A program made the translations under genes and the position numbers. The notes beneath the pieces are model-generated. The model saw only the letters and a program-made list of their open reading frames with translations. It ran no database searches and was not told where the DNA came from. 64,000 nucleotides of DNA from Marsupella aquatica (taxonomy: Eukaryota > Plantae > Marchantiophyta). This document shows positions 1 to 64,000 of the stretch, one piece after another. Each line of letters starts with the position of its first letter. The stretch's first letter is position 1. The DNA is taken from the NCBI GenBank assembly GCA_973895155.1, contig OZ316897.1, positions 310,001 through 374,000 on the forward strand, in the 5' to 3' direction.

Positions 1-284
1 TGGAGAAACCAAATCAAAGATTCACATCTTGATTGACAAGTTCAAGCTTGTCTTGTTTTCTACCATTGTGGTCCGCCAGGACGAAGCTAATGGCCTGATG
101 GCATCAAACTGTGGCAACGACCCACATTTAACAATCTACGCATCATTCCGCTTGTCTTCCTGTTTCTTGAAACACATGGATGATATCGGGAGGTTGATAT
201 GAAACCAATGGACTCGCTAATTTCGAAAATGCAGAAAAATGAAATCGTTATAAACCGCGAGCGATAAATACCGTAGAGGCAAAC

Positions 285-3200
285 CTGTATGTAATGTATT
301 GAGCTGCCATCACGCTCCGCTTTCCCCATATCTCCATATATAATTATCGAAACCTGATTACTTCCACCCGCAGGTGGGGTAGTGAAAGTTGCAATTTTAG
401 ATAGTCCCACCCTTTGACTGCCATTCGCAAATAATCTCTGTGAGTTCTTCAACAGACATCTATCGGCGATACCTTAAAAGCAGAAATACGCCGTCTTTGC
501 ATGAGCACAAGTTGGTAATAAACGACAGTAAATCTCAACGTCATTAGGCTTAAATGTTTGATAGTAATAATATTGGCTGTTGATACTCCGTGGAACATAA
601 CTCCGTATAATATTGTCACTCTACTGGATTCAAGGACCATCCATTGTCGTGAAGGAATGATTGCAGAGGTTCTTCGATAGAAATGCGAAGTAATTGGATG
701 AACATTCAAAAAAACACCTGAAGATCGAAGGGACATCACTTGCACCATCTGAGAATGTCTACCCAGATTTGATACACAAGCAACTTTTACGATAATTATA
801 GTCGTATCTTTTGACAACTCACCTCCCGTACTGATAAGAATACTTTGTGCGCGGCGACAGGCCAGTCATCACCGCCGTATGAACGTAGCCTGGATTATGC
901 CACCCAAAATCATTTGCTGCTCCTGGAGCTGCAATTCATAGAACATAAAACACCAACGGATAAATCCTCTAAGTTGTCCGCCGGGCTCACACAATGGTCG
1001 TACCTATTCGCATGACATGAAGCCGTTCGAGGGACAACGTGACAAAACGCACGCGATGATATCCAACAATTGCGAATCAGCCTTGATGCAAGGGTGACAA
1101 ATAGCTGGTGTTTCACTTCAACAGTACCAATTTACATGTAAACTCAGTGTCACAGTGCTGATCCATTGCAGAACAGTATTTCTTGATGGACAATGATAAA
1201 GCTTCGAACACGTACAACACAAATCAGAGCGTGTAAAGGTGCTGACTGTGGAGCTGATCGTTGTCCCACTTGCGTACTGCACTGTTTGAGACTGAGGGTC
1301 TCCACTGACCCATGTCAACCTCATCTGCGTATACACGTTGGCAAACTTGAGAAACAAAAATGGGGATAATTATCCTGACTAACGACATCCTCACTTGGGA
1401 GCGATGAGGAAAGCGGAGGATGCACATCAAAATTTTACCTCGAAATATATTTTTCATTCAAACAATTAAAACCAGAGGGGAGAGCAGATGAAACAACATC
1501 AACAGTTCGACTGTAAGGTGAAACTGCCGTAAGTAGACCAGCACACGAAAAGTCAATCTTATTTCCACCATCCCATGAAGGTGGAAATTTTGTTCCAAAC
1601 GTAGTGACAAATCCTAAAGCTAAGGATTTATCTCTCAGATTTGGATGTTGTGGAATTTCAAGACGCCTGCATTTTTCCGACAACGATGGACCTTAAGTAA
1701 AGTGTCACGATTAATGATTTGTTTACCATCTTAATCTACTCCGACGTTCGCGAGTATTCAAGCCCCATGCTCCACTGCCTCTGCATTTTACTTCTCCTGA
1801 CTTGCATGCCAGAATATTGAACCTACTCCTGCTATCGTCTGACCATCTCGCGTCACTAGATGAAGGGCATATCCAAATCTTTAAGGTGCAGTTCGGAGAT
1901 TGGCAAATGCTAACCCCAAAATGAGACGGACAAAATCTGGCTCTATAAGGCAACAATTAATCCGACTTGTGACGACCTAACAGCACGGAGCTGAATCGCT
2001 ACATCGCTGGCACTATTACGAAACATCGGAAAGGACATGGGAAGGACAAGACCCTCACCGAAGTGCCTGAAGAATCAATACTAGACAGGTGACCGTATAG
2101 AGGCGAGCTGGGATTGGCGAATGACAAGAGCCCTGTCTGTTTAAGGATGCACGGAGCCTGTAGATCATTTGTAAATAGAACGAACAAAATGTCTGTGCGG
2201 ATGTTAATCAAGCGAAATGACACTGAACCACTGCAAGTCTCCACCAAACAATTGCCGAAGGGGTCTGGTACTCTGCACTCGCTGCTGGCACATGACAAAT
2301 AATTGGGGTCGCTGCTCACAAATTTAAACTGCACAGGGAAACACCAATCAGTCTAGCAATCGCTTATTTGGTATAAAACTCGCGGAAGAATAAGATTACC
2401 AAAAATTCACACCCGGCAATCATGTCCACGAAATGCTTCCCAAGATAACCTGCCATGAACCGTTTAGACTGTTTCTTTACAACCGAACACACCGGGTTCT
2501 AAAGAGCCTGTAGTATTCTGGACAATTGTGAAAGTACAGCAGTGGAGACGAGACATTTACTTTGACGGGATAGTGGCAAAGCAATGGCAACTCTGAAGTG
2601 TCTCCCGTGGCCACGTACTGCGCCTCCACCCATGAGCAGTCCTCGATACTGACACGAATCCAAACAATTTAGCATGTTCATGTTCATTTTCATTGATTAT
2701 AGTTGCTTAGGCAAAGCCAGGCGTAGTTCTAGGAGATTTACAGTCCACACAAATTACTCGTTGAATAAGGTGTTCTCAAACTTCGCGCCAAATTTTGCCT
2801 TCAGTAGTGTGTAGGAATTTCGAAGCTAAACTTCGCAATAAAAGCGAGAGCGCGTCATCCAAGCAATTGTAAGAACGACAGATTCCCCCGCAGATTTCAG
2901 AAGCTGAACTAAGACGGAATTGCAACATCAGAATGACCCGAGGAGTCCAGCGAAATGTTTACAGAAGCATACGGGGCAAAATTGTGTAGAATATGCCCTC
3001 TTACCTTGAGTTGGAGGGAGACACAACTGCAACCCAATCATTGTCACTGGGAGATATGACACCGGAGACGTTGACCGTCACTGTCTGTACGTCACTGAGA
3101 GGGCCCGCAGTGTCCAGGGTAAGTTGTAGATAAGGATTGATATCGGTGCATTGCAAAAGCTTTCGCCTGTTAATGGTTCTAAATGAATTCTCCAAATTTC

Positions 3201-3372
3201 CTCCATGTACATCGAATCTGGCGTCGGGTGAAGCACTCCTATGGCCTCCAATGATCAAGGGTTGCAGTTCAACACATTGAATCGAGACCAGCAAACAAGC
3301 CGTCAGTGCAATCCCAAGAGCGTATCTCAAAACACATTTCGCCATCTTGAGGCCCGCATTGGTTGTCTGCAT
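285..3372 (-). CDS. Purple acid phosphatase, nucleotide pyrophosphatase/phosphodiesterase (PAP1/24/27-like) type; multi-exon, 3' part continues beyond the window start
   Basis: Signal peptide (ALGIALTACLLVSIQC), then exons SPSDNDWVAVVSPSNS (~3005-3372), TGDTSELPLLCHYPVK (~2561-2652), FRLINIRTDI..PLYGHLSSIDSSGTS (~2060-2330), MRLTWVSGD (~1215-1325), DFGWHNPGYVHTAVMTGL (~822-930) and FTTPPAGGS..IIYGDMGKAERD (~285-410). GDMG is the first metallophosphoesterase motif. Confidence 0.9.
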
Positions 3373-4944
3373 GTCGTCACATCCTCGTTTCTACGCCCGT
3401 CACATTCAAAGCGCCAGAATCCAATGCTGCTCCTACCAAAAGAAAGTATATATGGGCTGTGTGACCAGCGTGTGCGAACTGGGTAGTAGACTACCCGTAC
3501 GTGCTCCCACCCCTGCGAGCACGACACTAAGTAATTATTAGATACTTCGACGGCGCAGTTCAGAGTCGCAGCACCAAATCACATTTATTTTCGATCCTCT
3601 GTTTAATTCTCAACTCCCTCGGTTTTCCTCGGTACAGAGCAAGTTCAATTTGGGGGACAGGAAGCTCGATTACAGAAACTCCTCCCGTGATGATTGCAAG
3701 AGGCGTGAGAGCGCATCGTAGCTTCATTGCAACTCCAACCCGAAACATGCATCTTTCTTCCGAATTTGCGGTGAAAAGAGTTGTACCGTGAATCGTTCAC
3801 CAGGTAGGCAGGTTCAGCGAACAACCTTTCTCGGAAGGCCCGCAGTATGGACGTATTGGTTGGTTACGCTGATGACGTGGGAATCAAGTCTCCCGCCATT
3901 TGTTTGCTCTGATGAACTTGACCGAAAGAGAGTAACAAAGTTGTCTGAAGGTTGACAGAGATTCCGAAGGAGAACACGTTGCCGCAGACAGTACACAGGA
4001 CGGCGAGACGTCTTTCCTTGCCTTGGAGATCAAAGGACAAGATAATTATACGAAATTGACACAACACGAGTACAGGAGGTCGAAATCGAGTGTTTCCAGG
4101 GAATCCAAGAAGGCAAGAAGGGAGGACCGAGACGGCTTTGAAGCACAGACAGAGCAGTCTTTCGTCGAACCACGGAAGCTCGGAGGACACCATATAGGCG
4201 ACTAGCAGATCTTTCCGGCCTGCAGAATGATTGCAGCGCGGCGTTCAACTCTGAAGAGCTGCGCTGTATCACCATAACTGGAGGCTGTACAAGCGGAGAC
4301 GGAATATTGGACCACCAAATTTATGTAAGCTGTCACAATAATGTCTCGATGCCATAGGACTTAAATTTGAACGATAGGTTGACGTGGAGACCACACCATC
4401 GGAATATGTTTGGAATCTACCCAGTATCTTGATAGGAGCCCATGCACCCCAGTGGCCCTGTATGAAGTGCACTTTTATATTATTTTAAGATGAACTAAAC
4501 TTATTCAATGGTCGAATTTTTCAGAAAGAATAAGTCGAACATAAACTTTCTAGATTATTCATATTGGACTGCTTTTGCAAAGAGAGGACAATCTAAAGCC
4601 GTCGTTGGAGAGTTTCTCCCAAATAAGATTTGGGAATATTCAAAGATGTGTTTCCATTAGGATGCATTTTCATTGGGATGATGGATCTCCATCCCAAGTC
4701 TTTTGTTCAATGAGGGTGATATGGATTTTAGGAAAAGCCTGAATTGTCAACAAGCTTTTTAATATCCCATCCAAGTGCAAGGTTCCCATGGAGACCTCAT
4801 CCCAAATTATGGCCAATATGCGAGCTCCTGAATTAAAGGCTCTCGTTCCTTTTCGGGACCCAAAAATTTTCAAGTTCATTCCAAAACCCAGCATATAGCA
4901 TCTTGGAACATGCTTTATTTTTTGTCTTGTAGTGATTTGAAAGT

Positions 4945-5310
4945 AAATAAAATATGAGAGCATAGAAATGTTGTTATATAAGTAAAATGTCTACCAAGAA
5001 AAACACAGTGACAAAAAAAAGTACAATCAAAATAAAATATGAGAGCATAGAAGTGCTGTTATATAAGTAAAATGTCTACCAAAAAAAGGTACAGTCAAAA
5101 TAAAATATGAGAGCATAAAAATGCTGTTATATAAGTAAAGTGTCTACCCAAAAAAGTACAATCAAAATAAAATATGAGAGCATAGAAGTGTTGTTATATA
5201 AGTAAAATGTCTACCAAAAAAAGGTACAATCAAAATAAAATATGAAAGCATAAAAATGCTCTTATATAAGTAAAGTGTCTACCAAGAAAAGCACAGTGAC
5301 CAAAAAAAGG
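4945..5310. repeat. AT-rich tandem repeat, ~5 copies of a ~67-85 bp unit
   Basis: AAATAAAATATGAGAGCATA(G/A)AA(A/G)TG(T/C)TGTTATATAAGTAAA(A/G)TGTCTACC recurs at ~4945, 5030, 5097, 5164 and 5232. Confidence 0.9.
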
Positions 5311-6287
5311 TAAATGATGCTACTATGTGTGCACTTAACTCAGGGTGCCTTATGAATGACATTTCTTTTAATAAAAACCATAAACCTAGGAAAGAAAAAG
5401 ATGATGAGAATTTAAGAGGCTATGCATTCATGTTCTTCTGCATCATTTCTCTCACTCGTGGTGGTGGAGCCTTTGGTTTCATCTCTAAGAAAACATATAG
5501 GGGTTGCCAAAATAAGTTCAAAACACTCTAGAACATCTAAAACTAAGGGGGTCTAAAAATTAATTAAAAATGTATAGAATACAAAAGCTGCCCCTTGATA
5601 AGGTAGATTGAAATAAAAATACATGACAAAAAAATCTGAATAAGACAAAATCTTAAGTGAGCATTCACATATTGCAGATTCAAAAATGTGCATATGACTT
5701 TAAGATTCCATGACTATTTGGCAATGATCCACACTGCTCGTGTGAACAAAAACGTTTTCCACTATATAAATGTTCGGTGACTTTGTCGCTTTTTCCAATC
5801 AGCCTGTGGTTTTCTCACTTGGATACCTTGCAAGGCCCGAGCTCCTGTTTTTCAACGAAAAAGGGAAACCCTGCCCCTGGAAGGAGCCATGCAACTGGTA
5901 CAATCCTACACCTATTCATTTCTTGACACTTGAATTATTTTGACCATTGGGGGAGGTCTTCAATGCAATCAAGACAAGTCAGCACACATAAAAGGGACAG
6001 CAGCCACACATTAGCTAGATGTCAAGAGTACAGAAAGTCATACTAAGGGGCAGTTTCTACCAACTCCGGAATGGGTAATGGGCAGGACGCACAAGTGCCA
6101 TTTTCTTAGTTTTGACACTTTTGAATCACCGGACAAGTAAGACAAAATAAGGGTCTTCTTTTATTTCCCTCAAACTAGAGTGATTAAGTAGAAACCTTTA
6201 AGAAAGACGGTGTAATAAATTTCCCCTATTGGTCTCATTAAAGAACTATGAAGGGATGAACCACCAGGGAATTTTGACCAGACAGAA

Positions 6288-6587
6288 CCCAGTTTCACCA
6301 AAGGGCAAATGAGGGGTCTGGACCCCATCATCCATCACACCCAGTCATCCCGACCGCCCATTCCCATTCCAGAGCCCACCCCAACCCGACCCGGTCCCGA
6401 CCCGGCCCCCAACCTAAACCCTAATCCCTGACCCGTACCCAACCCGAGCCAGCCCCAAACTGGGGGACCTGCTCACTAAACCGGGGGACTCCAGGGGGGC
6501 ACGGGACCTGGCCCGGGCCGGGGAGGGGTCCTGGAGAATTTGGGACCGGCCGGGGAATAAAGAGGAATATGCATCATTTGGCCCCAG
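6288..6587. mobile_element. Degenerate GC-rich non-autonomous element related to the MITE at 61799-62636
   Basis: Shares CCGGCCGGGGAATA(T)AAG(A)GGAATAT and GGGCCGGG-AGGGGTC motifs with 62460-62550. C-rich left half, G-rich right half. Ends and TSD not resolved. Confidence 0.5.
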
Positions 6588-7124
6588 CTAGAACATACAG
6601 TTAATTCTTGGGCCTCGTAGTGTGCCTGACAAATTCGATTCGGCATAAGTACTGTTAAGAACATTGAGAAGTCCTGCCTTTGGAATACTTTCACCGGCCA
6701 TGTTTTGTTGGTAAAGAAGATCTCCTACAGAAACCTGCAAATGGCTCGTAGATCCATAAACCGCATATATATCGTATTTGTATTTTAGGTGATAGCTCCA
6801 GAGACTGCCGGATCCTCTCGCCGAAACACAATTGAAGTTCATTTCAGACTTCGCGGCCACTCTGCGTGATGGCTGCACATTCTAAATCTATCAGTTGTCT
6901 TGGGGAGGGATGCTGTTTCCTGACAGATTAAGTATGGGGAAAAAGAATGTAAGTCCACCTCTGGAGAACCGCAACTAGAGGCTCAGGCAGTCCTTTGAAT
7001 ATCACCACTGCATTAGGAACAAACAAGCTCATGACGAACTCAGCATTTACAGCAGCTTCGCTTTTGAAGTAATATCAACGCTTCCTAAGGTCTCGCTATA
7101 TGAATCAACTATGGATTCCTCATG

Positions 7125-14203
<7,079 letters not shown>

Positions 14204-16106
14204 CAATCGAGTTCCTGGGCGCGTGCCAAGTCCAAGCTTTGCGAAATGTGGTCAAGCTGTCTTTAGGGCACGAAGTTTGTCGGGCCGCGAGAGAGTGCAA
14301 TGCGAGACGAGACGAGAACAGAAGAGAACAGTAGAGACGAGAAGAGAAGAGACGAAACGAGATGAAATCAAAATCAAACCAAAGGAGGCGAGACGACGGT
14401 CGGAGGAACGCAGGACTACCGAGAAGCTACCGAAAAGCTACAGAACAATCGCTCGCTAGATTTCGATAAACCCGGGCAACGATGGCGAGCCCATGTCATG
14501 TACTCTTGTTTCGGCTGATCCACCGAACAGATTTGTCTTTCGTATTTGGCAGAATCAGCAAGGCGTGTGTTATGAGGGTACAACCAAGAAGTGAAAACCT
14601 CAGTTTCTAAATGTCAAAATTAAGGCATTTCTGGTAAAAAAATTTAAAATCTCACCAGTGGTTAAGGTTTATTAAAACCTGTCACATGGGGTGTTTTCTA
14701 CAGAGTAGTAATGCAGTGTTTCCAGGGAATTGCCGGCTACAATGCCAAGCCAGAACACTCTCCTAGTGTGTAGTGTAAACTCTTGTTCACGGGGCATTGT
14801 GGGCTATTATACCCTGAACAAGGCTAGCTTCACCTCAAGTTTTGAGGGGTTATTATCAAATTTCCTACATTGCTATATGGTGAACACCTTCTACCTATTT
14901 TGTCTTATTAGAAATATGAGTTCTGAATTTTCTTTTAAATCTGGCCTAGTGTATCATTTCACTTTGTATTGGTTTGAATTTAACAAATTATCTAACCCCT
15001 TTAATTATTTCAAGTTCGTGATTTGATATGTTTTATTGTGATAGCTTATCATGTATTTGATGAGATTTTTTTTCTGCCATTCATTCTCTATTGCACGAGA
15101 TGGTCAGACTCACCAGGATGCACCCAGTACAAACACCAGAGATGCCCTGTAGGTTATATGTCCATTGGTGAAAAATTTTCCAAACCTTATGGTTTAGAGG
15201 TTAACAGGTGTCACCTAAATAGTGAATCTTTCAATAGGGCCTAAAAGTAGAGTACAAAGCTAGAGTATAAAGCTAACATACTTCTCTGTCAAACACAATA
15301 TACTATACGGACCTCTAGGGTACATCTTACAAGTTATGTACTTGTTTTTCACCTAAAAAGTGCGGTAAAGGTGTGCATTTTTATTCTATTTATTTATTTG
15401 ATTCACTGTTTTAATGCATTTGAATACTATGCTATAATTGCTATTTGATAAACTATTTAAACTAATTGGTAGTTTACGAAGGATACAATTGACATTATTG
15501 TCAATAAGTTAAAATAGCTGTGTCTTAGAATGAACATGCTATATCAACAATAATACTCTGGTAGCACTAGCATAATACACTAAACCACTACTGTCCATTT
15601 GTAATGGGAAAGTGTCCAAGACACCTTTCACATTTCACTCACTTTTCTCCGTGGCCGTGCCAGTTTGTTCTACAAATTCATGAAAAAATACTTTTAATGG
15701 TTGCTATGGGTAAAACATAGCTTTGAAGAGGCAGGTGTGCTTTAAAGGCCAAAGACATTTATATTTTTACTAATTCAGGTGAAAGTTGAGGAGAATTGAT
15801 AATGAGCCCATCCAAATCTTGATAGTGCATTCTTCTCTGATAATGCCCTCAAAATCACAAAGAGAAACCTTAGAAAGCACTCTTTAGGGTCTGTAGTTCA
15901 AAGTAGGAACTTCAACATCATGCAATTCGAAAAACAGACTTCTTAAGAAAAAACTTAACATGAACTCCCTCATGATATACAAACCCTTCAAACCAACCTC
16001 GTGGAAATTGTGATTCATAGCCTGGGACACCACTTCCAATCTATGAAGAGTTTGAACAACATCTTGAATGGGTAGAAGGTGCTCTCCCTCTAGCATATTT
16101 GGAGAA

Positions 16107-16620
16107 CAGCTTTTTACTAAACTACCCCCCAAACTTGTAGTAATTACAATACTGCCCCCAAAACTAATATATTTAGTATACTGCCCCCCTAACCGTATCC
16201 CGTCACTTTTAACCCAAGTACTTGACCACTGCTGCATTCCGATTGGCCAAAAAGTAACCATAGTCGAGATCCTAAGCCCGGCCTTACCACAGTATCATCT
16301 TCGCCCGGGCCCAAGGCGCAACCGTGCTGTGTTCGGAAGTGCCGCGCTCGCATTGGGGATTGGGGCCTGAAGTGGGACAGAGGGATCAGAACCCCACTCA
16401 GACCCTCCGCTTATCGGGCTCCGTGAAGGCGCCTCATTTTCTTTGGGACAAACGACACCCAAAACGTTGTTTTTTAAGCCTCGCCAGTTCACAGTCGATT
16501 GCAAGTGAACGTGAAAGGCAGGCGCAGCGCTGGGAGGCAGGGATCGGGGCACATTACGAGCCATTTTTGGAGAGAGGGATTCAGGCAGAAGGCAAGCCAT
16601 TTTGGGAGTGAGGGATCGGG
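16107..16620 (+). repeat. Left TIR of the MULE (~514 bp; weaker similarity to ~16715)
   Basis: Reverse complement of 29752-30265. The spurious ORF pairs 16295-16600/29772-30077 and 16324-16611/29761-30048 translate almost identically. Confidence 0.95.
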
Positions 16621-17040
16621 GCAGGAGGCATGCATTTTCGGGAGTGAGGGATTGGGACGGAAAGGCTAGCTATTTCAAGAGGGATTGGGCCCTAAAGTTG
16701 AGCAAGAGACGGAGGGACTCGAGTTGCATGCCTCGAGTTGAAGGCCTTGTTCCCGGCCTTGTTGCCTCAAGTTTTTGGGCCTCGTTTTGATTGGGAAAAA
16801 CTGCAGCCAAACAGCTTATTTTTGAAGGTGTGCTGCTCAATCCTGATTGTTCAACGTCAAGGGCAGGCGCTAGGAGAGAGAGAGAGATCGTGTGAAGAGG
16901 CACAGGTGTGATCTCAGAATGCACATTGAATGCACATTCAACTCTCTTTTGCTTGGCATGCATTTCATTCTCATTTTTTGTTGCCTGTGAATTCAGTCTG
17001 TAATGTCTGTGTTGCAGAGTACATTGCAAGTCGAGCAGAC

Positions 17041-18387
17041 ATGGAATTGAAGACTGGGGAAACATTTGAGGTTGGAAAGACCTTAAGAAATTAATTGTTG
17101 ATGAAGGTGTATCCTCTGAGAGACTCCTAGTTACCCACAAGAAGGATGAGTATAAATGGAAGTTAAGATGCAAACAGATTAGTTGTCCGTGGAGGTTGAG
17201 AGCTACAAAAAAAGCCAGAACCGAGACAATTACCATCACAAAAACTTGCTTGAATCACACTTGTGAGCGGGCTGACCATTACAAGAGGCGAATGCACAGC
17301 AGTTCAGATAGGCTTGCAGACAAAATTATGGACTTAATTCTCCAAAATTGTCAAACTCGACCTTCCACCATCCGAGATACTGCTCAGGCATGGGTGCATC
17401 CTGACATAAAATACCATACAGCCTACGCTGCCAAGCATCGATGTTTGAAGCGCCTTGATGGAGATGAACCCTAAACCCTAAACCCTAAACACTGCCATCA
17501 TATACTTGAGAGAGATCCGACAGCAATTGCTAAGTATAGGGCACCGGTGGCCATCTTGACATGTTATTTGTCTGCCCTTCAGCAGCTAGGGAAGCTTTCC
17601 GTCACTATAGGCTGATGATTGCATTAGATGGGACTCACACAAGATGCATGTACCCTGGAATTCTCCTGCTTACCACAACATTGGATGCCAATAACACAGT
17701 TGTATTGCTTGCATACTCTTGGGTACCTTCAGAAAACGAGGCTAATTGGCTGGTCTTCTTGAATTTGCTAAAAGAAGGTATTCCAGACTTGTGTCAACCT
17801 GGAGTGGTTTTTATTTCTGATCGGGAGAAAGGCCTAACTGATGGGGTGCCAGAAGTTTTTCCTTGTGGACATCCTGCCTACTGTACATGGCATCTTGGGG
17901 AGAATGTACACAAGCATTATGGCAAGGAGATCCGTAAGTTGTTTGAAGCTTTACCATATGCTGTCACTCCTGCCAAATACGAAGGTCGCTTGAAGCAAAT
18001 TGAAGAGAAGAACAAAGCAACAGCAGAATACATTCGAAGGACAGCTGACCCAAAGTTCTACTCTCGAGCTTACTTCCCATCTAAAAGGTCAATCAACTAA
18101 TACATGACCTTTCTAAGTATCTACTGCTAGTTGCATATGCATATAGTGGTTCAATTCTAGGTGTTTTGCATAATACTACTTGCCCTTGATGTGCTTGCAT
18201 TCTTGTTATAGGTGGGGACATGAAACCTCGCAGCAAGTAGAGAGTAGTAACAGGGCACTAAAACCTCAGTGACAAGAGGTGACATTGAATATGTCATGCC
18301 AGATCTGGGATTACATGATGGTAAAGTTTTTTGAGAAGCGAGAGCTTGCTGGTAGTATTACGACTCCATTTCCACCAAACATCATGG
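17041..18387 (+). pseudogene. MuDR/MULE transposase, 5' part (disrupted)
   Basis: Zinc-finger-like RCKQISCPWRL..NHTC; catalytic core IALDGTH (D), FISDREKGL (D), YCTWHL (CxxH); intron ~18088-18210; then ETSQQVESSN (E). Frameshift near 17070, telomere-repeat insertion at ~17467, in-frame stop near 18269; cut by the retroelement at 18387. Confidence 0.9.
17467..17490. repeat. Interstitial plant telomere-type repeat (CCCTAAA)x3 inside the transposase CDS
   Basis: AACCCTAAACCCTAAACCCTAAAC directly after codons RLDGDE; it creates the stop at 17472-17474. Confidence 0.85.
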
Positions 18388-18716
18388 TGTCAACCATTCT
18401 GAGTAGTGTAGTAGTATATCGTGCTATTAGAGTATGTATGTTTGGTATGAGTGCTATTGGAGCCGATAAGGTTCTGTCAGGTTTGTGTGAGAGGGTACTT
18501 CTCACTTGTGAGGCATTGAAAGGTCATCTTTCAATGTTGAGCCTTGGAGAGAGAGGAGCTTGAGTGTGGCTATGCTGGCTGTGAGCTCCGCTTGTGTAAC
18601 GTGGATTCCTTGAGTAGTGCAAGGTGCGTTGGCTTGACATACGTGTGTGATCGGATCGGTGCGGGATCGATGGGGTATTGTTGACCGAGATCGTTGTGCC
18701 GATTGTATGGAGATTA
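18388..18716 (+). repeat. Repeat A1 (5' terminal repeat, 329 bp)
   Basis: Matches 27486-27815 with 1 indel and 3 C/T differences by my comparison. Confidence 0.95.
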
Positions 18717-18727
18717 CATTGAAAGAT
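18716..18727 (+). promoter_or_regulatory. Putative self-priming primer-binding site
   Basis: ACATTGAAAGAT at the A1/internal boundary is the exact reverse complement of ATCTTTCAATGT (18526-18537) inside A1. No TGG-starting tRNA PBS is present here. Confidence 0.6.
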
Positions 18728-18986
18728 CACATTCAAAATCTGTTGTACGGACTGTGCGGATAGAAGTTCGATTGATTGAGTTGTCGACGGTTCGTGGTAG
18801 CTCGGATCGTGTGTTGTTATCGAACAGATCGTTGGTATCTTGACCTGTATCATTGTTGTCCGATCGGCCTGCTTCCCGATCGATGTACAGATCTGTGATT
18901 GGTGACAGGTTTTGAGTTGGAGGTCGATTGATGATTCGTGGAGGAAAGCGAATGTTGAGTAGATGTTGGACAGTGGAAGTCGATCC

Positions 18987-19076
18987 GTGAGGCTTCAGAT
19001 CCGATTGCCGGCTACTGTGAGGCTTCAGATCTGATTGTTGGCTACTGTGGGGCTTCAGATCTGATTGTCGGCTATT
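18987..19076 (+). repeat. Three 30-bp tandem repeats in the retroelement leader
   Basis: GTG(A/G)GGCTTCAGATC(C/T)GATTG(C/T)(C/T)GGCTA(C/T)T x3. Confidence 0.85.
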
Positions 19077-19314
19077 GTTGGACGATGTTGGCAAGGCGCA
19101 GGTGAAGCGATGGCTCTTTTCCTGAAGGAACGGAGCTGCCAATGCCCCGTGCGATGGTATCATCGTTTCAGTGAAAGAAACGAGGGTCAAAGGTGTTGAA
19201 TCAAGCTGCTGCCAATTCTGTGGAAGGGCTGCATTTTTCATGAAGGAAATCGACAGTTTTCGGGAGCTTTTCGTGAAAGAAGTAGTCGTTTTTGGGGTCA
19301 GGTGTGAGGCGCAC

Positions 19315-19520
19315 GAGGTCACCCATCCCAAAAGTGCTCGCGCGAGGCGACGCGTGAGGTCACCCATCCCAAAAATGCTCCCAACCGCGAGCGCAAAGTC
19401 ACCCATCGCAAGCGCAGGCAGGCGCGAGGTCACCCATCCCGGGGCTATTCCGGGCCGTGAGCGCGAGGGGAGGCACAAGGTCGAACGCGAGGAGATCACC
19501 CATCCCAGGGCTATTCCCAG
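19315..19520 (+). repeat. Dispersed GTCACCCATCCC-like motif (x5) in the CpG-rich leader
   Basis: Motif copies at ~19315, 19356, 19397, 19426 and 19493. Confidence 0.75.
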
Positions 19521-20076
19521 CCGCGAGCACTTAACTGACAAGTTCTCATCCCACCTTGTGTACACACAAGCTTTGACAACTTGTTGTTTAGATTCAAGCG
19601 CCAGGGGGCTTTATACACTTCCCGGTTTGTTTAGAGGCCTATTCTAGGCCAAATCAGAGGTTGTTTTGGGGTTTTTGATACTTCTGAGTCCATCTAGACT
19701 CATAGATTGAACCAATTTTGCCTTGGTTCTCATCTACAACATTGGAGTGCCATTGTGAAGCTTATTATGAAGGCTCTTCCTTGAACCTTATGCACATTGT
19801 CATATTGATTTGCATTTGCTTTTGTGTGGAGAGTTGAATGGTATCCATTCTTGTTTCTGGATCCTCTTCACACATGTTTCCTATTTATGCGCCATGTTAG
19901 TTTCGTGTGGGCGCTTGATTCCATAGGAGTGATTCGGGTTTGCAACTGGACATTCTAGTGTGCTGTGTATTTCTCTCTTGGTGATGTTGGAGTGATGCCC
20001 AACACACCATGGTGAGTGCTTGTGGTGCTGACAGGGATAGATTGCCCTTAGGGTTAGCACATAGATTAGGTTAGGG

Positions 20077-22856
20077 TTGGTCACCACGGATTCTTCTGGT
20101 GCTGCTGGATTACCCGATGGACGACGGACCAGTTTCACTCGGAGTGGGGCACAATTTCGGCCAGCGGCATTGGTAGCAGTCAGCAGTGCAGCTTCATACA
20201 GTGATTCTGATGAGGACTCAGTGACCAGTTCTCCTCATCATCAGGTGGTTGCACCTTTGTTGTGGGATATGGACGAGATATACGGGGCTACAAAGGGCCC
20301 ATGACGATACTCTGGTGCAGTTGGCACAATTGATCTGGATGACTTCATGCAGGAGTTTGATACGTGGTGCAATATGCAGACATTGCATAACGTCACGTTG
20401 TTTACCCCTTTCATGGCATGGAAGGGATTATTCCAGCATTTGGAGGGGCCACCCATGGATGACTACCATGAGTTTCGGAAGGCTCATTTGGTTGAGATTG
20501 AGGGATGGAGGCAGCATTGGTCGCCTAATTACGTATCCATCACCTATGGCACTAGTGCGGCTACCCAACCCATTGCCACAGCTGCTGCTTCTTCTAGCAG
20601 CACTAGCCAGAGTGGCACACCATCCACCAGCAGCACTCCAGCAGCATCCACCACTACTCCTGCCGGTGTGATTGTGACAGGAACTGGAGTTGCGCCAGCA
20701 TTTAATCCTGTGGTGGAATTCTTTGAGGTACTGAAGCAGAACTATCAGGGTGTGAGAACTGATAAGTTGAAGGGTCTTCAGAATTCCAACGCAAGACTGG
20801 AGAGAGCCTACGTGAGGCATACACACGTATGCGCAGATTGATCACTGTCACCAAGGGAGTGACAGAGGCTCAGGCAGTCCAATTTTGGTATGCAATTCTG
20901 AACAGAGAATTGCGACGCAGAGTGAGAGATGTCACTCTACTTAGGGATGTAGATCCCACATTAGCAGTTGTTTTCACCCTTTCTGAGCGCATTGAGCTCA
21001 ATATGGTGAATGAGAAGGTGGTGACTTCCGGATTTGCCAAGGAAGCACCAAAGACTGCATCTACATCCACACCACAGCCTACCGCACGGAAGAGCCAGAG
21101 GGAGAAGCCTACTGCACGAGAGTCTACCAGCCAGAGACATGTGCCCTCTTATGCTGGACAGCAGTCAGGATGTTGGACCTGTGGTGGGGATCATGCACAG
21201 AGATATTTTCCAGATCATAGAGGATCAGGGGGAGCATCAGCACCTGATCAGCGACAGTGTGATCACTGTGGAGCTCCTGGACACACCAAGGATAGGTGTT
21301 TCTCACTCCACCCTGAGTTACGGAGAGGAGGATCCCGTACACATGATCAGGGAAGAGGAGGAGGAGGTAGAGGTGGTGGATGTGGTCATGGCATGCCACA
21401 TGCAGGGAGACAGGAAGGTGACGCTGCCCCTGCTGTAACCATAGATCCAAAGGATGCTAAGATTGCTCAATTGGAGCAACAACTAGCTGCCATGGCTAGT
21501 TCCCAGGTGAGACCTAATTCTGGTGATGGGGCATCTACATCCTATGGACCTTCCACATCCCATGGTCCTTCCACATCTTATGGAGCTGATGGAGACCTTG
21601 CCACCATGGGATTCATGTGTGGCACTGCACATATTGATGCATCAGCAGCTTTGACACGTGGGGCAGCCAAAGCTCTTGAGCCCCGAGGAGCAGTAGTGGA
21701 GTTAGATCCACAAAGGGGGGATGCACGTCGGCAGACACAGCTTCCTCAGTCTTTTACATTGTCAGAGACAGTTCAGACTGCCTCTATGAACCCGGTTCGG
21801 ACAAACCCTGATGTGGGTAAGTTGGCAGAATCAGGTAGTGATGTAGCAGGGATGACAGGTACCTTGCTGGGGGCGGCTATTGCCATAGTACACACCCCAT
21901 TATTTTCAGCGACAGACATGCTGAACTTGGGAGTTGGTCCTGCAGAAGTGTTCAGATTGGCAGCTACACTCTGTGAGGACACTCCAGTAGTTGCTTCCCA
22001 TGCAAAAGCAACTTGCAGTGTTGATGCAGTGAAGACCATGCCACCTACTGCTACTAGTGAGACATGGCATGCAGCAGCAGCGAGGTTGGTGGATTTACCA
22101 GCACGCCCTGCATTTGAGAGGACTAGGTTTAAACCTAGTGTTGTGTCATTGGATAATCGGAGTGGTATCTTCCGATTAGTTGGACCTTTTGGAGCAGTAT
22201 ACCAGCCAGAGAGAGTGTTACTGGATACTGGTGCTCAGCCCTTGATGTTGGGGAAGTCTGCCATACGTGGATTGGGATTGCGTCTAGAGGATTTGGAGGA
22301 TTGTCCCTTTCCCATTCAAACTTCATTGGGGGGACCTACACCTACACAGCATATCACCAGGAGACCACTTGATTTGAGGATTCAGGAAGGTCATACCACA
22401 GATAGCTCACAGATACAGACGCGAGCTATTCTGACAAAGGCAGAGCCATATGATGTGTTGGTGGGATGTACAGTGCTCTACCCCATGGGATTTATTCTTG
22501 ATTTTTGGGAGGAATCAGTGTCATATAGACCTGATTGGCAGTCAGGAGATGCTCGATTGAGAAAATTGCCAGTGAGATTTAGTGGACCTGTGGGAGGCCC
22601 TAAATCCACACCATTGTCTTTGGCAGCATTCAGTGGTGTAATTGCTGGACTTGATGATTTGATTGAGGGTAATGCGCATGCAGCCGATGTTCCACCATTG
22701 GAGGAGTCTCATGAGGAGCACATCATGCGAGGATTACCTGTTGGCAGTGTTGTGCCACCAGTGTGGGGCACTGCACAGGCCTTGCCACAGGCAGCAGCAC
22801 GATTGGTACATGATGCATGGCATCATGCTTTTACACCACAGTCAGGAGCAGAGTAG
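20077..22856 (+). pseudogene. Retroelement Gag + zinc knuckles + aspartic protease (5' part of a single polyprotein)
   Basis: Gag motif LQEFQRKTGESLREAYTRMRRL after correcting a 1-nt frameshift near 20780; knuckles CWTCGGDH (degenerate) and CDHCGAPGHTKDRC; protease VLLDTGAQ and YDVLVG. In-frame stops at 20302 and 22854. Start codon uncertain. Confidence 0.88.
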
Positions 22857-22874
22857 TCTCTTGCAGATGGACCT

Positions 22875-24065
22875 GTGACTCTTTCACCATTGGATACCAC
22901 TCCTATTGCTTGGCAGTATCCACCGGAGGGTATTTATTTGTTGGATCTTTTTGGTGGGATTAGCACTGGATTGGCTGCTGTTCTTCAGGCAGGAATTCCT
23001 GTGCGTTGTTATTTGTATGTGGAGACAGATGAGACAACACAAAGGGTCTCATTGCGACATGTGGCTATGTTGGTGGATAGATATCCACAGTTGCTGCCAG
23101 TGGATGCTGTTCGTGGTTATCAGCATGCACTACCTGCTGATGTTTCATTGTTGGGGGCGGATCATCTACATCGTGTTGGCCCCATTAATTTGGTGATTGC
23201 TGGTTGGCCATGTCAGGGCCAATCTAGAGCTGGCATTGGGCATGGACTTCATGATCCACGCTCTGCATTGTTTTGGGAGATGTTACGGGTGCTGCGTCAT
23301 CTCCAGCTACATCAAACACAGTCTCCAACATACATTTTGGAGAATGTGCCATTGTTAGGTGATGATCGTAGTCGGATTGTTGCAAGTGTTCACCAAGTGA
23401 GGTCTTGGATTGGACCTGCTGTGTTATTGGATGTTGCACGTGTGGGTTCTCGTGCACATCGTCCACGCTTGTGGTGGACTAATTTGATCCCATGTGAGGT
23501 GCTGAAGCGCGCATTTGACAGCATTCCACGCTCACCAGCCTTAGTGGTGGATGATATTTTGGATCCAGGGCGTCGTGCACAGGGTGTGACCCAACCTGAT
23601 AGGCCTCCATTGGCAATGGTCCATGCAGTTGGGTGCCCACGTTGTGCATTACCCACTCTTGTAAGCCACTCTACTTCATATGCATTCAGAGCAGGTGGCC
23701 CTGGACTTGTATGGGACACAGCTCTCCAGCAGTTAGTGGAGCCTACTGCTGATGAGAGAGAGCGTGCTATGGGATTTTTGACTGGCACCACTGCAGCTGC
23801 CTCTGTGTCAGAGGGTTTGCGGCGCCAGGTTCTTGGTCAAGCAATGGATTTGAATTGTTTGACTTGGATTATCAGCTTGGGAGTAGCTGAACAGTTGCGG
23901 ATGCGCTCTGCCGGAATTACTGATTGTCCCTTGGTGAGCTTGCGGTCCACTGAGATAGTATTGACCATAGCTGGGGGCGAGCAGACAGTCCATGGACCTA
24001 TGACAGGATTGGCGGCTGGACAGATTGTTGAGCAGGAAGGGACTGCTCAATCTACTGCTAAATAG
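22875..24065 (+). CDS. C5 cytosine DNA methyltransferase domain (DNMT3/DRM-like motifs, unpermuted order), in frame between protease and RT
   Basis: Motif I LDLFGGISTG (F at 22950); II YVETD; IV LVIAGWPCQG (catalytic Cys 23211-23213); V LFWEMLRVL; VI ILENV (23340-23348); VIII AHRPRLWWTNL; IX ERERAMGF; X RQVLGQAM. Same reading frame as ORFs 20829-22856 and 24111/24399. Confidence 0.95.
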   Translation: MTLSPLDTTPIAWQYPPEGIYLLDLFGGISTGLAAVLQAGIPVRCYLYVETDETTQRVSLRHVAMLVDRYPQLLPVDAVRGYQHALPADVSLLGADHLHRVGPINLVIAGWPCQGQSRAGIGHGLHDPRSALFWEMLRVLRHLQLHQTQSPTYILENVPLLGDDRSRIVASVHQVRSWIGPAVLLDVARVGSRAHRPRLWWTNLIPCEVLKRAFDSIPRSPALVVDDILDPGRRAQGVTQPDRPPLAMVHAVGCPRCALPTLVSHSTSYAFRAGGPGLVWDTALQQLVEPTADERERAMGFLTGTTAAASVSEGLRRQVLGQAMDLNCLTWIISLGVAEQLRMRSAGITDCPLVSLRSTEIVLTIAGGEQTVHGPMTGLAAGQIVEQEGTAQSTAK

Positions 24066-24110
24066 CAATCATCGGCTATCTCTTCTACCCTACAAAGAGA
24101 TATTAGGGAT

Positions 24111-25840
24111 TTGGTGGAGAGTTGGGAACCACAGCTTGGCCCTAAGTTAACAGGGGAGGAGAGACGTCGCATGCATCGATTCCTGAAGAGTTATTGGAAT
24201 TGTTTTGCATTCAGCATGAAGAATTTGGGGACATTGAAGGGCCCTCGTATTCAGATTGAATTGGCTAGTGATGCGCCAATCTTTCGTAGACCATACCGTT
24301 ATAGTGATATGGAGAGAGCTCTGATTCAAAGCAGAACTCAAGATTTGTTGGAGGCTGGATTGGTGGAGATTTCATAAGGGGAGTATGCATCTGCCACAGT
24401 GATGCCAGCCAAGAAAGATGTGCATGGCAATTACACAGATAGGCGCATGTGTGGTGATTACAGACCTATTAATCGCCAGACAAAATCTGATCGATATGCC
24501 ATGCCCACACCTGAGGAGATCTTTGATGTTGTGGGGCATGCAAAGGTTTTCAGTTCATTGGATCTGAGGGCAGGATACCATCAGCTTCCAATTAGGCATG
24601 CTGACAGGTCCAAGACAACATTCTGGGGGATTGATTCTTATGGCAAAGATCGTTTGTATCAATGGTTATTCTCACCATTTGGGTTGAAGAATGCACCAGC
24701 TGAGTTCCAGAGAGTCATGGATCGAATCCTTGTAGGTTTGGATTTTGTCAGATGTTATATTGATGATATTTTGGTCTATTCTTCTACTGTGGAAGAACAT
24801 CAGCAACACTTGCAGACTGTGTTGGAGAGATTGAGAGCACATGGGTTGAAGCTCCATCCTAGCAAGTGTAAGTTCTTCCAAGACCAGATTGAGTATTTGG
24901 GCCACACCATATACCCAGGGGGATTGGGTGTACAGCAGACTAAAGTGGAGGCCATTACACAGATTCCTTGTCCTACTGATGTGAGTAGAGTTCGTGCATT
25001 CTTGGGATTGGCGAGCTACTACAGGAGGTATGTTAAAGGATTTAGCCAGCTTGCTAAACCTTTGACCATACTCACTAAGTTGGATCAGGAATGGATTTGG
25101 GGTGATGACAAGGAGCATGCCTTTCAGGAGTTGAAGCAAAGGTTGGCATCATCCCCTATTTTGAGAAGACCCATTTCAGGCAGACCATTTCAGCTACACA
25201 CTGATTGGAGTGGAGTAGGACTTGGAGCAGTGCTGACTCAGAAGGATGATGAGGGGAATGAGTTTGTTGTGGCTTATGCCAGTAGATCAAACAATTCAGC
25301 AGAGGCTAAGTATAGCTCTTATGAGGGAGAGTGTTTGGCAGCAGTGTGGGCTGTTGCACACTTTCGTTGCTACTTGTTTGGTAACCCCTCACCTTGATCA
25401 CTGATCATCAGCCTCTTAAGTGGTTAATGGAGTCTGACAAGCTTACAGGGAAGCTTGCACGATGGGCATTGTTGTTACAGGAGTATGATTTCCAGGTGGT
25501 GCATAGGCCTGGAAAAGTGAACTTGGATGCAGATGGATTAAGCCGCAATCCATGTACCAGTCAGCAGGATGAGACTGCAGCCAGATGGCATGATGAGTCA
25601 GATAAGGAGATGGTGCCAGGATGGCATGCATCTGACTTTCTTTGTTGGGTGCCAGCATACAGTGGATCTGTGGACTCTACCTCATTAGATGGAGTGGATG
25701 ATGAGTCTTCAGATGTGGATGTTGGTGAGGTAACTTCTGGACAGCAAGATATTCACAATGATGTGAGAGTGTTGGAATATCTGCGCAATAGTTCTATTGT
25801 TGGCAGTGTTGATGCCAAGGAACGTGACAGGGTTCTATAG
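24111..25840 (+). pseudogene. Reverse transcriptase + RNase H
   Basis: RMCGDYRPIN, LDLRAGYHQL, PFGLKNAPAEFQ, YIDDILVYS; RNase H LHTDWS, YEGECLA, TDHQPL, DADGLSR. Stop at 24375, 1-nt frameshift near 25390, stop at 25838. Confidence 0.97.
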
Positions 25841-25876
25841 AGAGCCAAGAGGTTTCGATGGGAGGGAAACCATCTT

Positions 25877-26830
25877 TTGAGAGTACTGCATGATGGTAGG
25901 ATGTTGGTGGTACCAAAACCATCACAACGAGTACATTTGGTGCGACATGCGCACGAGGAGTTGGGTCACTTTGGTGTGAAGCGCACTTACAGCTTGCTGC
26001 AGACACAGTATTGGTGGCGTGGTATGCACACTCATGTCCAGCAGTTGATAGCTAAGTGTGTGGTATGTGACAGAGTGAGAGCATCATTTAATGCTCCCAC
26101 TCCCCAGTTGCACCCGTTACCGATCATGGGTTTGGGATATCGTTGGAGTTTGGATTTTGCTGGTCCATTACCTCTTACCCAACGTCATAATCGGTATGTT
26201 TTGGTCATGGTGGAGCACTTCTCCAAGTGGATTGAGCTAGTGGCGTTGCCAGATAAAGCCAGTGGAGGAGTTGCTGCTACATTTTTGGATCGTGTACTCA
26301 GTCATTTTGGAGCACCAGCTGAGGTGTTGACTGATCAGGGAACTGAGTTCCGTGGAGAGTTTGAGAGTTTGTGTGAACAAGCTCTGATTGATCATTGCAC
26401 TACCTCTTGTGATCATCCTGAGGCAGATGGATTAGCTGAGAGAGTTGTGCAAACTGTGAAGAGAGGATGGCAAAAGTATCTGGGAGATTGGGATCTCCAG
26501 CTACCTTGGTTAGTTATGGGCTACCAGTTCAGTCGGCAAGCATCACTTGCATCCTTCTCACCCTACTTTTTGCTCTATGGTAGAGAGCCAGATTTGCCAG
26601 CAGCTATTCGTCGTCATGCTGCACCAGTTGTGAACTTGGATGATCCTGATGTTTGGGTCAAGGTGTGTTCAGAGAGAGCACGGGTATTTCATAGAGTGAT
26701 GTCCATGGCTTTTGACAACCTTGCCATTGCCCAACATCGTGATACTTTGAGGTATGCCACTATTTGTGGAGGAGGTTACCGTGCAAGCATTCGACGATTT
26801 CATCCTGGTGATTATGTTTATTTGCAGTAG
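25877..26830 (+). pseudogene. DDE integrase (rve) with HHCC zinc finger
   Basis: HEELGH...CVVC; SLDFAGP (D), LTDQGTEF (D), GLAERVVQTVK (E). In-frame stop at 26828. Confidence 0.96.
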
Positions 26831-26839
26831 ACAGCACCC

Positions 26840-27172
26840 ATGACACTTGATGTGACCGCAGGCCGGACAATCTTACGTGTGCGTGAAGTGTTGCCTTTTG
26901 GTGTCCTGATGTTGGAGGGACGCGATGGTATGGTTTGGAAGGATCATGTGCGCAACTGTGCACCATGTCACCTTCCCAACATTGATGGTACAGTAGATCC
27001 AAGCTTGGCACATGTTCGTGCTGGCTTGAAATGTATGTTGTGTGGATCTGCTCAAGGAGCAGCTACTATGTTGATTTGTGATAAGTGTTCTAGAGGATGG
27101 CACATGTCATGTTTGACACCACCATTGCAAGTGATTCCTAGTGGATCATGGTTGTGTCCTCAGCGTCGGTGA
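26840..27172 (+). pseudogene. Integrase C-terminal tail ending in a PHD finger
   Basis: CMLC..MLICDKCSRGWHMSCLTPPLQVIPSGSWLCPQR fits C4HC3 with the last Cys changed to Arg (CGT). In frame with the integrase across one TAG. Confidence 0.9.
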
Positions 27173-27336
27173 AGCCGACTAGTTATCATTTGTGTTCTCT
27201 TGGCAGATATGGATTGCAGGTAGGTGATCGATGAGGCTCACTTGCACCCGGCCTCCTGATCTTCACACCTAAAAAGGTGTATATCAACCTTGTAGAACTC
27301 ATGGCTAGCTAGAGTTAGGGGACCTTACTCCCAGCT

Positions 27337-27343
27337 AGGGGGG
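27337..27343 (+). promoter_or_regulatory. Short polypurine tract-like run preceding repeat B1
   Basis: AGGGGGG followed by CGAT and then the TGTGGG start of B1 at 27348. Confidence 0.5.
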
Positions 27344-27347
27344 CGAT

Positions 27348-27952
27348 TGTGGGTTTTGGACATGTGTGGACATGAGTTCCACTTGTATTCCATTCTCTTG
27401 TATTTGTGATGTGACAGTGTGACTATGTCTGGATGTATGTGACAAGCGATGTATGTTGTGTAGCGATATGTATGCGCACGACAGCTGTCACACCATTCTG
27501 AGTAGTGTAGTAGTATATCGTGCTATTAGAGTATGTACGTTTGGTATGAGTGCTATTGGAGCCGATAAGGTTCTGTCAGGTTTGTGTGAGAGGGTACTTC
27601 TCACTTGTGAGGCATTGAAAGGTCATCTTTCAATGTTGAGCCTTGGAGAGAGAGGAGCTTGAGTGTGGCTATGCTGGTTGTGAGCTCTGCTTGTGTAACG
27701 TGGATTCCTTGAGTAGTGCAAGGTGCGTTGGCTTGACATACGTGTGTGATCGGATCGGTGCGGGATCGATGGGGTATTGTTGACCGAGATCGTTGTGCCG
27801 ATTGTATGGAGATTATTGTGGGTTTTGGACATGTGTGGACATGAGTTCCACTTGTATTCCATTCTCTTGTATTTGTGATGTGGCAGTGTGACTATGTCTG
27901 GATGTATGTAACAAGCGATGTATGTTGTGCAGCGATATGTATGCGCACGACA
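27348..27952 (+). repeat. 3' repeat block B1-GC-A2-T-B2
   Basis: B1 27348-27483 and B2 27817-27952 (136 bp each, 3 transitions apart); A2 27486-27815; B1/A2 junction GACA-GC-TGTC. Confidence 0.95.
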
Positions 27953-28600
27953 ATGGAAGCGCTAAATGAGGTGGAAGTTAAAGCTAGTCGTCTCATTGCA
28001 CATCCTTCCCATGATACTGAGGTCAGAATCACTAATGACTGCAATAGACAGTACATAGTGAACCTTGAGTCACCTTGGTCATGCAGTTGTGGTGATTTCC
28101 AGGATACATTGTTGCCTTGTATACATGCTTGGCGAGCAATTACTAGACTACGCAAACGTCACTATGATTTTGTCAGTCCCTACTACAGCACAGAGTCATA
28201 CAAAAATATTTATGACTCTCATCTACCAGCTTTGATAAGAGATGGGCTAATTCCAAATCCATATTGTGGGCCTCCACTGAAGAAAAGACGCAAAGGTCGT
28301 CTGACAGAGCGGATTCGGACTCGCTTTGATGATGAGGAGGTATGTCGGTTGCCACGAAAGTGTGGGGTTTGTGGAGAAAGAGGACATGACTGCAGAAATT
28401 GTCCAGACCAAAATGAATTGCAAGTCGTGCAAAATTTGGAAGAAGGGAGTGAATTGGGAGACATGGTGGAAGAACATTGTGTTGCTGAAGAGGAGGCCAA
28501 TCAAACTGTACAAGAGTGGAGTTCACAGGAGAGCATCGCCCTTTGGAACTTTTTCTCAGTTGCTAGCTACCATGGAGAGTCAACCATCAACATTTACAAC
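27953..28600 (+). pseudogene. MULE transposase, 3' part (SWIM finger and zinc knuckle)
   Basis: MEALNEVEVK..YIVNLESPWSCSCGDFQDTLLPCIHAW (SWIM), VSPYYSTESYKNIY, PPLKKRRKGR, RKCGVCGERGHDCRNC. The ORF runs to 28852; the true 3' end is uncertain. Confidence 0.9.
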
Positions 28601-28923
28601 TCCTTAGTTGGCCCAAAATGGTTCTATTTTAGTGTTCTCAATGTTATATTTAGTTTAGTTTCACAGTCCGATTTACTTTCGGACTTCAGTATACAACTTT
28701 TTGTATCCAGGTCTGTACGATGCTCAAATTTTGTAACTTGTTACAAGTTGATGGCAATTCAATTGAATTTTTTTGGCCACAGTTCATGTTCAGACACATA
28801 CAATGTAACAATTCACACTGGACAGAAGCACAATAGCACATTTTATTCATAGATTGGGCACTTGGGCATTACAGCAAGTGTGATTCATGAACACAATTGG
28901 AAGGCTATGTAATCAATGTTGCA

Positions 28924-29460
28924 CTAACATTTAGTCCGCCTAATACGCATCAATCCATCCTGCAAATATGCCAAAGCTTCCTGTCGAGTCTTGAAACTCT
29001 TAAACTTGCATCCGCTGAAGCCATGGACCTGGTGTTGACATGCCTCCCATGTATCATAGATGCCTGGTGTATACCCACACACAACTGCATAGTATCGTCG
29101 CCTCTGCCCAGGATGCCATGATTGAATCTGTTCATTTGGCAAATGCCTCGACTTTGCATCCATATCCTGAGTCACAGGTTCCTGTGTTGCAGTATGTGGG
29201 AGCACAGGCTGCACCGGCTGCACAATTGGCATACACAATGCTTCAGTGTCTACCAACTTTGATTGCATTGACATCCGTGGAGGCATTGCTACTGCTACAG
29301 GGGCTGCTTGCTCCCTGGATGATAGCAACCAGACCTGCAATTTGTCTTGGCCGAGCTGCATTGCGTCAGAGACAAGGCAAAAAATGTATCCAAGCACCAC
29401 AAGCAAGGCCCAAATGCATATTGCAAGCACCCTGATAATGGTTCGAGTCCCTGGCACCAT
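28924..29460 (-). CDS. MULE accessory ORF: hydrophobic segment plus RNase H1 N-terminal hybrid-binding (Caulimovirus viroplasmin VI-like) domain
   Basis: RRRYYAVVCGYTPGIYDTWEACQHQVHGFSGCKFKSFKTRQEALAYL (~28960-29105) fits the YAV..G..PG(I/V)Y.TW..C...V.GF.G..FK.F.T..EA..(F/Y) consensus. Upstream IIRVLAICIWALLVVLGYIFCLVS. Likely ATG at 29460; convergent with the transposase. Confidence 0.8.
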   Translation of the reverse strand: MVPGTRTIIRVLAICIWALLVVLGYIFCLVSDAMQLGQDKLQVWLLSSREQAAPVAVAMPPRMSMQSKLVDTEALCMPIVQPVQPVLPHTATQEPVTQDMDAKSRHLPNEQIQSWHPGQRRRYYAVVCGYTPGIYDTWEACQHQVHGFSGCKFKSFKTRQEALAYLQDGLMRIRRTKC

Positions 29461-29751
29461 TGCTTTAATCAATGTCCCTCCCTTGCTAAGCTTTAGGGCC
29501 CAATCTCTCGCTTCCAAATGAGTTGCCTTTCTGCCCCAAGCCCTCTGTCCTGAAAATGCTCGCCTCCTGCCCCGACCCTCTCTCCTGAAATAGCTCACCT
29601 CTGCCCCGATCCTTGCTCACAAAATGGCTCGCCTTCTGCCTGAATCCCCCTCTCCAAAAATGGCTTGCAGTGTGCTCCGATCCTTACTCCTGAAAATGCT
29701 CACCTCTGCCGGCCCTGATCCCTCTCTCGTTCAATCCCCTTCTCCTTCTGT

Positions 29752-30265
29752 CCCGATCCCTCACTCCCAAAATGGCTCGCCTTCTGCATGAATCCCCCTC
29801 TCCAAAAATGGCTCGCAATGTGCCCCGATCCCTGCCTCCCAGCGCTGCGCCTGCCTTTCAAACTCACTTGCAATCGACTGTGAACTGGCAAGGCTTAAAA
29901 AACGACGTTTTGGGTGTCGTTTCTCCCAAAGAAAACGAGGCGCCTTCACAGAGCCCGATAAGCGGAGGGTCCGAGTGGGGTTCTGATCCCTTTGTCCCAC
30001 TTCAGGCCCCAATCCCCAACGCGAGCGCGGCACTTCCGAACGCAGCACGGTTGCGCCTTGGGCCTGGGCAAAGATGATACTGCGGTAAAGCTGGGCTTAG
30101 GATCTCGACTATGGTTACTTTTTGGCCAATCGGAATGCAGCAGTGGTCAAGTACTTGGGTTAAAAGTAACGGGATACGGTTAGGGGGGCAGTATACTAAA
30201 TGTATTAGTTTTGGGGGCAGTATTGTAATTACTACCAGTTTGGGGGGTAGTTTAGTAAAAAGCTG
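29752..30265 (-). repeat. Right TIR of the MULE, preceded by ~30-bp subterminal repeats (29490-29751)
   Basis: Reverse complement of 16107-16620. CCCGATCCCTC..AAAATG(G)CTC(G/A)CCT(T)CTG units are repeated inward. Confidence 0.95.
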
Positions 30266-31449
30266 ATTTGGAGAATTGCCAGCATTACAAGAAAGAGTGG
30301 TCTTTGTTGCTAGTTTACTCTGGGAAACAAATAGCAAATACAAAAAAAGGGTGGGGTAAATTGCGTACTTGAGCTGAAACCCCCACATACTCAAACCCTA
30401 GTTTTTCTGAAAGGTATCTCAAATGAAATTCTTGAGTTTATTATTTCAAGTGTTTTGAAGTCCTCCACAATTGTATTAGACATTAGCTCTTGTATATGTC
30501 TGACAAATGTCTGATACCTATTGTTAGAAATGAATTAAAACCTACTTTGAGTACTTCTTGATAGCAATAGCATTGGACACATGAGACATCACAAATTTTG
30601 CAAAACTTGCTCTCAGGCATTTTCTGCAATTATAAAATGATGCACACAAAATGCTTTACTAGAACTAGTTTCCAATTTGCCTTGCAATAATTTTTTATTG
30701 TGTCTGATGATGTGTCAAATTTTAGGAACTCAGTGTATGGGATCAAGACTCTCATTTACGGACATTGCATTGGGAAGACTAAAATGGGTTGAATCAGAAT
30801 ATGTCCCAACAGCCTTATGCCTAGATTTATAGTTGGATTCCTACAAACCAACGATGACTATTATACTTAAATGTGGTCGCTTTTGTAAAGGCATAACCAT
30901 GATTCAGATGATCACCTGGATTTTAACCCCTTTTATGATGGTCTAGTACAAAACTTCTCCACAAACCAACAACAAGCAGATAAGAATTATTCTTGGTCCA
31001 TTTATTGGCATGGTGATGCTAGTTACTTAGGTAAAACTTGAAACTAATTTAACACTTGGTCGAAAGAGTAGCAAAGTGATAAATATTTGTAAAAGTGTGG
31101 CCAACCCAAATATTGAATACTTTAGTGGCAACTTAATAAGGAATGACTTAGGTGAGTAAACTGTTTATTTCCTTCAAATCATGACTACCCATCAAAAGCA
31201 TATTAAGGTAATATTCCTTCTCAATACAGAATGAGACAACAGGTCACCTTAATTCATTATCTCACTACAAATATGAATTCCCAGGGATTTTGTTTTTCAT
31301 CAACAGCCCGGCTAGCTCTGTAGACTCATGAACAAAATCAAATTTGAGAAGCCATTGAAATGGGCAGATAAAAAAAACCTCCTGCCGTCATGCTTTTTCA
31401 AGATCCCAAGTTTATTCTACATTTGATGTTTCCATTGCCTTATTACAGC

Positions 31450-34400
31450 TTAATGTGTCAAAACATTTTCAATCAAGTCATGGTTTTGTTGAGCACCTTG
31501 GATAAGATCTGATACTATATAATTGTCATTACTACTTGTAACAGTCTTTAAGACTTCTGTTTCGTCAAAATCTACACATCCTTTGGATGCACATATGTTG
31601 TCACTTGGAACATTACAACCTGTAAGTTTAGAGTTAACCATGTTGATATGGTCATTTGCTACTCTGAACTGTAGACCATCTTCCTTCTTCTCACTTTCAT
31701 GTGCAATCTGCTGGGAATTACTACTCAAATCATTTATAGGATACAAATCTAGAAAGTTGGAACTAGGAACTGACATCTCTACCTCCATGTTTATGGAATC
31801 TGGTATTAGCCCACAATAATTCAATTGACTATCTTCCATGCTCATGCTGCATTTTTGTAGCTTTCGCGCTGAAGTGACAGCATTCAAGTGGGGATCAAAA
31901 GTGCCAGCATCTCGTTTACGAGGATCTAAGAGTTGTGAATGTAATCCTAGTGTGTCACAGTCTTCTTCCATTGAATCTTCTAGTGTTAATGGTATAAAGT
32001 CATTTTCAGTGCTTGCTTGTTGAATGGAATCTAATGCAATTTTTGATTCAACTGTGATTCCCATGACATTATCTTCGAAGTAGAATGTGTTTCTTCCTTG
32101 TGTAGCCTTGTCTTGAGAACGAGCTTTTGCATTTTGAACAAGTTCATCAAATGCTGTGATCAATCAAAGCACATCAATGATAAAGCGTGATCAAAGAGTA
32201 TGTGTGCTATACAAGAAAAGTAAAAGTAGTAAATCAAGATAAGCCAACTATTGTTGTGCCTCACAGGACACAAATTAAAGGTTTACAGAGCTAAGCACAT
32301 AAGTCTATTATTTGCTACCTTTCAAGTGTTTTTCTCTTAAGTCTGCTTCCTCTTTTCGAATAATTTCCCTCGTCCTTTGTTCTGCCTGCAGACATGGATG
32401 CTTTATGAGTACGAGGAATCTTATGTAGAAAACATGTTCATTTGACACATCAGACTAGATTATTCCATCTAGTGTTTAACTGTCTTACCGATAACCCTCC
32501 AGCTGTCCATGCTTCTGCTAATCTGCGGTCTTTCTCAAAGACAGGTGAATCATCTAAGTAATGAAGCTGCAACAAGAACATTTACTTCAATGTCAAGAAT
32601 GGATCATTCAGTACGGGCAAGCTCCACTACTCCTAACAAGTTGAATAATCTAATTATTTAATTCTAACAATATTTGCTTTGCAAGTAGTATGTTGTAATT
32701 TGATTCCCATTCTACTATTGGGTAATGTTGGGATACGGGAGGTTTGAATGTGCATTCTCATCTGATTGATTGGAATTACATTGCTCATATATAAGGCTAC
32801 TTCACAACAATTATTTGTTGAATGACTAGATCTCGCATATACACATCCAAAACTGGTATCTATATAGACCAATGTTGGGCTGCTGTTGGCTTTTGCCAAG
32901 ATCTTGGTATTTAGAACTAATATCTCATAACATACAAGAATGGTAGAGGTAATAATATTAACAAGGGTAGTAATTTAGCAGACATGTAGAATGCTATGTG
33001 AGAGAATTCAAATGTTTTATTTGTGTACATCTAGACATCATGTCAAGCGTTTGTTCCCATCTGAGCTTTCACTTCCCATACAACATTAAATTTCACAGAT
33101 TTGCTTGAATATTGTTAATATTAATGATTTCAGACCTTTCAAATCAACACATCAGTATTGGGATGACAACCTCAAAAGATCTGATCAAAAATATGTATTT
33201 TCATAATGTTGTGATCAAAGTATTGTTAAAAATAGGATGTAAATAAGGTGTTTTACACCACAAAATAAAGAATATTCCTTCTTTATACCATTTATAAATT
33301 AAAATGGGTTACTTAAAGTATAAGTTACTGTATTTATGTAGGGTTCTATCCCACTTGTATCCTGGAAAACTACACTAAGTTAACCCTCATGACATTAGTG
33401 GGTCAGATCCTGTTTAGGGTTTAGGGACATGTTTTCTTGTACCTAGGGTGGCTCACCCTTTAAATTCTAGCATGGAGGGGATACAAAGATAATCACAGGT
33501 ATGACTAATAAGAATAATGGATTCTTGCTAGTTTAAAAATGAAAAGGGTATAATTAAATTACAATTCAATACCTCTTGGATTGATGTAATTGTCTTCTTC
33601 CGATAATGCATTGTCTTGGAAACAATAGGATTCCCAATTAAGCGAAGTAGCCTCAATTGAAGATTTCTTATCATCTGGAATAATAATAAAATACCTCATT
33701 AGTAGTTATACTGCAATGAGTGCAATGCCTTCTCCCAACTTACTTCAAAATTAAACTACCTTAGTGTCAACAAATGGCAATATTATGGTGGAGTAGAATG
33801 TACAGAAAACCCTTTATTTGAACAAGTATATAGAGTCTAAACAAATGCAAGGGTTATAATAAGATAACTAGGATGAAAAAAATGTTAAGAAAACTAGGAT
33901 GATGAAATTAGAGTAGAAAGCCAAAATGACCTAAGAGAATCTAGATACTAAACGAGTACACATTCTTGACTTTAGCAATGTAGATGTTTCTTCACTGTTT
34001 ACTAGCTTAATATTGCACTAAGTAATTTGGAGTTATTACGAGACTTTGGTAATACTTCGGTTTTTAGCAACATGATTGTGGCCCTTGAATTGTGTAAAGA
34101 GTTCTTTCCCATCTTTACCTCCAAAGCAAGCTCATCATCTATCCGATTGTTTGACAAATCAAGAGATTGTATGCTCCTACAATCCTGCAGGGAGGAAAAC
34201 ATCACTGTCATAAGCTTTTGTGCAGTATTTGAAGAGTCATCTTAAAGGTAGCAGTGCTATTAGAGTTTTGAAAACTTGTTATTGTTCACCTTGTCCTAAG
34301 TTCAAAAGCTTGTATAATTACAACACAAGGGAAAATTCACAACTCAAGAGAATGATTTTATAAGTTGATATTACACAAGATTTTATGCAATTGGTCTTGA

Positions 34401-36528
34401 CTATTTGATGTACAAGCTTGAAAGAGCCTCATTTCAACTAGACTATTATTTCATGCTTATGTAGTATGGGTTTCTGTTTAGAATTAAACCTTGAGGTGTA
34501 TTGTGTCTTCAAATGATCTAATTCTATTTCCAGACAAGTTGAGTTGACGTAGTTTAGTACATCTGTCAAGGCCTTGCAGTTTTTTGATCTGGGAGTCATG
34601 TGGATCATTGGGTCGAATGATGTCTTGTTAATCATGGCATCGTGTTACTGCTAGAAATTCTATAGCAATCCACTCCTATCCTACAAAGAAAAAATATACC
34701 AGGCAATAATCAAAAGCAAAGCCTCTTGTGTGAGTGTAGAGTGTGTGGTTGTATGCAATTGACAAAAACTGAAAACAGAAGTTAATCATCTTATACTCTT
34801 GTGTATAACAGAAAATGAGAGTAATGTGTGTACAAAACAAGCACAAGAAGAATTTGACCTGATTGTTTGCCAGATCAAGGGTCTCAAGCTGAGTGAGTTT
34901 ATTGAGGCCGCTGATATCCTCCACCAAGTTCTGATTAAATGAGCCCTTCCAATTTAAAGATATTTCTACGTTGATTACAAAAATGACTAGACTAGATCTA
35001 CATCACTTGTAATAAGCAGATTTCTGGAGTGACAATAACAAAAAGAGAAAAATTAGGGATGTAAGTATAGGGAGACTTTGTCAATAACAGAGACTTATGT
35101 AAGCATTCTAGTTTCATCTGTTATCACAAGTTACACAACTATACAAGTCTTCCTACATGCATGTTGTAGCTACATACCAGTTGAAATAGCCATGATTGTA
35201 CTCCCACTGACTTGTAATATCAAAATCAACCAAAGCTATTGATCAAACATTAATTTGTGAACACTTGGAGCAAAATCAAATGTACAACTTACCTCGTTTA
35301 AATAAAGGCATTGAAGGTTAACAAGCTGGTCCAATCCCTCAATCTTGGAGATAGCTGTTATGCAATTTAGCATCATGGAAACATGTCAACTAAGCTTGAC
35401 AATGATACTGAAGAATCACTATTATAGAATCCTTGACATTAAATGAGCTCTGATTAACTTGAAGGGTGAGTTTTGGGTTTAAAAGACTGAAATCACTCAA
35501 AGGAATTGCAGTCAATTTTGTATTTTCATTTTTCCTTTCGATTAATATGGAATGAAGTTTTGAGAAGAATAGTCATTCAAAGCAAATCCATGTATGACTT
35601 ACATGTGGCACACACTCAAACACAAACTTCCAAATTTTAATTCAAACTTTACAGCAGATCCTTTGTTCCTCAACTACAGATGAAAGGTGGGACTTTGAGA
35701 TTTTATTGATTGACGTTAATTTTTTGCAAATACTGTCAGATGACATAGGACCAAATAATTAGGGTTCACTTACTGGGAATTTGAAACTGTCTTTCTTACT
35801 TACTGTCTCCTGTGAAAAGCAAACAATTCAAGCTATAGAAGGACTTTGGATGTGCAAATGAAAGTCTAGTGATTTAGGATGAGACTCTCTCATATCAACA
35901 AGAATACGCCCTTCAAATGCAGCTCCATACCATTGCATTCGAGGTAGATGGTTCTCAAGCCTGTATATTCGTCTAAGTTCTTCAGTTTCACAATACCCTG
36001 CCATGTTTCCATGTAACCTCAAATTAGCTACCAAATCAGTCTTGGCATCTAATTAAGCAGGAATCATTCCAAGGAAATGCCTTATATGCCCTGATTATTC
36101 AGAGATTAATTACTAGTAGGAGAAGGTAAGTCTATGAGATTTATGTGATGTGTTTCAGTTACATAAACTGGCAAGCCCTTTGAAGTGCAGCTTCCATCAG
36201 TACCTTTTGATGGAGATGGAGGACCTCGTTGAGCTCAGGGCAGCTAGAATATCTGCAAGCGGTGAAGGATTGTAGCTGTTGGAGTTTTGATCTCTTGCTA
36301 AACTATGAGAATAGAATATAGCAACTTGGTGAACATCGAACATTAGCATGAAAGCATAACAAATTGGTAAAATGTGCAATCATGACAAAGTCTAATTGAC
36401 ACTAGATCTGCAAAGAGCAAAAGTCAAGTGTTTTACAGTTTGAGGTCTCTGCAAAGTTTTTTCAAGGTAGTTGGTGTCAATTCAAATCCCCCTTCACATT
36501 CATCATCATTCACTTCTTTTGACCACAT
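31450..36528 (-). CDS. DNAAF1: Dynein axonemal assembly factor 1 (ODA7/LRRC50)-like leucine-rich repeat protein, multi-exon
   Basis: Exons [19 protein letters not shown] (36528-~36440), [13 protein letters not shown] (~36255-36204), [22 protein letters not shown] (~35997-35931), [93 protein letters not shown], then a long acidic last exon (stop 31450-31452). Confidence 0.85.
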
Positions 36529-39500
36529 CCTTCAATTTTGCTACAAGCTCTTCTCCAATTGGATGAAAAATTGAGTTTGTGGTAGAACTTTTGCAGCTAA
36601 ATAATGTCCTATAGCTGGATTTTATTTCCAGTCAAGATTTCCATGAGGTTGACTTGATTGGAATGAATAATACACGTTCAACCTTTACACTCCATAGAGT
36701 GCATGCACACATGTAGAACCATGGCAAGCCATATACCAATGGACTGTAATGATTCCACAAAATTCAATTATTTGGATAGGTGGTAGCATGCCTTCTTGAC
36801 CTGCAATTGGATGGAAGTCATGAACTGGTCAAGGAACATAGGATGTTCCACACAATCATGTGACACTTAGTTTCTGATTGCTTCTCTTAGTTTCAAGAAA
36901 GGAGAGGCCTATTGATACCTAAGTGGCATTTCATTGTGCTGGCAAACACTATGGCTGAGGGCTGTGACTCCATATTGACTATGATATAAGAGGCAGTAAG
37001 TAGAGTTTCAAATTTTAGCAAAGCAAGCCCCTCTACGTAGGGAAGTAATCTCTTTCCTAATTAGTCTGACGCACATTCGTGAGGATATTCAAATTTAACT
37101 CACAATGATACTACCACCGTCCCTGGAACATATTTGCTTGGGTACAGACTGTATTCATATAGTGAGCCATGGGGCACTCTGGCCTAATAGAGCACCCTGG
37201 CATTGTGTTTGAGTTTCACAGAGTACATTTGATTTTCTAGCGTCATGACACTGTCTGAGAACAAGATATTGTCTTTGAAAAATGAAGTTGTGTTCAATCA
37301 GGAGTTAGGTTTGAAATGTGATATTGTCTTCAAACTAAAGTTAGTAATCCAAGCTATGTAAAAGAAGAGTGACCTCAAATGAACATAGCCAGGATTTGGA
37401 CACCAATACCGCATGAATATTATTTGTAGGCCAAGATTGAATGCTTGTAGTTCTGGCTGTGGTGGTTGCCTGTACATCAAAATACTTTGTTACATGGACA
37501 ATCTCTTTCCTTGCAGACACAAGGTTGCCAAGGCTTTGACTCTTGAAAGAACTGAATTCACAGTTTTGGAAGCCAACACTCATCCCTTTGACCAATTGTA
37601 AGTGCCCACATAGCTGTCTGAATGAAATGCTATCTTTTTCGAGCATATGCTATGAGATTGTTTTTTTTACCCTAAACCCTTTTTTTAAAGGGGAAATCTG
37701 TGAAACCCCACAGAAAAGGAACAATAAGTTACAATAGTTGAACCCAAGACCTATTAGTTTCCATTCAAGTGAGCTACCACATAACCATGCCTCTCTGGGC
37801 AACATTTGCTATGAGATTAACTCACGTCTATTAGTTTTCCTTGCTTGAAGCCACTTATGAGGCTCAATGCTGGGATCTATGAGTTTGATGCAGGTCTGTA
37901 GTGAAGGCCATATGTTTGAATTGAAGACCCACATTAGATCACAAAGCCAACCACCCCCAAACACAATGCTCAGCTGATGTTAAATTGGTGTTGTGTTCAA
38001 ATAATTCTTACTTCTTAGTCTAGACAAGTGTTTCAGCAGGTTGCAGACAGGTCACCCAACGCTGTGTTTGGGGGAAGACATCAATTCAATGTTAACAAGG
38101 GTTTTATTGAATATGTCATGATTTTTGATTCTATCCCGGATCCTATAGGCAAGCTCTCTACAATGTTTGACAATGAAGTGTTTGGATGAAGAGTGTATAT
38201 ATCACTGCCAAAGTGCAAAAAGTGCCTAACCGGGATACAAGATCTCAAAAGCAAGACAACAAATAACGAAAGAAAACAAGGGTAAAACAGGAAGTCCAAA
38301 GTGCCAAAAAGCGTGGAGTCCCCAAACTGCCAAACCCTACTCCCAATAAGAACAAAAGATCAAAAGCCCTGCTCAGTAATAAATTGAAAAGCTTGATAGA
38401 GCTCACATGTAAGTAGCATACTAGGAGGGCAACTTAGAGGAATTGGACAGAGGCCCCAAAACCAACTGCATCGGCGGCTCAAAGAATAGTGAATGCTTGA
38501 GCCCTGTCAAAGTCACATGTAAAGATGTTTGGATGAACATCTCCCAGAAAGATTGATATGAAGCATTTGGTGGGAATTGGGTACCACTTAACTTTTGGGT
38601 TAGAAAACTAGTTATATTTGTGTTTCATAATCTAACATGAGGACTTTATGTATCTCAATAGCAATGAATTGTGTTGGTTCCCAGTTCACTTGGGAAAAGG
38701 TAGTAAGCATGAGTGATAATGTGATAATGTGGCTACATTGCAAGGAATTCACTATACAGGCTGGTTTGTGGCTGGGGAAACCTGTTTGAGGGTCGGCTTT
38801 CCCAGCCGCATAGACAAATAGGGGTGGTGGGAGCCGACACCCTCACTCCCCGTGGCAGGAGCAGGATTCCATGGAAAGTGCTTCATATGGCGCATGATAA
38901 CTGGTTATTGCCTTCTGAACCATTAACATCTCCATGCCATTGAAACACAGGACTATACACAATCATCACATCCACATTGCATTGTCCCCATATGCAACGC
39001 CAGCAACACAATTCTGTAGGGATGATCAGGTTCATGTGAAAAATGAATAACTATTGTCAATTTGAGGCACTGGGACAAAAATTAAGCTCAGCTAAAGGAG
39101 TGGCTCCAAGCCCAGATGGAGCAGCAATATGGGGATGGACTGGAGCAGAATAGCTAAAAAGTAGGATATCACCTTTTAGAGTTCTGACGGTTTGCAGCAT
39201 GTTTTCACTTAGATTGTGCAATGGCAAGTCACTGTTCATTCAACTACTTTGGATATTCTTAAACTTAGCCGACAATTTTCAGTTGATTTTATAATGTTTG
39301 TCTATCTTAGTCCTTGTCATAAATGAAGCAAATGATCTTAGAAAATTCTCAAACTTTGTTACAGATTAGGTAGCATGATATTTCTTCCCCTTTCTGGAGG
39401 TGGAATACCCCCTCCGATTTCTTCCAGCAAACCAACACATATAACAAAAAATTGCATGATACAATGGCCAGCCATCAACCTCCTAAAATCCTACAAATAC

Positions 39501-39754
39501 ATTGCCTTTCCCTCGTCATAAAACAAGAATATTGTGGTATAGCATTTCTCTACACCTTGATCAGCCAGACCACATTCAGAAATCCCTCTAGAGGCGCGTT
39601 GGGTTACTGTTTCTCCGGAATCCTTATATAAAAGCCCGTCATCAGCGAAACTTGCCATGCAAAATGCTGCCATGACTCAACATTCAGGAAAACGGAGAGT
39701 AACGTTCAAAATGTAGGTGTGCGTTAAGCGTCGTTCAGTATTATTTCTCCCCTT

Positions 39755-42700
39755 CTACAAATTTGTAGTGGAAGTACTTCCTCTCGTTGGACCCTGCAGT
39801 TGCCTTCGGACGAGATTGGCGTAAATTCCGTTTCTATCTAGGAGTTCTTCATGGGTACCTCTCTCGGCAATAATACCGTCATTAACGACTGCCACAATGT
39901 CAGCACTTTGAACAGTTGAAAGACGGTGAGCAATGACCAACACCGTCCGCCCATGCATTAGCCGATCCATAGCGTCCTGTGGGAGGAATTCAATTCATAA
40001 GAAAGCTTAATCACATGCAGCAGTTCGAGAGGGATTTGAGAGCGACATAAAACCAAGGGTACCAAGTTGTGGATATAGAACTTTCGGTGTTGTGCAACAA
40101 TGACTCGTGACGGAAAGCAAGGAGCTCACCTGCACAAGATATTCGCTTTCCGCATCCAATGCACTGGTGGCCTCATCCAACAGGAGCACCTTTGGATCCA
40201 TTAGTAGAGCCCTAGCAATCGCTATCCGCTGCTTTTGACCACCTGAAAGTCTAACACCCCGCTCGCCCACATTGGTTTGATAACCCTCCGGAAATCTGCT
40301 AATAAACTCATGAGCATTGGACATTTTCTGCACATGATCCCCTTAAGATATCAGGCCTTCGGTTGTAGATGGGATCTTCGAAAAGAACAAGACGAACCCC
40401 CCCCAAAAAAGAAAAAAGAAAAACAAAAGCTTCTTCGGTGGGAGGACAATGACGGATGCCTTGAAATAGAGTTCGAGTTTAATTTCAGCGTCTCATCAAG
40501 GAGCTCGGTGAGTGTTGTTCCCACTTCGTTAAGACTGGATGGGATCCCGACTCGCGAACCGGCATAGAATTGCATGTACGAGAAAGGAAAACAACAGTTC
40601 GCGAAAATAATTATTACCGACACTCGCTCGATTTCTGATTCATCAAGTAAATTATGTAGTCCATACGATATATTCTCTGCTATGGTGCAGTTGAATAGCG
40701 TCGGTTCTTGGCTCACAATACTGATCTGCAATTCCATCATTTTTATCAATGATCACATTCACATAGCTTAGTCTACTGAAGCCAATATGATATCGTGGTT
40801 GCTGTCAGACTACTTCACTAGAAACAGACATTCTAGAAACAGACATGTAGGTCGTAAAAACAAACAGAGGAGTTAAGTTCGCCTGCTTAAGAGCCATGAT
40901 TCTGTAAGAACAAAACAAGTTTGTTGTGCGTATTAGACTGAAGATAGTTCGTGATACTGCAAGAAAGTCGACGAAGAGGGTATAATTCATGAGTTTCTCA
41001 ACTGAGAACGAGTCAAATTTATTCGAGAACGAGATTGCGGCATACCTTCTCATGAAGATGGCGATGGTCTATATCAATCAGAGACACTCCGTTGAAGTAA
41101 ATGTTGCCCTTTTGAGGATCATAAAATCTTTCCACCAAATTCGCAATGGTAGTCTGCAAATCAATGAGTCCGAAATCGGAGCCTGAGTCAAATTGGGAAG
41201 GAGGAGCATTTATTGACAAACGAAACCGAAAGGTTACTGCGGTCACAACAACCATTGAAAAGTTTGCTTACTTTGCCTCCACCACTGGGCCCAACGAGAG
41301 CAACCTTTGCTCCGGGTTTCAGCTCAAGATTTACTCCCTACAGCCGATTGATCATCAGGTTATTGTAGTCTTCGACGATCAAAGCAAGCATCGAATAACT
41401 TGTCCCCTTCCAAGGTAAGCCCCGAAAATAAACATGTAAGATACCTCAACTCTCCATAGGCATTTGCAGGGAATCATAAGAACTAGAGGCAAAGTGAGCA
41501 GTGCAATCTGACGGTCATTTCAAGTCTGCTCGTTAGATGCAAGAGAGTGAGTGCTTCTGTAAAAGAATTACACCTAACCTTCCTATTTCCAAGCTCACTG
41601 AACAACGAATAACAATTGATTCGTAAACGTGTAACGATATGTAAGCAAAATTTAAACTTCCTACTTCCTAGCTCACTCAACATCCAGAACCAAGATGATC
41701 CAAAATAAAGAATACAAAATTTAAGCGATACACAATTGCCAGATTCAGGTTACAATGGATCTAGAATTCAAGTTATAATTGACCTAAATTGTTTTTCCAA
41801 AATCTCAGTAAAACAAAAGATGGATTGATGTCTAGAACTCGATCTCTGCCATTTTATAAGTTCGGCATATCCATATGATATAAGGACCCCGATATCAGTG
41901 ACATTTTCTATGAAGAAATTATACTTAACCCCGACCAAACCTGAAGCAGGCTCATAAACCACTATTTAAAGGGGTCATATGGCAAATGATCTCCATACAT
42001 ATCCCAGGGGGGGAAACTGACCCTTGTACTTTCCTAAGAAGAATATTGTAACTTACTTTCAGAACCCAGTCCTTCGGTCGAGATGGATAAGCAAACCACA
42101 CATCCTCAATCCGAACTTCCGCGTCTGAAGAGTCCCTGTAGACAAAGAGACAAAATACGGACACGTTAGAAAGCTACTTGAATTGAAAGAAATCTCGACT
42201 TGCCTCCACCTCTGGTAAAAGAGTAGCATCTGCTCTGGAAGAAAGTTACACCGGGCCCCTAGTTCAAATTAGAAGAGACTTTTGTTAGTGACATTACTTG
42301 CGGCGGGAGGGGGCAGTAATGCTGATAAGGTTTCAAACGATTGAAGTCAAATAAATCTGGAGGAAAGATGTGACAAAAGACCCATTCGAAAACAAACTAT
42401 CCACACTTCACCTCCGACACTTGACGAAAACGAATTTAAAGAGTTGCAACACCAATTGAACGAACGCCATCTTAGATAAACTACAAATCCAACCAAAGAG
42501 GAGGGACCAGAGAATGTAGCAACAACAAAGGCTATAGACTTGGAATAAGTTGCTAAAACGCATGTACACTTAGCTTTTGTATAGAAGCTTACTTGACAGG
42601 AAGCTCATCGCCAGGACTGGGCATGCTTGACATCCGGTCCAGGAGCTGGAAAACACGCTGGCTGGCACCAACTGCCTTCATTGCCGTCGTATAAATACCC

Positions 42701-45700
42701 GAGAGAGAGGCTAAAGAAACGCCAACTGACAAGACACATAACAACCACATCAAAAATTAGTCTGTCTTCATGGAAAACAAGTTTCCTAAGTCATTGTTCA
42801 GAACAAGCCCGAAATCTAAGAAAAAGAGTAAATGCGTAAATCGCTATCTCAATATTGACCAAAGGACTTACCTGACAAAAACTCTCTCCCCAATTTCACG
42901 CTTGCCAAGCTAGCAAAGAATTGATAACGCAGTTTTGGGGAAAGTACCTGTGAGACTGTACAAGATGAAGGCAGTCAATGCTCCGGTGGTCATCTGTCCG
43001 TTGATCGTAAGATGAGCTCCATACACGACAACAGCAACAATTGCAAGAGTAGCCGCTGCTGAGACACCTCCAGAAAATAACCCTGAAACAAACTGCAGCA
43101 TAGTCGTCCAATGAGATTGCAGTTTTAGTTCATTTGCACGATGCTGAGATGCATGAGCATTACAGGTATTGCTCATGAGCATTACAGGTATTGCTCTTGA
43201 CAGTAACCAGAAAAGACAACCAAATTTTGTAGATAGTCCACCCAGACTACATCAAGAGCCATGCTTTAAACGACGATAAAGAAAGTTTTGAAACATACAG
43301 CCTGAGTCAGCCCAAGTTTCAAACTTTCATCTACTCGTTTCCCATATCGATCCGACTCATATTCTTCCTGTGCAAATGATCTTACAGTACGAACGGCTCC
43401 AAACGATTCCTGCCAATTTGAGGTCAATTTCATGAATCAAACACTTGTTCAAGGGCAGATGACAAACAGAGTCATCAATTAAAGTGAATGTTCTTCACGA
43501 TACCTCTGCGATCGATGCAGCCACAGCTGATGCTGCCTGTGTCTTATGGGAAAGTTCACGAAGGTATTTGCCAAATGCACGAATACCTAATGAAATACCT
43601 GGGACGACCAATAAAGCCAACACTGCATACCAACCCTTCGAAGTAAGTATGCTCTTTAGATTTGTCCATCATTGTAAATTTCATGTTCAGACCAGTAAGA
43701 CACCTGAACTACTTAGGATGGATAAAGAAGCGATAAAAGAAGCAACGCTGATCAGAAACACAGATGCAATCATTTGTTCTTCCCTACAGCAGAGTAATTA
43801 CTAAAATTTAATCGTTCACACTGTTCCAATCTCACTCGTACCAATCTCAACAATCCTGGTAGCACATTTAGACAGATTAAATTAAATTTGAACAGAGAAA
43901 GTACGTTTAAAAAACTTCGGGTCAGCTAAGAAAAAGAGTCGTTTTGAATAACATTTCAATCATGAAGATTCATTATGAGTATTTGATAGAGACATACAGC
44001 CCCTACAACGTCTGTAATGATTAAGAAGTACAGCCAATGAATGAGGAAAACCGTTTGCAAAGCAATCCCAAAGCCATCCCCAAACTGTTTTACAGAACTC
44101 CAGAAACTAAGCTGGCAGCAAATTGTTGGAGTTTTCGCAACCTGAGATGAGACTTACAAGTAAGTCGCCAAGATGTCTGAAACATAAACCCAATGCCTAT
44201 CAAAGATGTTGCGAGACTCCTCAAAGTTTCGGACAAGTTGATGGTTGCAGCATTTTTTATGACCGATGTGTCCTCGGACAGTCGATTCAACAACTCTCCA
44301 GTTCTAGTAACATCAAAAAACGCTATCTCCTGCACAGGATTACAAGCTTGAGATTTTTAAGATCTTGTGAGAAGATGTCACGGCAGAGACTGATGCATGA
44401 CACTAACCAATCAGGATTTAACCGACGAAACATTAGCTTGTCAGTAAAATCAATCTTTGATTTGTAGTGAGATGCTTTATCCAAAAACTTGCATGTCACC
44501 TGGTTAATCAGCTGGCTAAACAAATTCTTCTTCAGTCTTGCGACAACACGTTCACTGGCTGCTGTGAAAAGATATGCCCTGATAGTTGTTGCAACTGAAC
44601 TGCACAGATCATACAATCATTCCTTCTCGTCAGATGTTCTCAAACATTCTTAACCATAGCTAGTAATACGGCTCAATAGAAATTGTAGCTTGAAATTTAA
44701 AAACTAGATACAAATCAAGAAAGCCGCGAGTTGAGAAGCAGATCAACAAGCTTATGCGCACTTGAACACGATTATCTGCCTAACGTCAAGATACCTAGTC
44801 TTGACTGACGCTGAAAAGTTAAGTGTCTAAACGAAGGGGTTCTGCCCCGGAAACGTGAAGCACGAGCATAGTGAAATTTTGGTCAGCAAAGTTAAAGGGA
44901 ATCTCTGTACAGTGCACCACGCTTACCCAACGGTAACTATCACTACGATTAATAAGATTGTGCTGTTGACGTCATGCAAAGCTTGCTCTTTGCTCTCGTC
45001 TGAAGATGCATTAGCCGTCACAATATCGATAACTTTGCCAGCAAACGTTGGCTGTGGACATTTGACAAGAATTACTCTGTAAGACCTCTTTGTCACTTAA
45101 AAGCAGGATTGCAATATCATCTTGCAAAAGCAGGTTTCATAACACAAGACAAAAGTCCCGTGACAATCATGACGGTCGCTTGCTAAAACACAGAGAAGAA
45201 CGAAGCTTATTGCCCAGCGAACATAATTTAAACCAAAATATACTCAACAGAGTAATCCATCAAAGCCATAAAATCCTGCGAGACGCGCTACATGTGCCAC
45301 CTTGGAGCTCGGTGAGAAGAGCTATTCCGTGCATGCTTATCACAACAGTTAATCACAGTCCAGCCATTAACCAGAATATTGAATTGCAAAACGCGACCTA
45401 CCAGCAATATATTCGACAAAGAAGAGACAAAAAGAGCAACAGTCGCCAACACCAACATAAGCGCCTCCGGTCGAGCAAGTTGTAGAATTCGACCAAATGA
45501 GACTTTTTTAGCCTGCGTGATAGCAAACAAAGATTCCGTGACTCTCTAGAAAAGTTCCACTCGAAGCGCGCATAGCTTCATCACCAACAGGAATATAAAT
45601 ACTTGTGAGACAATGGTTAAAGAGACAAAAGTAGCACGAGAAAATCGAAAGGAAGTAAGCAATTGCTGTACCTTGACAGCATCTCCATGCTCAAGATCAG

Positions 45701-46752
45701 ATATTACCACTGGCCCATCCGGTTTTTCTCCTGATTTATCATCTTCTCTTTCCTGCTGCGCGCCACGTAGATCAATGTGATGCAATCTGATGATAACGTT
45801 TCTATACTGCTGAGCAGATTTTGAAAGGGATTAGACAGAGTGGGCTATCAAGGGCTCCAAAATTACAAATGACTGCGGGTTGAACGTTGTGATCTCGAAG
45901 AAGGGTGACCTAGGTGTTTGCAAATTCTGATCCACGGGCTACTGAGTACTCCAATTGTGTAGTAATTGAAGTATCACCCTTCGAATATCGCTCACAAACC
46001 TTATTATAAAAGCAACATTGCTGACATTGTACGGTGTTCCAGTAGAGGTGATAACGTGTCTTGCTGACCCTGGCTCCACCTCATTGCTGCCCGAAAGACG
46101 GTATGAAGTGTGATGGGTTGCAACATTGCCTGGAAGACATTGTCCAGCTAAGAAAACCAGAGCCCCCTGTCCACGAGCAGTAACTACGGCCAACAGATGA
46201 CCTTAAGGACTAGTTTTTGACTGAGCTGGTCCTAAATGTTCAAAAATCAAGAAATTACAGCTTCCAAGACTGCTTTTCAACTCAGTTATGATTGTATTGG
46301 ATCAAAAACACATGCCCAACATCAGGTTAACTTGAACAGAAGGACTGTACCCAAAATCCATACAAAAGCGAGACCCGGTTTACAAAACAATTACAGGTGG
46401 CGCACGTGATCTTCCGATAACAATTTTTTCGCCCACAAAAGTAAGGTGACTCCAACTATCTGAATGTCCATGAGATACATGTAAAAAGCCATATGATCCT
46501 TCATTTTCGGCTGGTTTCGAAGAAGGTGAACACTAGCAATTGAAGAATTGCGATCACTCCTAGCATTGTACTCTTCCAAATAGCTACTGTAGCACATGCG
46601 TATAAATCAAAATTGATCAGGACCAGATTGCAGGCATCAGTAGGGATCGCAGCTCCTAGCACCTGTATCCATCGAAGCATCCCCTCGCTTACCTTTCGCT
46701 TCGGCTCAGACAACAGGGGCGTCCGCAGGTTGGTTCCCGCTGGAGCTCCCAT
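39755..46752 (-). CDS. ABC transporter B family half-transporter, ABCB27/TAP2/ALS1-like, multi-exon
   Basis: [24 protein letters not shown]; [14 protein letters not shown]; [22 protein letters not shown]; [15 protein letters not shown]; Walker A GPSGGGK (~41270-41292); Q-loop VSQEP; [14 protein letters not shown]; [11 protein letters not shown]; IAHRLSTV; stop 39755-39757. Start codon approximate. Confidence 0.93.
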
Positions 46753-49700
46753 ACTTCTCAAGCCACCAAGCACAGCACTTTCTTGCCACGCACTGTGCGT
46801 AGTTCCAAAACAGCCCTTCGATCGGGAAATATCTGCTTAACAGTTCGCACCCATTCTGTACCTTGCAAGAACGACAGCGAAATCACCAATTAGAATCACA
46901 AACCGTTTTCGCTCCAATCAGCCAGTATGATGGTGTGTCACTGTCAACCTCATAGCCTCTCTCACGATGCATGGGAACAGTAGGATTCAAGCACTACTGG
47001 CTCGAGGAAGGCACCGAGAGGAGAGAGCGATCGCGTATGTTACCATGATCTCCACTCGCCCCCTGGGATGGACGATGAAGATGCAAACTCATCATGAATC
47101 GCATACCACAGCCCGACTCTGGATGGAAATGAAATAGAATGAAGGAAGGGCTAGGTTTTAGGGAGAGTGAAAGGCAACTACTCGACAGATATTGAGGAAA
47201 CAGAACATGGTTCAACAAAAGTTCCAAACTTCTGTCTAGACAATGCGGAATCAGCCTTCTACACAATTTACCAGAACGTATTCTAGAGGATTCCCCGACC
47301 GGAAATAAAACGGACTAGTGAGAGGTTTTCCTAATCTCCTCTCTGGATTCAGGAATTGTGTCATGTCTGTATCACATCTGCCGCCCTCGTCTAGAGTATC
47401 CGAGACCATGACAACACATTGAATTCATAACTGTACAGTCCAAGCTGATGGCAGATGCCTTCATAGACGGGCTGGCGATGTTGAAAAAACTAAAAAAAGC
47501 TTGTAAGGCCACTGATTCATGGACCACAAATGTAAGAGCAATCAAAGCCATAATTGCGGCTAACGTCAAGTGACCTTAAAAAAATTTGTGTTGCAGTGCA
47601 GACATCCCTAGGGGCTTTGTTCGAACAAATCCCATTTCATATCGTGAAGGCACCAGAAATCAACGACGATACGACAATTTTACATCATTGGAAAAATCGG
47701 AATCCATCAGCTTCTCCCTCTTGCACGAGAACGAGAATAAGTTGAACAGACGGATCTGGTCTGACTTGGGAAACACGTCTGCGACAGTGTTGTCGGACCA
47801 ACTCAATCGTCTATGACTGACCTCCACCATTTGTTTACTAAGTGAAACAAAAGAAATGTGGCGCTCATAGACAATCTACCTTGAAATTCGACGTCAGAAA
47901 TCCACTGCTGCTACACCAAGCTGTTGGGCCAGCGAGAAGCACAGAGATACTCCAGGAAGTCTGCTGAGTGTCACCTCGCCTCCACCTTCATCACTGAGTA
48001 GTCGCTTGCCAATCGCCCACCTTCATCACTGAGTAGTCGCTTGCCAAACGCACTGTGGACACCATTCCAGCAGTAGACTCGACTGGAAACTTTCTCCACA
48101 ACCTTTCTGCTGAATTTCTGTTGTTTCAAGTCACTACAGTCCAGAGTGCAGGCGTCAATGCGTTCTGTGGAAGGTTCCGGCTGCGTGAGTTGGGGTCCAC
48201 GCGTCGAATCCAAAGAATCACTGGTCGCCAAACTATTATGCATGACAAAGCATCTGAAATTGCCTCAATTTTGACCACGAATGTAAACCTTCAAAACCGA
48301 TGACGGCTGATTTTCCAACGATGTCAACGTGTGTGAATGCATTCGCATCATTCTAGCTCAGATCGACAGAATAATTAGGTCAGTGGCTTTGCCCCCATCG
48401 ATAGAATCATCAGGGCCTGCCATATCTATATTTTTGATGGTGGTGGCCTCTTCACAAGTCCCTAGGAGTTGCACCAAATGGACATTGCACTAGATCATGA
48501 GTGCACCAAATGGACATTGCACTTATCCATATTCTCACAAAGTGACACCAAAACAAAATGATTTGAAAACGTTAGACCTATTGGCAAAACGCCATGACTG
48601 GTTCTGTGCAATTTTTGCAAAAAAGTTGTAGAAAAGAAAACTTGTTTAAGTAGGCATTATCTGTGACTCTATTTTGACAAAACTGGGCACGAAATGAAGA
48701 AAGCCGCACAAAAGATGAAGTTTGCATGAAAGCTAGATTTGGCACCAGAATCGATGTAAAAATGTATCTCAGACTTAGAAAACAAACAAACTCCTACACA
48801 TACAAAGGTTATGAGTTTCCAGGTAGGTCTACCGCAATTATCAAGTGTTATTGGGGGAATGCTTGAGAAACATTGCATGGAGGCAGTTGATATCCAAATT
48901 TTTTTTTTTTACTATTCTCACTAGGAATTAATTGTCTGTCAGACTCTTATGGGATGGTGCAAGATGGTCCCAAAAAGACAAGGGTCCTAAAGTAGGATTG
49001 AGATACTGCAGCTGACTCTTTCAAAAATTATTCCCAAGAAATTTGCTCTTTCGTTCATTTTGCATCTTTAATGGCTTCTTGTTGGGGTTCTTGCTAAGTA
49101 TGAACCATCTTACATAGCATTTTTTGTAACCTTTATACTTGTTAGATACTTTTGTGTGTGTGTGTAGAACAGAGAGAGGGCAAAATGCAATAACCAAGAC
49201 AAGACCATCATTATTTATTAATCATAGTTCCACAGTGAGCTTGGATTATGTGGCCAATTGAGCAAGCAAGCACAGTCAGTGCTCAAGAATGTCCAAACTC
49301 AAACTGGCAGAAGGGATTTATTCGCTGGGTTTGCTCGCTGGGTTTGCCTGTCCCTACACTAAAGGTCGCCCACACCTTGGTACTATTTTGTTTCTCCTTG
49401 TGGATGGGCAGACACCAATTCTTTCCTAGAACCCTTTCTTAGCTCAGAAATATGAAAAGAAGCATCATGTTGCTTACATTGATCAATGGTCTGGGCAGGC
49501 AAGGACCCCTGAAAACTTACCCTTTTAAGTTTGGTTCTGTAACTTAAAGTCCTTGTGGAGGGGATTTAATGTCGGAGGGTCTTTCATTGGGAAAGTCCTG
49601 GGCAAGGAGAGCTCTGCTATGCTTTGGGTCCATACTAGTAACTGCACATCAAAACGTGAGAATATAAATTAAGTGTCCTATATACACTGTACCATGATAG

Positions 49701-49890
49701 ACCAATTTACTTTGTTTATATCACTGAGAGCTATTCTAAATATGTATCTGGTTGTCAGATTTTGATGTGCAATTATTGAGACGCCTTTGCTTATGGTGAG
49801 TAGTTTTCAAGATTTAGTTATAACAAAATATAGAATGCATTTTATGAATATGCTCTCAAGAGCATTTCGTGACAACCAATGCCTCATACT

Positions 49891-50260
49891 TGTTGAACAA
49901 AACAATTGTCACTCGTAAGACAACATGTACATATGCAACATGCACTAAATACAAGAGTCAACATAGGAAATATGTGGTTCATTTCATCAGAGGAAACGTC
50001 CATAAGAACACACAAGAAAGTTTTACTAAACTCTAAGCCCTGCTAGTCATATCTAGTGTCCACACAAGAAAGTTTCACTAAACTCTAAGCCCTGCTGGTC
50101 ATATCTAGTGTCCACAGACTAAGCTCTTCCTATCTCCCAACTACTGTAAGTCTCTAAGTGTATATAGTAGTGACTCATCTAACCTTAGCCAAACACATGG
50201 TTACAGTTAGACTAACTGTGGTTATATAATAACTCTAGACCTAATAGTAAATATCTAACA
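49891..50260. mobile_element. Solo LTR (370 bp) with an internal ~51-bp tandem duplication
   Basis: TGTTGAA...TCTAACA ends; flanks ATACT/ATAAT (4 of 5 TSD match); CACACAAGAAAGTTT..CATATCTAGTGTC duplicated at ~50009-50115; similar to 59755-60095. Confidence 0.7.
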
Positions 50261-51353
50261 ATAATGTATCTTCTTGAGCATTGCTATAAATAAAGGTTGC
50301 AATTAATTTTACAAACCAGAATTCTCGACTGGTTTAAAGTTTCCTTGGAATTCTATAGAACACCACATAAGCATTATTAAGGATCCCATGACATTGACTG
50401 TGTCTCCATGGTCTTGTGGGCTATATTTTGGACAACACTATAGTCCAAGTTTTGATGGGCTATTATTGCCTGTAATGCCCTGGTAACATAGAAGTTTTCT
50501 CATGGTAACATACAAATTTTCTTGGTAGTGTGTTCAAATCTCCTTGACTAGTAGAGGACAAATCTTAAAATGGCCTTGTGTGATGGGAGCAATTTACGAA
50601 GTCAAAAATCTTGGAGAGATTTGAGAATATAACAAAGTCTTGTGTTCAAAGGGCATTGTGGGCCATAATGATCCAGTTACAAGACGTCAATTTGGTTTTT
50701 TTTTACTAACTTTAGGGAGAAAAAAAATAGAAGAGAAATTTCAAATTGAGCAGATTCGAAACCTTGACTAGTCGTTCTTCTCAATAAATGCCCTAAACAT
50801 TACAAAGAGAAAAATCACGAAGGTGACTGGCACACTACAGTAGCTCCGCATCAATGGTGGACCTTCAGTCGACTGATTCCCTGGTGGCCAACGGAAGAAC
50901 AGATTGTCTTGAACTTGCAACCTACCATACTGCACTTGCGCAACAAAAAGTTCGTGTTGGTGACTTGATTCTCATTGATTCTCGGTGTATATGTCATTCT
51001 CATTGTCTTACAGTTTCCACGACCCGCCAGAATAAGCTGCCAAGCCGTGGAGAAATTTCCTTCCGGGGTCCTGTTTAAATGATTAATGTCGAGGGCCCTC
51101 ATTGCGCTGCTGAATGCTTCTTGCTGAGTTTGATCTTGCACACCGTCCATGCGTGCCTCGCTCGCTCGACTGAAGAGAAACGGTACATGGGTATCACCGT
51201 AGCGCCGGGCGATCTCTTCAATCTTTCGTTTGACTGAAGACCGACTTGTGCTGATCGATCCGCTTCTTCTTACTATTGAATTGGGAGGATTCACATCCAG
51301 AGTGGAAGCAAGTGGGCCGCGGAAGCCGCCCACTGAGCTCTGTTTCGATTGTG

Positions 51354-54300
51354 ATGTCGCGCAGCAGGTACCCGTGGAAGGCAGCCCTCAAAGCTCTTTC
51401 TGAATGAGATTTTAGTATAGTAGTATGTTTGTTTGCAATTTTGACGATAGGTTTGAGATGCAACGGGAGGGTGGCTTATTTGCAACCAATTGCTTCCTGA
51501 ATTTGTCCACACTCTGGACCCTTGTCGTGGTCTTCATGCGGATGAATGGAACCGCTTAGGGCAAGAACATTCTGTACCGACGATGATTTACGTGAGGCAA
51601 CCTTGGCTTTCCACTACGCCAATTAGAAACCTACCCGCCCACGGGATAGAATACCCTGTCAGTGTGGTAGTATGCTGATGCTTTGCATCCTTGCATTCCA
51701 ACACACAACCTTGCCCGGTCCTCACCTTAAGATTGTTTTCCTCTGAAGCTTTGAACCGATGGTGACTTGATGACGAGTTGTCCCCAGTGATTGAATCAAG
51801 AGGGATTTCCTTGAAGGCCATTCACGATGTCTTGCTTTTGCAAATGATAGCGTTATTGGAGCTGAATCCTGGATCAATCACCGGACCTGGTATTTCGCTC
51901 CATGTAGGTGCAAGACAATGTCTTTATGAATTTGCAACCGCTATTCTTGATATATGTATAGAGCCGTCCGTCTGTCCTTGTATATCTTTCTGACAGGACT
52001 ACCAGTTTAGACGTACGAGCGTGCACTGCGTTTAATAAAATCTCTGGAGTTGTTGGCTGGGTCCTTCTAGTAGAATGCATGGCGATTTTATGCCTGAGCT
52101 AATTTCTTAAGTTAAGAGCCAAACACTCCGACATCCAAATCTTTCCGTTCTCTATAGCTAAGGGCAAGTGGCAGTCACAGGAGGTGCTTTCAGTGGGAAT
52201 GTTTCCGGGCATTGGTTGCGTCCTGACATAAGAATTCGCGGTGATACCATTTCTTTCGAGTAGCCAACATAGATCCATCCTTCCTTACGTATGCAAGGAT
52301 TCCAGAGCTTATTTGTCTGCTTGCACCACGAGCTGTCACTTGCTTAGGTTAGATGATGACTGTACTTTTCTGAGATGCAATTAAAAATGGAGGGTTGGGC
52401 ACGGTTGTGGTTCTTAATCTGACAGGGTGCTGTGCAAGTACTTCATGCATGGAGCATGTCTCAAAGGAGACAATTGTGAATTTTCACACGATTGGAGTGA
52501 CCCGGCTAGTAATGTGAGCTTCACAAATTTTGCTACCGGGTGGTTGTGAAAGATATATCTTCCGAATTGTTGAATGGCGTGCAATTGAGACATTTTGCCA
52601 TCAAGTTTTGCCTCTGGATGGAAAACTTTTCTCAAGCGGGGTTTCTTCAATAGACTACTCCTTTTACAATAGGGAATTTATATTTCACAAGGCCCTTTAT
52701 GTCGTCACCTCAATATACGTTCAAAGAAGGGCAGTCAGGCTAGTTTTCTAAGTCGCACAACACCTGTTGGTGTACAATGTTTCTTGCTTTTCTTAGGGAG
52801 CTCTACCTAGAGATATCATCAGGGCTATATGAATGCACGGAATCAATGCTCACTACGTCTCTTGTATGTCAGGTTTGCACATTTTATCAGCGTGGTTATT
52901 GTTCTTACGGAAATCGATGCCGATATGAGCATGTCAAACTGGAAGACACTCCATTGGCCTCAACGCCTTCGAGAGTTTTGAATACAGCTAGAAAGCCCAA
53001 TGTTGTCAGTAGCCCCATAAGCAAGCCTGTCACCATCCGAAATCCAGCTTCTGTCAGGGAACCCACCAGTGTCGGTAGGAGCCCCGTGGTGGCGGTCACA
53101 GGAGGATTGACCAACAATGGGTTTTTCGAAGCTGAGGGCACGGGGGAGTACTCAAGAATGCACCAGAGCGGGGAGTCTCCAGAATCCGGGTGGCAATTTA
53201 TCTCTGAGAGCCAAGAAGACGAACTATTTTCTATTGAACAGGAAATGGAAGTGGCAAGACTTGTTGATGACAATGATTCTGAAGATGAACCTATTTGTGC
53301 CTCTGCAGCTTCTGGCAGATGTTCCCATGGTACTTCTTGTAAGTACTTGCATGGTGATCTTTGTCCTACTTGTGGAAAGCATTGTCTACACCCTTTACGG
53401 ACACAGGAGAGGGAGGAGCACTTAAGGGTGTGTGCACAGAATAGGAAACGATTGGAAGCCTTACTCATAAGCCAAGACATAGAATGCACTGTGTGTTTGG
53501 AGCGAGTTCTTGCAAAGCCAGTACCGGCAGAGCGCAAGTTTGGGATACTCTCAGGTTGCGACCACCCATTTTGTATATCTTGTGTGAGAGGTTGGCGTAG
53601 TGGTTCACATGCACCAGGAATGGACATAAAGACTGTTGTTCGTGCTTGTCCTGTTTGCCGAGTGGTCTCTCATTATGTGATACCAAGTGTGACGTGGTTT
53701 GCGACGCCGGAGGAGAAAGCAGACATTGTCGATGGGTATAAGAAGAAGCTCAGGTGCAACCCATACCACCCGCCAGTTATATGAATGTGGTTATTTCATC
53801 TGATCGCTGGACAGCGGTAGCTAGGTACTAGGAGTTCCAATACAATTATCTGGCCAGATTGGACGTTCTGTTCGCCATGGTTCTTGATAGCTAGGCTAGT
53901 TACTTCTGGAATGGCAAGGTTGTCCTGACCTCTTTTTTTTTCTCCATGTAGTTCTCTAGACTGCCGGTATTTTGACTATGGAAATGGCACCTGTCCTTTT
54001 GGAACAAGCTGCTTCTACAAGGTATTATACCTCTGTTTCAAACTGAAAGCTTCTTCTGACATTAGGTATTCTAAGTACGAGTGCAAACTCTAACGCTTGT
54101 TTGCACATGTGGCTGTTTATTTGATTCCATGTAAACCGTTGTCACTTGTTCCCTTTGACAGCATGGCTATAGAGATGGAAGACTAGAAGAGATAAAGCTT
54201 CGGCATCTAGGTGCAGCAGATGGCAGTGCAGTAATTGCAAAAAACATACGGTTTGTAATTTTTTATCGGTGTCTTGTCCTGGTCTATTTGTTTCGGGTTA

Positions 54301-54575
54301 GAAAGATCGTTAGCATGGATTTGATATTCTGATAAGATTCCACCATCCTCGTGTTTGGGGTATCGGTTTGTCGCTCGTTTTGTTCAAGTAATAGATTGAT
54401 AAGGCTGGTGAAGTCGAGCTACCTTTAACTTACTAGTATCATCTTATGGCTGCTGATTGCTGTTTGTATTCTTCTAAAGTTTTCCGCATAGGAAATCACT
54501 TCTAACTGCTGGTGCTGTCGTTTCAGGTTATCTGATTTTCTTGGCAAGTTGAACTTGGAGCCTGGGAGAAGTTAA
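51354..54575 (+). CDS. MKRN: Makorin RING-type E3 ubiquitin ligase (CCCH zinc fingers), 6 coding exons
   Basis: MSRSR (51354-51367) | [23 protein letters not shown] (52426-52513) | [59 protein letters not shown] (52873-53752) | [20 protein letters not shown] | [10 protein letters not shown] | LSDFL..* (stop 54573-54575). GT-AG junctions. Confidence 0.95.
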
Positions 54576-57196
54576 CCGGGGTCAATAGTCTTCTCTTAAT
54601 TTGTTAACTTTGCAGGTACTCTTACGACCACTCGATTCTGTACCGTAGGTTGTGTATTGGACAGTTTAAGAGAACGGATGAATGAAAAGTTCACCGGCCC
54701 CAGATTTTCATGGATCAATCAAGGTTCTTGAGACAAACGATGGGCAGCGGAATCAAGCGTCTTAGTTAACGGATCCATAGAATGACCTCGATCACATACC
54801 ATAGATGACGGAGAATGCTTCTCAAGGATAGACGAAGCATAAGAAGACTGAAGGATAGACTTACATGTGGTGCTTGGTGTTGTGGATTCGTACCATGGTA
54901 CTACGGGGCCTTAGTGCTGGGTTGCCAGATGTGTCCGGTGTGTGGTTTGCTCTTAAAAGGTAGTTGTGATGAGCGCATGTGATTCTCTATCTATGCTGCC
55001 TTGGGATGCTCTGTAGTACGGTTCAGAGCTAGAGTGGAGCTTGTTAGTGGAACAGTGGAAAGTCCATCTCTAAAGTCACGTGCATCAGGGAAGAGTTCCT
55101 GTTGGAGATTATATTAGAATGCTAAACCGAGATCGTGTTACATACCATCGGTGGAATTATAGATTAAATGGATAATGATCTGCTGTGCCATGCCAGCAGG
55201 AGCTTGTTTTTGAGCAGCTTTATCGAGAGAGACCTGGTCAGGCATAGTTTGTCGATCAGTAAGGATATGCTTTGTAATACGACTTTAGGCGGTTGAGTTT
55301 AGGAGACATAACGAATTCTTGTGTTCAGATTTGTACTTTATTCCAATGATGTGTCAAAGTTTTGATGGCTGTTAATTTCTGAGATCACGGCTGACACTGC
55401 CAATTGTTTTACTCCACTGAAGGAATACATGCAGGTTCCAGGAGGCGCACCAGAGATAGCATTGCTCCATGATATAATGGACACTGTTTCATCGCTGTGT
55501 AACGATTGTCAATGACTGCAAATTTTAGGTATTTATTTCATATCTCTTTCAATTTGACGTTTTCAGGATGCCAATACCACGAGCGACTCGTGGCAGGCCG
55601 CACGTAAAATCTTTGTCAGTCTTAACTTGAAGGGCAGATGGGAAAGATCTGTGATTTGGAACAATCTTTTGAGATTTTAATGTCGTTTCTCCCCTTCACT
55701 TTTTCAAGTGTTTGTAAGTGTTAAGTCCTATTCTAGTCGTCTGCAGTACGGGTACGGCAAGGATTCTCACTTGTATCTTGTGGCCCTTGTTGTTATAACA
55801 GATTTCATCCAAGGGAACGAAGGTTGTTGACTTTGCATGGTGGCGCCCAAAAAACAGAACTGTCCAAAGGTTGAATCCCTGTAACAGTTCAGTTGTGAGG
55901 ATGTGCATCGTGGGAAAAAGTACGGACAAGTCAAATGATGTAATGCCATGAATCTCAGCATCTAGAAACAAGATTGTGCTTTTCCCAGGAATATTCTGTT
56001 CGAGTCACTCCTCTTCTCTAAGTTATATGTGAATGGCCCCGTGCTTGAATGATGCTTGGGTGATTTTGTTGAGTTGTGTTCCTGAAGGCCGGTGTAGAGA
56101 CTCAGGTTGTTATTTACTCGTGGTGGAAAGCAGGTCTTGCCTGTCTTCCAGCTGACAGATGGGTTTCTTCTTTTTCTCTTTCCCCTGGATTAGAACTCTT
56201 ACTTTTCGGACCTGTGAAATGGGATGCAATCCCCAAAATATACTTGTCTGTGACAGCCTCATCCCTATGTGAACGGAATTATGTGAGGGACCTTGCCTGT
56301 GTAGTTGAAACAAGGACTTAGCATCGTCACCTTCAGACATTGGCAGGTGATCAAGATAGATTATTGTGAACAAGAGGAGTAGTCTTTGATGACGGACTGA
56401 AGTGCAAATGATTCATAATCTGATAACAGACCTTGGCTATCCACTTCTCTAGTTTGGGTTTGACCAGATCTTGTGTTGGAGTAATGATATTGACAATTCT
56501 GCAGCCCTTTCTTCAGAACACTATGCAAAGTACAAGAGTGTTCATCAGGCTTCTGAGATATGACATAATGAAAATTTCAGAGGAGGCCCACGCTTCCTTA
56601 GGAAATAAACATCAATGGCGAAGACGTGTTTTTGTCTACTGGAATATGCCCCGCAATTGACCTTATTTGAGAAATTTTGCTACAAAACCCATGAGGCATA
56701 ATAGTACACCATGGGCCGGCAGTTGTAGTGTACATTTGTCAAATCAAGTAACGTCTATGAGACCTATGGATAAATAGAAGTCCACGCAAGTGTTTACCGA
56801 GGGTGTTCGTGGTTATGAAGTGTCATTTGCAGATGGTTCATAGATATCGTGAATACGGGAGAGGACTCCCAGCAGGACGATCGGCTACCAATTCTCCGCA
56901 GCCTACATTATTTTGCAGCTAGAGACCAGATGCGTAGACTCTTCTCAATTAATGGATCACTCAGGATCTGGCTGTCTAGGCTTACAGGCTAATCCCACGT
57001 TTGCAATGGAGTTCTTTTCTCGAGCATAGTTTGGCCGGTCTTTTGTAGCTTCGTTAGTTCAATCAAAAGCTTGCGCAATGACAAGTTGAATCAAATGCTC
57101 ACGAAGCTTGCGGAATGACAAGAACAGACAAAGGTCATAATCACAGCGCAAAGAGACCGGGGAAGGAACGTTAAAATGTAGCCAGAGACGGGGAAA

Positions 57197-57395
57197 AAGA
57201 CCTTAAGGATGACCATTCAAGAATCTCGTGATATTGTAGACAAATACAGACAGGGTCGCAGTGGCAAGAAATCATAAATCGCATCGGGCCCAGAAACGAA
57301 GACAGAAACATCTCACCTTTTCGTGGATGATAAGCCAGGACTGGACAAGACTTATGTTCCGCCACCTCCGAGAGGGTGTACACAGTCGCCGTGAC
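57197..57395 (-). pseudogene. Cytochrome b5 heme-binding domain fragment (unprocessed pseudogene)
   Basis: VYTLSEVAEHKS, frameshift, SWLIIHEK|gtgag intron, VYNITRFLNGHP*G, with a stop inside the HPGG heme motif. Confidence 0.7.
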
Positions 57396-59754
57396 TTTTC
57401 TGTGTGCTCTACTGTTCTGTTTGCTCTCAAACAACTCTTCGAAGGCTCTGTGATTTGATTTGAATTGCGGCAGATAACGTGGTGCCGGACAGCATCGAGT
57501 GAGCTAATCAACGAGCTTCGATGCGCTTCGAAACGGTTTCCACACCACATCTCACTGCCATGAAACTCTCCCCTCGTTCGCCTACCTACCGAGCTACTGT
57601 GCCTACCTACCTCTCCTAACGACAGAATGCTCGCGTACTTTGCAATTCGTGGCTCTGTGATTGATTCATTGATTTCTTGCAGATATCGTGACTTTGGGGA
57701 GCAAGTATAGTGTTCACTAAACGGACGCCGACTTTTTCTGATAATCATACTCACCAAACGGTAAAGATCGACATCTTTCTTCTTGTTCACCTAATGGCAG
57801 TCAGTGGACCTGGGTACCCAAGGAACTGGAATTGAGTAAGATTCAGGGAGGATCAAGGAATTGAGCACGAGCACAAACCACAGTCGCACACCGACATCGT
57901 CTGGATTCGCCACAAAAGCTTCTGCCTACCAAACAGAGGGGATGATCGTCGTTTGAAGCCACCCGCGTCACTGTGCAACTTTGCTCTAGCAATGCGCAAC
58001 GAGGCATAAAATTAACGAGTAATTTTAGTGCGTATCCCATTTCAAACATTCTCTACATTGAATTCCTTTCCAACAGAAAAGTCAGTCTCCATCATGTTGT
58101 GGATCCTCATTGTTGAAACCCTTCAAGTCAGAATCGTTACCAAATAATCCTCGTCATGTTGTCAGTCCTCATCACAATGCAAATCCTTCAAGTTAGAATC
58201 GTTGCCAAACAATCCTCACTCATGCTGTATCATATTGCAACCATGTTATAATAAATTATCAAATCGACTTGAATTGAGTATGAGTTAGTAATAGCTCATA
58301 ACCTGCAGGCCTGTAACACTCAGTTACAAATAAGGACACAAATAAGGACATAAACTGCTTTTGACGGCCAAAGACAAAATCACCAGGGGAGACCAAAATA
58401 CATACCCCATAAAGCATTTTATGTCCAAATATTCACAACCGTAATGATTGACACTCCCTATTAGTCTAATGCCTGTGACAATTGTGATTGTGCCAGTGTC
58501 TTCTTTGCAGCGGGGCTTCAGTGCCATTTCCTTCTAAGTATAAGTTGTCCTGCTTTCCCTGGCCACAAAACTCAAAGAGCAAAGCTAGCATTATTTCACA
58601 ACACCCTCACATCACACTCTGAATTGCGGATTGCATGATTTTACATTGCCCAGATAACATGAACTAGATAGCAGCACTGATGGGATGTGAGAAGTTTAGT
58701 GCTCCAACCATCTCCTGGCCCAGGGCATGAAAATATTCAAAATTCAATTTTTGTAAGAAATATTTTCTATGTTGTTAAGTTTGGTTGTCACCTTTCTTAT
58801 ATCGATATAGCAAAATAAAGCTGTCAAAAAGAGGTCAGGATTTAGCCAACAAAACTGAAATAAAGGGCTCATAGAGATCTGTATAAGTCTTACTTACAGT
58901 CAACATTAATTTGTTAACCAGTTCAAATAGAGTTGTCTTAACCTGGCTGGTAGCTTTTGAGGAGGTAGTAATCTTTCTTCATGAGCCCTATTTAACTGGC
59001 CCAATTGTTATAGTGCACCAGTAAAAGAATTCATACTAGTATTCTAGTGGTCAATCAACTCTTTCTCACAAATGCAGGTTGTGAATCCTGGTGGTTTCAA
59101 GTTGGGTCTTCTAGGGCATCTGGTGCAATACAGATCCACTATCCATAGACTTGTGTTGCATTTACAACACAATACCTAGGTAATGATTGGTAGCATTGCA
59201 AAACAACCCAAACAGCAGGCATTTTGTGCCAAAATTTGTGTTTTATTTGTGCTAGCACTGTTATGTATGCTCACTTTGTTGGAAAGGAAATATAAAGGTT
59301 ACACTTGGGAAGATGTGTAAGAATGATACTACATACAAAAGAATATGAACATTCCTGCCATTGCAAGTTCAATCAGTTGATTTTTTGGGTGGTAGTTCAT
59401 GTGTCTACCAGCAATAACATTGGTGCAGTTTTAGTACACATAACTTCTACCATAAACGATCCATACTCTCACTGATGTGCAAAACTCTACTACCATACTT
59501 AGTTCAGTACCAATCCGGTTCACACAACTTACACCTGCACAAATTATGAATTATTTTTCATTTGAAAGATCACATGAGGCCAAAAATTGTACCCCCTAAC
59601 CATTTTAAATTTAAATAACCATGTTTACACTGCAAATTAGTATTTCCACCAGGATTCTAAGAATATTCTCAAAGTCACATGACCAAATTTTTTTCTAGTT
59701 TTCACAAGGACCCAAAATTATTTTGGTTTTTAAAGTTTTAATAATTATTTTATT

Positions 59755-60095
59755 TATTGAATAAAATTGGGACCTAAGCAAAATAAGACAACATTCACAA
59801 CGGCAAGCCCATGAACATCCAATGAACAAGTAATTGACACAAAGAGATATATATGTGGTTCACCTCATATGAGGCTATGTTCACAGGAACACACAAGAGC
59901 TTTTAAACACTCTAACCCGTCAACCACACTAAGTTAGAGAACACGAGCTCTCCTAAGAATTGGCTCTCTCAACTGGCTCTGTAACAATAAGCTCAATTCC
60001 TCCTATTCAAGCCTTTTAACCAAGTCTGCGACTAAATTAAGCTAGCCTAATATGGCTGCAGTCGTAACTCTACACCTAAGAGTAAATGCCTAACA
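59755..60095. mobile_element. Degenerate solo LTR, same family as 49891-50260
   Basis: Shared ATATGTGGTTCA..TCAT..GAGG...GAACACACAAGA core and ACTCTA.ACCTAA.AGTAAAT..CTAACA end; left end TATTGAA (degenerate TGTTGAA); flanks TTATT/CCATT. Confidence 0.55.
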
Positions 60096-61798
60096 CCATT
60101 ATTGTACGTGTCCATTGGTTGCCCATGTATGCAGGAAGGCAATCCCTCCTTGTCGGGCTTTTTACTTTGATTATCTTTGGCCACTAATTAAGTATACAAA
60201 TTACTGGCCAGACACACTCCTAAACTTCAACTTTAGGTGGCTTTAGGATGATAGAGTCTAGCAGCAAACCTTCTAGTACACCATAAGTTAAAAATTGAGC
60301 CTCACACAACATTGCTCTGAAAAGTTGTTTGTTTGAACATGTTAAAGTAATATTGAACATGTAAAAATAACAAGAGAAAAAAAAATTAAAGTTGTCTCTA
60401 GGATAGACGACAATGTTTGACCTGAGGACTACGATGGACAAGCATTCATTTAACACCCAAAAAAGCCAATATTGATATAAAGAGAATGTTTTGGTTATCT
60501 GAGGAAACCCTAAACCCTAAACATTCAGCTAATGAAAATATTGAAAAAACTTGCAATAGAACTAATATAGTGCACTACAATTAATCAAATCATGACATTG
60601 GTGTGATGGCGTCTGCTCCCGATGTAAATCACGCTTTAATTTGAGCACATTGAACATATATTCTTTGGCTGGAGCAAAGTGATTGAGCGGTGGAGGGGAA
60701 GTGACTCTGCTATTGCACAGTTCCGTTGCCCTCAAGACACACAACAGTTCTCTGTAGGATCGAGGCCATTATTTACCTTTGATATTTAGTGACATATATA
60801 AGAGAAAACCCAGGCTACTGCTTCTTCTGATGAAAATGTGGAGCAACATCTGGCCTGGACAGAGACAAATGAAGCTATTGATTCCCAATTTCTGGGAAGG
60901 CTCCCAGGCTAGGTGATTCTTCGCCAAACTGAAACTCACTTGAACTCCATGTTGAATATGTGCAGATAGACCACAAAAAGCAGCAGATCCAAGGCACTCT
61001 AAGTTGAAGAACTACATATTGTTCTCCTACCCTGCGAGAAGACTAACAGCCCAATTTCCCTCATCACTAATGCCAATGATGTGTAAACAGTGTGGGGATG
61101 CTGGCCTTTCACAGGAGACATAAACCACAGCTGCACATATTGAAGCTATGGGTTATGCAAGCTCTCAATATACAAAGCACATTGAGTTGCACAATGAGTG
61201 GAGAGCACAATTAGTCAGCTCCACCTTTTACGATCAGGTGCACTATTCACTACTAACAGCAGAAACTAGTATGTGGGTCCAGCTCAATTCTTTCACGTAA
61301 ATTATATAGCCAAAGTACATTCAAAGGAGTGTTGTAAATTTGTATTAAATTTATGTGCATTAAATTAAATTTATAAGAATGACATCAAAAGCTCATCTAC
61401 AATAACAAGAGTATGCCATAAGAAAATTGATGGCTTGGATTGAGCCATTAGCTATAACTATCTGTAATACGATCTTGGGCAACTTAGTTTGAAGATTCAA
61501 TTTGTTAATATATACTAGTAAAAGAAAATTCTCATCATTATCCTAATATCATGGCAAGTGGAAACAAATACAAAAACCATAAGTGTAGAATCATCACAAA
61601 GTGTTGTGGAGAGAGAGGTTATATATATATAGACCAACTTTCATGGGAATATGAACACTCATTTCCTTGCATGATTCGATGTAGATTCTATAATAAATTA
61701 TACTTTATGATGTTATTTGTCTTATTATTTAATGTAACTTTCTATATTATGTGGATTAATAACTCTAATAAACTGAACAAAAATAGGTTGGATAGAAG

Positions 61799-62636
61799 CC
61801 CGGTTTGGACTTGTTGGACAAATAGGAGGATTTGGGACGACAAATGACATATGTCATCCCGGTCGATCCCGGTCGATCCCGGCCGGGTGACAGGGTCGGG
61901 CCGGGAGGATGTGAAGCCGGGCCGGGAGAAGGGTCGGGGGGTTGGCCGGGTTGGGCCGGGGGGGGGGGTCGGGCCGGGAGTCGGGCCGGATTGGGCCGGG
62001 AGGGGGGGGGAGAGCCGGGTTGGGCCGGGAAGGGGAGGGGGGTCGGGCCGGGAAGGGGGGGGGGAGAGCCGGGTTGGGCCGGCAAGGGGAGGGGGGTCGG
62101 GCCGGGAAGGGGGGGGGGAGAGCCGGGAAGGGGGGGGGAGAGCCGGGTTGGGCCGGGAGGGGGGGGGTCGGGCCGGGAGGGGAGGGGCGGGGCGGGAGAG
62201 CCAGGTTGGGCCGGGAGGGGGGGGTTCGGGCCGGGAAGGGGGGGGGAGAGCCGGGTTGGGCCGGGAGGGGGGGTCGGGCCGGGAGGGGAGGGGGGTCGGG
62301 CCGGGAAGGGGGGGGGGGAGAGCTGGGTTGGGCCGGGAGGGGGGGTCGGGCCGGGAAGGGGGGGGGAGAGCCGGGTTGGGCCGGGAAGGGGAGGGGGGTC
62401 GGGCCGGGCCGGGCCGGGAATAGGCAGCCGGGTCGGGCCGGGAGTGTTAGGAGGAGTCTGGGACCGGGCCGGGAGGGGTCGGGAGAGTTCGGGACCGGGC
62501 TGGGGGTGGGTCGGGAATTTTTGGTCCCGGCCGGGGAATATAAGGGAATATTGGACAAATAGACCGTTTGTAGACGGACAAGTTGTCATTTGTCGTGTCG
62601 GACAAGGACACATCTTGTCCGACAGTGAAAACCGGG
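61799..62636. mobile_element. Non-autonomous TIR element (hAT-like MITE, 838 bp) filled with a G-rich tandem array
   Basis: Ends CCCGGTTT/AAACCGGG; imperfect TIRs including ACGACAAATGACA (61837-61849) and TGTCATTTGTCGT (62584-62596); perfect 8-bp TSD GATAGAAG at 61791-61798 and 62637-62644. Confidence 0.85.
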
Positions 62637-63544
62637 GATAGAAGATTAGTGATGTTGTATTCAATGTTTGGGGGCTTGTGCAGATTGATTGGAGGTTTGA
62701 CTCATAATTCTTTTGGTGTGCCTAGGGAGGATTATAGTGAGTATTACAACATACTTCACACTAGGTGTGAGGAGAGTTTACATGAAACATTCAAGCTTGG
62801 AGGTAAACATCAAGTGCTAGAGTATTTTTGTAGGGCTCTCATCGTGTGACCAGGTAGGTTTGTATGATTGCATGTTTGTTTGATGATTACAATTTGTATG
62901 GATTTTATTAGTTGTGGAAAGGCCCAATGACCTTTGAATTCAATTCTTGAGCCCATTGACCCTTTCTTGAGATGAACATTTTCTTTTTGGTTGCTAGAGA
63001 AGCTTGGGAGAGTTTACAAATTATTTGGCAATCAATAGCAAACTCAACTTTATTACAACACTTGGAATACAGGTTTGATTTCTTTCTATTCTCTCTATAT
63101 GGTTAATACTTGTGATTGCTAATATTTTTGTGTGATAAACCAACATCAAACATTTATGCAGTTCCAAGATTTCACCTCTAGTATATTGATTTCCCGATTT
63201 ATTCGTGATAATTATTTGTGAATAAAAGAAAGTATAAAGTTCTAATTTTCAACATTTTGATATTCAGATCTAAACTTAGTGTACTGTTTGACCAGAAAAT
63301 TGGAGCTTCATATTTGACTTTTCAATGTTTTCTCAAATCTTGACAGATAAAGAAAATGTAAACACTAATACTCTATCTAAGGAGCTTTGCCACAAAGAAA
63401 AGCATAAGAAAACTTAAGCTTGAGAGTTATTTCATTTTGTTCCTTTTCCAATAGAAATAGCAGAAGCAAGATCTACATTTGATACTACTTTTAACATAGC
63501 AAGCCATTACCTTAAAAATCAAGAAGATTCCAAGTTAAGCCATC

Positions 63545-63860
63545 ATGATGCACACATTTGCAAGTGTACTTTTTGACCCCAATTGTAATTCTAAAATTAA
63601 TAAGGTTACAAGTTAAGGCATTCTGGTGCACACATCCGCAAGGGTCGGTATACTGTTTGACCCCAATTGTAACTTTGAAATTGATAAGGTTACAAGTTAA
63701 GGCATTCTGGTGCACACATCCGCACGGGTCGGTGTACTGTTTGACCCCAATTGTAACTTTAAAATTGATAAGGTTGCAAATTGAAATTCTTTAGTGAACA
63801 CATCCTTAAGGGTTGGTGTAATGTTTGACCCCAATTGTAACTTTAAAAGCATTTGATAAG
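63545..63860. repeat. 84-bp tandem repeat, ~3.5-4 copies
   Basis: TTGACCCCAATTGTAA recurs at 63573, 63657, 63741 and 63825 (period 84). Confidence 0.9.
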
Positions 63861-64000
63861 GTACAGGAAACTTTTGAAAATTCCCAACACTAAATTAATA
63901 TCATCTGAACATATTTTTTCATCACCATTTTTTCATAATTAAAAACTCAAAGACATGACCTAAATTATGAATGTGGCTTTGACTTACTCAACTTAGGTAA

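What the first reader, a model, noticed from the sequence alone, without database searches (positions are those of the whole stretch)
18388..27952. Candidate system: self-priming, split-repeat Gypsy retrotransposon carrying both a chromatin writer (DNMT3-like MTase) and a reader (PHD)
Seen: one element, bounded by a 4-bp TSD, combines (i) a polyprotein Gag-CCHC-PR-C5 MTase-RT-RH-IN-PHD, (ii) A...B-A-B split repeats with a DDE integrase and no tyrosine recombinase, and (iii) a self-complementary primer site. Known, from memory and to be verified: Dnmt-carrying Gypsy elements were reported in the charophyte Klebsormidium, PHD-bearing Gypsy elements in Chlamydomonas (REM1), split direct repeats in Ngaro/PAT tyrosine-recombinase elements, and self-priming in Tf1-type elements. 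I do not know of all four together in a land-plant-like genome. Inference: the element may package its own methyltransferase, methylate its cDNA or target locus, and choose targets through the PHD finger.
Basis: partly seen in the sequence, partly recalled or inferred. Interest (0 to 1): 0.95.

Follow-up and report, generated by a model that had tools for sequence, protein, structure and literature searches.

The report
Liverwort Gypsy-DNMT3 retrotransposon with permuted repeats
This is a real but decayed copy of a jumping gene that carries its own DNA-methylating enzyme; the type is already known from a green alga, and its odd end repeats look as if the element inserts from a closed DNA circle cut open at an internal site.

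Summary
Window 18388-27952 is one retrotransposon with TG...CA ends and a 4-bp duplication (ATGG). It sits inside a MULE transposase gene whose reading frame closes when the element is removed. Repeats are A1...B1-GC-A2-B2. Coding order is Gag-CCHC-PR-DNMT3-like MTase-RT-RH-DDE integrase-PHD, with no tyrosine recombinase.

It is not unprecedented. KnitGypsy-Dnmt3 of Klebsormidium nitens (de Mendoza 2018) already combines Dnmt3 in a Gypsy Pol with "DIRS-like" A-coding-B-A-B repeats. The window comes from a leafy liverwort close to Calypogeia. The same architecture, with 4-bp duplications, recurs in Calypogeia fissa and Sphagnum. Riccia has the B-NN-A-B end, and Marchantia an A-int-B form with its own duplication.

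Three things are new here:
- A 12-nt Tf1-type self-primer site that covaries between species.
- A conserved leaky-stop motif (UAG-CAA-YYA), so MTase is made with Gag-PR, and RT-RH-IN-PHD only by readthrough.
- Repeat boundaries that fit a reverse-transcription LTR of B-NN-A. The A2|B2 joint is then a blunt LTR-LTR circle junction, and the element ends come from integrase cutting an internal CA-NN-TG site. This is inferred, not shown.

This copy is dead: four premature stops, two frameshifts and a lost PHD cysteine. MTase and PHD functions are untested.

The parts
18384..18387 (.). Left copy of the 4-bp target-site duplication (ATGG)
   Evidence: The same 4 bases lie at 27953-27956. Removing the element plus one copy restores the MULE-SWIM reading frame.
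18388..18715 (+). Repeat A1. It starts with TGTCA. By inference it holds the promoter, R and U5 of the reverse-transcription LTR.
   Evidence: It is 98.8% identical to A2. Its right boundary abuts the primer-binding site.
18514..18537 (+). Hairpin CATTGAAAG-gtcat-CTTTCAATG inside A1. Bases 18526-18537 (ATCTTTCAATGT) form the self-primer segment, followed by the conserved TGAGCC.
   Evidence: The equivalent segment in L001, L008, L006 and L004 covaries with its own primer-binding site.
18716..18727 (+). Primer-binding site for Tf1-type self-priming (ACATTGAAAGAT), directly 3' of A1
   Evidence: perfect 12-nt complement by reading; 6 of 5000 shuffles reach the 11-nt exact core scored; the minimum-energy fold pairs the two segments, though the fold was started at the complementary segment.
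18728..20304 (+). Untranslated leader. It holds a 30-bp tandem repeat (18987-19078) and about five copies of a GAGGTCACCCATCCC motif (19310-19528).
   Evidence: No Pfam match on any ORF here.
20305..20838 (+). N-terminal part of Gag. In this copy it is in a different frame from the rest (frameshift near 20830).
   Evidence: It is 50-58% identical to the same region of L001, L005, L006 and L007. In L001 and L005, where I checked the coordinates, it is in frame with the rest of Gag.
20829..22856 (+). Gag C-terminal part with the CCHC knuckle (21258-21299) and the aspartic protease (DTGA 22224-22235). It ends at a premature TAG (22854).
   Evidence: Relatives have Gly, Gln, Arg or Val at the position of the stop.
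22875..24062 (+). C5 cytosine methyltransferase, DNMT3-like. Motifs: I (FGG 22950), IV (PCQ 23208), VI (ENV 23340), VIII (RPRLWWTN 23460), IX (MGF 23769), X (23832).
   Evidence: PF00145, E=7.8e-10; the best solved relatives are DNMT3A, 3C and 3B, with motifs in the normal order; dN/dS is 0.11-0.20 against relatives.
24063..24071 (+). In-frame UAG-CAA-UCA, a candidate programmed leaky stop between the Gag-PR-MTase unit and RT-RH-IN-PHD
   Evidence: TAG.AA.C is invariant in 9 bryophyte copies, in a linker that is otherwise 64% identical. It matches the UAG_CAR_YYA readthrough motif (PMC3542737).
24111..25397 (+). Conserved linker, reverse transcriptase (YIDD 24756) and the first part of RNase H. 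There is a premature TAA at 24375.
   Evidence: Relatives have His or Tyr at 24375 (Glu in L004).
25394..25840 (+). Rest of RNase H and a linker, shifted in frame. It ends at a premature TAG (25838).
   Evidence: relatives have CAA or CAG (AAG in L004). RT and RH are in one frame in L007.
25877..26830 (+). DDE integrase: HHCC zinc domain (25952-26068), D (26150), D (26330), E (26432). It ends at a premature TAG (26828).
   Evidence: Most relatives have CAG or CAA at 26828 (CAT in L005, CGC in L004, TAG also in L001).
26840..27172 (+). Integrase C-terminal region plus the PHD finger (27032-27163). The last zinc-binding Cys is replaced by Arg in this copy.
   Evidence: PF00628, E=4.5e-11.; relatives end in CPxC; dN/dS is 0.08-0.17.
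27333..27345 (+). Polypurine-like tract AGCTAGGGGGGCG, directly 5' of B1. Inferred plus-strand primer.
   Evidence: Conserved in Calypogeia, Riccia, Sphagnum and Marchantia copies. B always starts right after it.
27346..27483 (+). Repeat B1. It starts ATTG and ends CGCACGACA. Its last 44 nt are conserved across liverworts and mosses.
27480..27489 (+). GACA-GC-TGTC, the B1/A2 joint: inverted element ends separated by 2 bp. Inferred uncut integrase site.
   Evidence: CGACA-NN-TGTCA is also present in L001, L007, L008, L009 and the distant L004. Sphagnum L134 has TGACA-GC-TGTCA in the same place. NN is GC, AC, GT, GT or GC.
27486..27814 (+). Repeat A2
27815..27952 (+). Repeat B2, ending CGACA at the element's right end. 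The A2|B2 joint (27814/27815) is the last base before the primer-binding site joined to the first base after the purine tract.
   Evidence: The same exact joint occurs in L001, L007, L008, L009 and L134.
27953..27956 (.). Right copy of the target-site duplication (ATGG)

Best explanation
Identity (shown). The region is a dead copy of a bryophyte lineage of the Gypsy-DNMT3 retrotransposons. Its repeats have diverged by 1.3%. It is nested in a MULE DNA transposon in the genome of a leafy liverwort close to Calypogeia.

How the family works:
1. Transcription starts inside A, about 140 nt in. This is inferred.
2. The first ~12 nt of the RNA fold back onto the complementary site directly after A1 and prime minus-strand DNA, as in Tf1. 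The complementarity and its covariation are shown. The priming itself is inferred.
3. Plus-strand DNA starts at the purine tract in front of B1. The LTR that reverse transcription builds is therefore B-NN-A, and the linear cDNA is [B-NN-A]-internal-[B-NN-A].
4. The two blunt cDNA ends are joined into a 2-LTR circle. This creates the A|B joint.
5. The DDE integrase cuts after CA on both strands of the CA-NN-TG inverted repeat inside the LTR that precedes the primer site. This gives CA-3'OH ends with 2-nt overhangs, which insert with a 4-bp duplication.
6. The genomic copy is then A-internal-B-NN-A-B. Steps 3 to 6 are inferred from the exact repeat boundaries.

Translation. Gag-PR-MTase is the main product. 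A leaky UAG lets a fraction of ribosomes continue into RT-RH-IN-PHD. The motif is conserved; readthrough itself is inferred.

Accessory domains. Both the MTase and the PHD evolve under purifying selection, so the element needs them. The most likely roles, by analogy only, are methylation of the element's own cDNA or insertion site, and chromatin-guided integration through the integrase-fused PHD.
For: Identity and boundaries.

Host: the makorin gene at 52777-53784 is 92% identical to Calypogeia fissa, against 54-59% to Marchantia and Riccia.

The architecture recurs, each time with its own 4-bp duplication:
- Window: ATGG.
- C. fissa L001: AATG.
- Sphagnum L134: ATTC.
- Marchantia L006: AATT, in the A-int-B form.
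- The B-NN-A-B end is also present in L007, L008 and Riccia L009.

Self-primer pairs are perfect 12-mers that differ between copies by compensatory changes:
- Window: ACATTGAAAGAT / ATCTTTCAATGT.
- L001: ACTTGGAGAACT / AGTTCTCCAAGT.
- L008: ACTTGAAGAACT / AGTTCTTCAAGT.
- L006: ACTCGAAGAACT / AGTTCTTCGAGT.
- L004: a 15-mer, with a TATAAATA box ~30 nt upstream.

Boundary logic. In the three copies with A1 and a complete 3' end that I read for this (window, L001, L008), A ends exactly where the primer site begins. In every copy read, B begins exactly after the purine tract. The A2|B2 joint is exactly those two ends abutted.

Integrase site. CGACA-NN-TGTCA is conserved even in L004, which shares only 43-56% protein identity in MTase, RT, RH, IN and PHD.

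Precedent. Retroviral integrases cleave palindromic 2-LTR junctions (PMC1905944 and PMC1180852; titles and abstract openings only).

Readthrough motif.

Selection.

DNMT3 likeness.

Published family: PMC5890265.
Against: - No circle, transcript start, poly(A) site or integrase activity was observed. Steps 3-6 rest on sequence boundaries in seven or eight copies.
- The model predicts a second isomer, A-B-NN-A-internal-B, from cutting the other LTR. None was seen among the six copies whose 3' ends could be read. I could not survey a whole genome for it.
- The A|B joint is precise in 6 of 6 copies. That is tidier than end-joining usually is, so a templated route is possible.
- dS is near saturation, so the dN/dS values are rough.
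- The K. nitens MTase was inactive in yeast (inconclusive).
- The moss copies have UAG-CAA-CCC, which matches the readthrough motif only in part.
- No K. nitens sequence could be retrieved. Relatedness to the published family rests on shared architecture, not on an alignment or tree.
Confidence: 0.6

Rival explanations
1. DIRS-like route. The RNA runs from A1 to B2. The A2|B2 joint is inherited through the RNA. The cDNA is closed into a circle by templated synthesis across the internal B1-NN-A2 segment, which acts like the internal complementary region of DIRS elements. The integrase then cuts the newly made B2-NN-A1 joint.
For: - The repeat order is that of Ngaro/PAT/DIRS-type elements, as de Mendoza et al. 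remark.
- The A|B joint is precise in all copies, as a templated or inherited joint would be.
Against: - It gives no reason why A should end exactly at a primer-binding site and B begin exactly after a purine tract. Ordinary LTR formation predicts both.
- There is no tyrosine recombinase.
- 4-bp duplications are present.
Confidence: 0.15
2. Linear route without a ligated circle. Reverse transcriptase itself makes A-internal-B-NN-A-B by an extra template switch, for example between two packaged RNAs. The integrase then acts on ordinary linear ends.
For: - TG...CA ends and a 4-bp duplication are what a linear substrate gives.
- A few bases are shared between the start of B and the start of the primer site: A(CA)TTG in the window and A(C)TTGG in L001. 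These could guide a switch.
Against: - I could not derive a priming scheme that places a minus-strand start at the end of B2. The only sequence that follows a B inside the RNA is NN-A2.
- The A|B joint contains both full ends with no overlap. That looks like ligation rather than homology-guided switching.
Confidence: 0.15
3. The split repeats are an accident of this locus: a nested insertion, a solo repeat next to a truncated element, or a misassembly. The MTase is a captured host fragment in a single chimeric copy.
For: No second copy exists in the window for comparison.
Against: - The same order, the same internal site and independent 4-bp duplications occur in other species, with unrelated A sequences.
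- The MTase occupies the same position in all copies and is under purifying selection.
- The empty site closes to an intact reading frame.
Confidence: 0.02

Closest known systems
KnitGypsy-Dnmt3 of Klebsormidium nitens (de Mendoza et al. 2018, PMC5890265)
   Same: - A non-rearranged Dnmt3-type MTase inside the polyprotein of a Gypsy LTR retrotransposon.
- Repeats arranged A-coding-B-A-B 'as in DIRS'.
- MTase under purifying selection (they report Ka/Ks < 0.2; here 0.11-0.20).
   Different: - The host is a land plant (liverwort, with relatives in mosses), not a charophyte alga.
- The paper's text does not mention a PHD finger, a self-priming site, target-site duplications, a readthrough stop or any mechanism for the repeats.
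- Direct sequence relatedness was not tested, because no K. nitens sequence could be retrieved.
Tf1/sushi group and plant Tcn1 clade (self-priming Ty3/Gypsy elements; Neumann et al. 2019, PMC6317226)
   Same: The primer-binding site lies next to U5 and is complementary to a segment about 190 nt upstream, where the transcript is expected to start. No tRNA-type site is present.
   Different: - Those elements have ordinary paired LTRs, and most carry a chromodomain. This one has split repeats and a PHD.
- Clade membership was not tested.
DIRS / Ngaro / PAT tyrosine-recombinase retrotransposons
   Same: Split direct repeats in the order A1-internal-B1-A2-B2.
   Different: From my own knowledge, those elements use a tyrosine recombinase and make no target-site duplication. 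This element has a DDE integrase, TG...CA ends and 4-bp duplications.
Retroviral 2-LTR circles cut by integrase at the palindromic LTR-LTR junction (foamy virus, HIV-1; PMC1180852, PMC1905944)
   Same: Two integrase recognition ends lie back to back (CA-spacer-TG) and can be opened by integrase to give insertion-competent ends.
   Different: - In retroviruses the site is created by joining the LTR ends. Going by those papers' titles and abstracts and my own knowledge, the route is a side path or is debated.
- Here the site lies inside the LTR, the joined LTR ends are left uncut, and the circle would be obligatory.
REM1 and other PHD-bearing retrotransposons of Chlamydomonas; chromoviruses
   Same: A chromatin-reader domain fused to the C-terminus of the integrase. 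In chromoviruses, reader-guided integration is the accepted function of the chromodomain (as cited in PMC6673714).
   Different: - The REM1 paper could not be read here.
- Binding specificity of this PHD is unknown.
- No chromodomain is present.
Type I stop-codon readthrough (tobamovirus UAG_CAR_YYA) and gag-UAG-pol readthrough of gammaretroviruses
   Same: An in-frame UAG followed by CAA-YYA, upstream of the polymerase genes.
   Different: The stop lies after the MTase rather than after Gag or PR, so the MTase belongs to the abundant upstream product. Not tested experimentally.

Membership tests
Ty3/Gypsy LTR retrotransposon | Domain order PR-RT-RH-IN with a DDE integrase | tested here: met
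   RVT_1, RT_RNaseH_2, Integrase_H2C2 and rve occur in that order. YIDD, HHCC and the D, D, E residues are present.
Ty3/Gypsy LTR retrotransposon | TG...CA termini and a short target-site duplication | tested here: met
   TGTCA...CGACA flanked by ATGG. Three further duplications in relatives.
Ty3/Gypsy LTR retrotransposon | Two identical long terminal repeats, one at each end | tested here: not met
   The left end is A only and the right end is B-GC-A-B. By inference the reverse-transcription LTR (B-NN-A) is present whole once and split once.
Gypsy-DNMT3 (KnitGypsy-Dnmt3) | Non-rearranged Dnmt3-type MTase inside the retrotransposon polyprotein | tested here: met
   Motifs I, IV, VI, VIII, IX and X are in the normal order, and DNMT3A/3C/3B are the best solved matches. 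The MTase lies between PR and RT in all bryophyte copies.
Gypsy-DNMT3 (KnitGypsy-Dnmt3) | Repeats arranged A-coding-B-A-B | tested here: met
   compared with the Fig. 4c legend of PMC5890265.
Gypsy-DNMT3 (KnitGypsy-Dnmt3) | Common descent with the K. nitens copies (RT and MTase trees) | not tested
   No K. nitens protein or locus surfaced, and no reference set was on hand.
DIRS / Ngaro / PAT | Tyrosine recombinase | tested here: not met
   No Phage_integrase or any other hit on any ORF of either strand.
DIRS / Ngaro / PAT | Split direct repeats | tested here: met
Tf1-type self-priming elements | A site next to U5 complementary to the start of the transcript | tested here: met
   12-nt perfect complements with compensatory changes in four copies and a 15-mer in L004. 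The transcript start itself was not observed.
Tf1-type self-priming elements | RNase H cut that releases the primer; membership of the Tf1/sushi/Tcn1 clade | not testable with these tools
   Needs biochemistry and a reference RT/IN tree (REXdb or Repbase), neither available here.
DNMT3 methyltransferases | Catalytic motifs including PC (IV) and ENV (VI), with closest similarity to DNMT3 | tested here: met
   DNMT3A E=1.6e-9. DRM and bacterial M.HaeIII score far weaker.
DNMT3 methyltransferases | PWWP or ADD reader domains next to the catalytic domain | tested here: not met
   Pfam finds only the catalytic domain in this piece. The only reader domain in the element is the PHD at the far C-terminus.
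PHD finger | C4HC3 zinc-binding pattern | tested here: inconclusive
   PF00628, E=4.5e-11. This copy has 7 of 8 ligands: CPQR where L001, L005-L008 and L004 have CPxC or CAPC. The family has the full pattern, but this copy is defective.
Type I programmed readthrough | UAG followed by CAR-YYA | tested here: met
   Window TAG CAA TCA at 24063. The motif is conserved in liverwort copies, and the mosses have CAA CCC. Readthrough itself cannot be tested here.

The most novel reading that the evidence does not exclude
This lineage of DDE-integrase retrotransposons inserts only by way of a 2-LTR circle. The integrase recognition ends lie back to back inside the LTR (CA-NN-TG). Linear cDNA is then not a substrate until its ends are joined, and every genomic copy is a circular permutation of the cDNA that preserves an LTR-LTR circle junction. 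That would be a third integration logic, between ordinary LTR elements and DIRS-type elements. It would also be a natural system in which circle-junction integration, long debated for retroviruses, is the rule. In addition, the MTase would be made at Gag levels, upstream of a leaky stop, which suggests it is a particle component that acts on the cDNA.
Probability: 0.45. Interest if true: 0.85.

Novelty: new member of a known kind. Interest (0 to 1): 0.6.

Why it matters
- Range. The methyltransferase-carrying Gypsy family described in one charophyte alga is also present in land plants: liverworts and Sphagnum. Relatives are widespread in green algae. One Marchantia copy is annotated as a gene (Mp_7g09570).
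- Repeats. The exact repeat boundaries give a concrete, testable explanation for why a DDE-integrase element has 'DIRS-like' repeats. They are the footprint of a circle junction and an internal integrase site.
- Consequences if correct. Annotation tools that expect paired LTRs will misdescribe these elements. Retrotransposon circles would be productive intermediates here rather than dead ends.
- Translation. The conserved leaky stop places the MTase in the Gag-PR unit. That bears on whether the enzyme is packaged.

Tried and rejected
Repeat models rejected:
1. LTR = A-B, with a 5' LTR that lost B. The purine tract precedes B1, not A2, and the same 'loss' recurs in every species.
2. LTR = B alone, with the start of A as primer site. 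This predicts B-A-internal-B. It also ignores the covarying primer site found after A1.
3. A tRNA-type primer site after A1 (TGGAGA...). The candidate differs between copies at stem positions, and part of it lies inside A.

Searches that led nowhere:
4. A metagenome scan with CGCACGACANNTGTCAC gave 120 stretches. All were chance matches, with no protein or B-end similarity. They were not used further. One came from a human-gut metagenome contig and was not examined.
5. Looking for K. nitens sequences through three cluster look-ups and two homology searches found Closterium, Scenedesmus, Monoraphidium and bryophytes, but not Klebsormidium.
6. The REM1 paper is not held.

Loci too degraded to use:
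7. Sphagnum L005, metagenome L130, Marchantia L002 and Closterium L003 were too broken or too distant to score the repeat structure.

Not done:
8. No RT/IN tree against REXdb or Repbase, because no reference sequences were available.
9. No genome-wide copy census, because the host assembly cannot be searched with these tools.
Stops were read through only as X inside one script.

Full report
**1. What is in the window**

A repeat search and a self-BLAST find two pairs of direct repeats.
- A1 (18388-18715) and A2 (27486-27814) differ by three substitutions and one 1-bp indel.
- B1 (27346-27483) and B2 (27815-27952) differ by three substitutions.
- All six substitutions are transitions.
- The order is A1-internal-B1-GC-A2-B2.

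The element starts TGTCA and ends CGACA, and is flanked on both sides by ATGG. Upstream lies an ORF with a MULE transposase domain. Downstream lies one with a SWIM zinc finger. Removing 18388-27956 in a script joins the flanks into one uninterrupted reading frame that reads straight through the joint. The boundaries and the 4-bp duplication are therefore real. The MULE itself has 522-bp inverted ends at 16107-16628 and 29744-30265. No second copy of the element is in the window.

**2. Coding content**

Pfam and motif searches give the following.
- A Gag region with one intact CCHC knuckle (21258-21299) and one degenerate one.
- A protease with DTGA (22224-22235). The Pfam match is weak (E=0.011).
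- A C5 methyltransferase (22875-24062).
- RT with YIDD, then RNase H.
- An integrase with HHCC and the D, D, E residues.
- A C-terminal PHD finger (27032-27163).

The N-terminal part of Gag is 20305-20838. It is conserved in relatives but out of frame in this copy. No ORF on either strand matches a tyrosine recombinase or anything else.

The best solved relatives of the MTase are DNMT3A, 3C and 3B (E=1.6e-9). Motifs I, IV (PCQ), VI (ENV), VIII, IX and X are in the normal order.

The best solved relatives of the PHD are CHD4 PHD2, DPF3 PHD2, ATXR5, PHF21A, KDM5 PHD1, AIRE and UHRF1. From my own knowledge these mostly read the unmodified histone H3 tail. The acidic residues they use are not clearly conserved here, so I draw no conclusion about specificity.

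**3. State of this copy**

The copy is dead.
- Premature stops lie at 22854, 24375, 25838 and 26828. At the last two positions most relatives have CAA or CAG.
- Frameshifts lie near 20830 and 25394.
- The last PHD cysteine is Arg, where the relatives whose 3' ends are readable have CPxC.

The repeats differ by 1.3%, so the insertion is fairly recent. I give no age because I have no rate for this plant.

**4. Host**

A makorin-type gene at 52777-53784 is 92% identical to Calypogeia fissa, 59% to Riccia and 54% to Marchantia. The window therefore comes from a leafy liverwort close to Calypogeia.

**5. What is already known**

De Mendoza et al. 2018 (PMC5890265) describe KnitGypsy-Dnmt3 in Klebsormidium nitens.
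- Dnmt3 sits inside the Pol of a Gypsy element and is under purifying selection.
- The Fig. [quoted passage not shown]
- They propose self-methylation of cDNA.
- Their yeast assay of the K. nitens MTase showed no activity. They call this inconclusive.
- The text mentions no PHD, primer site or mechanism for the repeats.

A 2026 preprint speaks of 'streptophytes (Gypsy-DNMT3)'.

**6. Relatives**

The MTase piece has 242 cluster representatives at E<1e-30, many inside 1,000-3,400-residue polyproteins.
- Named relatives are from Calypogeia fissa, Marchantia, Riccia, Sphagnum, Closterium, Scenedesmus and Monoraphidium.
- Many of these polyproteins carry both DNMT and PHD.
- In some, the MTase lies between RNase H and integrase instead of before RT.
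- One metagenome protein (P0424, 2358 residues) has PR-MTase-RT-RH-IN-PHD in a single open frame.

I fetched loci around several of these. The full A...B-NN-A-B structure with its own 4-bp duplication is present in two of them:
- C. fissa L001, duplication AATG.
- Sphagnum troendelagicum L134, duplication ATTC.

The B-NN-A-B end is present in C. fissa L007 and L008 and in Riccia L009.

Marchantia L006 overlaps the annotated gene Mp_7g09570. It is an A-internal-B form that lacks RT-RH, and its duplication is AATT. It could be a B1/B2 recombinant or a direct product.

The architecture is therefore a family trait, not a chimera.

**7. Self-priming**

Directly after A1 lies a 12-nt sequence that is the perfect reverse complement of a segment about 140-190 nt into A. 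That segment is followed by a conserved TGAGCC.
- Window: ACATTGAAAGAT / ATCTTTCAATGT.
- L001: ACTTGGAGAACT / AGTTCTCCAAGT.
- L008: ACTTGAAGAACT / AGTTCTTCAAGT.
- Marchantia L006: ACTCGAAGAACT / AGTTCTTCGAGT.

The pairs differ from one another by compensatory changes. Only 4-6 of 5000 shuffles reach the exact 11-nt matches scored for the window and L008. The L001 run, scored with a mis-set A1 boundary, found 9 nt, reached by 50 of 5000 shuffles. The distant L004 has a 15-nt pair, with a TATAAATA box about 30 nt upstream of the primer segment. Sphagnum L134 has 13-14 of 15. Folding the RNA from the primer segment to the site pairs the two, but I chose the start point, so this is not independent evidence.

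This is the arrangement known for Tf1 and predicted for the plant Tcn1 clade (PMC6317226). Priming itself is inferred.

**8. Explaining the split repeats**

Three boundaries are exact in every copy read.
- B always begins right after a conserved purine tract (...AGCTAGGGGGGCG).
- A always ends right before the primer site.
- The A2|B2 joint is exactly those two ends abutted, for example GGAGATT|ATTGTGGG in the window.

In ordinary reverse transcription the primers define the LTR ends. The LTR that the enzyme builds is therefore B-NN-A, and A|B is what a blunt LTR-LTR circle junction looks like.

The B1-NN-A2 joint reads CGCACGACA-NN-TGTCAC. These are the two element ends in inverted orientation, separated by 2 bp. 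NN is GC, AC, GT, GT and GC in five copies, and L134 also has GC. The site is conserved even in L004. Cutting after CA on both strands of such a site gives CA-3'OH ends with 2-nt overhangs. These are the usual integrase substrate, and the NN is lost from the ends, as observed.

A 2-LTR circle opened at the site in the LTR that precedes the primer site gives A-internal-B-NN-A-B. Retroviral integrases are reported to cut palindromic 2-LTR junctions (PMC1180852 and PMC1905944; I saw only titles and abstract openings). I therefore propose that genomic copies are circular permutations of the cDNA. This is inferred from boundaries only.

Weak points of the model:
- No second isomer was seen in six readable 3' ends.
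- The A|B joint is uniformly precise.
- No genome-wide census was possible.

**9. A conserved leaky stop**

The TAG at 24063 is not decay. In an alignment of the MTase-RT linker from nine bryophyte copies, TAG.AA.C is invariant while the rest is 64% identical. In the seven relatives whose coordinates I compared, the codon is in frame with the downstream RT region; in Sphagnum L134 and L005 the MTase hits upstream lie in another frame.
- The liverwort copies read TAG-CAA-YCA, which fits the UAG_CAR_YYA readthrough motif (PMC3542737).
- The mosses read TAG-CAA-CCC.
- L001 has a mutated TAG-TAA.

The likely products are Gag-PR-MTase as the main protein and Gag-PR-MTase-RT-RH-IN-PHD by readthrough. 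The algal-type L004 has one open frame instead.

**10. Selection**

Against seven relatives, dN/dS is as follows.
- MTase: 0.11-0.20.
- PHD: 0.08-0.17 against bryophyte copies and 0.22 against L004.
- RT: 0.06-0.09.
- Integrase: about 0.05-0.06.

Synonymous sites are near saturation, so these values are rough. Both accessory domains are clearly constrained.

**11. Function of MTase and PHD**

Nothing here tests it. By analogy with the proposal of de Mendoza et al., and with chromodomain-guided integration, the likeliest roles are methylation of the element's own cDNA or new insertion site and chromatin-guided target choice. The one insertion in this window is inside another transposon. That fits targeting of silent chromatin, but it is a single case.

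**12. Verdict**

- The element is a new (bryophyte) member of a published kind.
- Three additions were not described in the papers I could search: the covarying self-primer site, the conserved leaky stop, and a boundary-based model in which a DDE integrase opens a 2-LTR circle at an internal site.

Noticed in passing
window 16107-16628 and 29744-30265 (inverted), with ORFs 17561-18100, 18279-18387 and 27957-28852: The retrotransposon is nested in a MULE DNA transposon of about 4.6 kb without the insert. The MULE has 522-bp terminal inverted repeats (95% identical) and a MULE-SWIM transposase frame that closes when the insert is removed.
   Followed up: partly
window 28924-29598 (-): An ORF of 224 residues with an RNase H1 N-terminal (Cauli_VI) domain lies on the opposite strand, inside the right part of the MULE.
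   Followed up: no
L004 (ENA ERZ25067493, contig ctg159469_5x_c), whole locus: A related element with an intact 2358-residue polyprotein is assembled as internal-LTR-internal-LTR-internal. The period is 8262 bp at 99.8% identity, with a single B-GC-A unit between internal regions and no A|B joint. It could be a genomic tandem array or an assembled circular form. The contig name ends in _c.
   Followed up: partly
window 27440-27483 against L009 13916-13958 and 14359-14401; also L005, L134, L130: The last 44 nt of B are 95-98% identical between the window and Riccia, and 75-86% to C. fissa and Sphagnum copies, although the rest of A and B cannot be aligned between these species. This points to a strongly constrained cis element next to the integrase site.
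   Followed up: partly
L006 10001-12660 (Marchantia polymorpha AP019872.1, gene Mp_7g09570): The gene annotated 'PHD-type domain' lies within a deletion derivative of this retrotransposon family. The derivative has Gag-PR-MTase joined to integrase-PHD, without RT or RNase H, and has its own AATT duplication.
   Followed up: partly
window 52777-53784 (+): An open frame of 335 residues encodes most of a makorin-type CCCH/RING E3 ligase, 92% identical to the Calypogeia fissa protein. It was used only to place the host.
   Followed up: yes
window 61765-62664 and 63508-63862: Diverged tandem repeats (73-84% identical) carry long ORFs on both strands. None of the ORFs tested matches Pfam.
   Followed up: no
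window 18987-19078 and 19310-19528: The leader of the element holds a 30-bp tandem repeat (3 copies) and about five spaced copies of a GAGGTCACCCATCCC motif. Their function is unknown.
   Followed up: no
L005 7934-8710, 13938-14589 (inverted) and 16910-17661; L130 3715-4535, 13441-14259 and 16976-17652: A dispersed repeat of about 700 bp (69-75% identical among copies) sits at or inside the moss-type copies of the element, and obscures both ends of L005. It is unrelated to A or B.
   Followed up: no

Follow-up and report, generated by a model that had tools for sequence, protein, structure and literature searches.

A dead Ty3/gypsy retrotransposon of Marsupella aquatica with a DNMT3-like methyltransferase in its ORF1 and permuted terminal repeats

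The window analyzed here, a 64,000-nucleotide stretch of Marsupella aquatica DNA, contains a Ty3/gypsy element of 9565 bp (18388–27952) that starts with TGTCA and ends with CGACA (TG...CA ends). The element is inserted within the transposase of a Mutator-like DNA transposon, splitting the MULE frame so that it breaks off at ...TPFPPNI on the left and resumes with MEALNEVEVKA on the right. The coding order is Gag, protease, methyltransferase, reverse transcriptase (RT), RNase H, DDE integrase and PHD finger (Table 1). Pfam searches of Pol returned RVT_1 (E 2e-33), RT_RNaseH_2 (1e-32), rve (4e-14), Integrase_H2C2 (9e-17) and PHD (5e-11); the match to Asp_protease_2 was weak (E 0.011). Gag and protease form a single frame in relatives such as the Marchantia protein P0123. 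From 20766 onward one frame runs through the Gag C-terminus, the protease, the TAG at 22854, the methyltransferase, the TAG at 24063 and into RT. No second copy of the element was found in the 64-kb window.

Table 1. Features of the element and its insertion site (positions in the window)
Feature	Position	Strand	Remarks
Mutator-like DNA transposon, host of the insertion	16090–30282	+	539-nt inverted repeats, 94%; MULE 7e-12; SWIM 3e-6
Left target-site duplication	18384–18387	+	ATGG, 4 bp; repeated at 27953–27956
Repeat A1	18388–18715	+	starts TGTCA; 3 substitutions and 1 indel relative to A2 over 329 columns; probably 3' U3, R and U5
Predicted self-primer, putative RNA 5' end	18526–18537	+	12 nt, exact complement of 18716–18727
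Primer-binding site, self-priming type	18716–18727	+	immediately behind A1
Gag and aspartic protease	20269–22853	+	DTG at 22224; stop at 20302, frameshift near 20770
TAG private to this copy	22854–22856	+	decay; sense codon elsewhere
DNMT3-like C5-methyltransferase and ORF1 tail	22857–24065	+	core ~22911–23900; 402-codon frame, no introns
Conserved stop, readthrough-type context	24063–24071	+	TAG CAA TCA (CAR-YYA); family-wide
Pol: RT, RNase H, integrase, C-terminal PHD finger	24066–27172	+	YIDD 24756; D 26153, D 26333, E 26438; 3 stops, 1 frameshift
Polypurine-tract-like AGCTAGGGGGGCG	27333–27345	+	immediately ahead of B1
Repeat B1	27346–27483	+	ends GACA; differs from B2 at 3 of 138 nt; probably 5' part of U3
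Palindrome GACA-GC-TGTC	27480–27489	.	predicted integrase cutting site; both element ends joined by GC
Repeat A2	27486–27814	+	match to A1
Repeat B2	27815–27952	+	ends CGACA; A2–B2 seam is the predicted circle junction
Right target-site duplication	27953–27956	+	ATGG; copy of 18384–18387

A preliminary description of this locus, made from the sequence alone, had the methyltransferase separated from its in-frame neighbors only by single TAG codons (22854 and 24063). Besides the TAG at 22854, the copy has further premature stops at 20302, 24375, 25838 and 26828 and frameshifts near 20770 and 25390. The copy is therefore dead. The A and B repeats have diverged by only 4/329 and 3/138 columns, and the insertion is thus fairly recent. 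Thousands of short contigs per single run aligned to the stretch (4737 in run X1), which points to an abundant element family, with the proviso that depth is not copy number.

Other features of the window were also recorded. The Mutator-like element has a second frame on the − strand (28924–29616), in which a Cauli_VI (RNase H1 N-terminal) domain was matched (E 1.7e-19), and its transposase contains a short stretch of CCCTAAA repeats resembling plant telomeres (17470–17491). A short degenerate repeat array occupies 19311–19530 in the long 5' leader of the gypsy element. Elsewhere the window contains pieces of plant-type genes. There are a Makorin-like frame that has CCCH fingers as well as a RING finger (52744–53784), a G-rich tandem repeat (61900–62450; GC skew 0.53) and, on the − strand, exon-like parts of genes for a purple acid phosphatase (1999–3390) and an ABC transporter (40007–43251).

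All of the C5-methyltransferase motifs I, IV (PC), VI (ENV), VIII (RxR), IX and X were located in the methyltransferase frame, in unpermuted order, unlike DRM. DLFGGISTG lies at 22944, LVIAGWPCQ at 23190 with the catalytic Cys at 23211, the ENV Glu at 23340, AHRPRLWWTNL (motif VIII RxR) at 23454, ERERAMGF at 23754 and RRQVLGQAMD at 23820. The motif order, catalytic residues and positions given in the preliminary description were thus confirmed in frame, and the HMM search it proposed gave a match to PF00145 (DNA_methylase) above the cut-off (E 8e-10, 39.1 bits versus 22). Its claim of likeness to the DNMT3 family was borne out as well. DNMT3A was the top match in a phmmer search of the PDB (E 1.7e-9) and the best match of a family profile (3.8e-24), ahead of DRM-type entries (2.9e-13 to 9e-11), DNMT2 (9e-8) and M.HhaI (4e-7). 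An AlphaFold model of the domain (mean pLDDT 80, pTM 0.82) was submitted to Foldseek, and DNMT3A/B/C accounted for 36 of the 36 matches listed (best E 1e-18).

The best match in sequence and fold is the catalytic domain of mammalian DNMT3A/B, with unpermuted motifs in both, although identity is only ~22% and the target-recognition region is longer in the element. No PWWP or ADD domain was found by Pfam search of the element frames. The linkers on either side of the methyltransferase were modeled at low confidence, which is compatible with protease sites without proving them. As judged from these comparisons, the domain is a C5 cytosine methyltransferase of DNMT3-like type with a complete set of catalytic residues, and activity is predicted.

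The preliminary description had also argued against a passively captured host gene, and the domain indeed proved to be a family trait, with 185 + 68 homologues, retained residues and purifying selection. Among named proteins, those nearest to it come from Calypogeia, Marchantia, Riccia and Sphagnum (57–74% in the best matches); the element family is likely one of bryophytes. Among near-full relatives the catalytic Cys is kept in 71/74, the ENV Glu in 74/74 and the two motif VIII Arg in 71/74 and 72/74. Selection was assessed on 18 hand-picked pairs, with dS near saturation between subfamilies. In nine between-subfamily pairs dN/dS, a check proposed in the preliminary description, was 0.07–0.20; four further pairs were saturated, and the pair L037–L038 gave 0.13 at a dS of 0.26. 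Four pairs of decayed copies gave 0.44–0.65 for the domain, similar to their own RT (0.31–0.55). By this measure the methyltransferase is under purifying selection between subfamilies.

Trees were built as quick IQ-TREE runs with no outgroup, the domain tree holding element domains only. Of the 87 domains in this tree, 52 formed a clade (support 98) that takes in the window and the other stop-bearing loci. In a second clade of 24 rows (support 99) the domain is placed between RNase H and integrase or immediately ahead of integrase. Among the remaining 11 rows are forms whose methyltransferase and RT share a frame, the arrangement reported for Klebsormidium. In an RT tree of 31 rows, with no reference RTs, the forms with the order RNase H–methyltransferase–integrase stood apart from the rest (98). 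The relatives with this order are loci L055–L060 and L063–L066 and proteins P0159, P0161 and P0166–P0170.

The two TAG codons on either side of the methyltransferase had been treated as equivalent separators within one in-frame fusion of protease, methyltransferase and RT. The single, intronless frame stood; the picture of one fusion broken by two like codons did not. At 22854, a base other than that of the TAG, restoring a sense codon, was read in 117,520 of 118,678 depth units in run X1 and 54,886 of 55,196 in X2, and the sense codon was also seen in X5 (56/56) and X6 (1,234/1,393 depth units). The protein P0121, 82% identical, runs from protease through methyltransferase uninterrupted, and a crude fixed offset placed a matching stop in 1 of 51 loci. 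On these sequence comparisons the TAG at 22854 is decay of this dead copy.

The TAG at 24063 is conserved family-wide. No variant of at least 1% was found at 24063–24071 in any of four runs (151, 83, 15 and 17 contigs); scoring covered only the middle of a 76-nt stretch, stop included, and variants were listed only at 24072 and 24075. Ninety loci were screened, of which 39, together with the window, have a methyltransferase followed by an RT start. An in-frame TAG or TAA precedes RT in 39 of these 40 loci (window included), 129–150 nt ahead of it or, in two cases, farther away through an insertion. The sole exception, L011, has the region deleted. The stop is followed by CAR-YY in 38/40 loci and by the full CARYYA in six. 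These loci are redundant, forming 32 groups at 97% identity and six subfamilies at 80% nucleotide identity; counted by subfamily, CAR-YY occurs in 5/6 and CARYYA in 4/6. The largest subfamily (34/40 loci), which resembles the Sphagnum fallax protein P0157 ahead of RT, has CAA-CCC rather than CARYYA in 31/33. L043 reads TAG TAG CCA. Proteins P0121 and P0189 terminate at the position of the conserved stop, and many database proteins end 55–180 residues past the methyltransferase domain. Marchantia and Sphagnum gene models that extend to RT are missing the junction stretch, likely via predicted introns.

A single polyprotein from Gag to integrase, with the two TAGs equivalent as decay or as leaky codons, would account for the fact that both are lone in-frame TAGs, and single-frame relatives do occur (P0199 and P0201, which run without a stop to the PHD finger). 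Nevertheless, with 22854 a sense codon in sister copies and 24063 a stop in nearly all loci, this reading is refuted for the clade of the window and is very hard to credit. Since a stop with CAR-YY is conserved ahead of RT, the methyltransferase belongs to the Gag–protease ORF1; ORF1 is Gag–protease–methyltransferase and ends at the conserved stop. UAG-CAR-YYA is described as the tobamovirus readthrough motif, functional with UAA too (PMC3542737). The methyltransferase is thus likely made at the level of Gag, with Pol produced by occasional readthrough.

Pol might instead be expressed past a genuine stop by re-initiation or from a spliced RNA, which we consider improbable. The large subfamily has an ATG three codons past the stop and may re-initiate there, L038 and L043 have a Met at codon 5, and a TAG could serve as a splice acceptor. 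Nevertheless, re-initiation is disfavored in L037 and L081, which have no Met within 60 codons past the stop, and the first Met lies at codon 36 in the window and codon 48 in L005, in both behind the conserved WEP motif. TAA makes up 15 of the 39 conserved stops, and CAR-YY is retained despite unrelated flanks.

With readthrough as the preferred reading, production at the level of Gag would mean many methyltransferase molecules per particle, and a conserved stop that places the enzyme there would favor a function within the particle. Methylation of cDNA by an element-borne Dnmt was put forward by de Mendoza et al. 2018 (PMC5890265). Most likely, the methyltransferase is packaged with Gag and marks the cDNA within the particle. 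Alternatively, the complete domain could be mainly a nucleic-acid-binding component of the particle, or could methylate host chromatin rather than its own cDNA; to this we give a minor though real chance. The domain has Gag stoichiometry in one clade and a position between RNase H and integrase in another, so its placement is flexible, and the Klebsormidium domain produced no methylation in yeast, a result its authors call inconclusive (PMC5890265). The CG depletion value was 0.29–0.41 in the coding region of the element versus 0.55–0.71 in the flanks. As a sign of self-methylation it was rejected as non-specific, since it ranges from 0.28 to 0.80 across 14 loci and reaches 0.26 in a different gypsy fragment; this spread fits the alternative. 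Against the alternative stand the near-invariant Cys, Glu and Arg (71–74 of 74 relatives) and the Symbiodinium DIRS-Dnmt3 domains, which are reported to carry out CG de novo methylation in yeast (PMC5890265).

The ends of the element are atypical of Gypsy. The left end has A only, while the right end reads B-GC-A-B, giving the layout A1-internal-B1-GC-A2-B2, which is also found in L044 and L049. The palindrome GACA-GC-TGTC is kept in L006, L044 and L081 and is one letter off in L037. Most loci that reach far enough have the same purine tract ahead of B, including the distant L037 and L081. Exact 4-bp duplications flank six of the seven elements for which both ends are available; in the seventh, 3/4 letters agree, and none has 5 bp. 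Eight loci have a short form that stops at B1, and five continue into A2. The A2–B2 seam is exact in the window and L049 and one letter off in L044. B was absent ahead of A1 in all 17 loci with a whole A1.

The sequence behind A1 is complementary to a site within it over 12, 17, 13 and 16 nt in the window, L044, L081 and L037, lengths reached by 0, 0, 1 and 0 of 2000 shuffles, respectively. These four elements have three unrelated sets of letters at the site, with compensatory letters between L081 and L037; in the window element the pairing is present in the folded RNA prediction. L049, L006 and L028 have complementarity of 10–11 nt. Complementarity between the region behind the LTR and an internal LTR site is the signature of Tf1-type self-priming (PMC6317226, PMC4600332). 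The right arm of a hairpin at 18512–18537 is the self-primer and its left arm repeats the letters of the primer site; L044, L081 and L037 have a similar hairpin. None of the split repeats, the self-primer site, the PHD finger or the 2018 description from Klebsormidium was mentioned in the preliminary description.

In the standard LTR scheme, the primer site and the purine tract set the ends of the cDNA. Because the purine tract precedes B and the self-primer site follows A, the LTR made by reverse transcription would be B-GC-A, and the integrated ends fall at the palindrome inside it. The RNA is predicted to start within A1 and to prime itself at the site behind A1, as in Tf1. Plus-strand synthesis from the purine tract before B1 would then yield a linear cDNA with B-GC-A LTRs, the ends of which would be joined into a 2-LTR circle, leaving the A2–B2 seam. 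On this scheme, B can come after A only by joining of the cDNA ends. Integrase would next cut the upstream palindrome in a staggered manner, after the CA of each strand, to give processed ends, and insertion of the opened circle with a 4-bp duplication would produce the permuted layout A-internal-B-GC-A-B. Cutting at both palindromes, or use of a 1-LTR circle, may give the shorter A-internal-B copies, which are also explicable by recombination between B1 and B2.

The integrated layout would thus fit an integrase that opens a 2-LTR circle at an internal site. Such circles are usually regarded as dead ends. In foamy virus, integrase is reported to cleave a palindrome in 2-LTR circles to processed ends (PMC1180852), as proposed here; that palindrome is the LTR–LTR seam, whereas the one in the window element lies inside U3, hence the permuted integrated copy. 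Taken together, a dead Ty3/gypsy copy with a Gag–protease–methyltransferase ORF1, an enzyme made at the level of Gag, Pol by readthrough, self-priming and circle-derived ends is the reading we hold to be reasonably probable.

The split repeats could also be regenerated by template switches on a transcript spanning B2, or arise by rearrangement after insertion, with no ligated 2-LTR circle. We judge this unlikely, though it deserves weight. Template switching of this kind has been proposed for PAT/DIRS elements. DIRS elements whose direct repeats are split have this layout (PMC5890265), and exact or near-exact seams suit copying as well as ligation. Nevertheless, no tyrosine recombinase was matched in the element frames scanned by Pfam, where the DDE integrase gave rve and H2C2 matches instead, and the element has 4-bp duplications; the cDNA set by the purine tract and primer site is of ordinary LTR type, with no B after A. 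In L030, the A–B seam holds 10 nt that match the primer site plus 5 unexplained nt; this one ambiguous insertion resembles a faulty circle junction and is suggestive only. A chance rearrangement is disfavored by a layout common to two subfamilies and Klebsormidium.

A Gypsy element with a DNMT3-like domain is already known, namely KnitGypsy-Dnmt3 of Klebsormidium nitens (de Mendoza et al. 2018, PMC5890265). As described there, it shares with the window element an intronless, unrearranged DNMT3-like domain under purifying selection, Gypsy domain content and DIRS-like A-coding-B-A-B repeats. Its methyltransferase lies in the RT/RNase H frame (PMC5890265), whereas in the window family a conserved stop stands between the two; the window family is on this account a variant of KnitGypsy-Dnmt3 and not a member. 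KnitGypsy-Dnmt3 is from an alga, in contrast to the land-plant sources of the named relatives here, and no Klebsormidium-named protein appeared among the matches of the homologue search. The available portion of PMC5890265 makes no mention of a PHD finger, self-priming, a 4-bp duplication or how the repeats might arise, and the comparison is by description only. What appears to be new beyond Klebsormidium is the conserved stop and the end structure, more than the methyltransferase itself.

The window element shares with Ty3/gypsy LTR retrotransposons the order Gag–PR–RT–RNase H–integrase, the DDE integrase, the TG...CA ends and a duplication within the usual 4–6 bp. It departs from them in lacking two whole identical LTRs with the purine tract beside the terminal one, and is thus Gypsy by its proteins and atypical by its ends. 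The split direct repeats are shared with DIRS/PAT elements. SymbioDIRS-Dnmt3, as described in PMC5890265, likewise combines DNMT3-like cargo, A-coding-B-A-B repeats and two domain orders across its relatives, but has a tyrosine recombinase where the window element has a DDE integrase, a protease and 4-bp duplications. A self-priming site in place of a tRNA site is common to the window element and Tcn1 and Tf1/Sushi chromoviruses (PMC6317226, PMC4600332). In contrast to Tf1/Sushi, Tcn1 and Tj1 as described there, the window element has a PHD finger in place of a chromodomain, methyltransferase cargo and permuted LTRs; no chromodomain match was obtained behind the integrase at E up to 0.1 in the Pfam search of the element frames. 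Membership of Phygy was rejected, as its reported NCGN target preference (PMC6317226) fits 0/7 duplications.

No description of land-plant Gypsy–DNMT3 elements, their readthrough stop, self-priming or integration route was found in a search of mainly open literature, and the full 2018 account of K. nitens could already include its ends, PHD finger or frames. The available portions of PMC11982613 and PMC8616336 contain nothing on land-plant Gypsy–DNMT3 elements. Methyltransferase-bearing Gypsy elements, described from one alga, are now seen as abundant, diverged families in land plants including the model Marchantia, in which the benefit to a transposon of carrying a methyltransferase can be put to the test. 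Programs that find LTR elements by structure look for LTR pairs with TG/CA ends and duplications (PMC6317226), so such elements have likely been missed by them, and many "methyltransferase" gene models of Marchantia and Sphagnum are likely pieces of them.

If the circle route is correct, 2-LTR circles would serve a DDE integrase as a working precursor, which would amount to a new route of replication. The DIRS-like repeats, for which the 2018 description gave no mechanism, would then be explained. Opening of the circle at a U3 palindrome would represent a third integration route, between those of LTR elements and DIRS. A broader proposal is that a self-priming Ty3/gypsy clade extending from algae to bryophytes propagates only through 2-LTR circles, opened by a DDE integrase at the U3 palindrome, and that its bryophyte branch has an active, Gag-level DNMT3-like enzyme methylating the cDNA before insertion, with the PHD finger guiding the choice of site. 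This is conceivable, but we would not lean towards it.

Origins outside eukaryotes were considered and rejected. A search of IMG/VR with the single protein returned no relative, and with an alignment it gave weak matches of 27–44% over short stretches. The one strong GTDB match, L081, carries an entire retrotransposon; this contig and P0022 place the element in assemblies titled as cyanobacterial or Obscuribacterales, in both cases likely because eukaryotic DNA was binned with them. Among the relatives with the domain after RNase H, L058 has 1424 stop-free codons ahead of RT. In a distant Gag–protease–methyltransferase family (P0179, P0180 and P0203), the ORF ends 13 residues past the domain, which may be an independent instance of this ORF split.
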